Shown here in pieces: positions 1 to 32,000 of a DNA stretch of 32,000 nucleotides. A program made the position numbers and the translations under genes. The number at the start of each line of letters is the position of its first letter. Positions within the stretch are counted from its first letter, which is position 1. Location of the stretch: contig NZ_JAWCUA010000007.1 in NCBI RefSeq assembly GCF_032461525.1, positions 324,943 through 356,942 on the forward strand, given 5' to 3'. Source of the stretch: Psychrosphaera aquimarina. GTDB lineage: Bacteria > Pseudomonadota > Gammaproteobacteria > Enterobacterales > Alteromonadaceae. The notes under the pieces are model-generated. The model saw only the letters and a program-made list of their open reading frames with translations, was not told where the DNA came from and searched no databases.

Positions 1-1212
1 ATTTAACGGCATTTTATCAATCAATACTTTGCCTTTATAAGTATCCCCTATTATTTTTTCAACTTCATCAAAGTATACTTTTTTTAGATGTATTAACTCT
101 GTTTTATTTAATTTTGTTAGGCATTTAGGATAATCTTGATTTGTTATATTTTTAGCTGATTCTATTACTTTACTTATAGTTAAAGGTTCACTCAAAGTAA
201 CAATACTATTATGTGTATCTAACATCGTTTCTAAAAGTGTTGAGCCAGACCTAGGAAAACCAATCATAAATACCATTGATTGCTGAGTATATTCAGTCCT
301 CTTTAAGTCTTTTAAATAAATAGAGTCATATTGTTTAATATGATCAATTCGGTCTGTAAAGTCATGCTTTTCTAAATTGAACTTGGCTAATTTATTGAAG
401 AGTTCAAACGAAATATCATAGTTTCCTAATTTCTCATGAGCCTGTGCAAGTAATTTTATATGGAGTAATTGAGGCTGGAACCAATTCGGTATCGAATCTT
501 GCTTTAGTCCAGTTAATAGCTTTATAACCTCATTATAGTCTTTATTTGCTAGAGCTAGACTTGCAACAAGTATTTTAAACCAAGTATGAGCTTCATATTT
601 CTCATATAATTGTAGAATTACAGCTTCTGCTTCTTTTACTTCATTCAACTCTATAAATAAAAGTACGATGTATACAATGTAACCTTCTTGAAGTGTATTT
701 AGGTATAATGAGTACTCCTGTACATACTTTAATGCTTCAGATTTATTAAATGTTTTAACTGCTAAATTACACAATAACTGCTGTAATCGCGGACAAAAAC
801 CGTCTTGAGTTAAAAGTCTAGATGCCATCATTTCTAGTTGTTCATAATCTTGAACCTTCCAACAAATTTCACAATATGCTTTTAATATTGTCACTGAAAC
901 TATTGTGTCATTTGTTACCAGTGTTTCATCAATCAAATTTTTAGCTTGTTTGAGGTTATTTTGGGATAGATACTCTTGTAACATTAATCTTAATACTTGA
1001 GATTTATCTTCATCTGTTGTCGCATATTTTTTTGCATCTTGAAGTGAGAGTAAGGCCAATTTTTCTTTTCCTACGTTACTCAAACAGCAAGCTTTTAAAA
1101 TAAGTAATTTAAATCTTTCACTTTGATTTACTAATTTTACTTTATTAAGTAATTTTAATGCCTTGTTATACTTTTTATCGTTAAACAATTTTGTCGATGC
1201 GTCTAAGGTCAT
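1..1212 (-). CDS. TPR-like repeat / sulfotransferase-family protein; the 3' end runs off the window and the N-terminal 404 codons are present
   Basis: Absent from the ORF track because there is no stop in the window. My own minus-strand translation from the ATG at 1212-1210 stays open for all 404 codons to base 1. It begins MTLDASTKLFNDKKYNKALKLL, followed by about 300 aa of helical-repeat-like sequence. It then reads SMVFMIGFPRSGSTLLETMLDTHNSIVTLSEP ... GKVLIDKMPLN. The GFPRSGSTLL loop matches the PAPS-binding motif of bacterial sulfotransferase-family proteins, which are often fused to TPRs. Confidence 0.6.
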   Translation of the reverse strand, partial: MTLDASTKLFNDKKYNKALKLLNKVKLVNQSERFKLLILKACCLSNVGKEKLALLSLQDAKKYATTDEDKSQVLRLMLQEYLSQNNLKQAKNLIDETLVTNDTIVSVTILKAYCEICWKVQDYEQLEMMASRLLTQDGFCPRLQQLLCNLAVKTFNKSEALKYVQEYSLYLNTLQEGYIVYIVLLFIELNEVKEAEAVILQLYEKYEAHTWFKILVASLALANKDYNEVIKLLTGLKQDSIPNWFQPQLLHIKLLAQAHEKLGNYDISFELFNKLAKFNLEKHDFTDRIDHIKQYDSIYLKDLKRTEYTQQSMVFMIGFPRSGSTLLETMLDTHNSIVTLSEPLTISKVIESAKNITNQDYPKCLTKLNKTELIHLKKVYFDEVEKIIGDTYKGKVLIDKMPLN

Positions 1213-1261
1213 TTTTGGCTCACAATCTATTAGTAAGAGACTAAAGTCTTATATATTTTAA

Positions 1262-2119
1262 CTACTTGTTATATTGCACATAGTCAATACCACATGGGGC
1301 AACATCAGATAGCCTGTATGATTGCTCTATTTGTTTTTTAACAAAATAAAAATCCTTGTTCTCTGAAAATAAATGCCCCGCTAAAGGCAATAATTTAACC
1401 CCATCAATAATATGCCTTGCTTGCCCATGTATTTTAAGCAACACAGTATCTGTTGAAATAACTTTCACGACTCCAAAACTATTGTCTGAAAAAGTACAAA
1501 CCCAATCACCTTCTTTAATTTTCTGAGTTTTAGCAAATAACCAAGTTTGCTGCTTTTGATAAGAATGAGGTAGTTTACTTTCTTCTTTTTCAATGAGAGT
1601 TTGGATTACTTGTTTATAAGGGGTTCCTACTGAAAAATTAGTATTTAAAATACCGTGAGGTATTCCATTTGAGCCCTCTATATAAGGGAGATCATTTATA
1701 TCAGTCATCGCAGTCTCTTGATTAATGCCATCACTAGGATAATCTTCCAATTCAATATTACTAATTGAAAAATCGTCCAATTCATAGCCATTACCGTTAG
1801 CTAAGATATTGCTATTTTCGATAAAGGTAATAAATTTGTCAGCTTCCAACATTTCTTCAAAATACCCTATGAATTCACCTAATGAATTAAATGATTCATT
1901 TTGCTCAACAATCCAGTTTAAATATTTTTTAGTTTCTGAAGGTGATTCAGATTTTAATAAATTCATTTGAACACTGAGCTGAGTTAAACGTCCATAAAAA
2001 CGAAAAAACTGACCTTCTTGCTGTTCAAAGAAATTAGATAATAAACTACCTAAGAACTGTTCCTTAGTATTATATTTTGAAAGTGACTTGCAATCGTCAT
2101 TACAAGTGAACCTTGTCAT
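1262..2119 (-). CDS. hypothetical protein (285 aa), no family recognised; last gene of the fibre-locus operon
   Basis: Long ORF lying 20 nt downstream of the preceding ORF on the same strand. It has an acidic central region and no signal peptide if it starts at the ATG at 2119. Its frame stays open upstream to 2224. Confidence 0.5.
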   Translation of the reverse strand: MTRFTCNDDCKSLSKYNTKEQFLGSLLSNFFEQQEGQFFRFYGRLTQLSVQMNLLKSESPSETKKYLNWIVEQNESFNSLGEFIGYFEEMLEADKFITFIENSNILANGNGYELDDFSISNIELEDYPSDGINQETAMTDINDLPYIEGSNGIPHGILNTNFSVGTPYKQVIQTLIEKEESKLPHSYQKQQTWLFAKTQKIKEGDWVCTFSDNSFGVVKVISTDTVLLKIHGQARHIIDGVKLLPLAGHLFSENKDFYFVKKQIEQSYRLSDVAPCGIDYVQYNK

Positions 2120-2139
2120 AAACTGTGAAGATAATAAGT

Positions 2140-2391
2140 CTAAATCTGAATTACCATTAATTGGTGATAATTTAATATTTTTGAGCTCATAGTTCTCCCC
2201 CCAGTCCCTTCCACAACTTGTATGTTAGCGGTAATAGTTAAACCCCAATAGCTAAGTTCAATATTGCTATATCTGGCTAATTCTCTCCAAGCTGTTAGAT
2301 CTGCAGCATGACGATAACCAGCTTTGTCTAATTTTGTTTGGCACCCTAATAACAAAAGGAAGAATACTAAAACAATAGTTAACTTATACAA
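2140..2391 (-). CDS. small putative lipoprotein (83 aa)
   Basis: The N-terminus MYKLTIVLVFFLLLLGCQT has a lipobox (LLG-C). The ORF starts 1 nt after the stop of the upstream gene. The C-terminal ~20 aa look non-native and follow a G6 tract (see findings). Confidence 0.4.
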   Translation of the reverse strand: MYKLTIVLVFFLLLLGCQTKLDKAGYRHAADLTAWRELARYSNIELSYWGLTITANIQVVEGTGGRTMSSKILNYHQLMVIQI

Positions 2392-2392
2392 T

Positions 2393-2893
2393 TTAAGTCA
2401 CCTTATTATAATATATCAGTATGGCATTGTTTAATTCATATGACAGACTTCCGTTTAATCGGTCAGCAACAAATAATACCCCACCTAAATAAATGTCTAT
2501 AATCCCGGATGCGCCGCTATTAATAGTAACAAACTGGTTATATATCAGGTCTACCTGTTCAAGGTCTGATATAAATCGTCCCTTAGGCTGGTATGTTATA
2601 CCGTCATTTGCCACTTCTTCTCTTCTGTCCACTCTTATTTGATAATTTTCATTTGGGTTAACTGTCAATCTATAATGGCCAGGGGTTCCCACTGGGTTAC
2701 TATTACATAAACTACCAACACCAATTGCTGCTATATTTCCGGTATCCCAATCCATTTCACAACCACCTGCTACAGGTAGTAATTGACCAAAATTTATCTC
2801 ATCAATTTGCACCATAGTTGCTGCATAAGTTAAAGGTGAAAGAATCAATAGAAACCAGCTAGTAACAAAAAACGACTTGTCAAAAATACGCAT
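2393..2893 (-). CDS. secreted short fibre-subunit paralog (DUF4402 / spore-coat-U-like), candidate minor or tip subunit
   Basis: Signal peptide ...LSPLTYA|AT. It shares three elements with the 208- and 250-aa subunits: INFGQL near the N-terminus; a Cys pair (GGCEMDW, SLCNSN); and the tail IYLGGVLFVADRLNGSLSYELNNAILIYYN. It lies 1 nt downstream of the usher-like gene. Confidence 0.55.
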   Translation of the reverse strand: MRIFDKSFFVTSWFLLILSPLTYAATMVQIDEINFGQLLPVAGGCEMDWDTGNIAAIGVGSLCNSNPVGTPGHYRLTVNPNENYQIRVDRREEVANDGITYQPKGRFISDLEQVDLIYNQFVTINSGASGIIDIYLGGVLFVADRLNGSLSYELNNAILIYYNKVT

Positions 2894-2894
2894 A

Positions 2895-5800
2895 TTATTT
2901 ACTCCAAACGACTTCTAGGTAATTGTCAGTGTCTACTATAAAACCATCAACATTAAGCTTCCGTAGAAACAAGTTAGCTTCTTCTTTAGTAAAAAATGTT
3001 CGGCTAACAACACAATACAACGATTGTTGGCCAACCGTTTTAGTTGCAACATATAATTCATCCACTGTTTCTATGCCTTCAGCTAATTGTTTTGCATTTT
3101 CTAAATCATTCGCAGCAAGAAACTGTACTTTCCAACCTTGCAATATGTATTCCTCTGCGACTTGAGTTTTTACACGATAACCTAAACTTGAATAGTTAGC
3201 CTCACCAACCGCATTTGCTTCAATTTCTGATTCAAAAGGGCCTACCTCGAACCTATATACAATATTGCCTTCTGCGTTCATAGCACGATGTATCTTGTTA
3301 TTCACAATACCTTGGGATTTGATGTATCTTTTTAAACTTAGCAATGTTTTAAAATTCCCTACAGAGAGAAGGAAGTTTCTGGACTGTGACATTCCATCTA
3401 TTTGATTTATTGCTCCTTTGTCCACACCATAATTTAAAAACTCACGGCGCTTTTGAGCATTTAAAATGCGATTCCGAAGCGTTATTCTATTTTCCTGAGT
3501 AACTTGTTGCCTAACGCGCCTAAATTCACCTTCAGCCATTTGATCATAAGAATGCGGGGCGTTAAATCCACCTTTGGGAGGAAGGTGTATTAATTTTTCA
3601 TTACTATTAATTACTTGCTCATAGTTAGTATCATCTAACTTAATATTCATTAATGAAGATTGCACCAGTGTCGTGCTTTTCTCTCTTGTTAATTCAATGT
3701 TAGGTAAAAGTATAAATCCGCCAGTTAACGGAGCTTCAAAGGTAAATCCATAGAACTCCGTGTTATAGCCTTTATCTAACAACCAGTCCTTTTTTATATA
3801 AACCTGATAATTACCTGGTAATAAGTTCGAAAAGTGAACATAACCATCCATATCTGAATCAACAAAATACTCATCTCCAGTCGTTAAGTTTTTAGCTATA
3901 ATCGGCACAGCCGAAAGTATCTGGTTATCACCTTCAGTTATTAATGTAACAAAGAACTCAATTTCTATACTTAAATAAAATGGTAAGTTTATTACTTGCT
4001 GAGATCCTGGATGGCTATAAACCAAATATTTTTGGTTTAAGGTATCAGTTCCTGAAGTCCAACTAGAGCCTAATGCAGTAACCCCCGTTCTTGCCCCAAA
4101 CAATCTGGCTCTTCCGTTTTTATTAGTTGTGATATTTTCCCACCCTGGTCCTCCAGAAAAGGTAACACCTTGTAAATTATGATCTAATGCGTCCGGAATA
4201 CCATTTAGTCTTCGGTCTAGGTATGCATGAACATCAAGTGTCCCTTCACTCCTCATAGAGTTTCTAGAGATAGCTAACCTATCATTGTAATAGTCATAAC
4301 CAAAATTGAATGAGATACCAGCTCTAAGGTTCCATTGTTCATTTGAATTAACGGTAGTTCCAAAAGTAAAGAAGTGAGTTGGTTGTTTCCAAGCTAAGTT
4401 GTAACCAAACTGCCATATGTTTTGTTCACCAAAAGATCGACCAGATAAAAGTATATTTTGGTTCGTCGACTCAGTTCTTACGTTATAGTTTATTGATGCT
4501 GAAATTAAATCTCCATTAAACTCATCAATAGCGTTTACATCATATGGAATATCCATTTTGAAACGTAGATTTGAATCTAACTTTGACATGAAACTTATAT
4601 TGCCAAGACTAACAGTTCCTCCTTCATCAACCTTATTTACAAGAGTGTTCGATATATTAAAACCTTGACCTGCATAATTGATTCTATGTGTGAAACTGTT
4701 CAAAGCTTCATTGTCATACTCATCATAATTAAAGCTAAAATAATTTGTAATTTTATTAATTCTAAAATTATATGTTGCGTTTAAATTATATTCTGAAGCG
4801 ACTTCATCGCCGTTATTCTTTGAATTGTATTGTAAAATAAAGCTATCATTTGGTAAAAATGATGTTGCCACGCTAGAACGTTGCTCGACAATGTCTTCAT
4901 TTATACTGAGATTAGAAGTTAAGAACCACCCTGGCAGTGAAACTTGGTTTAATAAACTATAAATTACTCTCTGATTATCTTCATTATGGATATTGCTAAT
5001 GTTTGCTTTAGCACCAATCATCCAATTATCCAAAATACCATAATTGAAATCACCAGCGATAGCATCTAAGTTGAATTCATCTAGATTGACATTAAGAAGA
5101 GAACTATCGTACTCGAATAGACTAAGGTTAAAAGATTTATCCCCCTCAGCCAAAGCTGTTCTCCTTGCATCAATTTTTTCTATTAGCTCTTCACGTTCAC
5201 CATAAGGACCAAACATTACAATTTTAAATGTATTATTGCCAAAGAAAAGTTCAACATTGTTAATATCTATTACTCCATCGTCTGGAACAATAATTGATTT
5301 TAAAAATACGCCATTATGAAATATATCAGCTTCCCAACCTGGTCGGCCAATTTTCTCAAAACTCGTCTTAAAATTTTCATGGTAGTTTTTCGATGAATTT
5401 CTAGATAAAGATATACCTAGACCTCGACTTTCTTCGTTTGAAAGAGAAGCTGTTCGGCTATAAATATCACCAAAGCTATATTGGTCCCAGATTCCAAGAA
5501 ACTTTTCACCTTGATCCGACGGATAACGACTAAGTCGAGTATGCGTTAACAGCTCGTCATCTCTTTTCGTTAACGTAACCAATGTTGAGTGGTATGCAAA
5601 ATCTGATACCGACTGTAAACTACCATTTAGTGTTTCTGTTTGACCAGTATTTGTATAGTCAATAACCGCAGTTCCAGTGGGTACTGATGCCATTCTGTAA
5701 GTATCTTTAACAGTAATTACCCTTTGGTTTTGTAAATTGCTTTGCTCATTGTTTCTATCCACCAAATATTTATTAAATGACCTCTGCTTTTTATTTAATC

Positions 5801-5969
5801 TTATTTTTTTATACGGAAACTCTTCGGTATGACCGCTTAACTCAAGAGTAAGTTTACGTGTATCCGATATAGCTTTTGTTCCAAGTGACTGCTCTAATGT
5901 AGTTAAGGGTACATAAGTATAAACTCCATCATTAAACCAAAACTCTGTATTTTCAGATTGTATTTCCAC
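2895..5969 (-). CDS. usher-like outer-membrane protein, main body (beta-barrel region + CarboxypepD_reg-like domain + two SPOR-like repeats); lacks its own signal peptide and ATG
   Basis: A 1024-codon ORF that begins only at a GTG, although its frame is open back to 5995. Residues ~150-660 show a long run of beta-strand-like segments rich in N/Y/F/G. Residues ~665-760 (VPIIAKNLTTGDEYFVDSDMDGYVHFSNLLPGNYQVYI) resemble a carboxypeptidase-regulatory beta-sandwich. Residues ~865-1015 form two SPOR-like repeats (..LLSVGNF..YRFEVGPFESEIEANAV.. and ..WKVQFLAANDLENAKQLA..YCVVSRTFFTKEEANLFLRKL..). Its position after two chaperone genes matches an usher. Confidence 0.55.
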   Translation of the reverse strand: MEIQSENTEFWFNDGVYTYVPLTTLEQSLGTKAISDTRKLTLELSGHTEEFPYKKIRLNKKQRSFNKYLVDRNNEQSNLQNQRVITVKDTYRMASVPTGTAVIDYTNTGQTETLNGSLQSVSDFAYHSTLVTLTKRDDELLTHTRLSRYPSDQGEKFLGIWDQYSFGDIYSRTASLSNEESRGLGISLSRNSSKNYHENFKTSFEKIGRPGWEADIFHNGVFLKSIIVPDDGVIDINNVELFFGNNTFKIVMFGPYGEREELIEKIDARRTALAEGDKSFNLSLFEYDSSLLNVNLDEFNLDAIAGDFNYGILDNWMIGAKANISNIHNEDNQRVIYSLLNQVSLPGWFLTSNLSINEDIVEQRSSVATSFLPNDSFILQYNSKNNGDEVASEYNLNATYNFRINKITNYFSFNYDEYDNEALNSFTHRINYAGQGFNISNTLVNKVDEGGTVSLGNISFMSKLDSNLRFKMDIPYDVNAIDEFNGDLISASINYNVRTESTNQNILLSGRSFGEQNIWQFGYNLAWKQPTHFFTFGTTVNSNEQWNLRAGISFNFGYDYYNDRLAISRNSMRSEGTLDVHAYLDRRLNGIPDALDHNLQGVTFSGGPGWENITTNKNGRARLFGARTGVTALGSSWTSGTDTLNQKYLVYSHPGSQQVINLPFYLSIEIEFFVTLITEGDNQILSAVPIIAKNLTTGDEYFVDSDMDGYVHFSNLLPGNYQVYIKKDWLLDKGYNTEFYGFTFEAPLTGGFILLPNIELTREKSTTLVQSSLMNIKLDDTNYEQVINSNEKLIHLPPKGGFNAPHSYDQMAEGEFRRVRQQVTQENRITLRNRILNAQKRREFLNYGVDKGAINQIDGMSQSRNFLLSVGNFKTLLSLKRYIKSQGIVNNKIHRAMNAEGNIVYRFEVGPFESEIEANAVGEANYSSLGYRVKTQVAEEYILQGWKVQFLAANDLENAKQLAEGIETVDELYVATKTVGQQSLYCVVSRTFFTKEEANLFLRKLNVDGFIVDTDNYLEVVWSK

Positions 5970-6268
5970 CCCCTCAGAAAAAAGAATTTCTTTTTTTGTT
6001 CAAAGACTTCAATCTCTAAATTATTTTCCACAAATCGATACTTTACCCTTAAACTATCAAGTATTGGTGTAATAGCTATATACGTTTTGTCATCAATTAC
6101 GTAAGCGTCAATTGCACGAGCAATATTAAGCCCTTCATCTTTTACATCAAATAAATAAAACTCACCGAGCTCCAATTTAATAACATCTAACTTAGTAAGT
6201 GTTACGCCCATTAATTGTGTGCTAAACAAACAGAGTCCAAATATTAAAAGTTTTATAATTGAGTGCAT
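5903..6268 (-). CDS. N-terminal fragment of the usher-like protein (signal peptide plus N-terminal domain), separated from the main body by a frame change at an A7 tract
   Basis: It starts MHSIIKLLIFGLCLFSTQLMG (signal peptide) and begins 4 nt after the chaperone stop. After ...LEIEVFEQKK the frame runs into junk and stops at 5903. The -1 frame continues as EILFSEGVEIQSENTEFWF... into the 1024-aa ORF. Confidence 0.6.
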   Translation of the reverse strand: MHSIIKLLIFGLCLFSTQLMGVTLTKLDVIKLELGEFYLFDVKDEGLNIARAIDAYVIDDKTYIAITPILDSLRVKYRFVENNLEIEVFEQKKKFFFLRGWKYNLKIQSFGLMMEFILMYP

Positions 6269-6272
6269 AAGA

Positions 6273-7025
6273 TTAACCGCCTACTGGCGTCTCAGACTTT
6301 ATTTGTCCTGACTCCTTAAGCTCATTAAACATTATTTTTAAAGGTGAATCTGTGTCAGATTTTAGCTCAAGCTCAAGCTGTTTAGGCTTTTCTCCCGGGT
6401 AGTGAGATACCTTTTTCAATTCTTTTATTATACCTCCTGATTCCTGATATCCGATTGTCACATCTCCACTAACAGAGCGTTCTCCGGTAACTAACATCTC
6501 AGCAAAAACCTTAGTACCTACTTTTCTCACATTTGAAAAAGTTACTTGAGAATCAAGTTTTTTTGTTCTAACAATTAATGGGATGTTTTGTACCAATGTT
6601 GGTTTTATTTCCACTTTTTTAGTACTTTCTTCAGCTTGTCCTTTACAGATAACTGCAATCGCTCCGATATACTCTCCATCTTCAACACCTGGTTTACGTC
6701 TGTATATAGCTTTAAATTCTTGTACTTGCCTAAAATCGAGATTAAATCTACTTGGCGCAATTCTGACCATATTAACAGGACTAGGATTATTAATGCCGTC
6801 GCCTTCTGTTAAAGTTAATTTTCCATTCTTCACATCCAAGTTTCTAACTTCTATTTTACAAGTTAAAGGTTCATCATCTGAATTAATAACACTCATACTT
6901 GTACTCTGGACATCTGGAGATAAAAATAAACGTGTCGAAGTAACTGTAACAGATTCGACTGATACACTAATAAAACAAAATAGGAGCCCAAAACCAAGCT
7001 TTATAATATATTGCTTTGTATTCAT
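6273..7025 (-). CDS. PapD-like periplasmic fibre chaperone, paralog 2
   Basis: Signal peptide, then the first strand VTSTRLFLSPDVQSTSMSVINSDDEPLTCKI with a conserved Arg. A later segment, VRIAPSRFNLDFRQVQEFKAIY, resembles the chaperone motif f-v-x-PP-x-f-x-l-x-p-g-x-x-q-x-x-R. The size (about 250 aa) and two-domain layout fit, and it lies between another chaperone and the usher. Confidence 0.5.
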   Translation of the reverse strand: MNTKQYIIKLGFGLLFCFISVSVESVTVTSTRLFLSPDVQSTSMSVINSDDEPLTCKIEVRNLDVKNGKLTLTEGDGINNPSPVNMVRIAPSRFNLDFRQVQEFKAIYRRKPGVEDGEYIGAIAVICKGQAEESTKKVEIKPTLVQNIPLIVRTKKLDSQVTFSNVRKVGTKVFAEMLVTGERSVSGDVTIGYQESGGIIKELKKVSHYPGEKPKQLELELKSDTDSPLKIMFNELKESGQIKSETPVGG

Positions 7026-7037
7026 AAGAACGCTTCC

Positions 7038-7784
7038 TTAGATAGATAATTTAAAGGTTTTTTTATACTTATAGGATCCAGTTTCAACAAACTCAATCCC
7101 TATACCTTGCTCTGAAATGTATTTCGTTTGAATAGAAATTGCTAGTTTCTTCATATCCGAATACAGCACAGTGTTCTTTTTCAACTTTTCTAAACGCTTT
7201 CCATTATTATCAACTAAATATACATCACCGTATACTGACCGATTACCGCTATGGAGTAGGTTAATAGAGAACTCGTCTTGATCACGTTTCACAATTTCTA
7301 GATCAAGATCGACTGTATATTTTTTTGTATCACCAGTTCTCATAACTAAAGGTACAGCTAAATCTAATAATGTCGCAAATCGTCCCTGTCCATCTTCTAC
7401 ACTTGTTTGTTTACGACAGGAAAAAACGGCATAAGTCCTAACCTCATTACTCGAGTCGTTAGGAATTCTTCTATAAGAAAAAGAAATATATCTTGTTGAA
7501 TTTGGTTCAATAACGAAGCTCTTCGGTGAATATTTTACTCTAGCTAGAGCAGCTTTCGATAACTCGGCTTGTTCTTCAACTGTTAATTTTTTGACACCAC
7601 CAATACCGTCATAAAGCCTATTGTTAAATTTAATTTCACAAATTTCGGGAACTACGGACTTGTTCCTAATTGGAAACTTTTTATTGCGGTTATCTTCGTC
7701 AAGGTATATTCGAAAAGCTCCCAATGAAGCCGCCCCCGCATTAGATACCCAAACAAATAGAAGTAAAAAAAGTATCAGTTTCAT
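7038..7784 (-). CDS. PapD-like periplasmic fibre chaperone, paralog 1
   Basis: Signal peptide MKLILFLLLFVWVSNAGA, then LGAFRIYLDEDNRNKKFPIRNKS (first-strand Arg). A later segment reads VKYSPKSFVIEPNSTRYISFSYR. A GAGG ribosome-binding site lies 4 nt upstream of the ATG. Confidence 0.5.
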   Translation of the reverse strand: MKLILFLLLFVWVSNAGAASLGAFRIYLDEDNRNKKFPIRNKSVVPEICEIKFNNRLYDGIGGVKKLTVEEQAELSKAALARVKYSPKSFVIEPNSTRYISFSYRRIPNDSSNEVRTYAVFSCRKQTSVEDGQGRFATLLDLAVPLVMRTGDTKKYTVDLDLEIVKRDQDEFSINLLHSGNRSVYGDVYLVDNNGKRLEKLKKNTVLYSDMKKLAISIQTKYISEQGIGIEFVETGSYKYKKTFKLSI

Positions 7785-7855
7785 AAACCCTCAGTTAATT
7801 AAAATGTTGCTAATCGAATGGTTTAAAGCAAGTAAAGTACCAACTTTAAAAGACT

Positions 7856-7884
7856 AAATATAAATTTAAAGTGGAGCCGTAGCA
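7856..7884 (-). promoter_or_regulatory. possible sigma-70 promoter for the chaperone/usher genes (TTGCTA-17 nt-TATATT)
   Basis: On the minus strand TTGCTA lies at 7884-7879 and TATATT at 7861-7856, separated by a 17-nt spacer. This is about 70 nt upstream of the chaperone ATG. The region is AT-rich, so a chance match is quite possible. Confidence 0.25.
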
Positions 7885-8081
7885 ATTAAACGGTAGAAGA
7901 AAGAAGTTTGGTATAACGGTTACTAATAAGCTTTGAAACATCTTAATTTCAAATACTAAAAATACTTACATTTACTGTATTGTCAGATGAAAAAGTAAGA
8001 TATTGGGTACTAAAAAAATAATAAATTTAGAAGATGGTTGTAAAGTAGAAATTCTAATGATATTTATCTTTCAATAAATAC

Positions 8082-8113
8082 AAAAAAACCAGCAATATTA
8101 AATTGCTGGTTTT
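8082..8113 (-). terminator. intrinsic terminator after the major-subunit genes
   Basis: Stem CCAGCAAT (8089-8096) pairs with ATTGCTGG (8102-8109) around a 5-nt loop. The A7 on the plus strand (8082-8088) gives a U7 tail on the minus-strand transcript. It sits about 50 nt downstream of the 208-aa subunit stop. Confidence 0.75.
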
Positions 8114-8165
8114 CAGTAATTGTAAATTACTTTTTGTTAATTGGTACCGTTTAATAAATTAATAT

Positions 8166-8792
8166 TTATTGATAGATTACATTAACATCATAGTCTGCAG
8201 TGTACGAACCATCTGCAGTTAAGGCTACTTGGTTTACAATCGTACCACCAACGATAATACGTGTTTGACCTGCTGGTAAGTTCGCAGTTAAGTCTGGTGA
8301 TGCCTGTACAGGTTGTCCGTTACCTAGTCCTTCAGTAATTTGATCAAATGTAGCTGTATTTGAAGCTGTGAAATCCGCAACGTATGCATCGGGGGTAAAC
8401 GCAATATCGTTTGCAGCACCAGCTATAACTTCAACTGTGATACCTGCATCAGCATAAGCAGAAATACCAATAATGCCTACCTGACCATTTGCATCTGGAT
8501 CACCACAACCAGTACCTAAATCACCTGAAGCTGTGTAACCTGTAGGTGTACCTACACCTAACTGACCAGCTGACAGCGTTTCAGTACCAGCACCTACTGG
8601 GTCCATAACACAGGAGGCTGCTGGAGTTAGTGCCAATACAGGCCCAAAGTCTAGAGCCCTAATTGGTGTCAATGTAATTTCAGCTAACGTATCAAAAGTT
8701 AAAGTTGCTGTAAAATCTGTTGCAGCTGCATTTGCCGACAAACCAGCCAAAACTAATGGCAAACTTTTCTTAATCATATTTAAAGTTTTCAT
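8166..8792 (-). CDS. secreted acidic fibre subunit (DUF4402 / spore-coat-U-like), 208 aa
   Basis: Signal peptide ...GLSANAAA|TD. The mature N-terminus FTATLTFDTLAEITLT has alternating hydrophobic residues. It also has LDFGPV, a Cys pair (ASCVMDP, GTGCGDP) and the tail GQTRIIVGGTIVNQVALTADGSYTADYDVNVIYQ. The mature part contains almost no Lys or Arg. A GGAGA ribosome-binding site is present. Confidence 0.6.
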   Translation of the reverse strand: MKTLNMIKKSLPLVLAGLSANAAATDFTATLTFDTLAEITLTPIRALDFGPVLALTPAASCVMDPVGAGTETLSAGQLGVGTPTGYTASGDLGTGCGDPDANGQVGIIGISAYADAGITVEVIAGAANDIAFTPDAYVADFTASNTATFDQITEGLGNGQPVQASPDLTANLPAGQTRIIVGGTIVNQVALTADGSYTADYDVNVIYQ

Positions 8793-8806
8793 CGTATTCT
8801 CCTACC

Positions 8807-9559
8807 TTATTCGTAAGTTACTGTTACAACAACAGAATCACTAACCGCACCTGCTGTAATTGGAGTTCCATCAAATACTAGGACTCCACCAAGTAATATG
8901 TGAGTTTGGCCAGTATTATCTTCAAGCACCGAACCGCCAGTATCACCAGCACCTACTGATAAACCTACACCGGTAATCGATGTAACACCATCAAAGTCTC
9001 TACATACGTCTACGGCAGCAGTTCCATCAAAATCAACTACACAAGTTTGATCTCCAGCTGTATAAGTCCAACCAGTACCAACAACATCAGGGATATCTAC
9101 AGAAACTGTTGCACCTGCTACACCATCAACTTCTAAGACCATATGTGATCCGACTGTGGTACCCGTTGCGGCATCACCTAGACAGCCTGTTGAGTCATCA
9201 GCAATTTCACCAGGTACATGAGCGGCAGCTGCTCCATCAGTTAATGGTGTACCAGCTGGTATTACTAAGTCAGCTGCATCACTGGTATCATTACCATCGA
9301 TATTAACTAGTAAATCAGTCTCAAAAGCATTTGTCGCTGCAACAAGAATACAAGTATCGTTATTGTTTGGATTCAACTTAATTTTATCACCAAATGATAG
9401 GCTAGAATCTCCCAGTGATGCATGTTGTGTAATCGTAACATCAGATACCGCCTGAGCAGTAATTGTATATGTATCCGCACTAGCAACAAAGGCATTACCC
9501 AAGCCTAATATTAAGGCACTTGCTACTAGCGTCTTTTTCATTTTAAATTTTGGTTGCAT
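8807..9559 (-). CDS. secreted acidic fibre subunit (DUF4402 / spore-coat-U-like), 250 aa
   Basis: A strong GGAGG ribosome-binding site lies 7 nt upstream of the ATG. Signal peptide ...AFVASA|DT. It has the strand YTITAQAVSDVTIT, LSFGDK, four Cys residues and the tail GQTHILLGGVLVFDGTPITAGAVSDSVVVTVTYE. It is a paralog of the 208-aa and 166-aa proteins. Confidence 0.6.
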   Translation of the reverse strand: MQPKFKMKKTLVASALILGLGNAFVASADTYTITAQAVSDVTITQHASLGDSSLSFGDKIKLNPNNNDTCILVAATNAFETDLLVNIDGNDTSDAADLVIPAGTPLTDGAAAAHVPGEIADDSTGCLGDAATGTTVGSHMVLEVDGVAGATVSVDIPDVVGTGWTYTAGDQTCVVDFDGTAAVDVCRDFDGVTSITGVGLSVGAGDTGGSVLEDNTGQTHILLGGVLVFDGTPITAGAVSDSVVVTVTYE

Positions 9560-9734
9560 AACAACCCTCCTACATGATTTATTTTAGTAATGACCTTGAA
9601 AGAAAAATTACTATTAATATTTCTAACATGTTTAATGTATCGACTCGTTAAATAAAAGCTTTAGATCTTTTTCCCCTTTTTTTGAAATTTAATTTTTATC
9701 TTTAATAACAATAAGATAACCATATCATTTATAC

Positions 9735-9760
9735 AAAAAAGACAGCTAATATCAGCTGCC
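9735..9760 (-). terminator. weak intrinsic terminator after the lipoprotein pair
   Basis: Short hairpin GACAGCT / AGCTGCC (9741-9760; 5 contiguous bp plus 1). The A6 on the plus strand (9735-9740) gives U6 on the minus-strand transcript. It lies directly downstream of the stop at 9768. Confidence 0.35.
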
Positions 9761-9767
9761 TTTTTAT

Positions 9768-10502
9768 CTACTGTGCGGTATAAACTGGAATACCGTCGTT
9801 GTTATTGCTTTTCATAATGTGATTACTAATGGCACTAGGGATAAATCCTTGTGCACTGGCAACAATGGCTTTTGATTCCATACCTACGATTCTAGCGTTG
9901 ACCATAATACCTTGTTGATGTCTCACCAAAGTGCCGGTTAACACATAACGAATTGGAATGTCTGGGGAAAGATCTATGTAATCTTTACTCAGTACAAAAT
10001 CACCACCAGGCGTAACCCTAATGTAATCTGTTGCTTTAAAGTCAACAACGGGGATCCCTAATTTATGAACCTCATGCATAAAACCTTCAGATATTTGATT
10101 GCCTAATAGAGAAGCACTTTGGTAGTTACTGTCTAAAAAGACAAAACTAGACACGGCCATTGGCGTTGAGGCATTAACGTATTGCAGGTTAGTTAAAAGA
10201 TCCTGCATGATCCCTCTAACATAATGGTTAACGTTTTTTGTATTAGCGGCTTGTCCGTTGTGACTGCCCATTTGTCCGTTAGAACTTGAGCTCCACTTAT
10301 CTTGGTATTGGTTTTGAAAGTTAGCGCTATTTTCAAGAGGATCAGCGGATCTTAATAAGCTGATCTTATTTGTTTCGGGTTGACTAGCACCACTATTAAT
10401 TGATGCTTCCACTTGTTGATCTTCGAAGTCTGTCCATTTATCTAATGACGCACAGCCATTTAGTAACGACAGTGCAATACTACCTATAATTAATTTTTTC
10501 AT
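9768..10502 (-). CDS. lipoprotein, FlgO / TolB-N-terminal-like family (paralog B)
   Basis: Lipobox LSLLNGC|AS, followed by a low-complexity Q/N/S linker. The C-terminal domain reads ...MAVSSFVFLDSNYQSASLLGNQISEGFMHEVHKLGIPVVDF...IRYVLTGTLVRHQQGIMVNARIVGMESKAIVASAQGFI. This is the pattern I recall for FlgO-family outer-membrane lipoproteins. Confidence 0.45.
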   Translation of the reverse strand: MKKLIIGSIALSLLNGCASLDKWTDFEDQQVEASINSGASQPETNKISLLRSADPLENSANFQNQYQDKWSSSSNGQMGSHNGQAANTKNVNHYVRGIMQDLLTNLQYVNASTPMAVSSFVFLDSNYQSASLLGNQISEGFMHEVHKLGIPVVDFKATDYIRVTPGGDFVLSKDYIDLSPDIPIRYVLTGTLVRHQQGIMVNARIVGMESKAIVASAQGFIPSAISNHIMKSNNNDGIPVYTAQ

Positions 10503-10510
10503 AATACCCC

Positions 10511-11125
10511 CTAGTATTCCCCACGGTAAATTTGGTTATCGTTTAGCTGAACTTTTGAATGACTCCACATACTATTGGTAGCTATATAGTCAGTAGCCGC
10601 TGCAACTAAGCTTTTATCTTCAATTCGGATTAATCGTGCATTCACCATAAGTGAGTTTTGTTGAATGCTATAAGTGCCTGTTAACATATACTCAGCATTG
10701 ATTTTTTGATCTTGCATTACTTGCGTTCTAGATAACATGACGTCGCTATTTGGTGTCATCATGATTGATGGTAACGCTCTATGTTCAATTACTTTAAGGC
10801 CCGCTTGAGTAGATAAAGTGATAAAACTCTCTTGAATTTGTAAGCCTATTCTTTGCAGATTTGAATTTTTCTCGTGTTCTAAATTAGACACTGGCAAAAA
10901 TGTGCCGACTACCACCGGACTGTGAACATCCAAGCCGATCGACGTATCAAATAGCTGTCTCGCCATTCTTTCTACGCTTTGATGTAACGTTCCTTCTAAC
11001 GTTTCAGGTTCATAACCTTTACGCTCTAGAACCTCAATCTGTTTCTTTTGAAACGACGCTACTTCATCAGAAATCGTTGTACAACCAGCCAACATAGTAA
11101 CTAGTATTATGAATAAGTATTTCAT
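10511..11125 (-). CDS. lipoprotein, FlgO / TolB-N-terminal-like family (paralog A)
   Basis: Lipobox TMLAGC|TT. The sequence ...VVVGTFLPVSNLEHEKNSNLQRIGLQIQESFITLSTQAGLKVIEH...AEYMLTGTYSIQQNSLMVNARLIRIEDKSLVAAATDYI is collinear with the neighbouring 244-aa protein. The ORF-track start at 11131 is a GTG, so the ATG at 11125 (MKYLF...) is preferred. Confidence 0.45.
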   Translation of the reverse strand: MKYLFIILVTMLAGCTTISDEVASFQKKQIEVLERKGYEPETLEGTLHQSVERMARQLFDTSIGLDVHSPVVVGTFLPVSNLEHEKNSNLQRIGLQIQESFITLSTQAGLKVIEHRALPSIMMTPNSDVMLSRTQVMQDQKINAEYMLTGTYSIQQNSLMVNARLIRIEDKSLVAAATDYIATNSMWSHSKVQLNDNQIYRGEY

Positions 11126-11163
11126 AATCACTCATCTATTAATTAAATAATCTGATTTGAATT

Positions 11164-11180
11164 AGCAATAAGAGTGCCAG
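11164..11180 (-). promoter_or_regulatory. sigma-54 (RpoN) -24/-12 promoter for the lipoprotein pair
   Basis: The minus strand reads cTGGCACtcttaTTGCTaat. That is an exact TGGCAC-N5-TTGC with canonical GG/GC spacing. It lies about 40 nt upstream of the ATG at 11125. Confidence 0.65.
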
Positions 11181-11379
11181 AAAATTGGCGATGGTTGGAA
11201 CATGCCCTATTTATAATAGCGCTGAGGATTCACTGCAATTTTATACAATAGTAATTTAATTACACTTTCAAGCTTATTTTTAAGCAATTGCTGAAAAATA
11301 AGCCATACATTGATAGTGAATAATGCAAAGTTTCGTTATTATGTTTCATTCTGTTAAATAGACGAAGACTTCAATTCAT

Positions 11380-14300
11380 ATGCTTGATCAGATTTTAGCT
11401 TATTTCTCCATCTCCCCAGACAGCATTCTTATTTATGGTACTCACAACAAAGCAATGGTTGCTTTGTCCTTGTTTATCGCCATTTTGTCATCGTTTATGG
11501 GGTTGCAACTGGCGACTCAAGAAGCCAAAGACATTTCTATCGTACGTAGGAACATTACCTTATTGGGTGGTAGTGTTGCATTAGGTGGTGGTATTTGGTC
11601 TATGCATTTTATTGGTATGTTAGCGTTTGAGTTATGTACCGTGGTCGATTATAACGTTTCATTAACTTTATTCTCAATGTTGCCAGGCATAGCCGCATCG
11701 TTTGTTGCATTAAATCATATACAAAAACACACAAATGGTATCAAACCTCTTATATGGGGAGGCGTGTTGGTTGGTTCGGGAATAGGTGCTATGCACTATA
11801 CCGGCATGGCTTCAATGCAAATGGCGCCTTTGCTTCGTTATGATTTATCTATTTTTACCTTATCTATAATAGTGGCCGTTACCTTTGCTATGTTGTCATT
11901 ATGGATCCGTACTGGTTTGTTAAAAATCTGGGGACAAAAAGGTTGGCAAGCTAATTTAGTTGCTAGTGTCGTAATGGGCTTTGCTATTGCGGGTATGCAT
12001 TACACTGGCATGGCTGCTGCTCGTTTTGTTAAACCACCTGGATTAGAACTTGGCGACCAAACCAGTGAAATGTCCTTTTATTTAGCGCTAGTGGTTTCCA
12101 TTACTACTATCGTGATCATCACACTTATTTTATGTATTAATGTGATCTACAAATACCGAGATATATCCCGCCATGCCAGTTTAAGTGAGCATAGATTACG
12201 CTCTATGATGGATACTGCGGTGGATGCCATTATTAGTTTTGACCGCAAAGGGATTATAGAGAATGTAAACCGAGCCACTGAAACTTTGCTAGGTTGGAAT
12301 TCTCATGAGATTGTTGGCAAAAATGTAAAGTTATTGATGCCGCCAGAATCTTACGACACGCACGATAATAATTTACGAGAGTTTATTACTACAGGCCAAT
12401 CAAGTGTTATAGGTGGAAGCCGAGAGGTCAAAGCTCAACATAAAGATGGCACCTTAATTAATATTAGGTTAGCTATTGGCCATGTAGATCTTGAAAGAGA
12501 TAGTTTTTTTGTTGCCTTTATGTCCGACATACGTCAGCGCATTGAAATGGAACAAGCCCTTCGCGAAAATGAAGCTAAATTCAGATCGTTAATTAGTAAT
12601 ATTCCAGGCATTGCCTACCGTTGTTTAAACGAAAAAAGCTGGCCTTTATTGTTTATCAGTGATGCGGTTGAAGAAATTACAGGTTATCCGGCTAAGGATT
12701 TTTTACCGCCTAATAACAAACGAAATTTCTCGGATTTATTCCACCCTGACGATGTCGATTTGATTTCTTCGAACCAAATAGTGGATCAAATGTTCAATCT
12801 AGAATATCGAATTATCACTAAAAATGGTGATATTCGTTGGATGATGGAATTTGGCAATCATATTACCGACGATGAAACCGGAGAGATTTGGTTAGACGGT
12901 TTCATTATGGATATCACTGAGCGTCAAAATATGGAACAACAGCTTAGAGAAGCAAAAGAAATAGCAGAAGAAGCAGCAGAAGCGCGCGCCGCGTTTATGG
13001 CAAATATGAGCCATGAAATTAGAACGCCAATGAATGCCATTATTGGTTTTAGTGACATTTTATTAGAAACAGAACTAAAACCCGACCAGCTTAAACACTT
13101 GAATGTTATTAACAATGCGTCTAAATCATTATTACATTTATTAAACGATATATTAGACAGTGCAAAACTCGACAAAGGTAAGTTAGAGCTTGAGTTAAGA
13201 CAATTCTCATTAATAGAAGAAGTCGATGCGGTCATCTCTACATTATGGTTACAAGCCAGAAATAAAGGTTTAGAGCTAAATGCCGACATTTCTCGCAAAC
13301 TAAACGGCTTTTATTTAGGTAGCCCTGAACGTATACGACAAGTATTAACTAATTTAATTGGTAATGCAGTTAAATTTACCGAATCAGGCCGAGTGACGGT
13401 TTCGGTATACCCTGTTGGTGATAATAATGTAAGGTTCGAAATAGAAGACACTGGTATTGGCATGGACGAGCAACAGCTTAAATCTGTATTTGAAGCCTTT
13501 ACCCAAGCCGATGCATCCATGAGTCGACGTTTTGGCGGAACGGGCTTAGGGACCACCATTAGTAAACAACTTGTTGAATTAATGGGTGGGGAAATAAATG
13601 CACAGAGCGAACTTAATGTTGGTACTAAGTTTTACTTTGAACTTCCGTTACCACAAGTCAAACACAAAGTTGAAAAACAGCAAGTCACTCAGGTTCAGTT
13701 ACCGCCATTAAAAATATTAGTAGTGGATGATATCCAACAAAATATAGACTTATTAACCTTGTTACTCGAACGAGATGGCCATACCGTTGTGACCGCCCGA
13801 GACGGAAAACAAGCATTAGTACGTATGTCTGATTGTAAAGAAATCCAATTAGTATTAATGGATATTCAAATGCCAGTCTTAGATGGCTTAAATGCTACTA
13901 AACAAAGACGTGAATACGAAAAACAACATCAACTCCCTCAAATGCCGATAATCGCGTTAACCGCAAGTGTATTATTAGACGACAAATTAGCGGCTGAACA
14001 ATCAGGCATGCAAGGGTTTGCAAATAAACCGGTGGATTACACTTTATTAAGTAATGAAATTGCCCGAGTGTTAGACATTGACGTCGAACTGTCTCCTGTT
14101 ACGGTTGATAATAACAAGGCCGATTTATTAATGGATGAGACTAAAGGTGAAGCACTGTGGGGAAGTTTAGATGCTTATTATCAGCAAATATTAAGCTTTA
14201 TAAATAGTCAAAGTGTTGCAATTACGGATCTAAAACAAATAATAGTTTCTGAAAGCTGGGACAAAGTAACGGCCGTAGCCCATTCACTAAAAGGTGTGAG

Positions 14301-14694
14301 TGGTAATTTAGCCATAGTAAAATTACAACGTCTTTTTGCGCAACTTGAATCTGTCGTCAGCAGCCACCCAGAACAATGTATTTCTGTATATGAAACTATT
14401 GATGATGTTTTTACCGAGTTAACCGACAAAGTAAACACGTGGAAAAATAACTATCAAAATGTGGCAACATTTTCTGAAGTTGATCAAGATGCGTTAATCA
14501 GCTTACTCAATCAGCTACACACAAAGGCGCAAGAAAATGAAGCTGAAGAAACTGATCTCGCTGAACTGTTAACATACAGTGAATCCGAATACCGTAGCGA
14601 TATAAATAAAATTTATAACGCATTAAATGATTTTGAATTTGAATATGCTCTGGAGCATATAGTAGCGCTTAAACAACGCCTAGAAAGTAAGTGA
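11380..14694 (+). CDS. hybrid sensor histidine kinase: MHYT membrane sensor - PAS - PAS - HisKA/HATPase - receiver - HPt
   Basis: The multi-TM N-terminus carries three MHYT motifs (MHFIGM, MHYTGM, MHYTGM), followed by two PAS-like segments. The kinase core shows the H-box [16 protein letters not shown] and ATPase boxes [16 protein letters not shown] and GGTGLGT. The receiver reads ILVVDD...[11 protein letters not shown] and the HPt domain reads [12 protein letters not shown]. Confidence 0.9.
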
Positions 14695-14704
14695 AGGTAA
14701 AGTA

Positions 14705-15691
14705 ATGGAAAACAAACAAGCAACCATTTTAATTGTTGATGATGAACCGGCTAACTTACGCGTTTTAAAACAGATTTTACAACAAGATTATCGATTGATT
14801 TTTGCTAAAGGCGGTCAAGAAGCATTACGTTTAGCACACGATAAAAAACCAAATCTAATACTATTAGATATTATGATGCCTGATATAACTGGGTTAGAAG
14901 TCTGTAAACAACTGAAAGCCGATCCCGTCACCACTAAAATACCCGTTATTTTTGTGACGGCATTAAACGATCATGATGATGAAGCTCAAGGATTAGAACT
15001 TGGTGCAGTCGATTACATAACCAAACCAGTATCAGCCCCTGTAGTTAAAGCTCGTGTCGCGACACATTTATCACTTGTGCAAGCCGACGAATTAAGACGA
15101 ACTCGTCTACAAGTCATACAGCGCTTAGGGCATGCATCGGAATACAAAGATAATGAAACAGGCATGCACGTAATGCGCATGAGCCATTATTCTCAGGTTC
15201 TGGCGCTTGCTTTTGGATTCTCAGAACAACGGGCTGACGATTTACTTCATGCGGCACCTATGCATGATTTAGGAAAAATAGGCATTCCAGATAGCATTAT
15301 GCTAAAACCAGGCAAGTTAACTAACGAAGAGTTTGATGTGATGAAAACGCATCCCGTTATTGGCGCTCATATCTTAGGGGACGATGACTCAGACTTGATC
15401 AGTTTAGCCAAAGTAGTCGCCCTAACTCACCATGAAAAATGGGATGGTACAGGCTACCCAAATGGTCTAGCCGGTAAAGATATACCAGTTGAAGGTCGTA
15501 TCGTTGCAATCGCAGATGTATTTGATGCCTTAACGAGTGTTCGACCATATAAAGATGCTTGGTCAATTGAAAGGGCTGTAGAGTTAATACAAAATGAAAG
15601 TGGAAAACACTTTGATCCGGAACTGGTTAGTCTGTTTGTTCAAGAACTAGATAAAATGCTAGAAATTAAACAACGCTGGAAAGATGAATAA
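14705..15691 (+). CDS. response regulator with HD-GYP domain (RpfG-type c-di-GMP phosphodiesterase)
   Basis: Receiver domain ILIVDDEPANL...LLDIMMPDITG...ITKP. HD-GYP motifs HDLGKIGIP and HHEKWDGTGYPNGL. The gene starts 10 nt after the kinase stop, behind a GAAGG ribosome-binding site. Confidence 0.9.
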   Translation: MENKQATILIVDDEPANLRVLKQILQQDYRLIFAKGGQEALRLAHDKKPNLILLDIMMPDITGLEVCKQLKADPVTTKIPVIFVTALNDHDDEAQGLELGAVDYITKPVSAPVVKARVATHLSLVQADELRRTRLQVIQRLGHASEYKDNETGMHVMRMSHYSQVLALAFGFSEQRADDLLHAAPMHDLGKIGIPDSIMLKPGKLTNEEFDVMKTHPVIGAHILGDDDSDLISLAKVVALTHHEKWDGTGYPNGLAGKDIPVEGRIVAIADVFDALTSVRPYKDAWSIERAVELIQNESGKHFDPELVSLFVQELDKMLEIKQRWKDE

Positions 15692-15708
15692 CTAAATTTT
15701 TTCCAATA

Positions 15709-15761
15709 AAAAAGGCAAATCCATGGCCCTTGTAACAATGCCTGTGTTTTTGCCTTTTTTT
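15709..15761. terminator. possible bidirectional terminator between the convergent HD-GYP and thyA genes
   Basis: AAAAAGGCAAA (15709-15719) can pair with TTTGCCTTTTT (15749-15759), with T7 on the plus side and A-rich sequence on the other side. The loop is large (about 29 nt), so the call is weak. Confidence 0.35.
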
Positions 15762-15808
15762 ATATGTATTGGTTTATTTATGTCAAAAGGGATAAACAGA
15801 ACCTAACG

Positions 15809-16660
15809 TTATACCGAGAATGGATACGCAATAGGTGGATGACACTCATACCCTTCTACTTCGAAATCATCCATAGTTACCCAAGTTTCTAAATCTTCTA
15901 ATGATTTTATCTTTGGGTTGATAATTAACTTTGGTGACGGGAAAGGGTCACGTTTTAATTGAACATCACGCATCAATTCGAGTTGATCTTCATAAATGTG
16001 AGCATTCACTATCTTGTGATACGCTTTACCAGCTTTATTCCCCGTTATTTGAGCGACTAAGGCTAATAATACAAATACCTGAACTTGATTAAAGTTAAGC
16101 CCAAGCGGTACGTCGCAAGAGCGTTGATAACTGGTTAAATATAAGGTGTCGCCTAATAACGAGAATGTGTGTGTGTGCATACAAGGACGTAAACATCCCA
16201 TATGAAACTCACCAGGATTATAAAACGATAAAATTTCACCGCGATCATCAATGCCGTTAGAAAGATCAACCACTAATTTTTTAAGTTGATCAACAAAACC
16301 ACCATCTGGTTTAGCCCAACGACGGCCTTGGACGCCATAAACTCTGCCCATATCATCCTCACCTTTTCGGTGTGGGTTATTCAGCCAAACGTCATTTTCA
16401 TTGGCATTGGCATTCCACGTATTACAACCTATAGAACGAAAGTCCGCCGCGTTATCATATCCACGAATATAACCAAGTAATTCAGCAATCGCCGCTTTCC
16501 AATAGCTCTTACGCGTGGTGATCATTGGAAACTCGTTAGCACCAACATCATAATTTAATTCTGCATTGATAACCGTTAAACAACGTTTACCAGTACGTTT
16601 GTTTTCAATCCAAGTGCCTTCGTCAACAATACGTTGGCATAACTCTAAATATTGTTTCAT
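15809..16660 (-). CDS. thyA: thymidylate synthase (283-aa Vibrio-type ThyA)
   Basis: N-terminus [17 protein letters not shown]. Also ...RPCMHTHTF... (catalytic Cys region) and ...[12 protein letters not shown].... The gene is syntenic with lgt, ptsP and rppH. Confidence 0.93.
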
Positions 16661-16680
16661 TTAATTTCTCTGATATACAA

Positions 16681-16708
16681 ACCACTAAGGACACCAAGGA
16701 CACAAAGG
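16681..16708. repeat. solo copy of the 28-bp triple 9-mer motif (ac CACTAAGGA CACCAAGGA CACAAAGGg)
   Basis: Matches 17164-17191 at 25 of 28 positions, and also matches the left arms of the repeat array. It lies between the thyA start and the GxxExxY stop. Confidence 0.8.
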
Positions 16709-16725
16709 GTTATATTAAAAATAAA

Positions 16726-17094
16726 TCAAAGCACCATTCTCTTGATGCCATTTTTAAGCAAAACTTCATTAAAGTTAATTAATAACCCAATTCCGATATT
16801 TGCTAATTTCATATAAGTTAATAGTTGGGCTTGATGTATGTTTTCCAACTTTTTCACAGTTTTAAGTTCAACTATTAATAGCTTTGATACTAATAAGTCT
16901 ATTCGAAACCCATTATCAAATTCTATTCCTTTGTAGAGCACTGGTAACTTAACTTCATATTCTACTTGAATGCCTAGGTTGCGGAGTTCATAAACTAGAC
17001 ACTTCTGATATACCGATTCCAACAACCCAGGTCCTAGTTGTCTATGTACCTCAATAGCACATCCAATTACTACACCAGCCAAGTCCTTATCCAT
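16726..17094 (-). CDS. GxxExxY family protein (PD-(D/E)XK nuclease-like fold)
   Basis: MDKDLAGVVIGCAIEVHRQLGPGLLESVYQKCL contains G-L-L-E-S-V-Y. RIDLLV...LLIVELK fits a D...E-x-K nuclease-like motif. I prefer the ATG at 17094 over the longer track ORF that runs to 17145. Confidence 0.75.
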   Translation of the reverse strand: MDKDLAGVVIGCAIEVHRQLGPGLLESVYQKCLVYELRNLGIQVEYEVKLPVLYKGIEFDNGFRIDLLVSKLLIVELKTVKKLENIHQAQLLTYMKLANIGIGLLINFNEVLLKNGIKRMVL

Positions 17095-17163
17095 ATTATG
17101 TTCCAATCTCAAAAACAATTGGCTAAATATAGTACAAGTACCCAATAAAGAAACGGTGCATTA

Positions 17164-17962
17164 ACCACTAAGGTCACTAAGAACACAAAGGAAAATTATA
17201 TCCTGATCAAAAGAACTTCTTAGCATTCTTTATGGTTCAACTGCTTTAATCTTGAAGAGCTAACCAACCACAAAGATCACTAAGGACACAAAGGAAAAAA
17301 TTATACCCTTATCAAAAGAACTTCTTAGCATTCTTTATGGTTCAAGTGCTTTAGATCCACCACACTCTAACTCAGAAAAGTAACTGTATCCTGCTTATCC
17401 ATTCACCAGCACTTCTTCATGTCCTTTGTGGTTCAACTGCTTTAATCTTTAAGATCTAACAAAACACAAAGATCACTAAGGACACAAAGGAAAAAATTAT
17501 ATCCTTATCAAAAGAACTTCTTAGCACTCTTTATGGTTCAGCTGCTTTAATCTTTAAGAGCTAACAAACCACAAAGATCACTAAGGACAAAAAGGAAAAA
17601 ATTATACCCTTATCAAAAGAACTTCTTAGCATTCTTTGTGGTTCAAGTGCTTTATTCTTTAAAAGATAAACAACCACTCATTTCACACAGCGCACTAAAT
17701 AAAGGGTGAAGATTAAGTCAGTACTTTCAATCACTCTTCTTCGTGTCCTTTGTGGTTCAAGTGCTTTAATCTTTAAGAACTAACAAACCACAAAGATCAC
17801 TAAGGACAAAAAGGAAAAAATTATACCCTTATCAAAAGAACTTCTTAGCATTATTTGTGGTTCAAGTGCTTTAGATCCACCAAACTTTAACTCAGAAAAG
17901 TAACTGTATCCTGCTTATCAATTCACCTGCTCTTCTTCGTGTCCTTGTGGTTCAGCTGCTTT
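17164..17962. repeat. array of five imperfect-palindromic repeat units (basic period about 104 bp; three units are expanded to about 175-220 bp)
   Basis: Left arms ACCACAAAGATCACTAAGGACACAAAGG start at 17164, 17267, 17463, 17568 and 17787. Inverted right arms CTTCTTAGCATTCTTT(A/G)TGGTTCA(A/G)(C/G)TGCTTTA occur eight times. The inserts at about 17353-17420 and 17873-17940 are near-identical to each other. The array begins immediately after the lgt stop. Confidence 0.9.
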
Positions 17963-17964
17963 TG

Positions 17965-18771
17965 TTATTTGACTTTTTTGTTTATATCCAATTTAAACGC
18001 TAACGCCATTATGATTGCTCCAGCAAATACCATAGGCAATGACAGCCATTGTCCCATCGACATACCTAAGGTTAATAATCCTAAATGATCATCTGGCTGA
18101 CGGAAGTACTCAACAATAAAGCGGAAACAGCCGTATCCTAATAAGAATAACCCACCAGCAGAACCTACTGCGCGCTTAGAACGGGTATACCAAAAGATGA
18201 TAATAAATAAAACGATGCCTTCTAAAACAAACTCATATAACTGTGACGGATGACGTGGCAATGGCCCAGCACCAGGGAATACAATTCCCCAAGGAACATC
18301 TGTGGTTCTGCCCCATAACTCACCATTTAAGAAATTGCCAAATCGCCCTGCTCCTAAACCAATTGGTACAAGCGGGGCAACAAAGTCACCAATTTGAAAT
18401 AAGGTAAGTTTGGTTTTTCTGGCAAACAGTATTAAAACAAATATGACACCTAATAAACCACCGTGGAATGACATACCACCTTGTTGGATTTGGAATAAAT
18501 ACAAGGGATCTTTGAGGAATAAATCAAATTGATAAAAGAACACGTAGCCAAGTCGACCACCAAGTACCGCCCCCATAAACCCATAAAAGATTAAGTCGCT
18601 AACTTGTTGTTCGTTAAATGGCGAACGTTTGGCTTTCACTTCTCGCATGGCTAACCAATACGCAAAACCTAATCCCACTAAATACATTAAGCCATACCAA
18701 CGAATAGCAACGGGCCCTAACGACACAATAATTGGGTCGATTGCAGGAAAAATTATAGGATCTGATAACAC
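17965..18771 (-). CDS. lgt: phosphatidylglycerol-prolipoprotein diacylglyceryl transferase
   Basis: [34 protein letters not shown] closely parallels the E. coli Lgt N-terminus. Polytopic membrane protein. Confidence 0.93.
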
Positions 18772-18847
18772 GGATATAACCTCAACTTTATATAAATTAC
18801 ACCATCAACTTGTTGACGGTGTTATGTTTAAACTACGAACAAACTGA

Positions 18848-19651
18848 TTACGTTAGTTGGTCGAACAACAATTTAGTTGCAACTAACATCATAAACACAG
18901 CAAATACTTTCTTTAACTGTGCTTGATTTAACTTTTGCCCGACTTTAACACCTAAAGGCGCTGTAAAATAAGAAAATAACATGATCATCAGTGCCGTTGG
19001 CCAATGAACATATCCAACAAACTCACTGCTGTCTGTCCAACCATAACCACTGATGAAATACCCAATTGAGCCAAACATGGCTACAATCATTCCACATGCT
19101 GCAGCAGCGCCAATTGATTTGCGGATATTGACCCCGACAACCGTTAAATACGGTACTAAAATCGCTCCACCACCTAACCCAGCAATTGCAGCTAAAAAGC
19201 CAGTGAACAACCCACCAAACGCCAAAACGTTAGTAGACGGGATATTGTCGCTTTCAGGATTTGTTTTACTGCCCGTGGCAATTTGAATGGCTAATACAAA
19301 CAGTAATATGGCAAACACAGAGGTTAATAATGAACTGCCCATCCATATTGCAATATAAGGTGCTATAACAGAACTCAATGCCACAGTGATAGCAATGGGT
19401 AAGGTAATATTTTTATGAACATTCCCTCTTTTATAATGGCTTCTGGCAGACGAAAATGCAGTCACCACTATGGTTAATAAGGATGTTGCCACCGCAATAA
19501 TAGCAATATTATCTGATGTGACTTGTGGTAGTAGCGGTAACAAATATAACAAGGCAGGTACTAATACGATCCCTCCTCCTATGCCTAACAAGCCAGATAA
19601 AAATCCTGCCAGTATTCCTAAAATAGGGGCGATGTATAATATTTCTAACAA
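18848..19651 (-). CDS. TauE/SafE-family anion exporter membrane protein
   Basis: About 8 TM helices in two halves, each with a G-rich motif (LLGIGGGIVLVP and AGLGGGAILVPYL). Confidence 0.8.
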   Translation of the reverse strand: MLEILYIAPILGILAGFLSGLLGIGGGIVLVPALLYLLPLLPQVTSDNIAIIAVATSLLTIVVTAFSSARSHYKRGNVHKNITLPIAITVALSSVIAPYIAIWMGSSLLTSVFAILLFVLAIQIATGSKTNPESDNIPSTNVLAFGGLFTGFLAAIAGLGGGAILVPYLTVVGVNIRKSIGAAAACGMIVAMFGSIGYFISGYGWTDSSEFVGYVHWPTALMIMLFSYFTAPLGVKVGQKLNQAQLKKVFAVFMMLVATKLLFDQLT

Positions 19652-19727
19652 ATGACTGTACTGCCTATATTGATATAACTAACCGATAATTAGGGTTAAA
19701 CATAATGACGGTTGATTAAAACTTCTT

Positions 19728-22010
19728 TTATTTACCTGCTCGTAATATACCTGCAGCACCAATATTAAGAATGTATCGGTTCACTCTGAACTTCACTTGA
19801 TCTGGTCGAGTGCAATTTAAAATATCATCCGCTAGCTCTTTCAAGTCTTCTGAGTTTGATTTTTTCAATACCCATTTCACTCTTAATAAGTTTTTCGTAT
19901 TCATGCTAAGTTGAGTAAACCCCATCCCTGCAAGTAACATAGCACCACCTGGATCACCAGCTAACTCACCACATACACTGCAAGGTATACCAATTTCATT
20001 GGTTACATCAGCTATCATCTTAATCGCATTAAGCACCGTTGGATGGTAGGCATCGTAAAGGTTTGCAACCTTGTCATTATTCCTATCAACCGCCAATAAA
20101 TATTGTGTTAAATCGTTGGTACCAATTGAACAAAAATCAACTTTGCCTTTCAGCTGTTTTAATTGAAACAGCATAGAAGGTACTTCTAACATCACACCAA
20201 ACTTAGGTTTAGGTACAATCGCCCCGGCATCAGCTTCTTGCAGCTCATCTTGAACTTCAAAATAAGCTTGATTAAATAACCGTCTTGCTTCGTCAACTTC
20301 ACCAATATCAGAGATCATTGGTAACATGATATGCAAATTGTCAGTAAATACATTGGCTTTTATCATTGCCCGTATTTGTACTAGAAATATTTCCGGATGA
20401 TCAAGGGTTAGGCGAATTCCACGCCACCCCAAAAATGGGTTATCTTCGATTATTGGAAAATAAGGTAATTGTTTATCACCACCAACATCTAAGGTGCGCA
20501 TTACCACTGGTTTTTCTGAAAAGTCACCAAGCACTTGTTGATAAACCAATTGTTGCTCTTGTTCCGATGGAAAACGCTGGCGCATCATAAAGGTATATTC
20601 AGTACGATATAATCCAATACCTTCAATGTGTTCTTGTTCTGCAAATTCACCGTCAAAACCCATTCCTGAGTTTATATACAAGGAAATACGCTTGCCGTCT
20701 GCGGTTTGAACAACTTCGTCGGCTTCAACTTTTAATTGATTAGCAAACTCTAAATCTTCCGACTCTAAATTCTTATATTCTTCTACTATGGCTTCAACGG
20801 GCGAAATGAAAACTTGGCCGTTGTAACCATCAACAATAATATCAACACCATCAAGTTGTAATAAAGGTACATCGCGCAAACCCATCACGGCTGGAATGCC
20901 TAATGCTCTTGCCATAATGGCGGCGTGAGAGTTCTCAGCCCCTTTGATTGAAACAATACCTTTGATCTGATCTCTTGGTATTTCAGCCAGCATAGAAGCG
21001 GTCACTTCTTCGGCAATGATAATTGCGGCTTTAGGAATCGTTTTATGTTGCGATGAAGCATTGGTTAAATGTTTAAGTAATCTCCGGCCTAAATCTTTTA
21101 CATCAACGGCACGTTCCCTTATATAAGGGTCTTCCATTTTTTCAAATTCAGAAATGTAACGTTCAACCACTATTTTAAGGGCTGAAACCGCACACCAGCT
21201 TTCATTAATTTTAGCTACTATTTCGTTGCCTAAACTTGCAGCTTCCAACAATTGCAAATACATATCAAAAATAGCAAGCGCTTGCGGAGGTAAGTGTGTC
21301 GACATGCGTTCCGACATAAGTTTAATGTCAGTTCGGGTTGCTTCTACGGCTTCAAAATAACGAGTTTTCTCAATGTCAGCGCTCGGCACTTTGCGTAAAG
21401 AAACGTCTGATAAATCAATTTCTGTTTGTACTAAATAAGAATAACCAATGCCAACCCCTGTTGAACCGGATACCCCTTTTAATACTAACGCGTTATTTTC
21501 ATGTTCTATATATGGAGATGAAGACTTCATGCGTACACTGACATTGGCAATTGACGATGCCAATTGCGCGCTGAGCGTCACTAAAAAAGCTTCTTCTTCT
21601 TGATCAAAAAATCGGGCTTGGGATTGTTGTATTGTGATAACACCTAAGACTTGACGTCTATGGATGATTGGCACACCTAAAAAAGCGGTAAAGTTATCTT
21701 CTTGTACATCCGGAAAGTTTTTAAATCTTGGGTGACGCTTGGCATTGTGGATCTTGATAGGCTCTTCACGTTGCGCAACCCAGCCCGTTAATCCCTCGTC
21801 AAAACTCATGGTGGTAACACCAATTGCATCCGGGTTTAATCCGTCGGTGGCTTGTAACCTTAAAATGCTTTGTTCAGATTCGGCTAAATATACAGAACAA
21901 CATTCTGAATTTAACACACGCTTAATGTCGGTTACTAGAGATGCAAGAGCCACCTCTAAAGATGGCTCCTGTACAAATGAATGAGTAATACTTCTTAGAT
22001 CATTTAACAT
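19728..22010 (-). CDS. ptsP: phosphoenolpyruvate-protein phosphotransferase PtsP (EI-Ntr, GAF + enzyme I)
   Basis: N-terminal GAF-like region. Enzyme I motifs ENSHAAIMARALGIPAV and SIGTNDLTQYLLAVDR. Lies downstream of rppH, as in enterobacteria. Confidence 0.92.
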   Translation of the reverse strand: MLNDLRSITHSFVQEPSLEVALASLVTDIKRVLNSECCSVYLAESEQSILRLQATDGLNPDAIGVTTMSFDEGLTGWVAQREEPIKIHNAKRHPRFKNFPDVQEDNFTAFLGVPIIHRRQVLGVITIQQSQARFFDQEEEAFLVTLSAQLASSIANVSVRMKSSSPYIEHENNALVLKGVSGSTGVGIGYSYLVQTEIDLSDVSLRKVPSADIEKTRYFEAVEATRTDIKLMSERMSTHLPPQALAIFDMYLQLLEAASLGNEIVAKINESWCAVSALKIVVERYISEFEKMEDPYIRERAVDVKDLGRRLLKHLTNASSQHKTIPKAAIIIAEEVTASMLAEIPRDQIKGIVSIKGAENSHAAIMARALGIPAVMGLRDVPLLQLDGVDIIVDGYNGQVFISPVEAIVEEYKNLESEDLEFANQLKVEADEVVQTADGKRISLYINSGMGFDGEFAEQEHIEGIGLYRTEYTFMMRQRFPSEQEQQLVYQQVLGDFSEKPVVMRTLDVGGDKQLPYFPIIEDNPFLGWRGIRLTLDHPEIFLVQIRAMIKANVFTDNLHIMLPMISDIGEVDEARRLFNQAYFEVQDELQEADAGAIVPKPKFGVMLEVPSMLFQLKQLKGKVDFCSIGTNDLTQYLLAVDRNNDKVANLYDAYHPTVLNAIKMIADVTNEIGIPCSVCGELAGDPGGAMLLAGMGFTQLSMNTKNLLRVKWVLKKSNSEDLKELADDILNCTRPDQVKFRVNRYILNIGAAGILRAGK

Positions 22011-22067
22011 AATTTGTTATCAACAATCCCAAGGACTTTTACGCTGTTAGTGAAAACAAGTCGAAAA

Positions 22068-22661
22068 CTATCCACGTTGTTTATTTTGATTATTCCTATT
22101 ATAAGTTGATTTATTGCCACGGCGTTTATGCCTGTGACTTACTGGTTTATGACCACCAAAATCACCTTTACCCGCGTTTGATTTAACAAAAGGCATCACA
22201 ATACTAGCAAATTCTTTCATTGCTCTGCGATATACATCCCGTTTAAACGAAACTACATTTCTAATTGGATACCAATAACTTACCCATCTCCAATCATCAA
22301 ATTCAGGATGGGAGGTTTTTAATAAATCTACATCGGATTCTTTGCAACGAAGGCGCAGTAAAAACCATTTCTGTTTTTGGCCAATACATACCGGCATACT
22401 TTCCCGACGAATAAGTCGTTTAGGTAACCTGTATCTCAACCAGTTTTTACTGACTGCCAGAATCTCAACATCATCCGGCTTTAACCCTACTTCTTCTTCT
22501 AACTCTCGGTACATGGTTTGTTCAGGTGTTTCACCTTCATCAATCCCACCTTGAGGGTATTGCCAAGAATGTTGGCCGTATCTACGAGCCCAAAACACTT
22601 GACCTTTATGGTTGCAAATCACGATGCCAACGTTGGGACGAAACCCTTCGGCATCAATCAC
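22068..22661 (-). CDS. rppH: RNA pyrophosphohydrolase (Nudix)
   Basis: [60 protein letters not shown] is nearly collinear with E. coli RppH, including the Nudix box. Confidence 0.95.
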
Positions 22662-22805
22662 AGTTTCACCTGTTTATTATACTTTTTTATATCCTTTGAT
22701 TCTTCCACAAAGCGGCGACTAGAGCAAACCAAAATTTAGCTGGTATCACGTTAAAGTTAATAAGATAATCCTAACGGGCATAATAATCGGAATACTGGCT
22801 AATTA

Positions 22806-23480
22806 ATGAACTTTTCTCCACCTCCGGCAACCATCGAAGAACTTCAGCACCGTATTGACTTAATCGCAGGATTAACGTTGGGCGACTTAGCAGGAGAGTT
22901 AAACGTTGTGGTTCCAGAAAACTTACAAGTAGAAAAAGGTTGGCCAGGACAATTATTGGAAGCCTATTTAGGTGCAAGTGCAGGAAACTTACCCGAACCT
23001 GACTTTCAATTACTGGGGGTTGAGTTAAAAACCTTACCCATTAACCGCGACGGTAAACCACTGGAAACCACTTTTGTATCCGTTGCGCCATTAACGCAAT
23101 CTTCACCTATCACCTGGCGAGAGTCTTCCATTTATAAAAAATTACGTCATGTATTATGGGTTCCCATTATTGCAGAGCGCGATATTCCAGTTCCTCTTAG
23201 GCAAATAGCCACGCCATTTTTATGGCAAATGGATGCTCAACATGAATCGCTTTTAAAAAATGACTGGGAAGAGTTAATGGAGCTTATTACTTTTGGGCAT
23301 CACGACAAAATCTCCGCATTACACGGTGAAGCGTTACAGTTAAGACCCAAAGCCGCTGACAGTTCAGTGCGTACTCAAGCCTTTAATCAACAAGGTCAAC
23401 CTATCCAAGCACCGCCTAAAGGTTTTTATTTAAGAACCAGTTTTACCAAACAAATTTTAACGAAACAATTTCAGCTTTAA
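22806..23480 (+). CDS. mutH: DNA mismatch repair endonuclease MutH
   Basis: GVELKTLPINRDGKPLETTFVSVAPL and LQLRPKAA match MutH signature regions. Divergent from rppH, as in E. coli. Confidence 0.93.
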   Translation: MNFSPPPATIEELQHRIDLIAGLTLGDLAGELNVVVPENLQVEKGWPGQLLEAYLGASAGNLPEPDFQLLGVELKTLPINRDGKPLETTFVSVAPLTQSSPITWRESSIYKKLRHVLWVPIIAERDIPVPLRQIATPFLWQMDAQHESLLKNDWEELMELITFGHHDKISALHGEALQLRPKAADSSVRTQAFNQQGQPIQAPPKGFYLRTSFTKQILTKQFQL

Positions 23481-23523
23481 CGATTAATCATTATAAATTG
23501 ACGTAAACAAGGCACATATTTTC

Positions 23524-24084
23524 ATGACCGATATCTCAGTAATAGAATCTCAAGTATGGCAATGGTTAGATAAGGCCGTTATTGGTTTAAATCTGTGCCC
23601 GTTTGCCAAAAAACCACGAGCCAACAATCAAATAAAGTTAGTCATCTCACAAGCTGATAACAACAATGACTTAACAAACGAATTACTCACAGAGCTTGAT
23701 TTTTTGACCAATACACCTGCAGAACAAACAGACACCACAGTCATCGTCATCCCACAATTTTTAACCGACTTCTCCGATTATTTACACATGTTAGACGTGG
23801 CTGATATGTTAATAGATCAAATGGGCTACCGCGGCACATTTCAACTCGCCAGCTTCCACCCTAACTACCAGTTTGACGGCACAGAAGCGGACGACGCTGA
23901 GAACCTAACTAACACAGCCCCTTACCCAATACTGCACCTCATTAGAGAAGACAGCATGGAAAAAGTATTATCAAAATACCCAGATCCCGAATCAATTCCG
24001 GTGAATAATATAAAGACGGTAGAGTCTTTAACGGAGAAGGAGATGGGGGAGATTTATGGGTTTAAGAGCAGCTGTAAGCTATAA
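23524..24084 (+). CDS. conserved hypothetical protein, DUF1415-like
   Basis: 186 aa with VIGLNLCPFAKKP near the N-terminus, the motif I associate with the DUF1415 family. Assignment is from memory only. Confidence 0.5.
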   Translation: MTDISVIESQVWQWLDKAVIGLNLCPFAKKPRANNQIKLVISQADNNNDLTNELLTELDFLTNTPAEQTDTTVIVIPQFLTDFSDYLHMLDVADMLIDQMGYRGTFQLASFHPNYQFDGTEADDAENLTNTAPYPILHLIREDSMEKVLSKYPDPESIPVNNIKTVESLTEKEMGEIYGFKSSCKL

Positions 24085-24300
24085 GTTTTAAGCTGTAAGG
24101 AAAATCTCTGATGTGACCTCGTAAAAGTAGACACGGGGTTAATTTAATTCTTCATATTGCATGGGACTCTCGCCGAGAGGCGAAACAACAAAAGCGACGA
24201 GTTACGAGCTGCGAGATTCGAGCTGCGAGTAAAAAGATGATGATAACCACCTTAAATAACAAACCTGTAGGTTTGCAGTAGCATAAACGAAACAGCGCCA

Positions 24301-25626
24301 TTACCTTAATTCAATATGAATCGAATGCGTAAACTGCGCTGAGACACCAACACCGGCTACTGCTATTAATTGATTGTTTATATAAATCAGGGGGACATGA
24401 GCTCGCCACCATGTTGGACAGCCAACTTCTTTTAAGTATTTGTTTAACTTTTTATGCCCTGAGTTTCTATTGGGTTGAAACATTTCACTGAATCGTGCCC
24501 ATTTGATCACAAGTGTTTGGTCAAACTCTATTTCCACTTTGAGCTCTTGATATAGAGTATTTTCTGGCAATACGTACCATTGACCTGGACTCACCATTAA
24601 TTCAATCGTACTTAAGTCTCTTGGTTCTTTTATAATGTCGCTGACCAAATACAAATGATGTTTGTGTGTTCTTAAATAATTATCCGCCACTTTCAACTTA
24701 ATATTTGAATCGGTATTTAATTGACGGATCTGCACCATTAACTCATTTAACGTCGCCAGTGCTGGATAACGATTTAATTGTCGGTAAACAAACATGCGTA
24801 TCACGGCTTTTTGTTTTGATGCAGATAAACAGGCAAGCTTATCAATATTCAAAACAGGGTGTTGGTTAAAACCTACTTCCAAACACCTTAGGTAATCCTG
24901 CTCCACATATTCATTAAGTAAATCAAAGTCCTGTTGTAATAACTCTGTGGCCGTATTAATTGATTTTCCAGCGACAGACCAGCGTTTAAATAACTGTGGT
25001 AAAACAGATAACCTAACGAAGTTACGGTCAAATCTATCATCTTCATTTGAGTCATCATTGACCCAAGTTAGCTTATTCGTCTGAGCATAATCTAAGATAG
25101 TCTGTTTGCTCACATTTAACAGTGGTCTGGCTAACCTAACTTGTTTTTCTTGTCCTAATGGATGCGGATATGGACTTATTTTACGCATTGAGGTTAACCC
25201 AGCTAAACCGGAACCACGCATTAGACGTAACAAAAAGGTTTCCATTTGATCGGACTGGTGATGCCCAGTAAACAAGACCGAATTAGGTTGTGAACACTCA
25301 GCAATGGCTTGATACCTAGCATCTCTGGCTTGTGATTCTAATGAGGTTCTTGATTTTGATTCGATGTTCACTTGCTCGACGACAAGCCCCACGTCATGTT
25401 GTTCACAAAGCTTGTGCATTTGTTGTTGCCACAGCATGGCATTTGAATTTAAGCCATGATTAACATGAACCGCAGTGAAGTTAATAGAGGTGTTCTGTCT
25501 TAACTGAATAAACAAATCCAACAAAGTAATAGAGTCAACACCACCACTTAAACCAACAACCAAGTTACTTTTTTCAAGTTCTTGTTGTTTTATAAAGTTA
25601 TGTAAATGAGTCCAATCTAAATTCAT
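24301..25626 (-). CDS. tilS: tRNA(Ile)-lysidine synthetase
   Basis: PP-loop VGLSGGVDS, a length of about 440 aa, and a position downstream of accA. Confidence 0.9.
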   Translation of the reverse strand: MNLDWTHLHNFIKQQELEKSNLVVGLSGGVDSITLLDLFIQLRQNTSINFTAVHVNHGLNSNAMLWQQQMHKLCEQHDVGLVVEQVNIESKSRTSLESQARDARYQAIAECSQPNSVLFTGHHQSDQMETFLLRLMRGSGLAGLTSMRKISPYPHPLGQEKQVRLARPLLNVSKQTILDYAQTNKLTWVNDDSNEDDRFDRNFVRLSVLPQLFKRWSVAGKSINTATELLQQDFDLLNEYVEQDYLRCLEVGFNQHPVLNIDKLACLSASKQKAVIRMFVYRQLNRYPALATLNELMVQIRQLNTDSNIKLKVADNYLRTHKHHLYLVSDIIKEPRDLSTIELMVSPGQWYVLPENTLYQELKVEIEFDQTLVIKWARFSEMFQPNRNSGHKKLNKYLKEVGCPTWWRAHVPLIYINNQLIAVAGVGVSAQFTHSIHIELR

Positions 25627-25656
25627 TATTTATATTTCTAGTTAACGTACAGTTGT

Positions 25657-25681
25657 AAAAAAAGCCATCTAAATGATGGCT
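25657..25681 (-). terminator. intrinsic terminator after accA
   Basis: Stem AGCCATC (25663-25669) pairs with GATGGCT (25675-25681) around a 5-nt loop. The plus-strand A7 (25657-25663) gives a U7 tail on the minus-strand transcript. Confidence 0.7.
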
Positions 25682-25750
25682 TTAATCAATGTTTACAATT
25701 ATCGCAAAGATTTGTTTTTAAGGCTACTTTATAAAAAAGAGCTTACCGGT

Positions 25751-26707
25751 TTATAAATAACCGTAACCCATTAAACGTTCATAACGTTTATCTAACAATT
25801 CTTCTTTCGACATTGTTTTTAAATCGGCTAAGTCTTGTTTAAGACGTTGCTTAAGATTAGCAGCCATCAGCTCCATATCTCTGTGCGCACCACCTAGTGG
25901 TTCTTCAACTAAGTTGTCCACTAAACCTAATTCTTTAATTTTTTGTGCTGTGATACCCATAGCTTCTGCAGCGACAGGCGCTTTCTCTGCACTTTTCCAT
26001 AAGATTGACGCACAACCTTCTGGTGAAATTACTGAGTAAGTACTGTATTGCAACATGTTTACACGGTCACCAACACCAATGGCTAATGCACCACCAGAAC
26101 CACCTTCACCAATAACAGTACAAACGACAGGTACTTTCAATCCCGCCATTACTTTTAAGTTACGAGCGATAGCTTCACTTTGGCCACGTTCTTCAGCGCC
26201 TATACCTGGGTATGCCCCCGGAGTATCAATAAACGTAATGATTGGCATATTAAAACGTTCTGCCATTTCCATTAATCGTAAGGCTTTACGATAACCTTCT
26301 GGTTTTGGCATACCAAAGTTACGTTTGATTTTTTCTGCTGTATCACGACCTTTTTGTTGGCCAATGATCATTACAGGTTCATCATCCAAACGAGCAATAC
26401 CACCAACAATCGCTAAGTCATTAGCGTAGGTTCTATCCCCTGCTAATTCGTCAAACTCAGTAAATATACGTTCGATATAATCTTTGGTATATGGGCGTAA
26501 AGGATGACGAGCAATTTGTGCTACTTGCCAAGCCCCTAAGTCACCAAAGATTTTTTTGGTTAGTTCGTGATTTTTTTTCTTTAAGTTTGAAATTTCATCT
26601 TCCAAACCTAAATCAAGTTCACCACCACGGTTAACATTCATCAGCTCATTGATTTTTGCTTCTAATTCAGCAATTGGCTGTTCAAATTCAAGATAATTAA
26701 GACTCAT
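25751..26707 (-). CDS. accA: acetyl-CoA carboxylase carboxyltransferase alpha subunit
   Basis: Motifs [18 protein letters not shown] and [10 protein letters not shown]; 318 aa. Confidence 0.95.
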
Positions 26708-26769
26708 ACTTCCACCGGTCTAAAGATAATATTTAATACAAATTGTCATATCACTGACATAACAACTCG

Positions 26770-29700
26770 TTAGAATTCTAATTTAGGATCAATTTCCAAG
26801 GCTTCCTTGATATCAATAAATAATTGATCATCAGGGTTAACTCGCCAACTGGTTCCCAGTTCAATCTTTGCGCTAGCCAGTTCATTTTCATAACTGATCT
26901 GTACTGGCGTTGTGCCATCTTTATAAGGTAATAATAACTTTTTCAACTGTTGCTGAATTTTATTACCTTTTTCTACACTGTTAACATTCAGGTTAATACA
27001 ATTAACGTATTTCTCTCTCGCCTGTGTTAACGACATAACATCGCGAGCGGTCATTGTATTGCCGTCACTGAAATTATCAAAGCTGACCTGTCCAGAAACG
27101 ATGATTATTTTACCATTTTGCAGCTGTTCTTGGTACATATCGTACTGTTCAGGGAAAAAGCGTAAATCCAGACGACCACTTTTATCATCTATTTTCACTA
27201 ATGCCCATTGTCTGTTCTTTTTATTAACTAAAACGCGAACATCAACCACGAGTCCAACCACAGTTATAGACTGATCTCGGCGAGTTGGCGTTACTTCGGA
27301 TAATTTTATTTTTGTATAATGACGTAATTCTTTACGATATTCATTAATTGGATGCCCTGTTAAGAACAAACCTAAAGTTTCCTTTTCACCCTCTAACCAT
27401 TTTTTATCTGGCCATAAAGTGGCGGGCTTAAATTTTTGTTGAACGTCTTCATCATCCGTCGCTAACAATCCAAATAAATCCGATTGACCCAAATCTGCAT
27501 TTTTGGCTTCTTGATTGGCCGCTTTTAACGCATCTTCCAGTGTGGCCATGATGATGGCACGTTGTTCTTGTTTGTGTGGTGCTGGGCCAATTTGATCTAA
27601 GGCACCGGCTAACACCAATTTTTCCATCACTCGTTTATTTAATTTTTTAACATCGACACGAGCACAAAAATCAAATAAATCCTTAAACTTACCACCTTTC
27701 TCACGAGCTTCTAATATAGCTTCAACCGGTGCTTCACCTACACCTTTAATCGCACCAATGCCGTAAATAATATGTTCTTGTTCATTGACCGTAAACTTGT
27801 ACGAACCTGAGTTTACGTCTGGTGGCTCAATCGTCAACTTCATGCGTTCACATTCATCAACCAAGGTCACGATTTTATCGGTATTATCCATATCCGCAGA
27901 CATAACCGCCGCCATAAACTCAGATGGGAAATGAGTTTTCATCCACAAAGTTTGATAAGACACCAAGGCATATGCCGCAGAGTGAGACTTATTAAACCCG
28001 TATCCAGCAAATTTCTCTACCAGATCAAATATTTTGGTCGCAAGCTCAGGATCGATATTATTGTTTTTTGCACCTTCAGCAAACGTCGCACGTTGCTTTT
28101 CCATTTCTTCAGGTTTTTTCTTACCCATAGCACGACGTAACATATCTGCGCCACCAAGGGAGTAACCTGACATTTCCTGTGCTATCTGCATTACTTGTTC
28201 TTGATAAACAATAATGCCGTAAGTTGGTTCTAGTACTTCTTTAAGGCAATCATGTTGATATTCATGATCTGGGTAAGCAACTTCTTCTTCACCTTTCTTA
28301 CGTAGAATGAAGTTATCTACCATGCCAGAATCTAACGGCCCAGGTCGGAACAAGGCAACTAATGCGATGATCTCTTCAAAGTTGTCTGGCTGTAACCGTT
28401 TAATTAGGTTTTTCATACCTGAAGACTCTAGCTGGAACACTGCTGTTGTCTCTGCATTTTTTAACATTTTAAAACAAGCGGGATCAGCAACATCTATTGA
28501 TGCTATATCAATAGGTTTTCTGCCTGCTTTAGCTAGTTTTGCATCGGCCATTTCAATGGCCCACTGCAAGATAGTTAAGGTACGTAACCCCAAGAAGTCG
28601 AATTTAACTAACCCAGCAGTTTCCACGTCATTTTTATCAAACTGTGTAACCGGATTGTTACCTTCGTCATCACAGTACAAAGGCGCAAAATCAGTGATTT
28701 TAGTAGGTGCGATTACAACACCACCGGCATGTTTACCCGCGTTAGATGTTACCCCTTCTAACTTACGAGCCATGTCGATAAGTTCTTTAACATCATCATC
28801 ACTGTTATATAACTCTGTGAGCTGTGGCTCTACTTCAAAGGCTTTTTTTAAGTCAGTGCCTGGTACTGTTGGGATCAGCTTTGAGATCCTATCTACAAAA
28901 CCATATGGATGACCTAATACACGTCCAACCCCAAGCACCACAGCTTTAGCAGCCAAGGTACCAAAAGTAATAATTTGCGATACGGCATCACGACCGTATA
29001 ATTCAGCAACGTGATCGATAACTTCTTCTCGACGCTCCATACAGAAATCGATATCAAAATCCGGCATCGAAACACGTTCTGGGTTCAAGAAACGTTCAAA
29101 TAATAGTGCAAACTCTAATGGATCTAAGTCAGTGATTTTTAATACATAAGCCACTAATGAGCCCGCACCTGAACCACGTCCAGGCCCAACCGGAATGTTG
29201 TTGTCTTTACTCCATTGAATAAACTCAGCAACGATTAAGAAATAACCAGGGAATCCCATTTGGTTAATAACGCCAAGTTCAATTTCTAAACGTTCATCGT
29301 ATTCGCCACGTTTGTTTTTTCTTTCTTCTTCATCGGGGAATAAAAACTGTAATCGCTCTTCTAAGCCTTCTCGGGATATTTTTATCAAGAAGTCAGCTTC
29401 GCTCATGCCGTCAGTAGGACAAGCCGGTAAGAAATACGTCCCCAATTGCACTGTGACGTTACAGCGTTTAGCTATCTCTACTGTGTTTTGTAATGCAGAA
29501 GGAATATCAGCAAATAACTCACACATTTCGTCTTCAGATCTCAGGTACTGCTGAGGACTATAATTTTTAGGGCGGTTTTTATCTTCAAGGGTATATTTTT
29601 GATGGATACAAACTCTGATCTCATGTGCATCAAAATCATCAGGTGACATAAAGACCACATGATTTGTCGCCACAATTGGGAAACCGGTTTGCTCCGCAAA

Positions 29701-30267
29701 ATCTAAAATTTGGTCGTTATAAATACGTTCTTCCGGACGACCTGTACGGTTGATTTCAATAAAAAAATGGTCTTGGAAATGGGTCTGGTAAGGTTCAATG
29801 ATCTCTTGCTGTAATTTAGGATTGTTTTTGGCTAAACCAAAAGCAATATCACCCTGATCTGCGCCGGATAAGATGATGATCCCTTCTTTATGTTCGATTA
29901 ACCACTCTTTTTCAATAACCGCCTTGCCACGAATTGAGCCTTTTAAATAAGCATTAGAGATAAGGTCGGTTATATTTTTATAACCATCATTATTTTTGGC
30001 TAATAACGTGAGTCTAAAAAGTGGCTCATCATCTTGACGCTTTACCCAAACATCTACACCAATAATAGGTTTAATACCTAAACCATGGGCGCCTTGATAA
30101 AACTTCACCAAACCACACAAGTTCATTTGGTCAGTTAATGCCAACGCTGGCATTTTTAAATCGGCCGCTTTACCTAATATCGCTTTGACCTTAGACATAC
30201 CATCCATCATGGAATAATCAGAATGGACGCGAAGATGTATGAATTTAGGGTCTGTAGTATTTGACAT
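26770..30267 (-). CDS. dnaE: DNA polymerase III alpha subunit
   Basis: 1165 aa with the PHP N-terminus [15 protein letters not shown]. Also [14 protein letters not shown] and MPDFDIDF. Confidence 0.97.
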
Positions 30268-30359
30268 ATTTATTAATAATTATCACGGTTATGAGTCACA
30301 AGATAATGACTTTATATTGTTATTATTCAGATAATTCTAACGCCGACATGCGACGATAA

Positions 30360-30965
30360 TTATTCTAAACCAAGCGCTTTTCTAACTGGTTTAAATGATT
30401 GTCTATGTTGCGGGGTTGGGCCGTATTTAGCAAGCATTTCGAAATGTAATTTTGTTGGATACCCTTTGTGTTTAGCAAAACCAAACTCAGGGTAAATTAA
30501 ATCTAACTCTTTCATTTCATTATCACGAAACACTTTGGCTAAGATTGATGCGGCACTGATTTCAGCCACACGTAAATCACCTTTCACTAACGCTTCTGAA
30601 GGCATCGGTAGTTCTGGGCAGCGGTTGCCATCAATTAACACAAACTCTGGCTGAACAGACAAATGAGCGACTGCTCTGGTCATAGCTAACATAGTAGCGT
30701 GTAAAATATTAATTTCATCCACTTCGTGAGCGTCCGCTCTTGCGATAGACCATGCTAATGCTTTTTCTTTAATTTCAATGGAGAGTAACTCACGCTTTTT
30801 TTCAGTTAGTTTTTTTGAGTCCGTTAATCCTTTAATTGGATTATTTGGATCAAGTATCACAGCAGCAGTTACAACAGCACCAACCAATGGACCTCGACCT
30901 ACTTCATCAACACCCGCAATCAGTTTGTAGTCAGGGTATATATATTCTGGAAAGGTTTTATCCAT
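30360..30965 (-). CDS. rnhB: ribonuclease HII
   Basis: Motifs [12 protein letters not shown] and DSKKL; 201 aa. Overlaps the lpxB stop by 8 nt. Confidence 0.95.
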
Positions 30966-32000
30966 GATTTACAGCGTCCTTTTGTTTATGGTCGATAAGC
31001 TTCCAAATAGCATCGGCGGCTCGTTTACTGGCATCTCGTTTGATAGAACTATGTATGTCAGTAAAGGTTTGTTTTAACTCAACCTGCGGTTCAAGCAGCA
31101 TAGGTTTGATAGCTTTAACAATATTGTCAGTCGTTAAGTCTTGTTGAATTAACTCAGGCACTATCATCTTCTGCGCTAATAGGTTGGGTAAAGTGAAATA
31201 TGGCGTTTTTATCATACGACTAAATATCTGATAACTTAACCAACCTACTTTATAACCTGCAACCATAGGTGTTTTCATTAACATGGTTTCCAAGGTTGCT
31301 GTACCTGATGCTAATAACACGGCATCAGAAGCCGCCATTACCGCTCTTGCATTAGCTATGGATAAAGTGACACCTAAATCTGAGTATTCTTCATCAATGA
31401 TATTACCAATCAACGCGGCTCTGTTTTCGTTTACCGCTGGTACTAATATTTTAAGATCGGGAATTTGTTGTTGAAGCTCACGTGCTGCATCTAAAAACGG
31501 ACGTAATAATAGTTTAATTTCAGATCCACGACTGCCGGGCAAAACACCGAGTACTTTATCTGTAAGTGATAAACCTAGCCCTTGTCGATACTCTGCTTGT
31601 TGGTCATCTAACGGTACTTGGTCAGCCATGGTGTGACCAACAAAATCACAAGGCATATTGTGATCATCATAGAACTGTTTTTCAAATGGCAATAAAGCTA
31701 ATACTTTGTCGCAGGCTTGTTTAATTTTATGAATGCGTGATTGCCGCCATGCCCATACAGACGGACTGACATAATGAACCGTTGGGATCCCTTGTTGTTT
31801 TAACGCGAGTTCCAAGCCGATATTAAATTCAGGCGCATCGATACCTATTACAATATCGGGTTGCCAATCGATTAGATCTTGTACTAACTGCTTACGTTTT
31901 TTTAACAACCTAGGTAAACGTTTTAATATTTCAACAATGCCCATAACGGCAAGCTCTTCCATGTCAAACATGGTTTCACAACCAAGTGCCATCATTTTAG
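30958..32000 (-). CDS. lpxB: lipid-A-disaccharide synthase; the 5' end lies beyond the window
   Basis: [11 protein letters not shown] and [18 protein letters not shown] parallel E. coli LpxB. The lpxB-rnhB-dnaE-accA synteny fits. The frame stays open to the window edge. Confidence 0.9.

Follow-up and report, generated by a model that had tools for sequence, protein, structure and literature searches.

Gene content of the locus

The window, a stretch of 32,000 nt of Psychrosphaera aquimarina DNA, carries an operon whose genes all lie on the minus strand (Table 1; coordinates are positions in the window). Every minus-strand ORF called in an earlier description made from the letters of the DNA (the sequence-only reading) was found in its place by ORF listing, and the tight packing reported there from 7784 down to 1262 was measured as intergenic gaps of 1-20 nt. 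That reading made no mention of the two frameshifts described below, of the SPOR domains of the usher-like protein or of the conserved FlgO-like lipoprotein genes upstream.

Table 1. Features of the operon and its upstream flank, in window coordinates.
Feature	Position	Strand	Remarks
FlgO-domain lipoprotein, 206 aa	10511..11131	-	lipobox LAGC; Pfam FlgO E 1.1e-29
FlgO-domain lipoprotein, 244 aa	9768..10502	-	lipobox LNGC; Pfam FlgO E 2.5e-43
Subunit A, 250 aa	8807..9559	-	secreted, T/G/A/D-rich, divergent DUF4402-type, N-terminal extension; C-terminal end ...VTYE
Subunit B, 208 aa	8166..8792	-	divergent DUF4402-type, N-terminal extension; C-terminal end ...VIYQ
Intrinsic-terminator-like hairpin	8084..8114	-	13-bp stem and T-run, 3' of subunit B
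Chaperone 1, 248 aa	7038..7784	-	signal peptide, PapD-like, Pro87...Arg116 pair retained
Chaperone 2, 250 aa	6273..7025	-	signal peptide; paralog with Ile replacing the strand-F-type Arg
Usher-like gene, 1124 aa if repaired	2895..6268	-	fold of 70%-identical ortholog; Pfam SPOR
Usher signal peptide and N-terminal domain (NTD)	5835-6268	-	approximate; mapped from ortholog model
Frameshift site 1, A7 run (T7 on + strand)	5991..5997	-	usher gene split
Usher barrel strands 1-6	5394-5678	-	approximate; ortholog model
Usher plug-like sandwich	5166-5372	-	approximate; ortholog model
Usher barrel strands 7-24	4293-5138	-	approximate; ortholog model
Usher C-terminal sandwich domains	3678-4280	-	approximate; ortholog model
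Usher disordered linker	3378-3635	-	approximate; ortholog model
Two SPOR-like domains of usher	2901-3374	-	Pfam SPOR E 8e-8
Subunit C, 166 aa	2393..2893	-	third DUF4402-like paralog
Terminal lipoprotein gene, 376 aa if repaired	1262..2391	-	lipobox LLGC; ORFs 2140-2391 (83 aa) and 1262-2119 (285 aa)
Frameshift site 2, G6 run (C6 on + strand)	2197..2202	-	terminal lipoprotein gene split

Two genes of the operon are split at homopolymer runs. The usher-like gene is read as two pieces, 5903-6268 (121 aa, signal peptide and N-terminus) and 2895-5969 (1024 aa, GTG start). Adding one A at the A7 run gives a protein of 1124 aa that shares 70% identity with P0002, an unbroken ortholog of 1120 aa. The beta-rich outer-membrane protein of about 1120 aa described earlier is thus not a single ORF here. 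Similarly, one G added at the G6 run gives a 376-aa lipoprotein; the small lipoprotein and the 285-aa orphan previously counted as two genes are one split gene. Its orthologs (354-450 aa) are unsplit in all nine related loci and form the last operon gene in the clade. No known domain was recognized in the terminal lipoprotein, and its intact orthologs have no Pfam match.

Three divergent DUF4402 subunits and a hairpin

Subunit A itself has no Pfam match. Subunit B, named DUF4402 domain-containing protein in UniRef, matched Pfam DUF4402 below the cut-off (E 0.017; 16.2 bits for a cut-off of 25.2), and 5 of the 27 members of the subunit family matched this domain (best E 3e-4). When the family was aligned by hhalign with bona fide DUF4402 proteins, whose own Pfam DUF4402 scores reach 1.8e-30, the match was at 98.4% (E 7e-15). 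As judged from these profile comparisons, subunits A, B and C are divergent DUF4402 proteins. The subunit pattern had also been likened to spore coat protein U (SCPU) and the archaic pilins; this part was not supported, as Pfam searches gave no SCPU match among the window subunits, the 27 family members or the subunits of related operons.

The shared motifs reported earlier for the three paralogs were confirmed in the 27-sequence alignment, as x-F-G, two Cys, G-x-x-x-I-x-x-G-G and V-x-Y at the end; in it, C61, G175 and G183 are invariant and F49, C96 and G103 are nearly so. Subunits A and B carry long low-complexity T/G/A/D loops and an extra N-terminal segment of about 15 residues that is missing from subunit C; they stop flush after the last strand, and subunit C has a 4-residue C-terminal extension. 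Subunit B is probably the major subunit. Subunit C, whose ortholog follows the usher gene in 9/9 related loci, is a candidate tip or first-assembled subunit.

The hairpin reported earlier as a strong terminator was found after subunit B. A similar hairpin with a T-tail occupies the equivalent position in seven of the nine loci, with unrelated sequences. It is probably an attenuator between highly expressed subunit genes and the assembly genes.

Two paralogous PapD-like chaperones

The two proteins of about 250 aa are paralogs (18-21% identity in alignment). Chaperone 2, named 'P pilus assembly protein, chaperone PapD' in UniRef, matched positions 2-121 of the 126 of PapD_N, under the cut-off (E 0.008), and an NCBIfam fimbria/pilus chaperone family with E 8e-4. 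The chaperone 1 ortholog of locus L008 passes PapD_N (26 bits, cut-off 23 bits; E 9.7e-6), and the chaperones of related operons match it with E 2.7e-8. Aligned by hhalign with the chaperones of annotated DUF4402 operons, the family matched at 99.95% (E 1e-37). By these comparisons both proteins are homologous to DUF4402-operon chaperones, some of which pass PapD_N, in agreement with the identity first given to them. Among the Pfam domains proposed for the window proteins, PapD_N (chaperone 2) and DUF4402 (subunit B) were seen but below threshold, no chaperone or subunit of the window itself reaching a Pfam cut-off, and SCPU and Usher were not found. R116 is retained in 9/9 chaperone 1-type proteins, and the equivalent Arg is missing in eight of nine chaperone 2-type proteins.

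The large protein is predicted to have an usher fold

The structure model is an AF2 model of the intact ortholog P0002, not of the window protein (pLDDT 67, pTM 0.42). It runs from an NTD through six strands, a plug-like sandwich insert and 18 strands to C-terminal domains (CTDs), which agrees with the plugged barrel expected of an usher. In a Foldseek search of the PDB, ranks 1-17 were all FimD/PapC ushers (E 1e-23 to 8e-10): full-length usher chains gave alignments of some 750-950 columns (E 1e-23 to 8e-15), those restricted to the translocation domain alignments of some 500 columns (E down to 8e-10). An usher fold is thus indicated with moderate confidence.

At the sequence level, the only domains recognized in the large protein were CarboxypepD_reg/SdrD_B and SPOR. 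Usher (PF00577) had no Pfam match in it or in 10 distant relatives, its hhalign alignment with FimD was not significant, and PDB profile searches matched the C-terminal sandwich domain only and no usher. We conclude, with moderate confidence, that the large protein resembles ushers only in predicted three-dimensional shape. At 50% identity its family falls into more than 2000 clusters, and its relatives are annotated as 'carboxypeptidase-regulatory-like domain' proteins. In the window protein and its ortholog, two domains of the cell-wall-binding SPOR type are fused to the usher C-terminus, a fusion not described in any searched paper combining usher and SPOR.

Could the large protein be another outer-membrane barrel, a transporter or an LptD- or TonB-receptor-like protein, with unrelated secreted proteins as neighbours? 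The missing Usher match and the few sequence-level domains would suit such a protein, as would the distant relative P0026, which has no adjoining chaperone or subunit genes. We nevertheless regard this as highly improbable. TonB receptors, LptD and porins gave Foldseek E-values of at least 1e-5, about 18 orders from the best usher, and the alignment with ushers also takes in the NTD, the plug and the CTDs. Furthermore, the usher-like protein co-occurs strictly with PapD_N-like chaperones and DUF4402 proteins in 9 genome and 6 plasmid loci of alpha-, beta- and gammaproteobacteria.

Conservation of the operon

Conservation of the gene order in Alteromonadales was confirmed: subunits A and B, chaperones 1 and 2, the usher, subunit C and the lipoprotein follow one another in nine loci from independent genomes (Psychrosphaera, Paraglaciecola, Colwellia, Neptunicella and one gammaproteobacterial MAG; order scored where the contig extends). 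Locus L009 is an exception in having one chaperone only. Since usher identity across these loci falls from 47% to 28%, the recurrence is more than chance. Alignments, synteny and the usher fold match support the two upstream subunits, duplicated chaperones and unusually large multi-domain usher that had been proposed.

Wherever the flank is long enough, the related loci have one to three FlgO-domain genes upstream of the operon; in L001, L002 and L005-L009, an ortholog of the 244-aa FlgO lipoprotein lies directly 5' of the first subunit gene. The FlgO-like lipoproteins and the terminal lipoprotein are conserved accessories of the Alteromonadales clade; a functional link of the former to the locus is suggested only by conserved adjacency within a single bacterial order. 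The clade-specific set comprises the two usher-fused SPOR domains, the second chaperone, the third subunit devoid of N-terminal extension, the terminal lipoprotein and the flanking FlgO-like lipoproteins. More distant usher relatives occur in Polaromonas, Sphingopyxis, Novosphingobium and Pseudoalteromonas, in operons annotated 'DUF4402 / molecular chaperone or fimbria/pilus periplasmic chaperone / CarboxypepD_reg protein'.

A proposed assembly pathway

The locus probably encodes a chaperone-usher-like secretion/assembly system of an uncharacterised, widespread type, in which one or more DUF4402 subunits are accompanied by a PapD-like periplasmic chaperone and a cryptic usher. The central proposal of the sequence-only reading, a divergent locus of chaperone-usher type with DUF4402-like subunits, passed every test run. 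Its statement that no characterised counterpart is known also holds: DUF4402 and PF14352 are not mentioned in the searched literature, and no experimental datum was found there for any DUF4402 system.

By analogy with the chaperone-usher paradigm, we infer fibre formation, donor-strand exchange, an order of assembly and a role for the SPOR domains. Subunits A, B and C would be exported by Sec and captured in the periplasm by the presumed Ig-like chaperones, which would anchor the subunit C-terminus and hand the subunits to the usher N-terminal domain. Polymerisation and threading would then take place via the predicted plugged 24-strand barrel, the N-terminal extension of one subunit completing the fold of its neighbour. 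Subunit C may enter first and occupy the tip, because it lacks the N-terminal extension and its gene comes after that of the usher; the shaft would consist of subunits A and/or B. The hairpin after the A and B genes would keep subunit expression above that of the machinery. In the periplasm, the flexible linker and two SPOR domains of the usher C-terminus may anchor the machine in the cell wall by binding peptidoglycan, perhaps the denuded glycan of septa or poles.

Such machinery might also work without a fibre, the DUF4402 proteins being exported singly, or as a component of a surface coat or matrix, rather than polymerised into a pilus. The spore-coat-protein-U systems of Myxococcus provide a comparison. 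The AlphaFold subunit model reached a pLDDT of only 35, and the incomplete-Ig fold and donor-strand groove of the subunits are putative. The long loops of A and B, and the lack of any reported fibre for a DUF4402 system in the searched literature, also speak for this alternative. We consider this unlikely, as the N-terminal segment of A and B, absent from C, and the flush C-termini are the layout expected of strand donors and acceptors. In addition, the full usher architecture is retained, including NTD and CTDs, and, in the manner of pilus operons, there are several paralogous subunits, the gene of one lying behind the usher gene.

State of the locus in this genome

The two frameshifts break essential genes in this sequence, which was counted against the assembly-system reading, and the locus as sequenced may therefore be inactive. 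In this genome, either the system was mis-sequenced at both sites or it is currently switched off. A system of the same type that is truly inactive in this strain, as a decaying pseudogene cluster or in the OFF phase of a slipped-strand switch at A7/G6, is possible but doubtful. Phase variation is well known to act on surface fibres, and two independent 1-base homopolymer deletions affect two genes of one operon, the remaining 20 kb or so of window coding sequence consisting of long intact ORFs only; the NCBI public usher protein is also the shortened one (1024 aa). However, runs of at least 6 nt were affected in 2/18 cases in the locus and 0/34 elsewhere, which is not significant (p ~0.115), and single-base homopolymer deletions are a typical error of long-read-only assemblies. 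The L007 locus (Paraglaciecola aquimarina, long-contig assembly) is broken into many ORFs in a way that resembles sequencing error. Finally, efficient slippage would call for longer tracts than A7 and G6, and the orthologs are unbroken.

Comparison with known systems

Compared with the type 1 (FimC/FimD) and P (PapD/PapC) pili of E. coli, the structural match spans the NTD, the barrel with its inserted plug and the CTDs, and the operon follows the same logic, from major subunit and terminator through chaperone and usher to minor subunit. The first-strand x-T-x-R-I-Y-L of the window chaperone may align to G-A-T-R-V-I-Y of FimC (low confidence). In contrast, identity in the structural alignment is 10-12%, sequence homology of the large protein is undetectable, the window subunits are DUF4402 rather than Fimbrial (PF00419), and the window usher carries SPOR.

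Archaic (sigma) pili include Csu of Acinetobacter baumannii and CupE of Pseudomonas aeruginosa (PMC4654587, PMC10104325, PMC9452303). Likenesses to them are a wide occurrence outside the enterics, small subunits of a single domain and a minor subunit gene after the usher. Non-classical chaperones have a Pro59/Arg89 hallmark (CsuC), and archaic chaperones lack the classical-type first-strand Arg (PMC4654587). Chaperone 1 likewise has an invariant Pro with an Arg 29 residues on, plus a later Arg...Tyr pair, whereas the Arg89 equivalent is missing in chaperone 2 and the window chaperone has the classical-type first-strand Arg. The window also differs in its Pfam profile (subunits without SCPU, large protein without PF00577); archaic ushers such as CsuD are recognized by PF00577.

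Both window FlgO lipoproteins carry the full domain of the Vibrio flagellar H-ring protein FlgO (PF17680), but they are multiple and adjoin a pilus-type operon, not a flagellar cluster.

The closest systems are the related DUF4402 operons of Polaromonas sp. JS666 plasmid 2 (BPRO_RS26565-26580), Polaromonas pE5SP1, Sphingopyxis indica pMC4, Novosphingobium ES2-1 p2 and Pseudoalteromonas xiamenensis, for which no experimental study was found in the searched literature. Their three core components are homologous to those of the window (usher by HMMER/tblastn, chaperone and subunits by the hhalign matches given above), and they likewise have subunit(s) first, then chaperone, then usher as their core. 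They differ in having one chaperone and an 830-1000-aa usher devoid of SPOR domains, in lacking the post-usher subunit, the terminal lipoprotein and the FlgO-like genes, and in subunits that score strongly on Pfam DUF4402, those of the window being sub-threshold. P. xiamenensis is intermediate: SPOR proteins are encoded there by separate genes on both flanks of the homologous operon.

The large protein has the predicted fold of an usher

Of all adhesive fibres made by bacteria, chaperone-usher (CU) pili are understood best; they serve as targets for drugs and vaccines and are classified on the basis of usher sequence families. The sequence-only reading had proposed that the large protein of the operon is a plugged usher, a proposal that holds for the modelled fold; the protein has no sequence match to the Pfam Usher family. 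An AlphaFold2 model was built for an intact 70%-identical ortholog (P0002) from a 25-sequence alignment, and it is of moderate confidence (pLDDT 67, pTM 0.42). It comprises an N-terminal domain (NTD; residues 21-145), six long strands (199-294), a beta-sandwich insert (302-370), 18 further strands (380-655), sandwich domains or C-terminal domains (CTDs; 660-860) and a disordered linker (875-960), followed by two beta-alpha-beta-beta-alpha-beta domains within residues 962-1119 (962-1031 and 1042-1119). An usher is defined by a 24-strand barrel with a plug after strand 6, a periplasmic NTD and two CTDs; with strands counted from the DSSP listing, the ortholog model agrees with this layout. The predicted architecture is that of ushers (six strands, plug, 18 strands), to which two SPOR domains are added.

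When this model was compared with the PDB using Foldseek, the best 17 matches were all FimD or PapC (E 1e-23 to 8e-10, 10-12% identity). The alignments spanned about 750-950 columns for full-length usher chains (E 1e-23 to 8e-15) and about 500 for chains limited to the translocation domain (E down to 8e-10). Other barrels, including TonB-dependent receptors, LptD and porins, appeared only at E values of at least 1e-5.

The usher relationship was invisible to sequence methods, a 43-sequence profile included. Pfam Usher (PF00577) did not match the window protein at E <= 1, nor any of 10 distant relatives at E <= 0.01; comparison of the usher family with a single FimD sequence by hhalign was not significant (probability below 3%), and profile searches of the PDB returned no usher. 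The Pfam matches of the window protein were a C-terminal SPOR domain (PF05036, E 8e-8, residues 945-1010 of the 1024-aa ORF; 32.9 bits, the cut-off being 21 bits) and weak CarboxypepD_reg/Ig similarities. It is thus through its modelled fold that the large protein is recognised as an usher, and not through its sequence.

Two frameshifts interrupt the operon as sequenced

The minus-strand ORFs named in the sequence-only reading are all present as described, successive genes between 7784 and 1262 being only 1-20 nt apart, and the hairpin that it had placed between the subunit B and chaperone 1 genes was also recovered. Positions are collected in the table.

Features of the window and of related and distant loci
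Locus	Feature	Positions	Strand	Remarks
Window	Subunit A	8807-9559	minus	
Window	Subunit B	8166-8792	minus	
Window	Hairpin	8114-8084	minus	13-bp stem and T-run
Window	Chaperone 1	7038-7784	minus	
Window	Chaperone 2	6273-7025	minus	
Window	Usher-like gene	2895-6268	minus	Two overlapping ORFs
Window	121-aa ORF	5903-6268	minus	Signal peptide and N-terminus
Window	A7 run	5991-5997	minus	Site of first break
Window	1024-aa ORF	2895-5969	minus	GTG-initiated
Window	Subunit C	2393-2893	minus	
Window	Lipoprotein gene	1262-2391	minus	
Window	G6 run	2197-2202	minus	Site of second break
Window	Region downstream of operon	1-1261		
Window	FlgO-like genes	9768-10502, 10511-11131		Both within 9768-11131
Window	Hybrid kinase and response regulator	11380-15691	plus	
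Window	ORF-poor region	17146-17964		About 820 bp
L007	Broken-up operon	7767-13323		Paraglaciecola aquimarina KCTC 32108
L009	Single chaperone gene	9137-9910		Neptunicella MAG
L011	P0026 gene	2289-5249		Metagenome contig
L012	Small hypothetical gene	3060-3467		
L015	Small hypothetical gene	2484-2918		
L016	Small hypothetical gene	1760-2380		
L017	DUF4402 operon	1410-8533		Pseudoalteromonas xiamenensis plasmid/chromid

The large protein, given as about 1120 aa, is 1124 aa long once its gene is repaired, but the gene is not a single ORF: the 121-aa ORF overlaps the 1024-aa ORF in another frame, the break lying inside the A7 run. Addition of one base there yields the 1124-aa protein, 70% identical to P0002. 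An exact match at protein level assigns the window to Psychrosphaera aquimarina, and the 1024-aa fragment is named 'SPOR domain-containing protein' by NCBI. Two presumed genes, an 83-aa 'lipoprotein' and a 285-aa 'orphan', are in fact fragments of one gene broken at the G6 run, where one added base restores a 376-aa lipoprotein.

Both frameshifts are single-base deletions within homopolymers, and the remainder of the window carries exclusively long intact ORFs. Within the locus two of 18 homopolymer runs of at least 6 nt were hit compared with none of 34 elsewhere, an enrichment that is not significant (p about 0.115). The two frameshifts may result from sequencing error, from real inactivation or from phase variation. 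The related locus L007 bears on this choice: its operon lies in many short ORFs, with subunit B in two fragments, chaperone 1 in two and the usher in five or more, a pattern that points to homopolymer errors of long reads or, alternatively, to decay. Programmed frameshifting was rejected because the orthologs are in frame and the homopolymer tracts are not conserved. Rfam and tRNA scans across the window gave no match.

Conservation of the operon and its neighbourhood

One genome per species was searched for the large protein, which was found encoded at nine loci, in Psychrosphaera, Paraglaciecola, Colwellia, Neptunicella and one gammaproteobacterial MAG. Conservation of gene order in other Alteromonadales had been proposed as a check, and the order is the same across the nine loci wherever the contig reaches, apart from the single chaperone of Neptunicella. 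FlgO-like lipoprotein genes (one to three) come first, then those for subunits A and B, chaperones 1 and 2, the large protein and subunit C, and last one for a lipoprotein of about 370 aa. Genes clustered in the CU order of subunit, chaperone, usher and minor subunit are found in the window and in the related loci, and the distant operons follow this order as far as the usher. In seven of the nine loci a terminator-like hairpin lies after subunit B; the hairpin sequences are unrelated, and therefore it is the feature, not its sequence, that is conserved.

FlgO is otherwise known from the flagellar H-ring of Vibrio. The two lipoproteins encoded upstream of the operon in the window match FlgO (PF17680) well above threshold (147.5 and 103.3 bits, cut-off 22.6 bits). 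One to three paralogous genes of this kind precede the operon in every sufficiently flanked locus (window and L001-L009), and often one to three more lie directly past it on the opposite strand. The window region downstream of the operon has a GC content of 29-31% and no ORF of at least 40 aa save one marginal 40-aa ORF; related loci have a FlgO-like lipoprotein gene at this position, on the opposite strand, and the window contains no such gene there.

Divergent from the FlgO-like genes, the window encodes an MHYT-PAS-PAS-HisKA-HATPase-REC-Hpt hybrid sensor kinase and then a REC-HD-GYP response regulator. In L001 and L002, the 2.9-4.4 kb covered on the upstream side contained no such pair; the pair is therefore probably not a dedicated regulator of the operon, and this candidate was rejected as not adjacent in relatives. 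Further away, the ORF-poor region contains no ORF of at least 40 aa except the start of a 49-aa ORF at its edge, and gave no Rfam family and no tRNA match. It is flanked by a 139-aa ORF and by a 268-aa membrane-protein ORF that appears lgt-like to the eye.

The subunits are homologous to DUF4402 proteins

The motifs reported as common to the three subunit paralogs were confirmed by their full-length alignment, in which F, two Cys and the Gly of the G-x-x-x-I-x-x-G-G tail are invariant or nearly so. Their proposed likeness to DUF4402 (PF14352) is upheld by profile-profile comparison but does not reach the Pfam gathering threshold: subunit B scored 16.2 bits (E 0.017, threshold 25.2 bits), subunits A and C had no Pfam match to DUF4402, and the best E value among 27 clade subunits was 3e-4. 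We aligned the clade subunit profile with that of subunits from bona fide DUF4402 operons, eight of nine of which score DUF4402 (up to 1.8e-30), and obtained full-domain homology by hhalign (98.4%, E 7e-15, 161 columns). The resemblance to spore-coat protein U (SCPU, PF05229) was not substantiated; Pfam detected no SCPU match in the window subunits (E <= 1), in the 27 clade subunits (E <= 0.1) or in the DUF4402 set (E <= 0.01).

Ahead of the F-G motif, subunits A and B are about 15 residues longer than subunit C, and their chains stop one residue past the last conserved aromatic, flush after the last strand. Subunit C carries a 4-residue C-terminal extension, present in 10 of 10 orthologs. In CU systems, a subunit that is encoded after the usher and is unable to donate an N-terminal strand is the first-in, tip subunit; by this logic subunit C would be the tip subunit. 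An AlphaFold2 model of subunit B from a 7-sequence alignment had a pLDDT of 35, too low for the model to be used.

Two types of probable chaperone

Homolog searches returned four to five relatives for the chaperone and for the subunit, and the family alignments of both were drawn from neighbouring genes of the related loci. PapD_N (PF00345) matched window chaperone 2 under its 23-bit cut-off (16.6 bits, E 0.008) and did not match chaperone 1 in Pfam; it matched four of 18 family members, and the L008 ortholog scored 26 bits, over the curated cut-off. Aligned by hhalign with the chaperones of annotated DUF4402 operons, three of six of which match PapD_N (best 2.7e-8), the family gave 99.95% (E 1e-37, 246 columns). 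The comparison with a single FimC sequence was not significant, and chaperone, subunit and usher family profiles retrieved no pilus protein from the PDB at significant E (best PapD, E 0.27).

According to PMC4654587, a proline in strand D1 is the sole chaperone residue that never varies within the CU superfamily. All 18 sequences of our family have an invariant Pro (P87 in chaperone 1). An Arg located 29 residues further on (R116) is present in all nine chaperone-1-type proteins and gone in eight of nine chaperone-2-type proteins. [quoted passage not shown] The Pro-Arg spacing of chaperone 1 is that of CsuC, a putative equivalence by motif spacing, not by structure. R182 is found in 16 and Y208 in 17 of the 18 chaperone sequences; a classical-type first-strand Arg, in 17 of 18, aligns with the T-R-V-I-Y motif of FimC in a low-confidence alignment. 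We infer these equivalences to CsuC and FimC at the level of motifs.

At the Neptunicella locus L009 a single chaperone gene is present, which has kept the Arg, and a subunit C ortholog with its C-terminal extension nevertheless remains; subunit C thus does not strictly need the second chaperone.

A large family of usher-like proteins, some of them in DUF4402 operons

In an exhaustive HMMER search, the profile of the large-protein family matched 2033 representatives (clusters of 50% identity) with E <= 1e-3; 317 of them had E <= 1e-30. The majority are 830-1000 aa long and lack the SPOR tail; ten distant members analysed in Pfam matched CarboxypepD_reg/SdrD_B sandwich domains only. When one distant member was compared with annotated plasmids by tblastn, six distant operons came to light. 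Four of them, in Polaromonas (two operons), Sphingopyxis and Novosphingobium, run from annotated DUF4402 protein(s) to a chaperone (labelled 'molecular chaperone' or 'fimbria/pilus periplasmic chaperone') and then to the large protein ('carboxypeptidase-regulatory-like domain' or hypothetical). In the P. xiamenensis operon the DUF4402 proteins are annotated and the gene at the chaperone position is hypothetical; in Pseudoalteromonas sp. Bsw20308 the genes at both the subunit and chaperone positions are hypothetical, and the large protein is labelled SdrD B-like.

The P. xiamenensis usher has no SPOR domain, and its operon is flanked on both sides by separate SPOR-domain proteins (two), with a TPR protein in addition. 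This arrangement is the unfused counterpart of the SPOR-usher fusion of the window and independently ties SPOR domains to this machinery.

Small hypothetical genes (135-206 aa, no Pfam match) that sit between or after the DUF4402 genes of distant operons L012, L015 and L016 may encode unrecognised minor subunits. P0026, a high-GC distant relative of the usher-like protein (21% identity), stands alone beside a patatin gene; its 6.2-kb contig contains no chaperone gene and no DUF4402 gene, and this context is uninformative.

Proposed assembly pathway and comparison with known systems

On the CU paradigm, and given the usher fold and the homologies of the other components, subunits would be exported by Sec, captured in the periplasm by the chaperones and delivered to the NTD of the usher; displacement of the plug would then allow their polymerisation through the barrel by donor-strand exchange. 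The hairpin after subunit B would ensure a high ratio of subunits to machinery, and the SPOR tail would tether the periplasmic face of the usher to peptidoglycan. From the SPOR-usher fusion, mirrored by separate SPOR proteins in the related operon, one would predict that pilus assembly and the cell wall are physically connected, a connection not described for ushers; the titles of the two papers that mention usher, SPOR domain and pilus together concern no such fusion. The literature searched made no mention of DUF4402 or PF14352, for which a concrete role as a pilin can now serve as a working hypothesis.

A large family with the usher fold is missed by the Usher profile and annotated by its C-terminal sandwich domain alone; it is therefore likely that too few CU-type systems are being counted in environmental bacteria. 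Tentatively, and with somewhat less than an even chance of being right, we propose that DUF4402 systems are a fourth deep CU lineage, beside the classical, alternative and archaic ones, which evolved in Alteromonadales into a peptidoglycan-anchored machine building a new adhesive fibre. If so, the usher of this lineage has diverged past sequence recognition, and the lineage itself is common among environmental Proteobacteria, its ushers forming more than 2000 clusters at 50% identity. The Alteromonadales version would then combine the SPOR-fused usher with a specialised second chaperone devoid of the Arg that anchors the carboxylate, a subunit dedicated to the tip, and accessory lipoproteins, FlgO-like and other. 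The marine adhesive fibre that it would make, possibly at septa or poles, would be of a type not seen before. In Psychrosphaera, Paraglaciecola and Colwellia, which are marine and particle-associated, the locus may encode a main attachment organelle.

Compared with known systems, the locus probably functions like a CU system, the key steps being deduced by analogy. At the sequence level it falls outside Pfam Usher, SCPU and Fimbrial, and the chaperone and DUF4402 identities were already hinted at by automated annotation. It is a divergent member of the DUF4402-type operons, themselves unstudied, and is set apart by novelties specific to its clade: an usher fused to SPOR domains, a second chaperone without the Arg, a subunit without the N-terminal extension, and lipoprotein accessories.

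Follow-up and report, generated by a model that had tools for sequence, protein, structure and literature searches.

A divergent usher-like protein with a C-terminal SPOR domain in a putative chaperone-usher gene cluster of Psychrosphaera aquimarina

The stretch of the Psychrosphaera aquimarina genome analysed here (32 kb of contig NZ_JAWCUA010000007.1, hereafter referred to as the window) contains a gene that raises the question of whether an outer-membrane usher can carry its own peptidoglycan-binding module. The main ORF of this gene (positions 2895–5969; 1024 aa with the GTG start as annotated) encodes a protein that NCBI lists, at 100% identity, as 'SPOR domain-containing protein [Psychrosphaera aquimarina]', and all features for which coordinates are given below are, like this ORF, located on the minus strand. 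A preliminary description of the sequence had read the product as an usher-like protein ending in a carboxypeptidase-regulatory-like sandwich and two SPOR-like repeats, and the residues quoted in its favour were found at the places given (residues 665–760 at nt 3690–3977 and residues 865–1015 at nt 2925–3377). To our knowledge, none of the ushers studied so far is linked to the cell wall or has a known positioning mechanism; they are free-standing pores of the outer membrane.

The 1024-aa ORF by itself is missing ~100 N-terminal residues together with the signal peptide. A 121-aa ORF (5903–6268), which belongs to the same gene and is parted from the main ORF by a frameshift, encodes this signal peptide and the beginning of the N-terminal domain. 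The frameshift site is a run of seven A residues followed by G (5990–5997; A_AAA_AAG in frame), and a −1 shift at this run yields a full-length usher-like protein (1124 aa when fused), the sequence of which is covered to 97–100% by homologues of 1055–1143 aa. The gene is a single continuous ORF in the sister species and is uninterrupted in all 25 homologues. Apart from the frameshift, neither reading frame is disrupted and both are conserved, with 69% full-length identity to the sister species and no internal stops. A frameshift was also found in the last gene of the cluster, which encodes a lipoprotein (392 aa in the sister species) and is split into ORFs of 83 and 285 aa (1262–2391) at a C6/G6 run near position 2197, the only G/C run of at least six bases within the window. 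The lengths of the neighbouring genes agree with those in the sister species. Homopolymer runs are the usual place of sequencing and assembly errors as well as of reversible slipped-strand switching. Programmed −1 frameshifting at A_AAA_AAG was considered and rejected, because no frameshift-stimulating RNA structure was found downstream of the A7 run (z 0.27), an A-run is absent from the corresponding site of the sister species, and a second homopolymer frameshift is located nearby. An Rfam scan of the 32-kb window gave no matches. A full-length usher in the P. aquimarina genome requires a −1 correction within the A7 run.

In the AlphaFold2 model of the 1024-aa ORF (mean pLDDT 70; mostly 75–88 in the barrel), residues ~98–570 (4260–5678) form a predicted 24-strand β-barrel translocation domain, an assignment that also draws on Foldseek and hhalign. 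The model takes in just the end of the N-terminal domain, at low confidence, the rest being removed by the frameshift. The predicted strand order is six barrel strands, a six-strand insert (residues 201–268) and then 18 further barrel strands. This insert between barrel strands 6 and 7 represents a plug-like domain (residues ~201–270; 5160–5369), which was also recognized by hhalign, aligns in register with the FimD plug and carries the motif PGWE..I.HNG....VP.DG...IN.V....G.N.F.I..FGP.GE. (dots, any residue). In a Foldseek search against the PDB, the best 18 matches were all FimD or PapC (E 3.7e-22 to 7e-10; 500–836 aligned columns), whereas LptD and TonB-dependent receptors ranked lower (E about 1e-4), placing ushers ahead of all other barrels by more than 10 orders of magnitude.

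Homology to ushers was also detected by profile–profile comparison. An hhalign comparison of 42 relatives with five Escherichia coli ushers gave a match (95.4%, E 2e-8, 469 columns) that spans the plug, the barrel and CTD1 and ends at usher column 777 of 866. The usher and chaperone signals emerged only with small profiles of E. coli ushers and chaperones; the family profiles gave no significant signal against a single FimD or FimC sequence, and a phmmer search of the whole protein against PDB sequences returned nothing useful. The Pfam Usher model (PF00577) had no match at E ≤ 1 in the window protein, and its best match among the relatives, in a distant one, was weak (22.2 bits versus a cutoff of 27.1; E 7.7e-5). 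In distant relatives, the N-terminal domain matches Cu_amine_oxidN1. By predicted fold and profile–profile comparison, the window protein is confirmed as a very divergent outer-membrane usher, and the earlier designation 'usher-like' is upheld, although without a Pfam Usher match.

Two predicted periplasmic β-sandwiches follow the barrel. The first (residues ~576–665; 3975–4244) was identified by AlphaFold2 and hhalign as the equivalent of CTD1, and the second (residues ~668–761; 3687–3968), which occupies the position of CTD2, resembles transthyretin, CarboxypepD_reg and SdrD_B domains. The proposed CarboxypepD_reg sandwich stands in that a β-sandwich is modelled and that CarboxypepD_reg (PF13620) passes the cutoff at the same position in relatives (e.g. 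47.2 and 40.4 bits), but the window protein itself scores 20.7–23.1 bits, under the cutoff of 32.3. CarboxypepD_reg matches were obtained for 21 of the 26 close homologues and 33 of the 42 distant ones. The family profile matches the B domain of SdrD (SdrD_B, PF17210; E 1.1e-8), and the best non-usher matches in Foldseek were SdrD B domains and the TIE protein (E about 1e-6). Sequence similarity between the second sandwich and classical CTD2 was not found (E 0.3), and the reading of this domain as a diverged classical CTD2 was dropped because sequence support was absent. The CarboxypepD_reg-like sandwich is the CTD2-position domain, located immediately after the CTD1 homologue, and not an extra module.

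The second sandwich is followed by a linker modelled at low confidence by AlphaFold2 (residues ~762–865; 3375–3686), with a long helix at residues 808–845, and by the two SPOR-like repeats (SPOR1 and SPOR2). The linker contains the motif K-L-I-H-L-P-P-K-G-G (residues 792–801; 3567–3596), of which L, H, L, P, P and the first G are invariant. In 26 homologues, the tether between the sandwich and SPOR2 is 122–201 residues long (median 171), and its length stays in a similar range even in homologues lacking SPOR1.

Both repeats lie past the usher C-terminal sandwiches and are distinct from them. AlphaFold2 predicts the β-α-β-β-α-β arrangement of the RNP-like fold, as anticipated in the preliminary description, for each repeat (residues 858–1024; mean pLDDT 87.4, mostly 82–95). 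SPOR2 (residues ~945–1024; 2898–3137) is a genuine SPOR domain: Pfam SPOR (PF05036) matches residues 945–1010 with 32.9 bits (cutoff 21; E 8e-8), and the SPOR domain of DamX (2lfv) is matched by the tail profile (E 5.5e-4) and by a broader family profile (E 1.1e-8). Residue Q949 of SPOR2, which does not vary among 26 homologues, corresponds in the alignment to DamX Q351, the equivalent of which touches the NAM lactyl group in SPOR domains (PMC6895207). The small residue three positions past this Gln is likewise retained, as in DamX, FtsN and RlpA (PMC6895207). SPOR2 also carries an extra C-terminal strand, with the conserved WSK at its end. A near-invariant Cys occupies what we take, from the DamX alignment and our placement of the FtsN residues, to be the position of FtsN Arg285.

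For the two SPOR-like repeats proposed earlier, significance was obtained for the last one, but the first (SPOR1; residues ~866–935; 3165–3374) is degenerate. SPOR is its sole Pfam match and is sub-threshold (13.7 bits, E 0.08), and the column of the key glycan-contacting Gln is occupied by Ser. Three of the six orthologous copies match SPOR (best E 0.004), and SPOR1 aligns to the position of the family profile that matches the SPOR domains of CwlC (E 5e-5) and FtsN (E 6.5e-4). Only low-complexity linker is present in place of SPOR1 in 20 of the 26 close homologues. With the model of the tandem tail as query, Foldseek retrieved no SPOR structures; all matches were tandem ferredoxin-like proteins of a generic kind (ACT, RRM; best E 4e-4), a result that is consistent with the predicted fold class and does not specify SPOR identity.

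The genes around the usher gene are those of a putative fibre system. A PapD-like periplasmic chaperone of 250 aa (6273–7025) matches PapD_N (E 0.008) and an NCBIfam pilus chaperone model (E 8e-4), both under the cutoffs, and the chaperone profile aligns with six E. coli chaperones in hhalign (81.9%, E 1.1e-5). The best PDB sequence match of this protein is PapD, and its invariant Arg32 aligns with PapD Arg8. A second, paralogous chaperone-like protein of 248 aa (7038–7784) and two putative fibre subunits are also encoded: one of 208 aa (8166–8792), which is weakly DUF4402-like (E 0.017 and 0.0035), and one of 250 aa (8807–9559), which has no family match and the position of which is kept in three other genomes. 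The 166-aa secreted protein encoded directly downstream of the usher (2393–2893), with conserved synteny, is probably a minor subunit. The gene order of the cluster is kept in three other genomes, FlgO-like lipoprotein genes adjoin it in every locus compared, and in the locus of a distant relative, two clear DUF4402 genes and a PapD_N chaperone gene adjoin the usher gene.

A survey of usher-plus-SPOR fusions, as had been suggested in the preliminary description, identified one to three C-terminal SPOR domains in 103 of 172 relatives. SPOR is absent from the other 69, so that this module is dispensable for usher function. In one relative, SPOR is missing and an AMIN domain is present at the N-terminus, which lends support to the analogy drawn earlier with AMIN domains on secretins. 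The relatives picked up by a genome scan with one of the alignments were all close ones and belonged to Psychrosphaera, Paraglaciecola, Colwellia and an unclassified gammaproteobacterium. The combination of usher and SPOR tail recurs in many unannotated relatives and is undescribed for any studied usher; literature searches on DUF4402, on SPOR plus usher and on peptidoglycan-binding ushers found nothing relevant. In the databases, the relatives are named merely 'SPOR domain-containing' or 'hypothetical'. Owing to such uninformative names, a whole class of pilus systems would be invisible to annotation in marine Gammaproteobacteria and beyond.

Taken as a whole, the protein is probably a divergent usher with a plug, CTD1-like and transthyretin-like sandwiches and a SPOR tether, acting as a peptidoglycan-tethered platform with a possible location at the septum or pole. 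Such an usher would serve a chaperone-usher fibre system comprising DUF4402-like subunits as well as two PapD-like chaperones. Its even-stranded barrel would leave both the N- and C-termini in the periplasm, so that the tail would be able to reach the peptidoglycan layer and bind via SPOR2. The flexible tether of ~170–180 residues, which includes the degenerate SPOR1, would end in the canonical SPOR2. By binding peptide-free glycan strands, the latter would anchor the assembly platform to the wall. Division sites are where denuded glycans accumulate, and the septum or new pole would therefore be the probable location of the platform.

Whether such a platform is made in this strain depends on the frameshifts, and it is quite conceivable, though we do not favour it, that they are real and that the usher with its SPOR tail is a pseudogene or switched off in P. 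aquimarina, with no full-length exported protein. The placement of the signal peptide and first ~100 residues in a separate frame, against 25 of 25 continuous homologues, would fit such a loss, as would the second frameshift in the downstream 392-aa gene at the sole G/C run of at least six bases, the agreement of neighbouring gene lengths with the sister species and the lack of a frameshift-stimulating RNA structure. However, both shifts fall in homopolymer runs, where sequencing or assembly errors and slipped-strand switching are typical, and the frames are otherwise intact, with 69% identity to the sister species and no internal stops; moreover, this explanation bears on one strain only and leaves the family unaffected.

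Two other explanations concern the nature of the tail and of the barrel. The SPOR-like domains may be ferredoxin-like interaction or gating modules that dock chaperones, FlgO-like lipoproteins or the usher N-terminal domain and do not bind peptidoglycan. The absence of the key Gln from SPOR1 and of SPOR1 itself from 20 of 26 close homologues, the generic ferredoxin-like tandems in the fold search, the resemblance of the invariant linker peptide LIHLPPKGG to a docking site and the constant proximity of FlgO lipoprotein genes all point this way, yet we regard it as unlikely, given that SPOR2 scores above the curated Pfam cutoff and keeps the invariant Gln and small residue of DamX, FtsN and RlpA (PMC6895207), that all SPOR domains characterised so far are reported to bind denuded glycans (bioRxiv 10.1101/2022.07.01.498525), and that one relative bears AMIN, another septal-wall-binding module, in the absence of SPOR. 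It is very improbable that the protein is some other large outer-membrane barrel (LptD-like, TonB-receptor-like or a polysaccharide- or curli-type exporter) with incidental SPOR domains. Such an identity would agree with the missing Pfam Usher match and with the LptD and TonB-dependent receptor hits at E about 1e-4, but against it stand the lead of ushers over any other barrel by more than 10 orders of magnitude, the plug between strands 6 and 7, the profile match over plug, barrel and CTD1, the adjoining PapD-like chaperones and the DUF4402 and PapD_N genes flanking the usher of a distant relative.

The favoured wall-fixed usher shares with FimD and PapC (PF00577, PapC_N, PapC_C) a predicted 24-strand barrel, a plug between strands 6 and 7, two sandwiches predicted to be periplasmic, detectable profile–profile homology (95%, E 2e-8) and adjacent PapD-like chaperones. 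In contrast to these ushers, it is not seen by the Pfam Usher model, has a transthyretin-type sandwich in the CTD2 position and extends for a further 260 residues, in which one or two SPOR domains are located, whereas the five E. coli ushers compared (826–878 aa) end at CTD2. Its subunits are DUF4402-like instead of belonging to the Fimbrial family, and the N-terminal domain of distant relatives is like Cu_amine_oxidN1 rather than PapC_N. Divergence from classical fimbriae is shared with the archaic (sigma) chaperone-usher systems (Csu pili, SCPU-domain subunits). The small subunits of this cluster and those of Csu pili presumably have in common a stretch of alternating hydrophobic residues at the N-terminus, the motif L-x-F-G and a C-terminus of the form Y...V.V.Y/F. 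Csu-type ushers are recognized by Pfam Usher and are not known to carry a SPOR tail.

Compared with FtsN, DamX, DedD, RlpA and CwlC, the protein has the same RNP-like fold, the strand-1 Gln (in SPOR2) and a C-terminal location after a long flexible linker. In those proteins, SPOR is carried by a divisome protein or wall hydrolase, whereas here it is located on an integral outer-membrane pore, where it follows a degenerate first copy. The SPOR domain of the lipoprotein RlpA is likewise periplasmic, with the protein anchored in the outer membrane (PMC6895207). Among pilus machines, that of type IV pili is recruited to poles and division sites through the AMIN domains of PilQ (PMC5285504, PMC10653833). 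In PilQ, the outer-membrane channel of the machine is joined to a peptidoglycan-binding module, which binds septal wall material (PMC5285504, PMC10653833), and the same is predicted for the new usher, but the two differ in the channel (secretin versus usher), in the wall-binding fold and in its location (N-terminal AMIN versus C-terminal SPOR).

The existence of a widespread usher branch with one to three SPOR domains on a long tether suggests that some fibres may be braced against or positioned by peptidoglycan, as in the case of AMIN-bearing secretins. The tail is a small pair of soluble domains with one predicted key residue, Q949, which makes this proposal testable. More speculatively, and with doubt on our part, these proteins may represent a large unrecognized branch of chaperone-usher systems with DUF4402-type fibres, in which the outer-membrane platform would find its position by sensing the condition of the wall: SPOR or, in some members, AMIN domains would capture glycans denuded by division amidases, and fibres, installed at the septum, would be inherited at the new pole. 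If true, this would be the first known localisation mechanism for any usher.

The main ORF of the usher-SPOR gene (2895-5969, minus strand) encodes a 1024-aa protein, and the strings quoted in the preliminary description were found in it at the residues and nucleotides assigned to them. The product is 100% identical to the Psychrosphaera aquimarina entry 'SPOR domain-containing protein' of NCBI. In total, 25 homologues (1055-1143 aa, 35-69% identity), named either 'SPOR domain-containing' or 'hypothetical', were identified in Psychrosphaera, Paraglaciecola and metagenomes; scanning species-representative genomes extended the range to Colwellia and one unclassified gammaproteobacterium.

No usher match to this protein was found in Pfam or NCBIfam, and phmmer against PDB sequences yielded nothing useful. 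The AlphaFold2 model, built with a 26-sequence alignment (mean pLDDT 70; mostly 75-88 in the barrel), comprises six strands, then an insert that itself has six (residues 201-268), then another 18 strands and, after them, two beta-sandwiches (residues 576-665 and 668-761); the predicted architecture would be a barrel of 24 strands whose plug lies between the sixth and the seventh. When the model was compared with the PDB using Foldseek, ranks 1-18 were all FimD or PapC (E 3.7e-22 to 7e-10, 500-836 aligned columns), and LptD and TonB-dependent receptors ranked lower, only near E 1e-4. The family profiles showed no significant match to FimD alone, the best (non-significant) alignment placing the conserved block PGWE...NG...VP.DG...G.N.F.I..GP.GE on the FimD plug. 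In a profile-profile comparison (hhalign), 42 diverse relatives matched five E. coli K-12 ushers (FimD, HtrE, SfmD, ElfC and YehB) with 95.4% probability (E 2e-8) over 469 columns that take in the plug, the remainder of the barrel and CTD1, the first periplasmic C-terminal domain of classical ushers. The Pfam Usher model also matched one distant relative weakly (E 7.7e-5). On the basis of the fold ranking, the profile-profile match and this weak match, the protein is a true, if remote, usher-superfamily member overlooked by curated models, and the first two of these bear out its original designation as 'usher-like'. Cu_amine_oxidN1 (PF07833, up to 35.6 bits) was matched before the barrel in six distant relatives (P0112, P0115, P0123, P0164, P0167 and P0170), and thus the N-terminal domain of this branch may differ from that of classical ushers.

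The hhalign match to classical ushers stops after CTD1, just before the second sandwich (residues 668-761), which therefore occupies the place of CTD2. A direct comparison of the sandwich profile with the classical CTD2 region revealed no similarity. The assignment of this domain to the CarboxypepD_reg type is supported by its modelled beta-sandwich and by its relatives, but the match in the window protein itself is below the cutoff (20.7-23.1 versus 32.3 bits), with Ig_DR_A0283, SdrD_B and SpaA as weaker alternatives. CarboxypepD_reg was matched in 21 of 26 close homologues and in 33 of 42 distant ones (SdrD_B in 37 of 42), exceeding the cutoff in individual relatives (47.2 and 40.4 bits). 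Solved structures matched by the family profile include the SdrD B domain (E 1.1e-8), NOMO2 and other prealbumin-like domains. A transthyretin-like domain at the CTD2 position, rather than an added module, is the description that suits the sandwich best.

Both repeats of the C-terminal tail had been described as SPOR-like. The last one, SPOR2 (residues 945-1010), scores above the Pfam curated cutoff (32.9 bits, E 8e-8), confirming it as a SPOR domain, and the SPOR domain of DamX was matched by the tail profile (E 5.5e-4) and a broader family profile (E 1.1e-8). Across 26 homologues, Q949 is invariant and A952 nearly so; they align on Q351 and S354 of DamX (our own residue numbering). The Gln residues corresponding to Q949, Q251 of FtsN and Q270 of RlpA, touch the lactyl carboxylate of NAM (PMC6895207). 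For the first repeat, SPOR1 (residues 866-935), SPOR is the sole Pfam match, although weaker than in SPOR2 (13.7 bits), and the key Gln is replaced by Ser. On the other side, three of six orthologous copies match SPOR (best E 0.004), the CwlC SPOR domain aligns in register (E 0.2), as do the SPOR1 and SPOR2 profiles with one another (E 9e-4), and the family-profile segment to which SPOR1 aligns (positions 949-1022) matches the SPOR domains of CwlC (E 5e-5) and FtsN (E 6.5e-4). When residues 858-1024 were modelled separately with AlphaFold2 (mean pLDDT 87.4), the beta-alpha-beta-beta-alpha-beta pattern appeared twice, as anticipated. The best fold matches of the tandem tail are tandem ACT and RRM proteins (Foldseek, best E 4e-4), so that the modelled fold class is confirmed in a manner not specific to SPOR. 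Only a low-complexity linker is present at the SPOR1 place in 20 of 26 close homologues, and the stretch from the sandwich to SPOR2 measures 122-201 residues (median 171) with or without SPOR1. Within this otherwise poorly conserved linker of low model confidence, K-L-I-H-L-P-P-K-G-G (3567-3596; residues 792-801), with 6 of 10 positions invariant, looks like a docking motif for some partner.

Searched with a profile, 1.84 billion representative proteins yielded 367 matches with E<=1e-30 and 2206 with E<=1e-3; the less significant ones may include SPOR-only or sandwich-only alignments. Fusions of usher and SPOR, the existence of which had been raised as a question, do occur: among 172 sequences scanned with HMMs made from the family's own SPOR columns, 103 carry at least one C-terminal SPOR domain (two in 45 and three in 2), whereas 69 have none, most of the latter being of ordinary usher size (830-960 aa). 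Independently, Pfam assigns SPOR to 28 of the 42 relatives that were sampled (best E 6e-22). One distant relative without SPOR, P0149 (locus L005:4131-7931), contains an N-terminal AMIN domain (residues 108-183; 30.2 bits versus a cutoff of 20.5), and no further types of wall-binding module were found in eight other long relatives. Full-text literature searches on SPOR with usher or chaperone-usher, on DUF4402 and on peptidoglycan-binding ushers returned nothing relevant.

Upstream of the usher lie two paralogous chaperone-like genes (6273-7025 and 7038-7784, minus strand; ~250 aa each), with weak PapD_N and pilus-chaperone matches. The profile of the pair matched that of six E. coli chaperones (81.9%, E 1.1e-5), and its best PDB sequence match is PapD, with an invariant Arg aligning with Arg8. 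The paralogues are ~20% identical, adjacent in four of four genomes, and share the invariant Arg32 and Cys56/Cys127. Secreted proteins of 208 aa (weakly DUF4402-like) and 250 aa are encoded further upstream; downstream, the usher is followed by genes for another secreted protein (166 aa) and for a lipoprotein. Three other genomes conserve the order FlgO lipoproteins, two subunits, two chaperones, usher-SPOR, a 165-aa gene and a 374-450-aa gene; the gene of the much more distant relative P0112 has as neighbours two clear DUF4402 genes and one for a PapD_N-like chaperone. Two genes for FlgO-domain lipoproteins (PF17680; 9768-10502 and 10511-11131, minus strand; E 2.5e-43 and 1.1e-29) immediately precede the fibre operon. 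In each of the three other genomes examined, this position is taken by two or three FlgO genes, and two of these genomes have further copies downstream. Encoded divergently from the fibre cluster (11380-15691, plus strand) are a hybrid sensor kinase of 1104 aa and an HD_5-domain response regulator; the two may control the fibre. Psychrosphaera sp. F3M07 has this pair in the corresponding position, and its kinase orthologue contains MHYT, PAS, HisKA and HATPase domains. Elsewhere in the window, the 800 bp between a PD-(D/E)XK gene and lgt (17146-17964) hold no wholly contained ORF of at least 40 aa and no Rfam match.

Two genes of the cluster are split. A separate 121-aa ORF (5903-6268, minus strand) encodes the signal peptide and the first ~100 residues of the usher, and a -1 shift in the A7 run at 5991-5997 (frameshift site 5990-5997, minus strand) fuses both frames into a 1124-aa protein covered end to end by homologues, which are continuous ORFs. 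The run reads A_AAA_AAG, a classic -1 slippery heptamer, but programmed frameshifting is unlikely because there is no RNA structure downstream and no A-run in the sister species, Psychrosphaera sp. F3M07. The last gene (1262-2391, minus strand), a 392-aa lipoprotein gene in F3M07, is interrupted at 2197-2202, the only G/C homopolymer of at least 6 bases in the 32-kb window. The presence of two such shifts in a single operon for a surface structure could reflect decay of the genes, phase variation, or errors of sequencing or assembly.

An even-stranded usher barrel would leave both termini in the periplasm, and hence the ~260-residue tail beyond the sandwich would be periplasmic; its flexible linker with a 38-residue helix and its SPOR domains could plausibly reach the peptidoglycan. 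The ligands of SPOR domains are glycan strands without stem peptides, which are enriched at the septum, and RlpA is an outer-membrane-anchored protein using such a domain (PMC6895207). For the type IV pilus machine, recruitment to sites of division and to future poles is brought about by the AMIN domains of PilQ (PMC5285504, PMC10653833), and a published catalogue of AMIN fusions to transport modules of the outer membrane does not mention ushers (PMC2572700). Given the periplasmic tail, SPOR glycan recognition and the RlpA and PilQ precedents, the tail would most likely serve to tether the usher to the wall, as first proposed. Septal or polar placement would be a plausible consequence of such a tether, and simple mechanical bracing is the conservative alternative. 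The SPOR domain of this protein was already flagged in databases, whereas its usher identity was not; what is new is a chaperone-usher platform with a putative wall-binding tail, across a broad unannotated family.

What the first reader, a model, noticed from the sequence alone, without database searches (positions are those of the whole stretch)
5969..6000. Usher gene is split exactly at an A_AAA_AAG slippery heptamer (A7 tract); a -1 shift restores one ORF
**Seen in the sequence.**
- The minus strand reads ...GAA GTC TTT GAA CAA AAA AAG AAA TTC TTT TTT CTG AGG GGG TGG....
- The upstream ORF (signal peptide plus N-terminal domain, 6268 downward) reads ...EVFEQKK and then junk to a stop at 5903.
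- The -1 frame is open from 5995 and reads KK-EILFSEGVEIQSENTEFWF... into the 1024-aa body.
- The body otherwise has only a GTG start, with no signal peptide or ribosome-binding site.
- In the zero frame the junction is cA AAA AAG (5996-5990).

**Established knowledge.** A_AAA_AAG is the efficient bacterial -1 programmed frameshift heptamer, as in E. coli dnaX. Homopolymer tracts are also classic slipped-strand phase-variation switches for surface structures, and classic sites of sequencing error.

**Inference.** There are three competing explanations:
- an assembly indel (true A8);
- an ON/OFF phase-variable usher;
- translational recoding giving a short N-terminal product plus the full-length usher.

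I see no strong downstream stem-loop or upstream SD-like stimulator, which weakens the recoding option.
Basis: partly seen in the sequence, partly recalled or inferred. Interest (0 to 1): 0.65.

Follow-up and report, generated by a model that had tools for sequence, protein, structure and literature searches.

The report
One-base frameshift in pilus usher gene
A gene for the outer-membrane pore that assembles a surface pilus in a marine Psychrosphaera bacterium is broken by one missing base in or next to a run of A's; this looks like an ordinary slippage mutation or sequencing error, not a programmed decoding trick.

Summary
On the minus strand a 121-codon ORF (6268..5903) carries the signal peptide and the start of the protein. 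A 1024-codon body (to 2895) lies in the -1 frame. Both frames overlap an A7 run that reads A_AAA_AAG in the zero frame.

The fused 1124-aa protein is colinear, without gaps, with 25 full-length single-ORF homologues. None of nine orthologous loci has the A-run, the heptamer or a frame break there. AAAAAAG occurs 20 times in the window against 19 expected. No downstream RNA structure or upstream SD-like element is present. The break falls inside the N-terminal domain, not at a domain border.

Programmed frameshifting is therefore not supported. A second one-base loss, at the window's only G6 run, splits the last gene of the same operon. All the other genes checked in the window match their family models or orthologues end to end.

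Best reading: non-programmed loss of one base, most likely A8 to A7. This is either a true slipped-strand mutation that silences the pilus operon (about 50%) or a homopolymer under-call in the assembly (about 33%). The sequence alone cannot separate these two.

The "usher" label holds by fold (FimD/PapC, Foldseek E 9e-20) but not by Pfam. The protein is a very divergent usher with a C-terminal SPOR domain.

The parts
5990..5997 (-). A7 run (5997-5991) followed by G. It forms A_AAA_AAG (5996-5990) in the zero frame and is the most likely site of the missing base (inferred ancestral A8).
5903..6268 (-). Upstream fragment of the usher gene. It holds the ATG, the signal peptide and the first ~93 residues of the N-terminal domain, then 28 out-of-frame codons and a stop.
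2895..5999 (-). Usher body in the -1 frame. It holds the rest of the N-terminal domain, the beta-barrel, Ig-like C-terminal domains, a linker and a C-terminal SPOR domain. The mechanical ORF starts at GTG 5969.
5969..5983 (-). T6 (5983-5978) and G5 (5973-5969) runs inside the frame-overlap zone. These are alternative sites for the missing base.
6273..7025 (-). 250-aa secreted protein, a candidate PapD-like chaperone with sub-threshold matches only.
7038..7784 (-). 248-aa paralogue of the candidate chaperone (24% identity).
8166..9559 (-). Two secreted Ala/Gly/Thr/Asp-rich proteins (208 and 250 aa). They are candidate pilus subunits, inferred from position and composition only.
2393..2893 (-). 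166-aa secreted protein directly after the usher, weakly similar to the 208-aa protein. It is a candidate minor subunit.
1262..2391 (-). Last gene of the operon (lipoprotein; 392 aa in strain F3M07). Here it is split into 83-aa and 285-aa ORFs.
2197..2202 (-). G6 run, the only G/C run of 6 or more in the window. It is the site of the second one-base loss relative to F3M07.
9768..11131 (-). Two FlgO-domain lipoprotein genes at the head of the cluster. FlgO-family genes lie at the same upstream position in at least L001 and L009, the only loci where these genes were checked against Pfam.

Best explanation
The split is a non-programmed loss of a single base pair from a homopolymer in an otherwise intact gene. 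The most likely event is A8 to A7 at 5997-5991.

The gene encodes a very divergent chaperone-usher-type outer-membrane usher with a C-terminal SPOR (peptidoglycan-binding) domain. I take the loss to be a true slipped-strand replication error in this strain.

**Consequences as the sequence stands**
- Ribosomes starting at ATG 6268 make a 121-aa dead-end peptide. It consists of the signal peptide, two thirds of the N-terminal domain and 28 junk residues.
- The 1024-codon body lacks its own signal peptide and a usable ribosome-binding site.
- The pilus operon is therefore OFF.

A second loss of the same kind (G7 to G6 at 2202-2197) has hit the last gene of the operon. That is what happens once an operon is no longer selected.

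**Possible leak and reversion**
- Because the deletion left A_AAA_AAG in phase, a small fraction of ribosomes could slip -1 by accident.
- The product would be ...FEQKK-EILFSEG..., exactly the inferred ancestral protein.
- The A-run could also regain a base by slippage.

**Shown:** the split, colinearity with intact homologues, absence of the tract in orthologues, absence of stimulators, and the second lesion.

**Inferred:** that the base is missing from the DNA rather than only from the assembly, which tract lost it, and any leak or reversion.
For: 1. The fused protein covers 97-100% of 25 homologues of 1055-1143 aa, all single ORFs. It aligns across the junction without a gap to the closest one, Psychrosphaera sp. 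F3M07 at 69% identity.
2. Eight of nine orthologous loci carry an uninterrupted usher ORF. L009 is broken further downstream. None of the nine has an A-run, a heptamer or a frame break at the junction.
3. AAAAAAG is at chance frequency: 20 observed against 19 expected. The 60-90 nt downstream fold no better than shuffles (z = 0.13, 0.95, -0.33). The 25 nt upstream contain no AGGA, GGAG or GAGG.
4. The junction (about residue 93) lies inside the predicted N-terminal domain (strands 21-145). The short product would not be a folded unit.
5. A second break of the same direction and type sits at the window's only G6 run, in the 392-aa gene of the same operon.
6. thyA, lgt, ptsP, rppH, mutH, tilS, accA (which holds an in-frame A8), dnaE and rnhB match their models end to end. 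The operon genes flanking the breaks are colinear with their F3M07 orthologues. The assembly is therefore not generally error-ridden.
7. The same operon in Paraglaciecola aquimarina KCTC 32108 (L009) carries at least 7 frameshifts. They are confined to a subunit gene, a chaperone gene and the usher (5 in the usher, against a 92%-identical intact homologue). Five flanking genes checked there look intact; a sixth (a third FlgO-like gene, L009 1651-2344) may itself be split. This pilus operon therefore probably decays for real elsewhere.
8. The pilus core is a hypervariable cassette: 66-82% aa identity to F3M07, against 95-100% for the flanking genes. This pattern is typical of surface structures under diversifying or loss selection.
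9. Intact orthologous operons carry in-frame A8 and G8 runs, so an ancestral A8 is plausible.
Against: - No reads are available, so an assembly under-call predicts exactly the same sequence.
- If the true lengths are A8 and G7, the two lesions sit at a joint-longest A/T run and the longest G/C run of the window. That is also where homopolymer-biased sequencing fails first.
- The broken usher shows no other decay. It differs at only 4 of 150 columns invariant in the 25 homologues, like other divergent intact members. If the lesion is real, it is recent.
- Clustering of the two breaks in one operon is only weakly significant. About 45% of the window's long runs lie in the operon, so the chance that both fall there is about 0.2.
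Confidence: 0.5

Rival explanations
1. Assembly or sequencing artefact. The strain really has A8 (and G7 at 2202-2197) and one intact usher gene. A homopolymer-biased platform (nanopore, PacBio CLR, 454 or Ion Torrent) under-called two of the longest runs in the region.
For: - Both breaks are one-base losses at homopolymers. The G6 run is the only G/C run of 6 or more in 32 kb. A8 would tie for the longest A/T run.
- Neither gene shows any other sign of decay. Conserved residues are kept.
- Repairing one base restores perfect colinearity with the orthologues.
Against: - Twenty other A/T runs of 7 and one of 8 lie in the window. Several of them, including the A8 in accA, sit inside genes that read through intact.
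- No other gene that was checked is broken.
- An error rate high enough to give two errors in 4 kb should have broken more genes. An error rate low enough to spare 27 kb makes two hits in one operon unlikely.
- The gene sits on a 1.05-Mb contig, which is shorter than the one related complete chromosome seen (4.6 Mb). This suggests a draft assembly, and most drafts are short-read. That last step rests on my own knowledge and is not tested here.
Confidence: 0.33
2. Evolved phase-variable (contingency) switch. The A-run is maintained because reversible A7/A8 slippage turns the pilus ON and OFF in the population.
For: - The homopolymer lies early in the ORF of a surface-structure assembly gene.
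- The locus is a hypervariable cassette.
- Pilus genes are classic phase-variable targets (established knowledge; interrupted pilus genes are discussed in PMC5009743).
Against: - The tract is absent from the closest relative and from all nine orthologous loci.
- A7/A8 is short for a contingency tract.
- The genome encodes MutH (22806-23480), so methyl-directed mismatch repair should suppress slippage in short runs.
- Homopolymer density in the operon is only modestly higher than in orthologous operons.
- A second, independent break downstream means one reversion may not restore function.
Confidence: 0.08
3. Programmed -1 ribosomal frameshifting (dnaX-like) or programmed transcriptional slippage. 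This would yield both a short N-terminal product and the full-length usher.
For: - A_AAA_AAG is in the correct phase.
- It is the most shift-prone heptamer in E. coli (PMC5009743).
- C_AAA_AAA without designed stimulators rescued one-base deletions at 25-60% in an over-expression vector (PMC1851650).
- The -1 product would be exactly the ancestral protein.
Against: - Neither the heptamer nor the two-ORF layout occurs at this position in any of nine loci or 25 homologues.
- The heptamer occurs at chance frequency.
- There is no downstream structure and no upstream SD-like element.
- The break is inside a domain, and the zero-frame product runs 28 junk codons.
- A7 is short for efficient RNA-polymerase slippage.
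Confidence: 0.04

Closest known systems
Frameshifted pilus/fimbrial genes at homopolymers (pseudogenes, or slipped-strand ON/OFF variants, of surface-structure operons)
   Same: - A one-base change in a mononucleotide run splits an assembly gene of a surface appendage.
- Orthologues are intact.
- A second lesion lies in the same operon.
- The same operon is multiply frameshifted in another strain (L009).
   Different: - The tract is short (A7) and not conserved.
- No population data show switching.
- The usher family involved is uncharacterised.
E. coli dnaX -1 programmed frameshift (A_AAA_AAG plus upstream SD plus downstream stem-loop)
   Same: The identical heptamer in the correct phase. A -1 slip would join the two frames.
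   Different: - There is no SD-like element and no stem-loop.
- There is no conservation of the heptamer or the split.
- In dnaX the shifted frame ends almost at once and gives a functional shorter product. Here the shift would be needed to make the only functional product, and the unshifted product is a broken domain.
FimD/PapC outer-membrane ushers of the chaperone-usher pathway
   Same: - The predicted fold matches FimD and PapC over about 750-950 aligned columns (E 9e-20 to 1e-8), ahead of all other barrels.
- It has a signal peptide, an N-terminal domain, a large barrel and Ig-like C-terminal domains.
- It sits directly after two PapD-like candidate chaperones and candidate subunit genes.
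   Different: - There is no match to Pfam Usher, PapC_N or PapC_C, or to any NCBIfam model.
- It is about 300 residues longer, with a helical linker and a C-terminal SPOR domain.
- Two paralogous chaperone-like genes are present.
- FlgO-family lipoprotein genes are conserved upstream.
- It was found only in marine Alteromonadales-type genomes and metagenomes.
'Compensatory' low-level frameshifting on indel-bearing homopolymers (e.g. the herpesvirus thymidine kinase G-run; reviewed in PMC5009743)
   Same: An indel in a run leaves a shift-prone sequence that could let a few percent of ribosomes restore the frame.
   Different: Nothing here shows that the leak occurs or is used.

Membership tests
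Programmed -1 ribosomal frameshift site (dnaX type) | X_XXY_YYZ slippery heptamer in the zero frame at the frame junction | tested here: met
   A_AAA_AAG at 5996-5990 is in phase with ORF 6268..5903. However, the motif occurs 20 times in the window against 19 expected.
Programmed -1 ribosomal frameshift site (dnaX type) | Downstream stimulatory stem-loop or pseudoknot at 5-9 nt | tested here: not met
   MFE values of -7.8, -12.3 and -8.1 kcal/mol give z = 0.13, 0.95 and -0.33 against shuffles.
Programmed -1 ribosomal frameshift site (dnaX type) | Upstream internal Shine-Dalgarno-like stimulator | tested here: not met
   The 25 nt upstream (AATTTAGAGATTGAAGTCTTTGAAC) contain no AGGA, GGAG or GAGG (read).
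Programmed -1 ribosomal frameshift site (dnaX type) | Heptamer and two-frame layout conserved in orthologues | tested here: not met
   Eight of nine loci have a single uninterrupted usher ORF. L009 is broken elsewhere. No locus has an A-run or a frame break at the junction. All 25 homologous proteins are full length.
Programmed -1 ribosomal frameshift site (dnaX type) | Both products plausible as functional units | tested here: not met
   The junction at about residue 93 lies inside the predicted N-terminal domain (strands 21-145). The zero-frame tail is 28 unrelated residues.
Slipped-strand phase-variable (contingency) gene | Mononucleotide or short tandem tract within the ORF or promoter whose length sets the frame | tested here: met
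   An A7 run lies at the junction, and adding one base restores the frame.
Slipped-strand phase-variable (contingency) gene | Tract length varies within populations or between close strains | not testable with these tools
   No reads are available. No same-allele sequence appeared in the protein search (the closest homologue is 69% identical). An exact-pattern scan of metagenome contigs found none.
Slipped-strand phase-variable (contingency) gene | Tract maintained in related strains or species | tested here: not met
   F3M07 has GAT AGT GAA ACA GAG GTA at this position. None of the nine loci has a run there.
Chaperone-usher pathway usher (FimD/PapC family) | Match to the curated sequence models (Pfam Usher PF00577, PapC_N, PapC_C) | tested here: not met
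   No hit at E <= 0.1 in any of the 26 family members. No NCBIfam hit. A PDB sequence-profile search returns only DamX SPOR.
Chaperone-usher pathway usher (FimD/PapC family) | Usher fold: N-terminal domain, 24-strand barrel with plug, two Ig-like C-terminal domains | tested here: met
   The Foldseek top 16 PDB hits are all FimD/PapC, at E 8.8e-20 to 1.3e-8 over 500-965 columns. The next class (LptD) scores 6.6e-7. Caveats: the model has mean pLDDT 61.9 with the barrel at 85-90, and TM-scores are low (0.28-0.45).
Chaperone-usher pathway usher (FimD/PapC family) | Adjacent PapD-like periplasmic chaperone | tested here: inconclusive
   - PapD_N scores E 0.0082 over 121 of 126 profile positions, below the cut-off, and hits 3 of 19 orthologues.
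- The NCBIfam pilus chaperone model scores E 8e-4, below the cut-off.
- The structure model is poor and its fold hits are generic Ig domains.
- A PDB profile search gives no hit.
Frameshifted copy of an intact gene (pseudogene or sequencing error) | Both fragments colinear with one intact orthologue, joined by a single 1-nt offset, with no other lesion | tested here: met
   By tblastn, residues 1-77 lie in frame -2 and residues 91-1120 in frame -1 of the same strand. The protein alignment across the junction is gap-free.
Frameshifted copy of an intact gene (pseudogene or sequencing error) | Distinguishing a real mutation from an artefact: read-level support | not testable with these tools
   The window's own genome was not retrievable.

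The most novel reading that the evidence does not exclude
The A7/A8 run (together with the G6/G7 run downstream) is a working ON/OFF or leaky-expression switch. It would act by DNA slippage, aided by accidental -1 ribosomal slippage on A_AAA_AAG. It would control a previously undescribed, hypervariable chaperone-usher pilus whose usher is tethered to peptidoglycan by a SPOR domain. Marine Psychrosphaera would then be able to shed a surface structure targeted by phages or grazers and regain it later.
Probability: 0.1. Interest if true: 0.45.

Novelty: new member of a known kind. Interest (0 to 1): 0.2.

Why it matters
As a frameshift it matters little. It is one more homopolymer indel in a surface-appendage gene, and it warns annotators that the 121-aa and 1024-aa ORFs should be treated as one disrupted gene.

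The surrounding locus deserves more attention than the heptamer:
- It is a chaperone-usher-like pilus system that curated models miss entirely.
- Its usher carries a SPOR domain.
- Its core differs sharply between near-identical strains.
- It is broken in two cultured strains and intact in the eight other loci examined (F3M07, MAGs and metagenome contigs).

If the breaks are real, they suggest that this pilus is readily lost.

Tried and rejected
- **The window's own contig.** A search by exact protein found nothing on record. The window's genome was also not among the loci returned by the species-representative genome scan.
- **Same-allele DNA in metagenomes.** A pattern allowing 6-10 bases in place of the tract gave 0 hits.
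- **Which tract lost the base.** Scoring A8, T7 and G6 repairs against a profile of the 25 homologues left them indistinguishable.
- **Direction bias of indels against F3M07.** In conserved non-coding DNA, used as a fingerprint of the sequencing platform, there were 4 cases where the window is shorter and 3 where it is longer. This is uninformative.
- **Relaxed constraint in the broken usher.** None was detectable.
- **Confirming the chaperone.**
  - A 2-sequence model was poor in the N-domain.
  - Foldseek gave only generic Ig hits.
  - A PDB profile search with 19 orthologues gave no hit.
- **RNA features.** Rfam found nothing in the window and there are no tRNA genes.
- **Plasmid collection.** No match.
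- **Rejected idea: independent translation of the body from GTG 5969.** The only SD-like GAGG lies 2 nt from the GTG, and the product would lack a signal peptide.

Full report
**1. Observation**

The minus strand around the finding reads GAA GTC TTT GAA CAA AAA AAG AAA TTC TTT TTT CTG AGG GGG TGG.
- An ATG ORF runs 6268..5903 (121 aa). It begins with a signal-peptide-like MHSIIKLLIFGLCLFSTQLMG and ends ...EVFEQKK followed by 28 unrelated codons.
- The -1 frame is open from 5999 and reads TKKEILFSEGVEIQSENTEFWFNDG... to 2895. The mechanical ORF is GTG 5969..2895, 1024 aa.
- The A7 run is at 5997-5991, and the zero-frame heptamer A_AAA_AAG is at 5996-5990.

The description is therefore correct, with two qualifications.
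- The body frame opens at 5999, not 5995.
- The overlap zone also holds a T6 run (5983-5978) and a G5 run (5973-5969).

**2. Is it one gene?**

Yes.
- A search with the fused 1124-aa protein found 25 homologues of 1055-1143 aa. All are single proteins covering 97-100% of the query. The best is a 'SPOR domain-containing protein' of Psychrosphaera sp. F3M07 at 69% identity.
- The fused protein aligns across the junction without any gap.
- In the F3M07 locus (L001) the gene is one 1120-aa ORF in a fully syntenic cluster.
- By tblastn, residues 1-77 of the F3M07 protein fall in frame -2 of the window and residues 91-1120 in frame -1.
- The window is therefore one base short, equivalent to A8 to A7, T7 to T6 or G6 to G5.
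- A profile of the 25 homologues scores the three repairs at 324.2, 323.8 and 323.3 bits. The junction lies in a variable stretch, so the exact site is not resolved. The A-run is favoured only because it is the longest.

**3. Is it programmed?**

The evidence says no.
- None of nine orthologous loci (Psychrosphaera, Paraglaciecola, Colwellia and an unclassified gammaproteobacterium) has an A-run, a slippery heptamer or a frame break at this position.
- AAAAAAG occurs 20 times in this 37%-GC window against 19.0 +/- 4.0 in shuffles.
- The 60-90 nt downstream fold no better than shuffled sequence (z = 0.13, 0.95, -0.33).
- The 25 nt upstream hold no Shine-Dalgarno-like core.
- In the structure model, the N-terminal domain spans strands 21-145. 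A product ending near residue 93 plus junk is not a domain.
- The correct phase of the heptamer is simply what results when one A is removed from CAA AAA AAA GAA.
- A_AAA_AAG is nevertheless the shiftiest heptamer in E. coli (PMC5009743). A related stimulator-less C_AAA_AAA site rescued one-base deletions in an expression vector (PMC1851650). Some accidental read-through to exactly the ancestral protein is therefore conceivable. This is inference only.

**4. Context that bears on artefact against mutation**
- A second break of the same type exists. The last gene of the operon is 392 aa in F3M07. Here it is split into 83-aa and 285-aa ORFs by one missing base at GGGGGG (2202-2197). This is the only G/C run of 6 or more in the window.
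- The other genes checked are intact.
  - thyA, lgt, ptsP, rppH, mutH, tilS, accA, dnaE and rnhB match their NCBIfam models essentially end to end. accA contains an in-frame A8.
  - The operon's other genes and the flanking sensor kinase and sulfotransferase are colinear with their F3M07 orthologues.
- The window holds 21 A/T runs of 7 or more. Several of them lie inside these intact genes.
- The broken usher differs at only 4 of 150 columns that are invariant in the other 25 proteins. This is within the range of intact divergent members. The lesion is therefore recent or unreal.
- Indels against F3M07 in conserved non-coding DNA show no direction bias.
- The two breaks sharing one operon is suggestive but weak. 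About 45% of the window's long runs lie in the operon.
- Independent support for real decay of this locus comes from Paraglaciecola aquimarina KCTC 32108 (L009).
  - Its usher is cut into six frame segments relative to a 92%-identical intact metagenomic protein.
  - One subunit gene and one chaperone gene are also split.
  - Two upstream FlgO genes and the downstream LysM, sulfatase and sugar-binding genes look intact. A third FlgO-like gene (L009 1651-2344) may itself be split.

My weighting is about 50% real slipped-strand mutation, 33% assembly under-call, 8% evolved phase switch and 4% programmed recoding. Only reads or resequencing can separate the first two.

**5. What the gene is**
- By sequence models it is not an usher.
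  - No Pfam Usher/PapC hit appears in any of 26 members.
  - There is no NCBIfam hit.
  - A PDB sequence-profile search finds only the DamX SPOR domain.
- By fold it is an usher.
  - An AlphaFold2 model has mean pLDDT 61.9, with the barrel at 85-90.
  - Its top 16 PDB matches are all FimD/PapC, at E 8.8e-20 to 1.3e-8. The next class (LptD) scores 6.6e-7.
- It is about 300 residues longer than FimD. The extra length comprises a helical linker, an alpha/beta domain of unassigned family (residues about 965-1036; SPOR-like by secondary-structure pattern only) and a C-terminal SPOR domain (Pfam SPOR E 1.1e-7 at 1045-1110).
- Upstream lie two paralogous 248-aa and 250-aa secreted proteins (24% identity). 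They have sub-threshold matches to PapD_N and to an NCBIfam pilus-chaperone model, and a TRLFL / FRIYL motif where PapD has its conserved Arg. My attempts to confirm the fold were inconclusive.
- Two Ala/Gly/Thr-rich secreted proteins and a 166-aa one are plausible subunits by inference.
The system is best called a highly divergent, uncurated chaperone-usher-like cluster.

**6. Comparison, novelty and verdict**

The split works like any homopolymer frameshift in a pilus gene. It shares the heptamer with dnaX but fails four of five defining features of a programmed site. It fails the conservation test for a contingency locus.

It is a new instance of a known, ordinary kind of event, possibly an artefact. 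Interest is low (0.2).

The most novel reading not excluded is a functional slippage or leak switch on a new SPOR-tethered, hypervariable pilus. I give it a probability of about 0.1.

Noticed in passing
window 2197-2202 (minus strand G6), gene 1262-2391: A second one-base loss in the same operon. The 392-aa lipoprotein gene of F3M07 is split here into 83-aa and 285-aa ORFs at the window's only G/C run of 6 or more.
   Followed up: yes
window 1206-7791 versus 1-967 and 8165-14393; L001: Mosaic divergence from Psychrosphaera sp. F3M07. The FlgO genes, sensor kinase, 166-aa gene and sulfotransferase are 95-100% identical in protein. The two candidate subunits, two chaperone-like genes and the usher are only 66-82% identical (76.5% at nucleotide level). 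This looks like a hypervariable pilus cassette between conserved flanks.
   Followed up: partly
window 2895-6268 and homologues P0002-P0026: A family of about 1100-aa usher-fold outer-membrane proteins that no Pfam or NCBIfam usher model detects. They carry a C-terminal SPOR domain. They were seen only in Psychrosphaera, Paraglaciecola, Colwellia and marine metagenomes. In the nine loci examined the usher follows two paralogous chaperone-like genes (one of the pair is itself frameshifted in L009).
   Followed up: partly
L009 3773-9326 (Paraglaciecola aquimarina KCTC 32108, NZ_JAWDIO010000002): The orthologous operon carries at least 7 frameshifts: 5 in the usher, 1 in a subunit gene and 1 in a chaperone gene. 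Five flanking genes look intact. The cause is either real decay or local assembly errors. The junctions include two A7 runs but also non-homopolymer sites.
   Followed up: partly
window ~1700-1770; L001 ~12480-12620: In-frame copy-number difference of an 11-12-aa repeat (MTDINDLPYRE-like) in the 392-aa lipoprotein. F3M07 has three copies and the window has one.
   Followed up: no
window 9768-11131; L001 3269-4626; L009 153-2344: Two (three in some loci) FlgO-domain lipoprotein genes lie directly upstream of the pilus genes. They are 99.5-100% identical between the window and F3M07. Their link to the pilus system is unknown.
   Followed up: no
window 17146-17964: An ~820-bp stretch between a GxxExxY-family gene (16726-17145) and lgt has no ORF over 38 aa and no Rfam match. 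The GxxExxY gene itself sits between thyA and lgt.
   Followed up: no
window 5804-7326 (minus strand): Five A7 runs lie on the coding strand within 1.5 kb of the usher 5' end and the two chaperone-like genes. The density is higher than in the rest of the window, though only modestly higher than in orthologous operons.
   Followed up: partly
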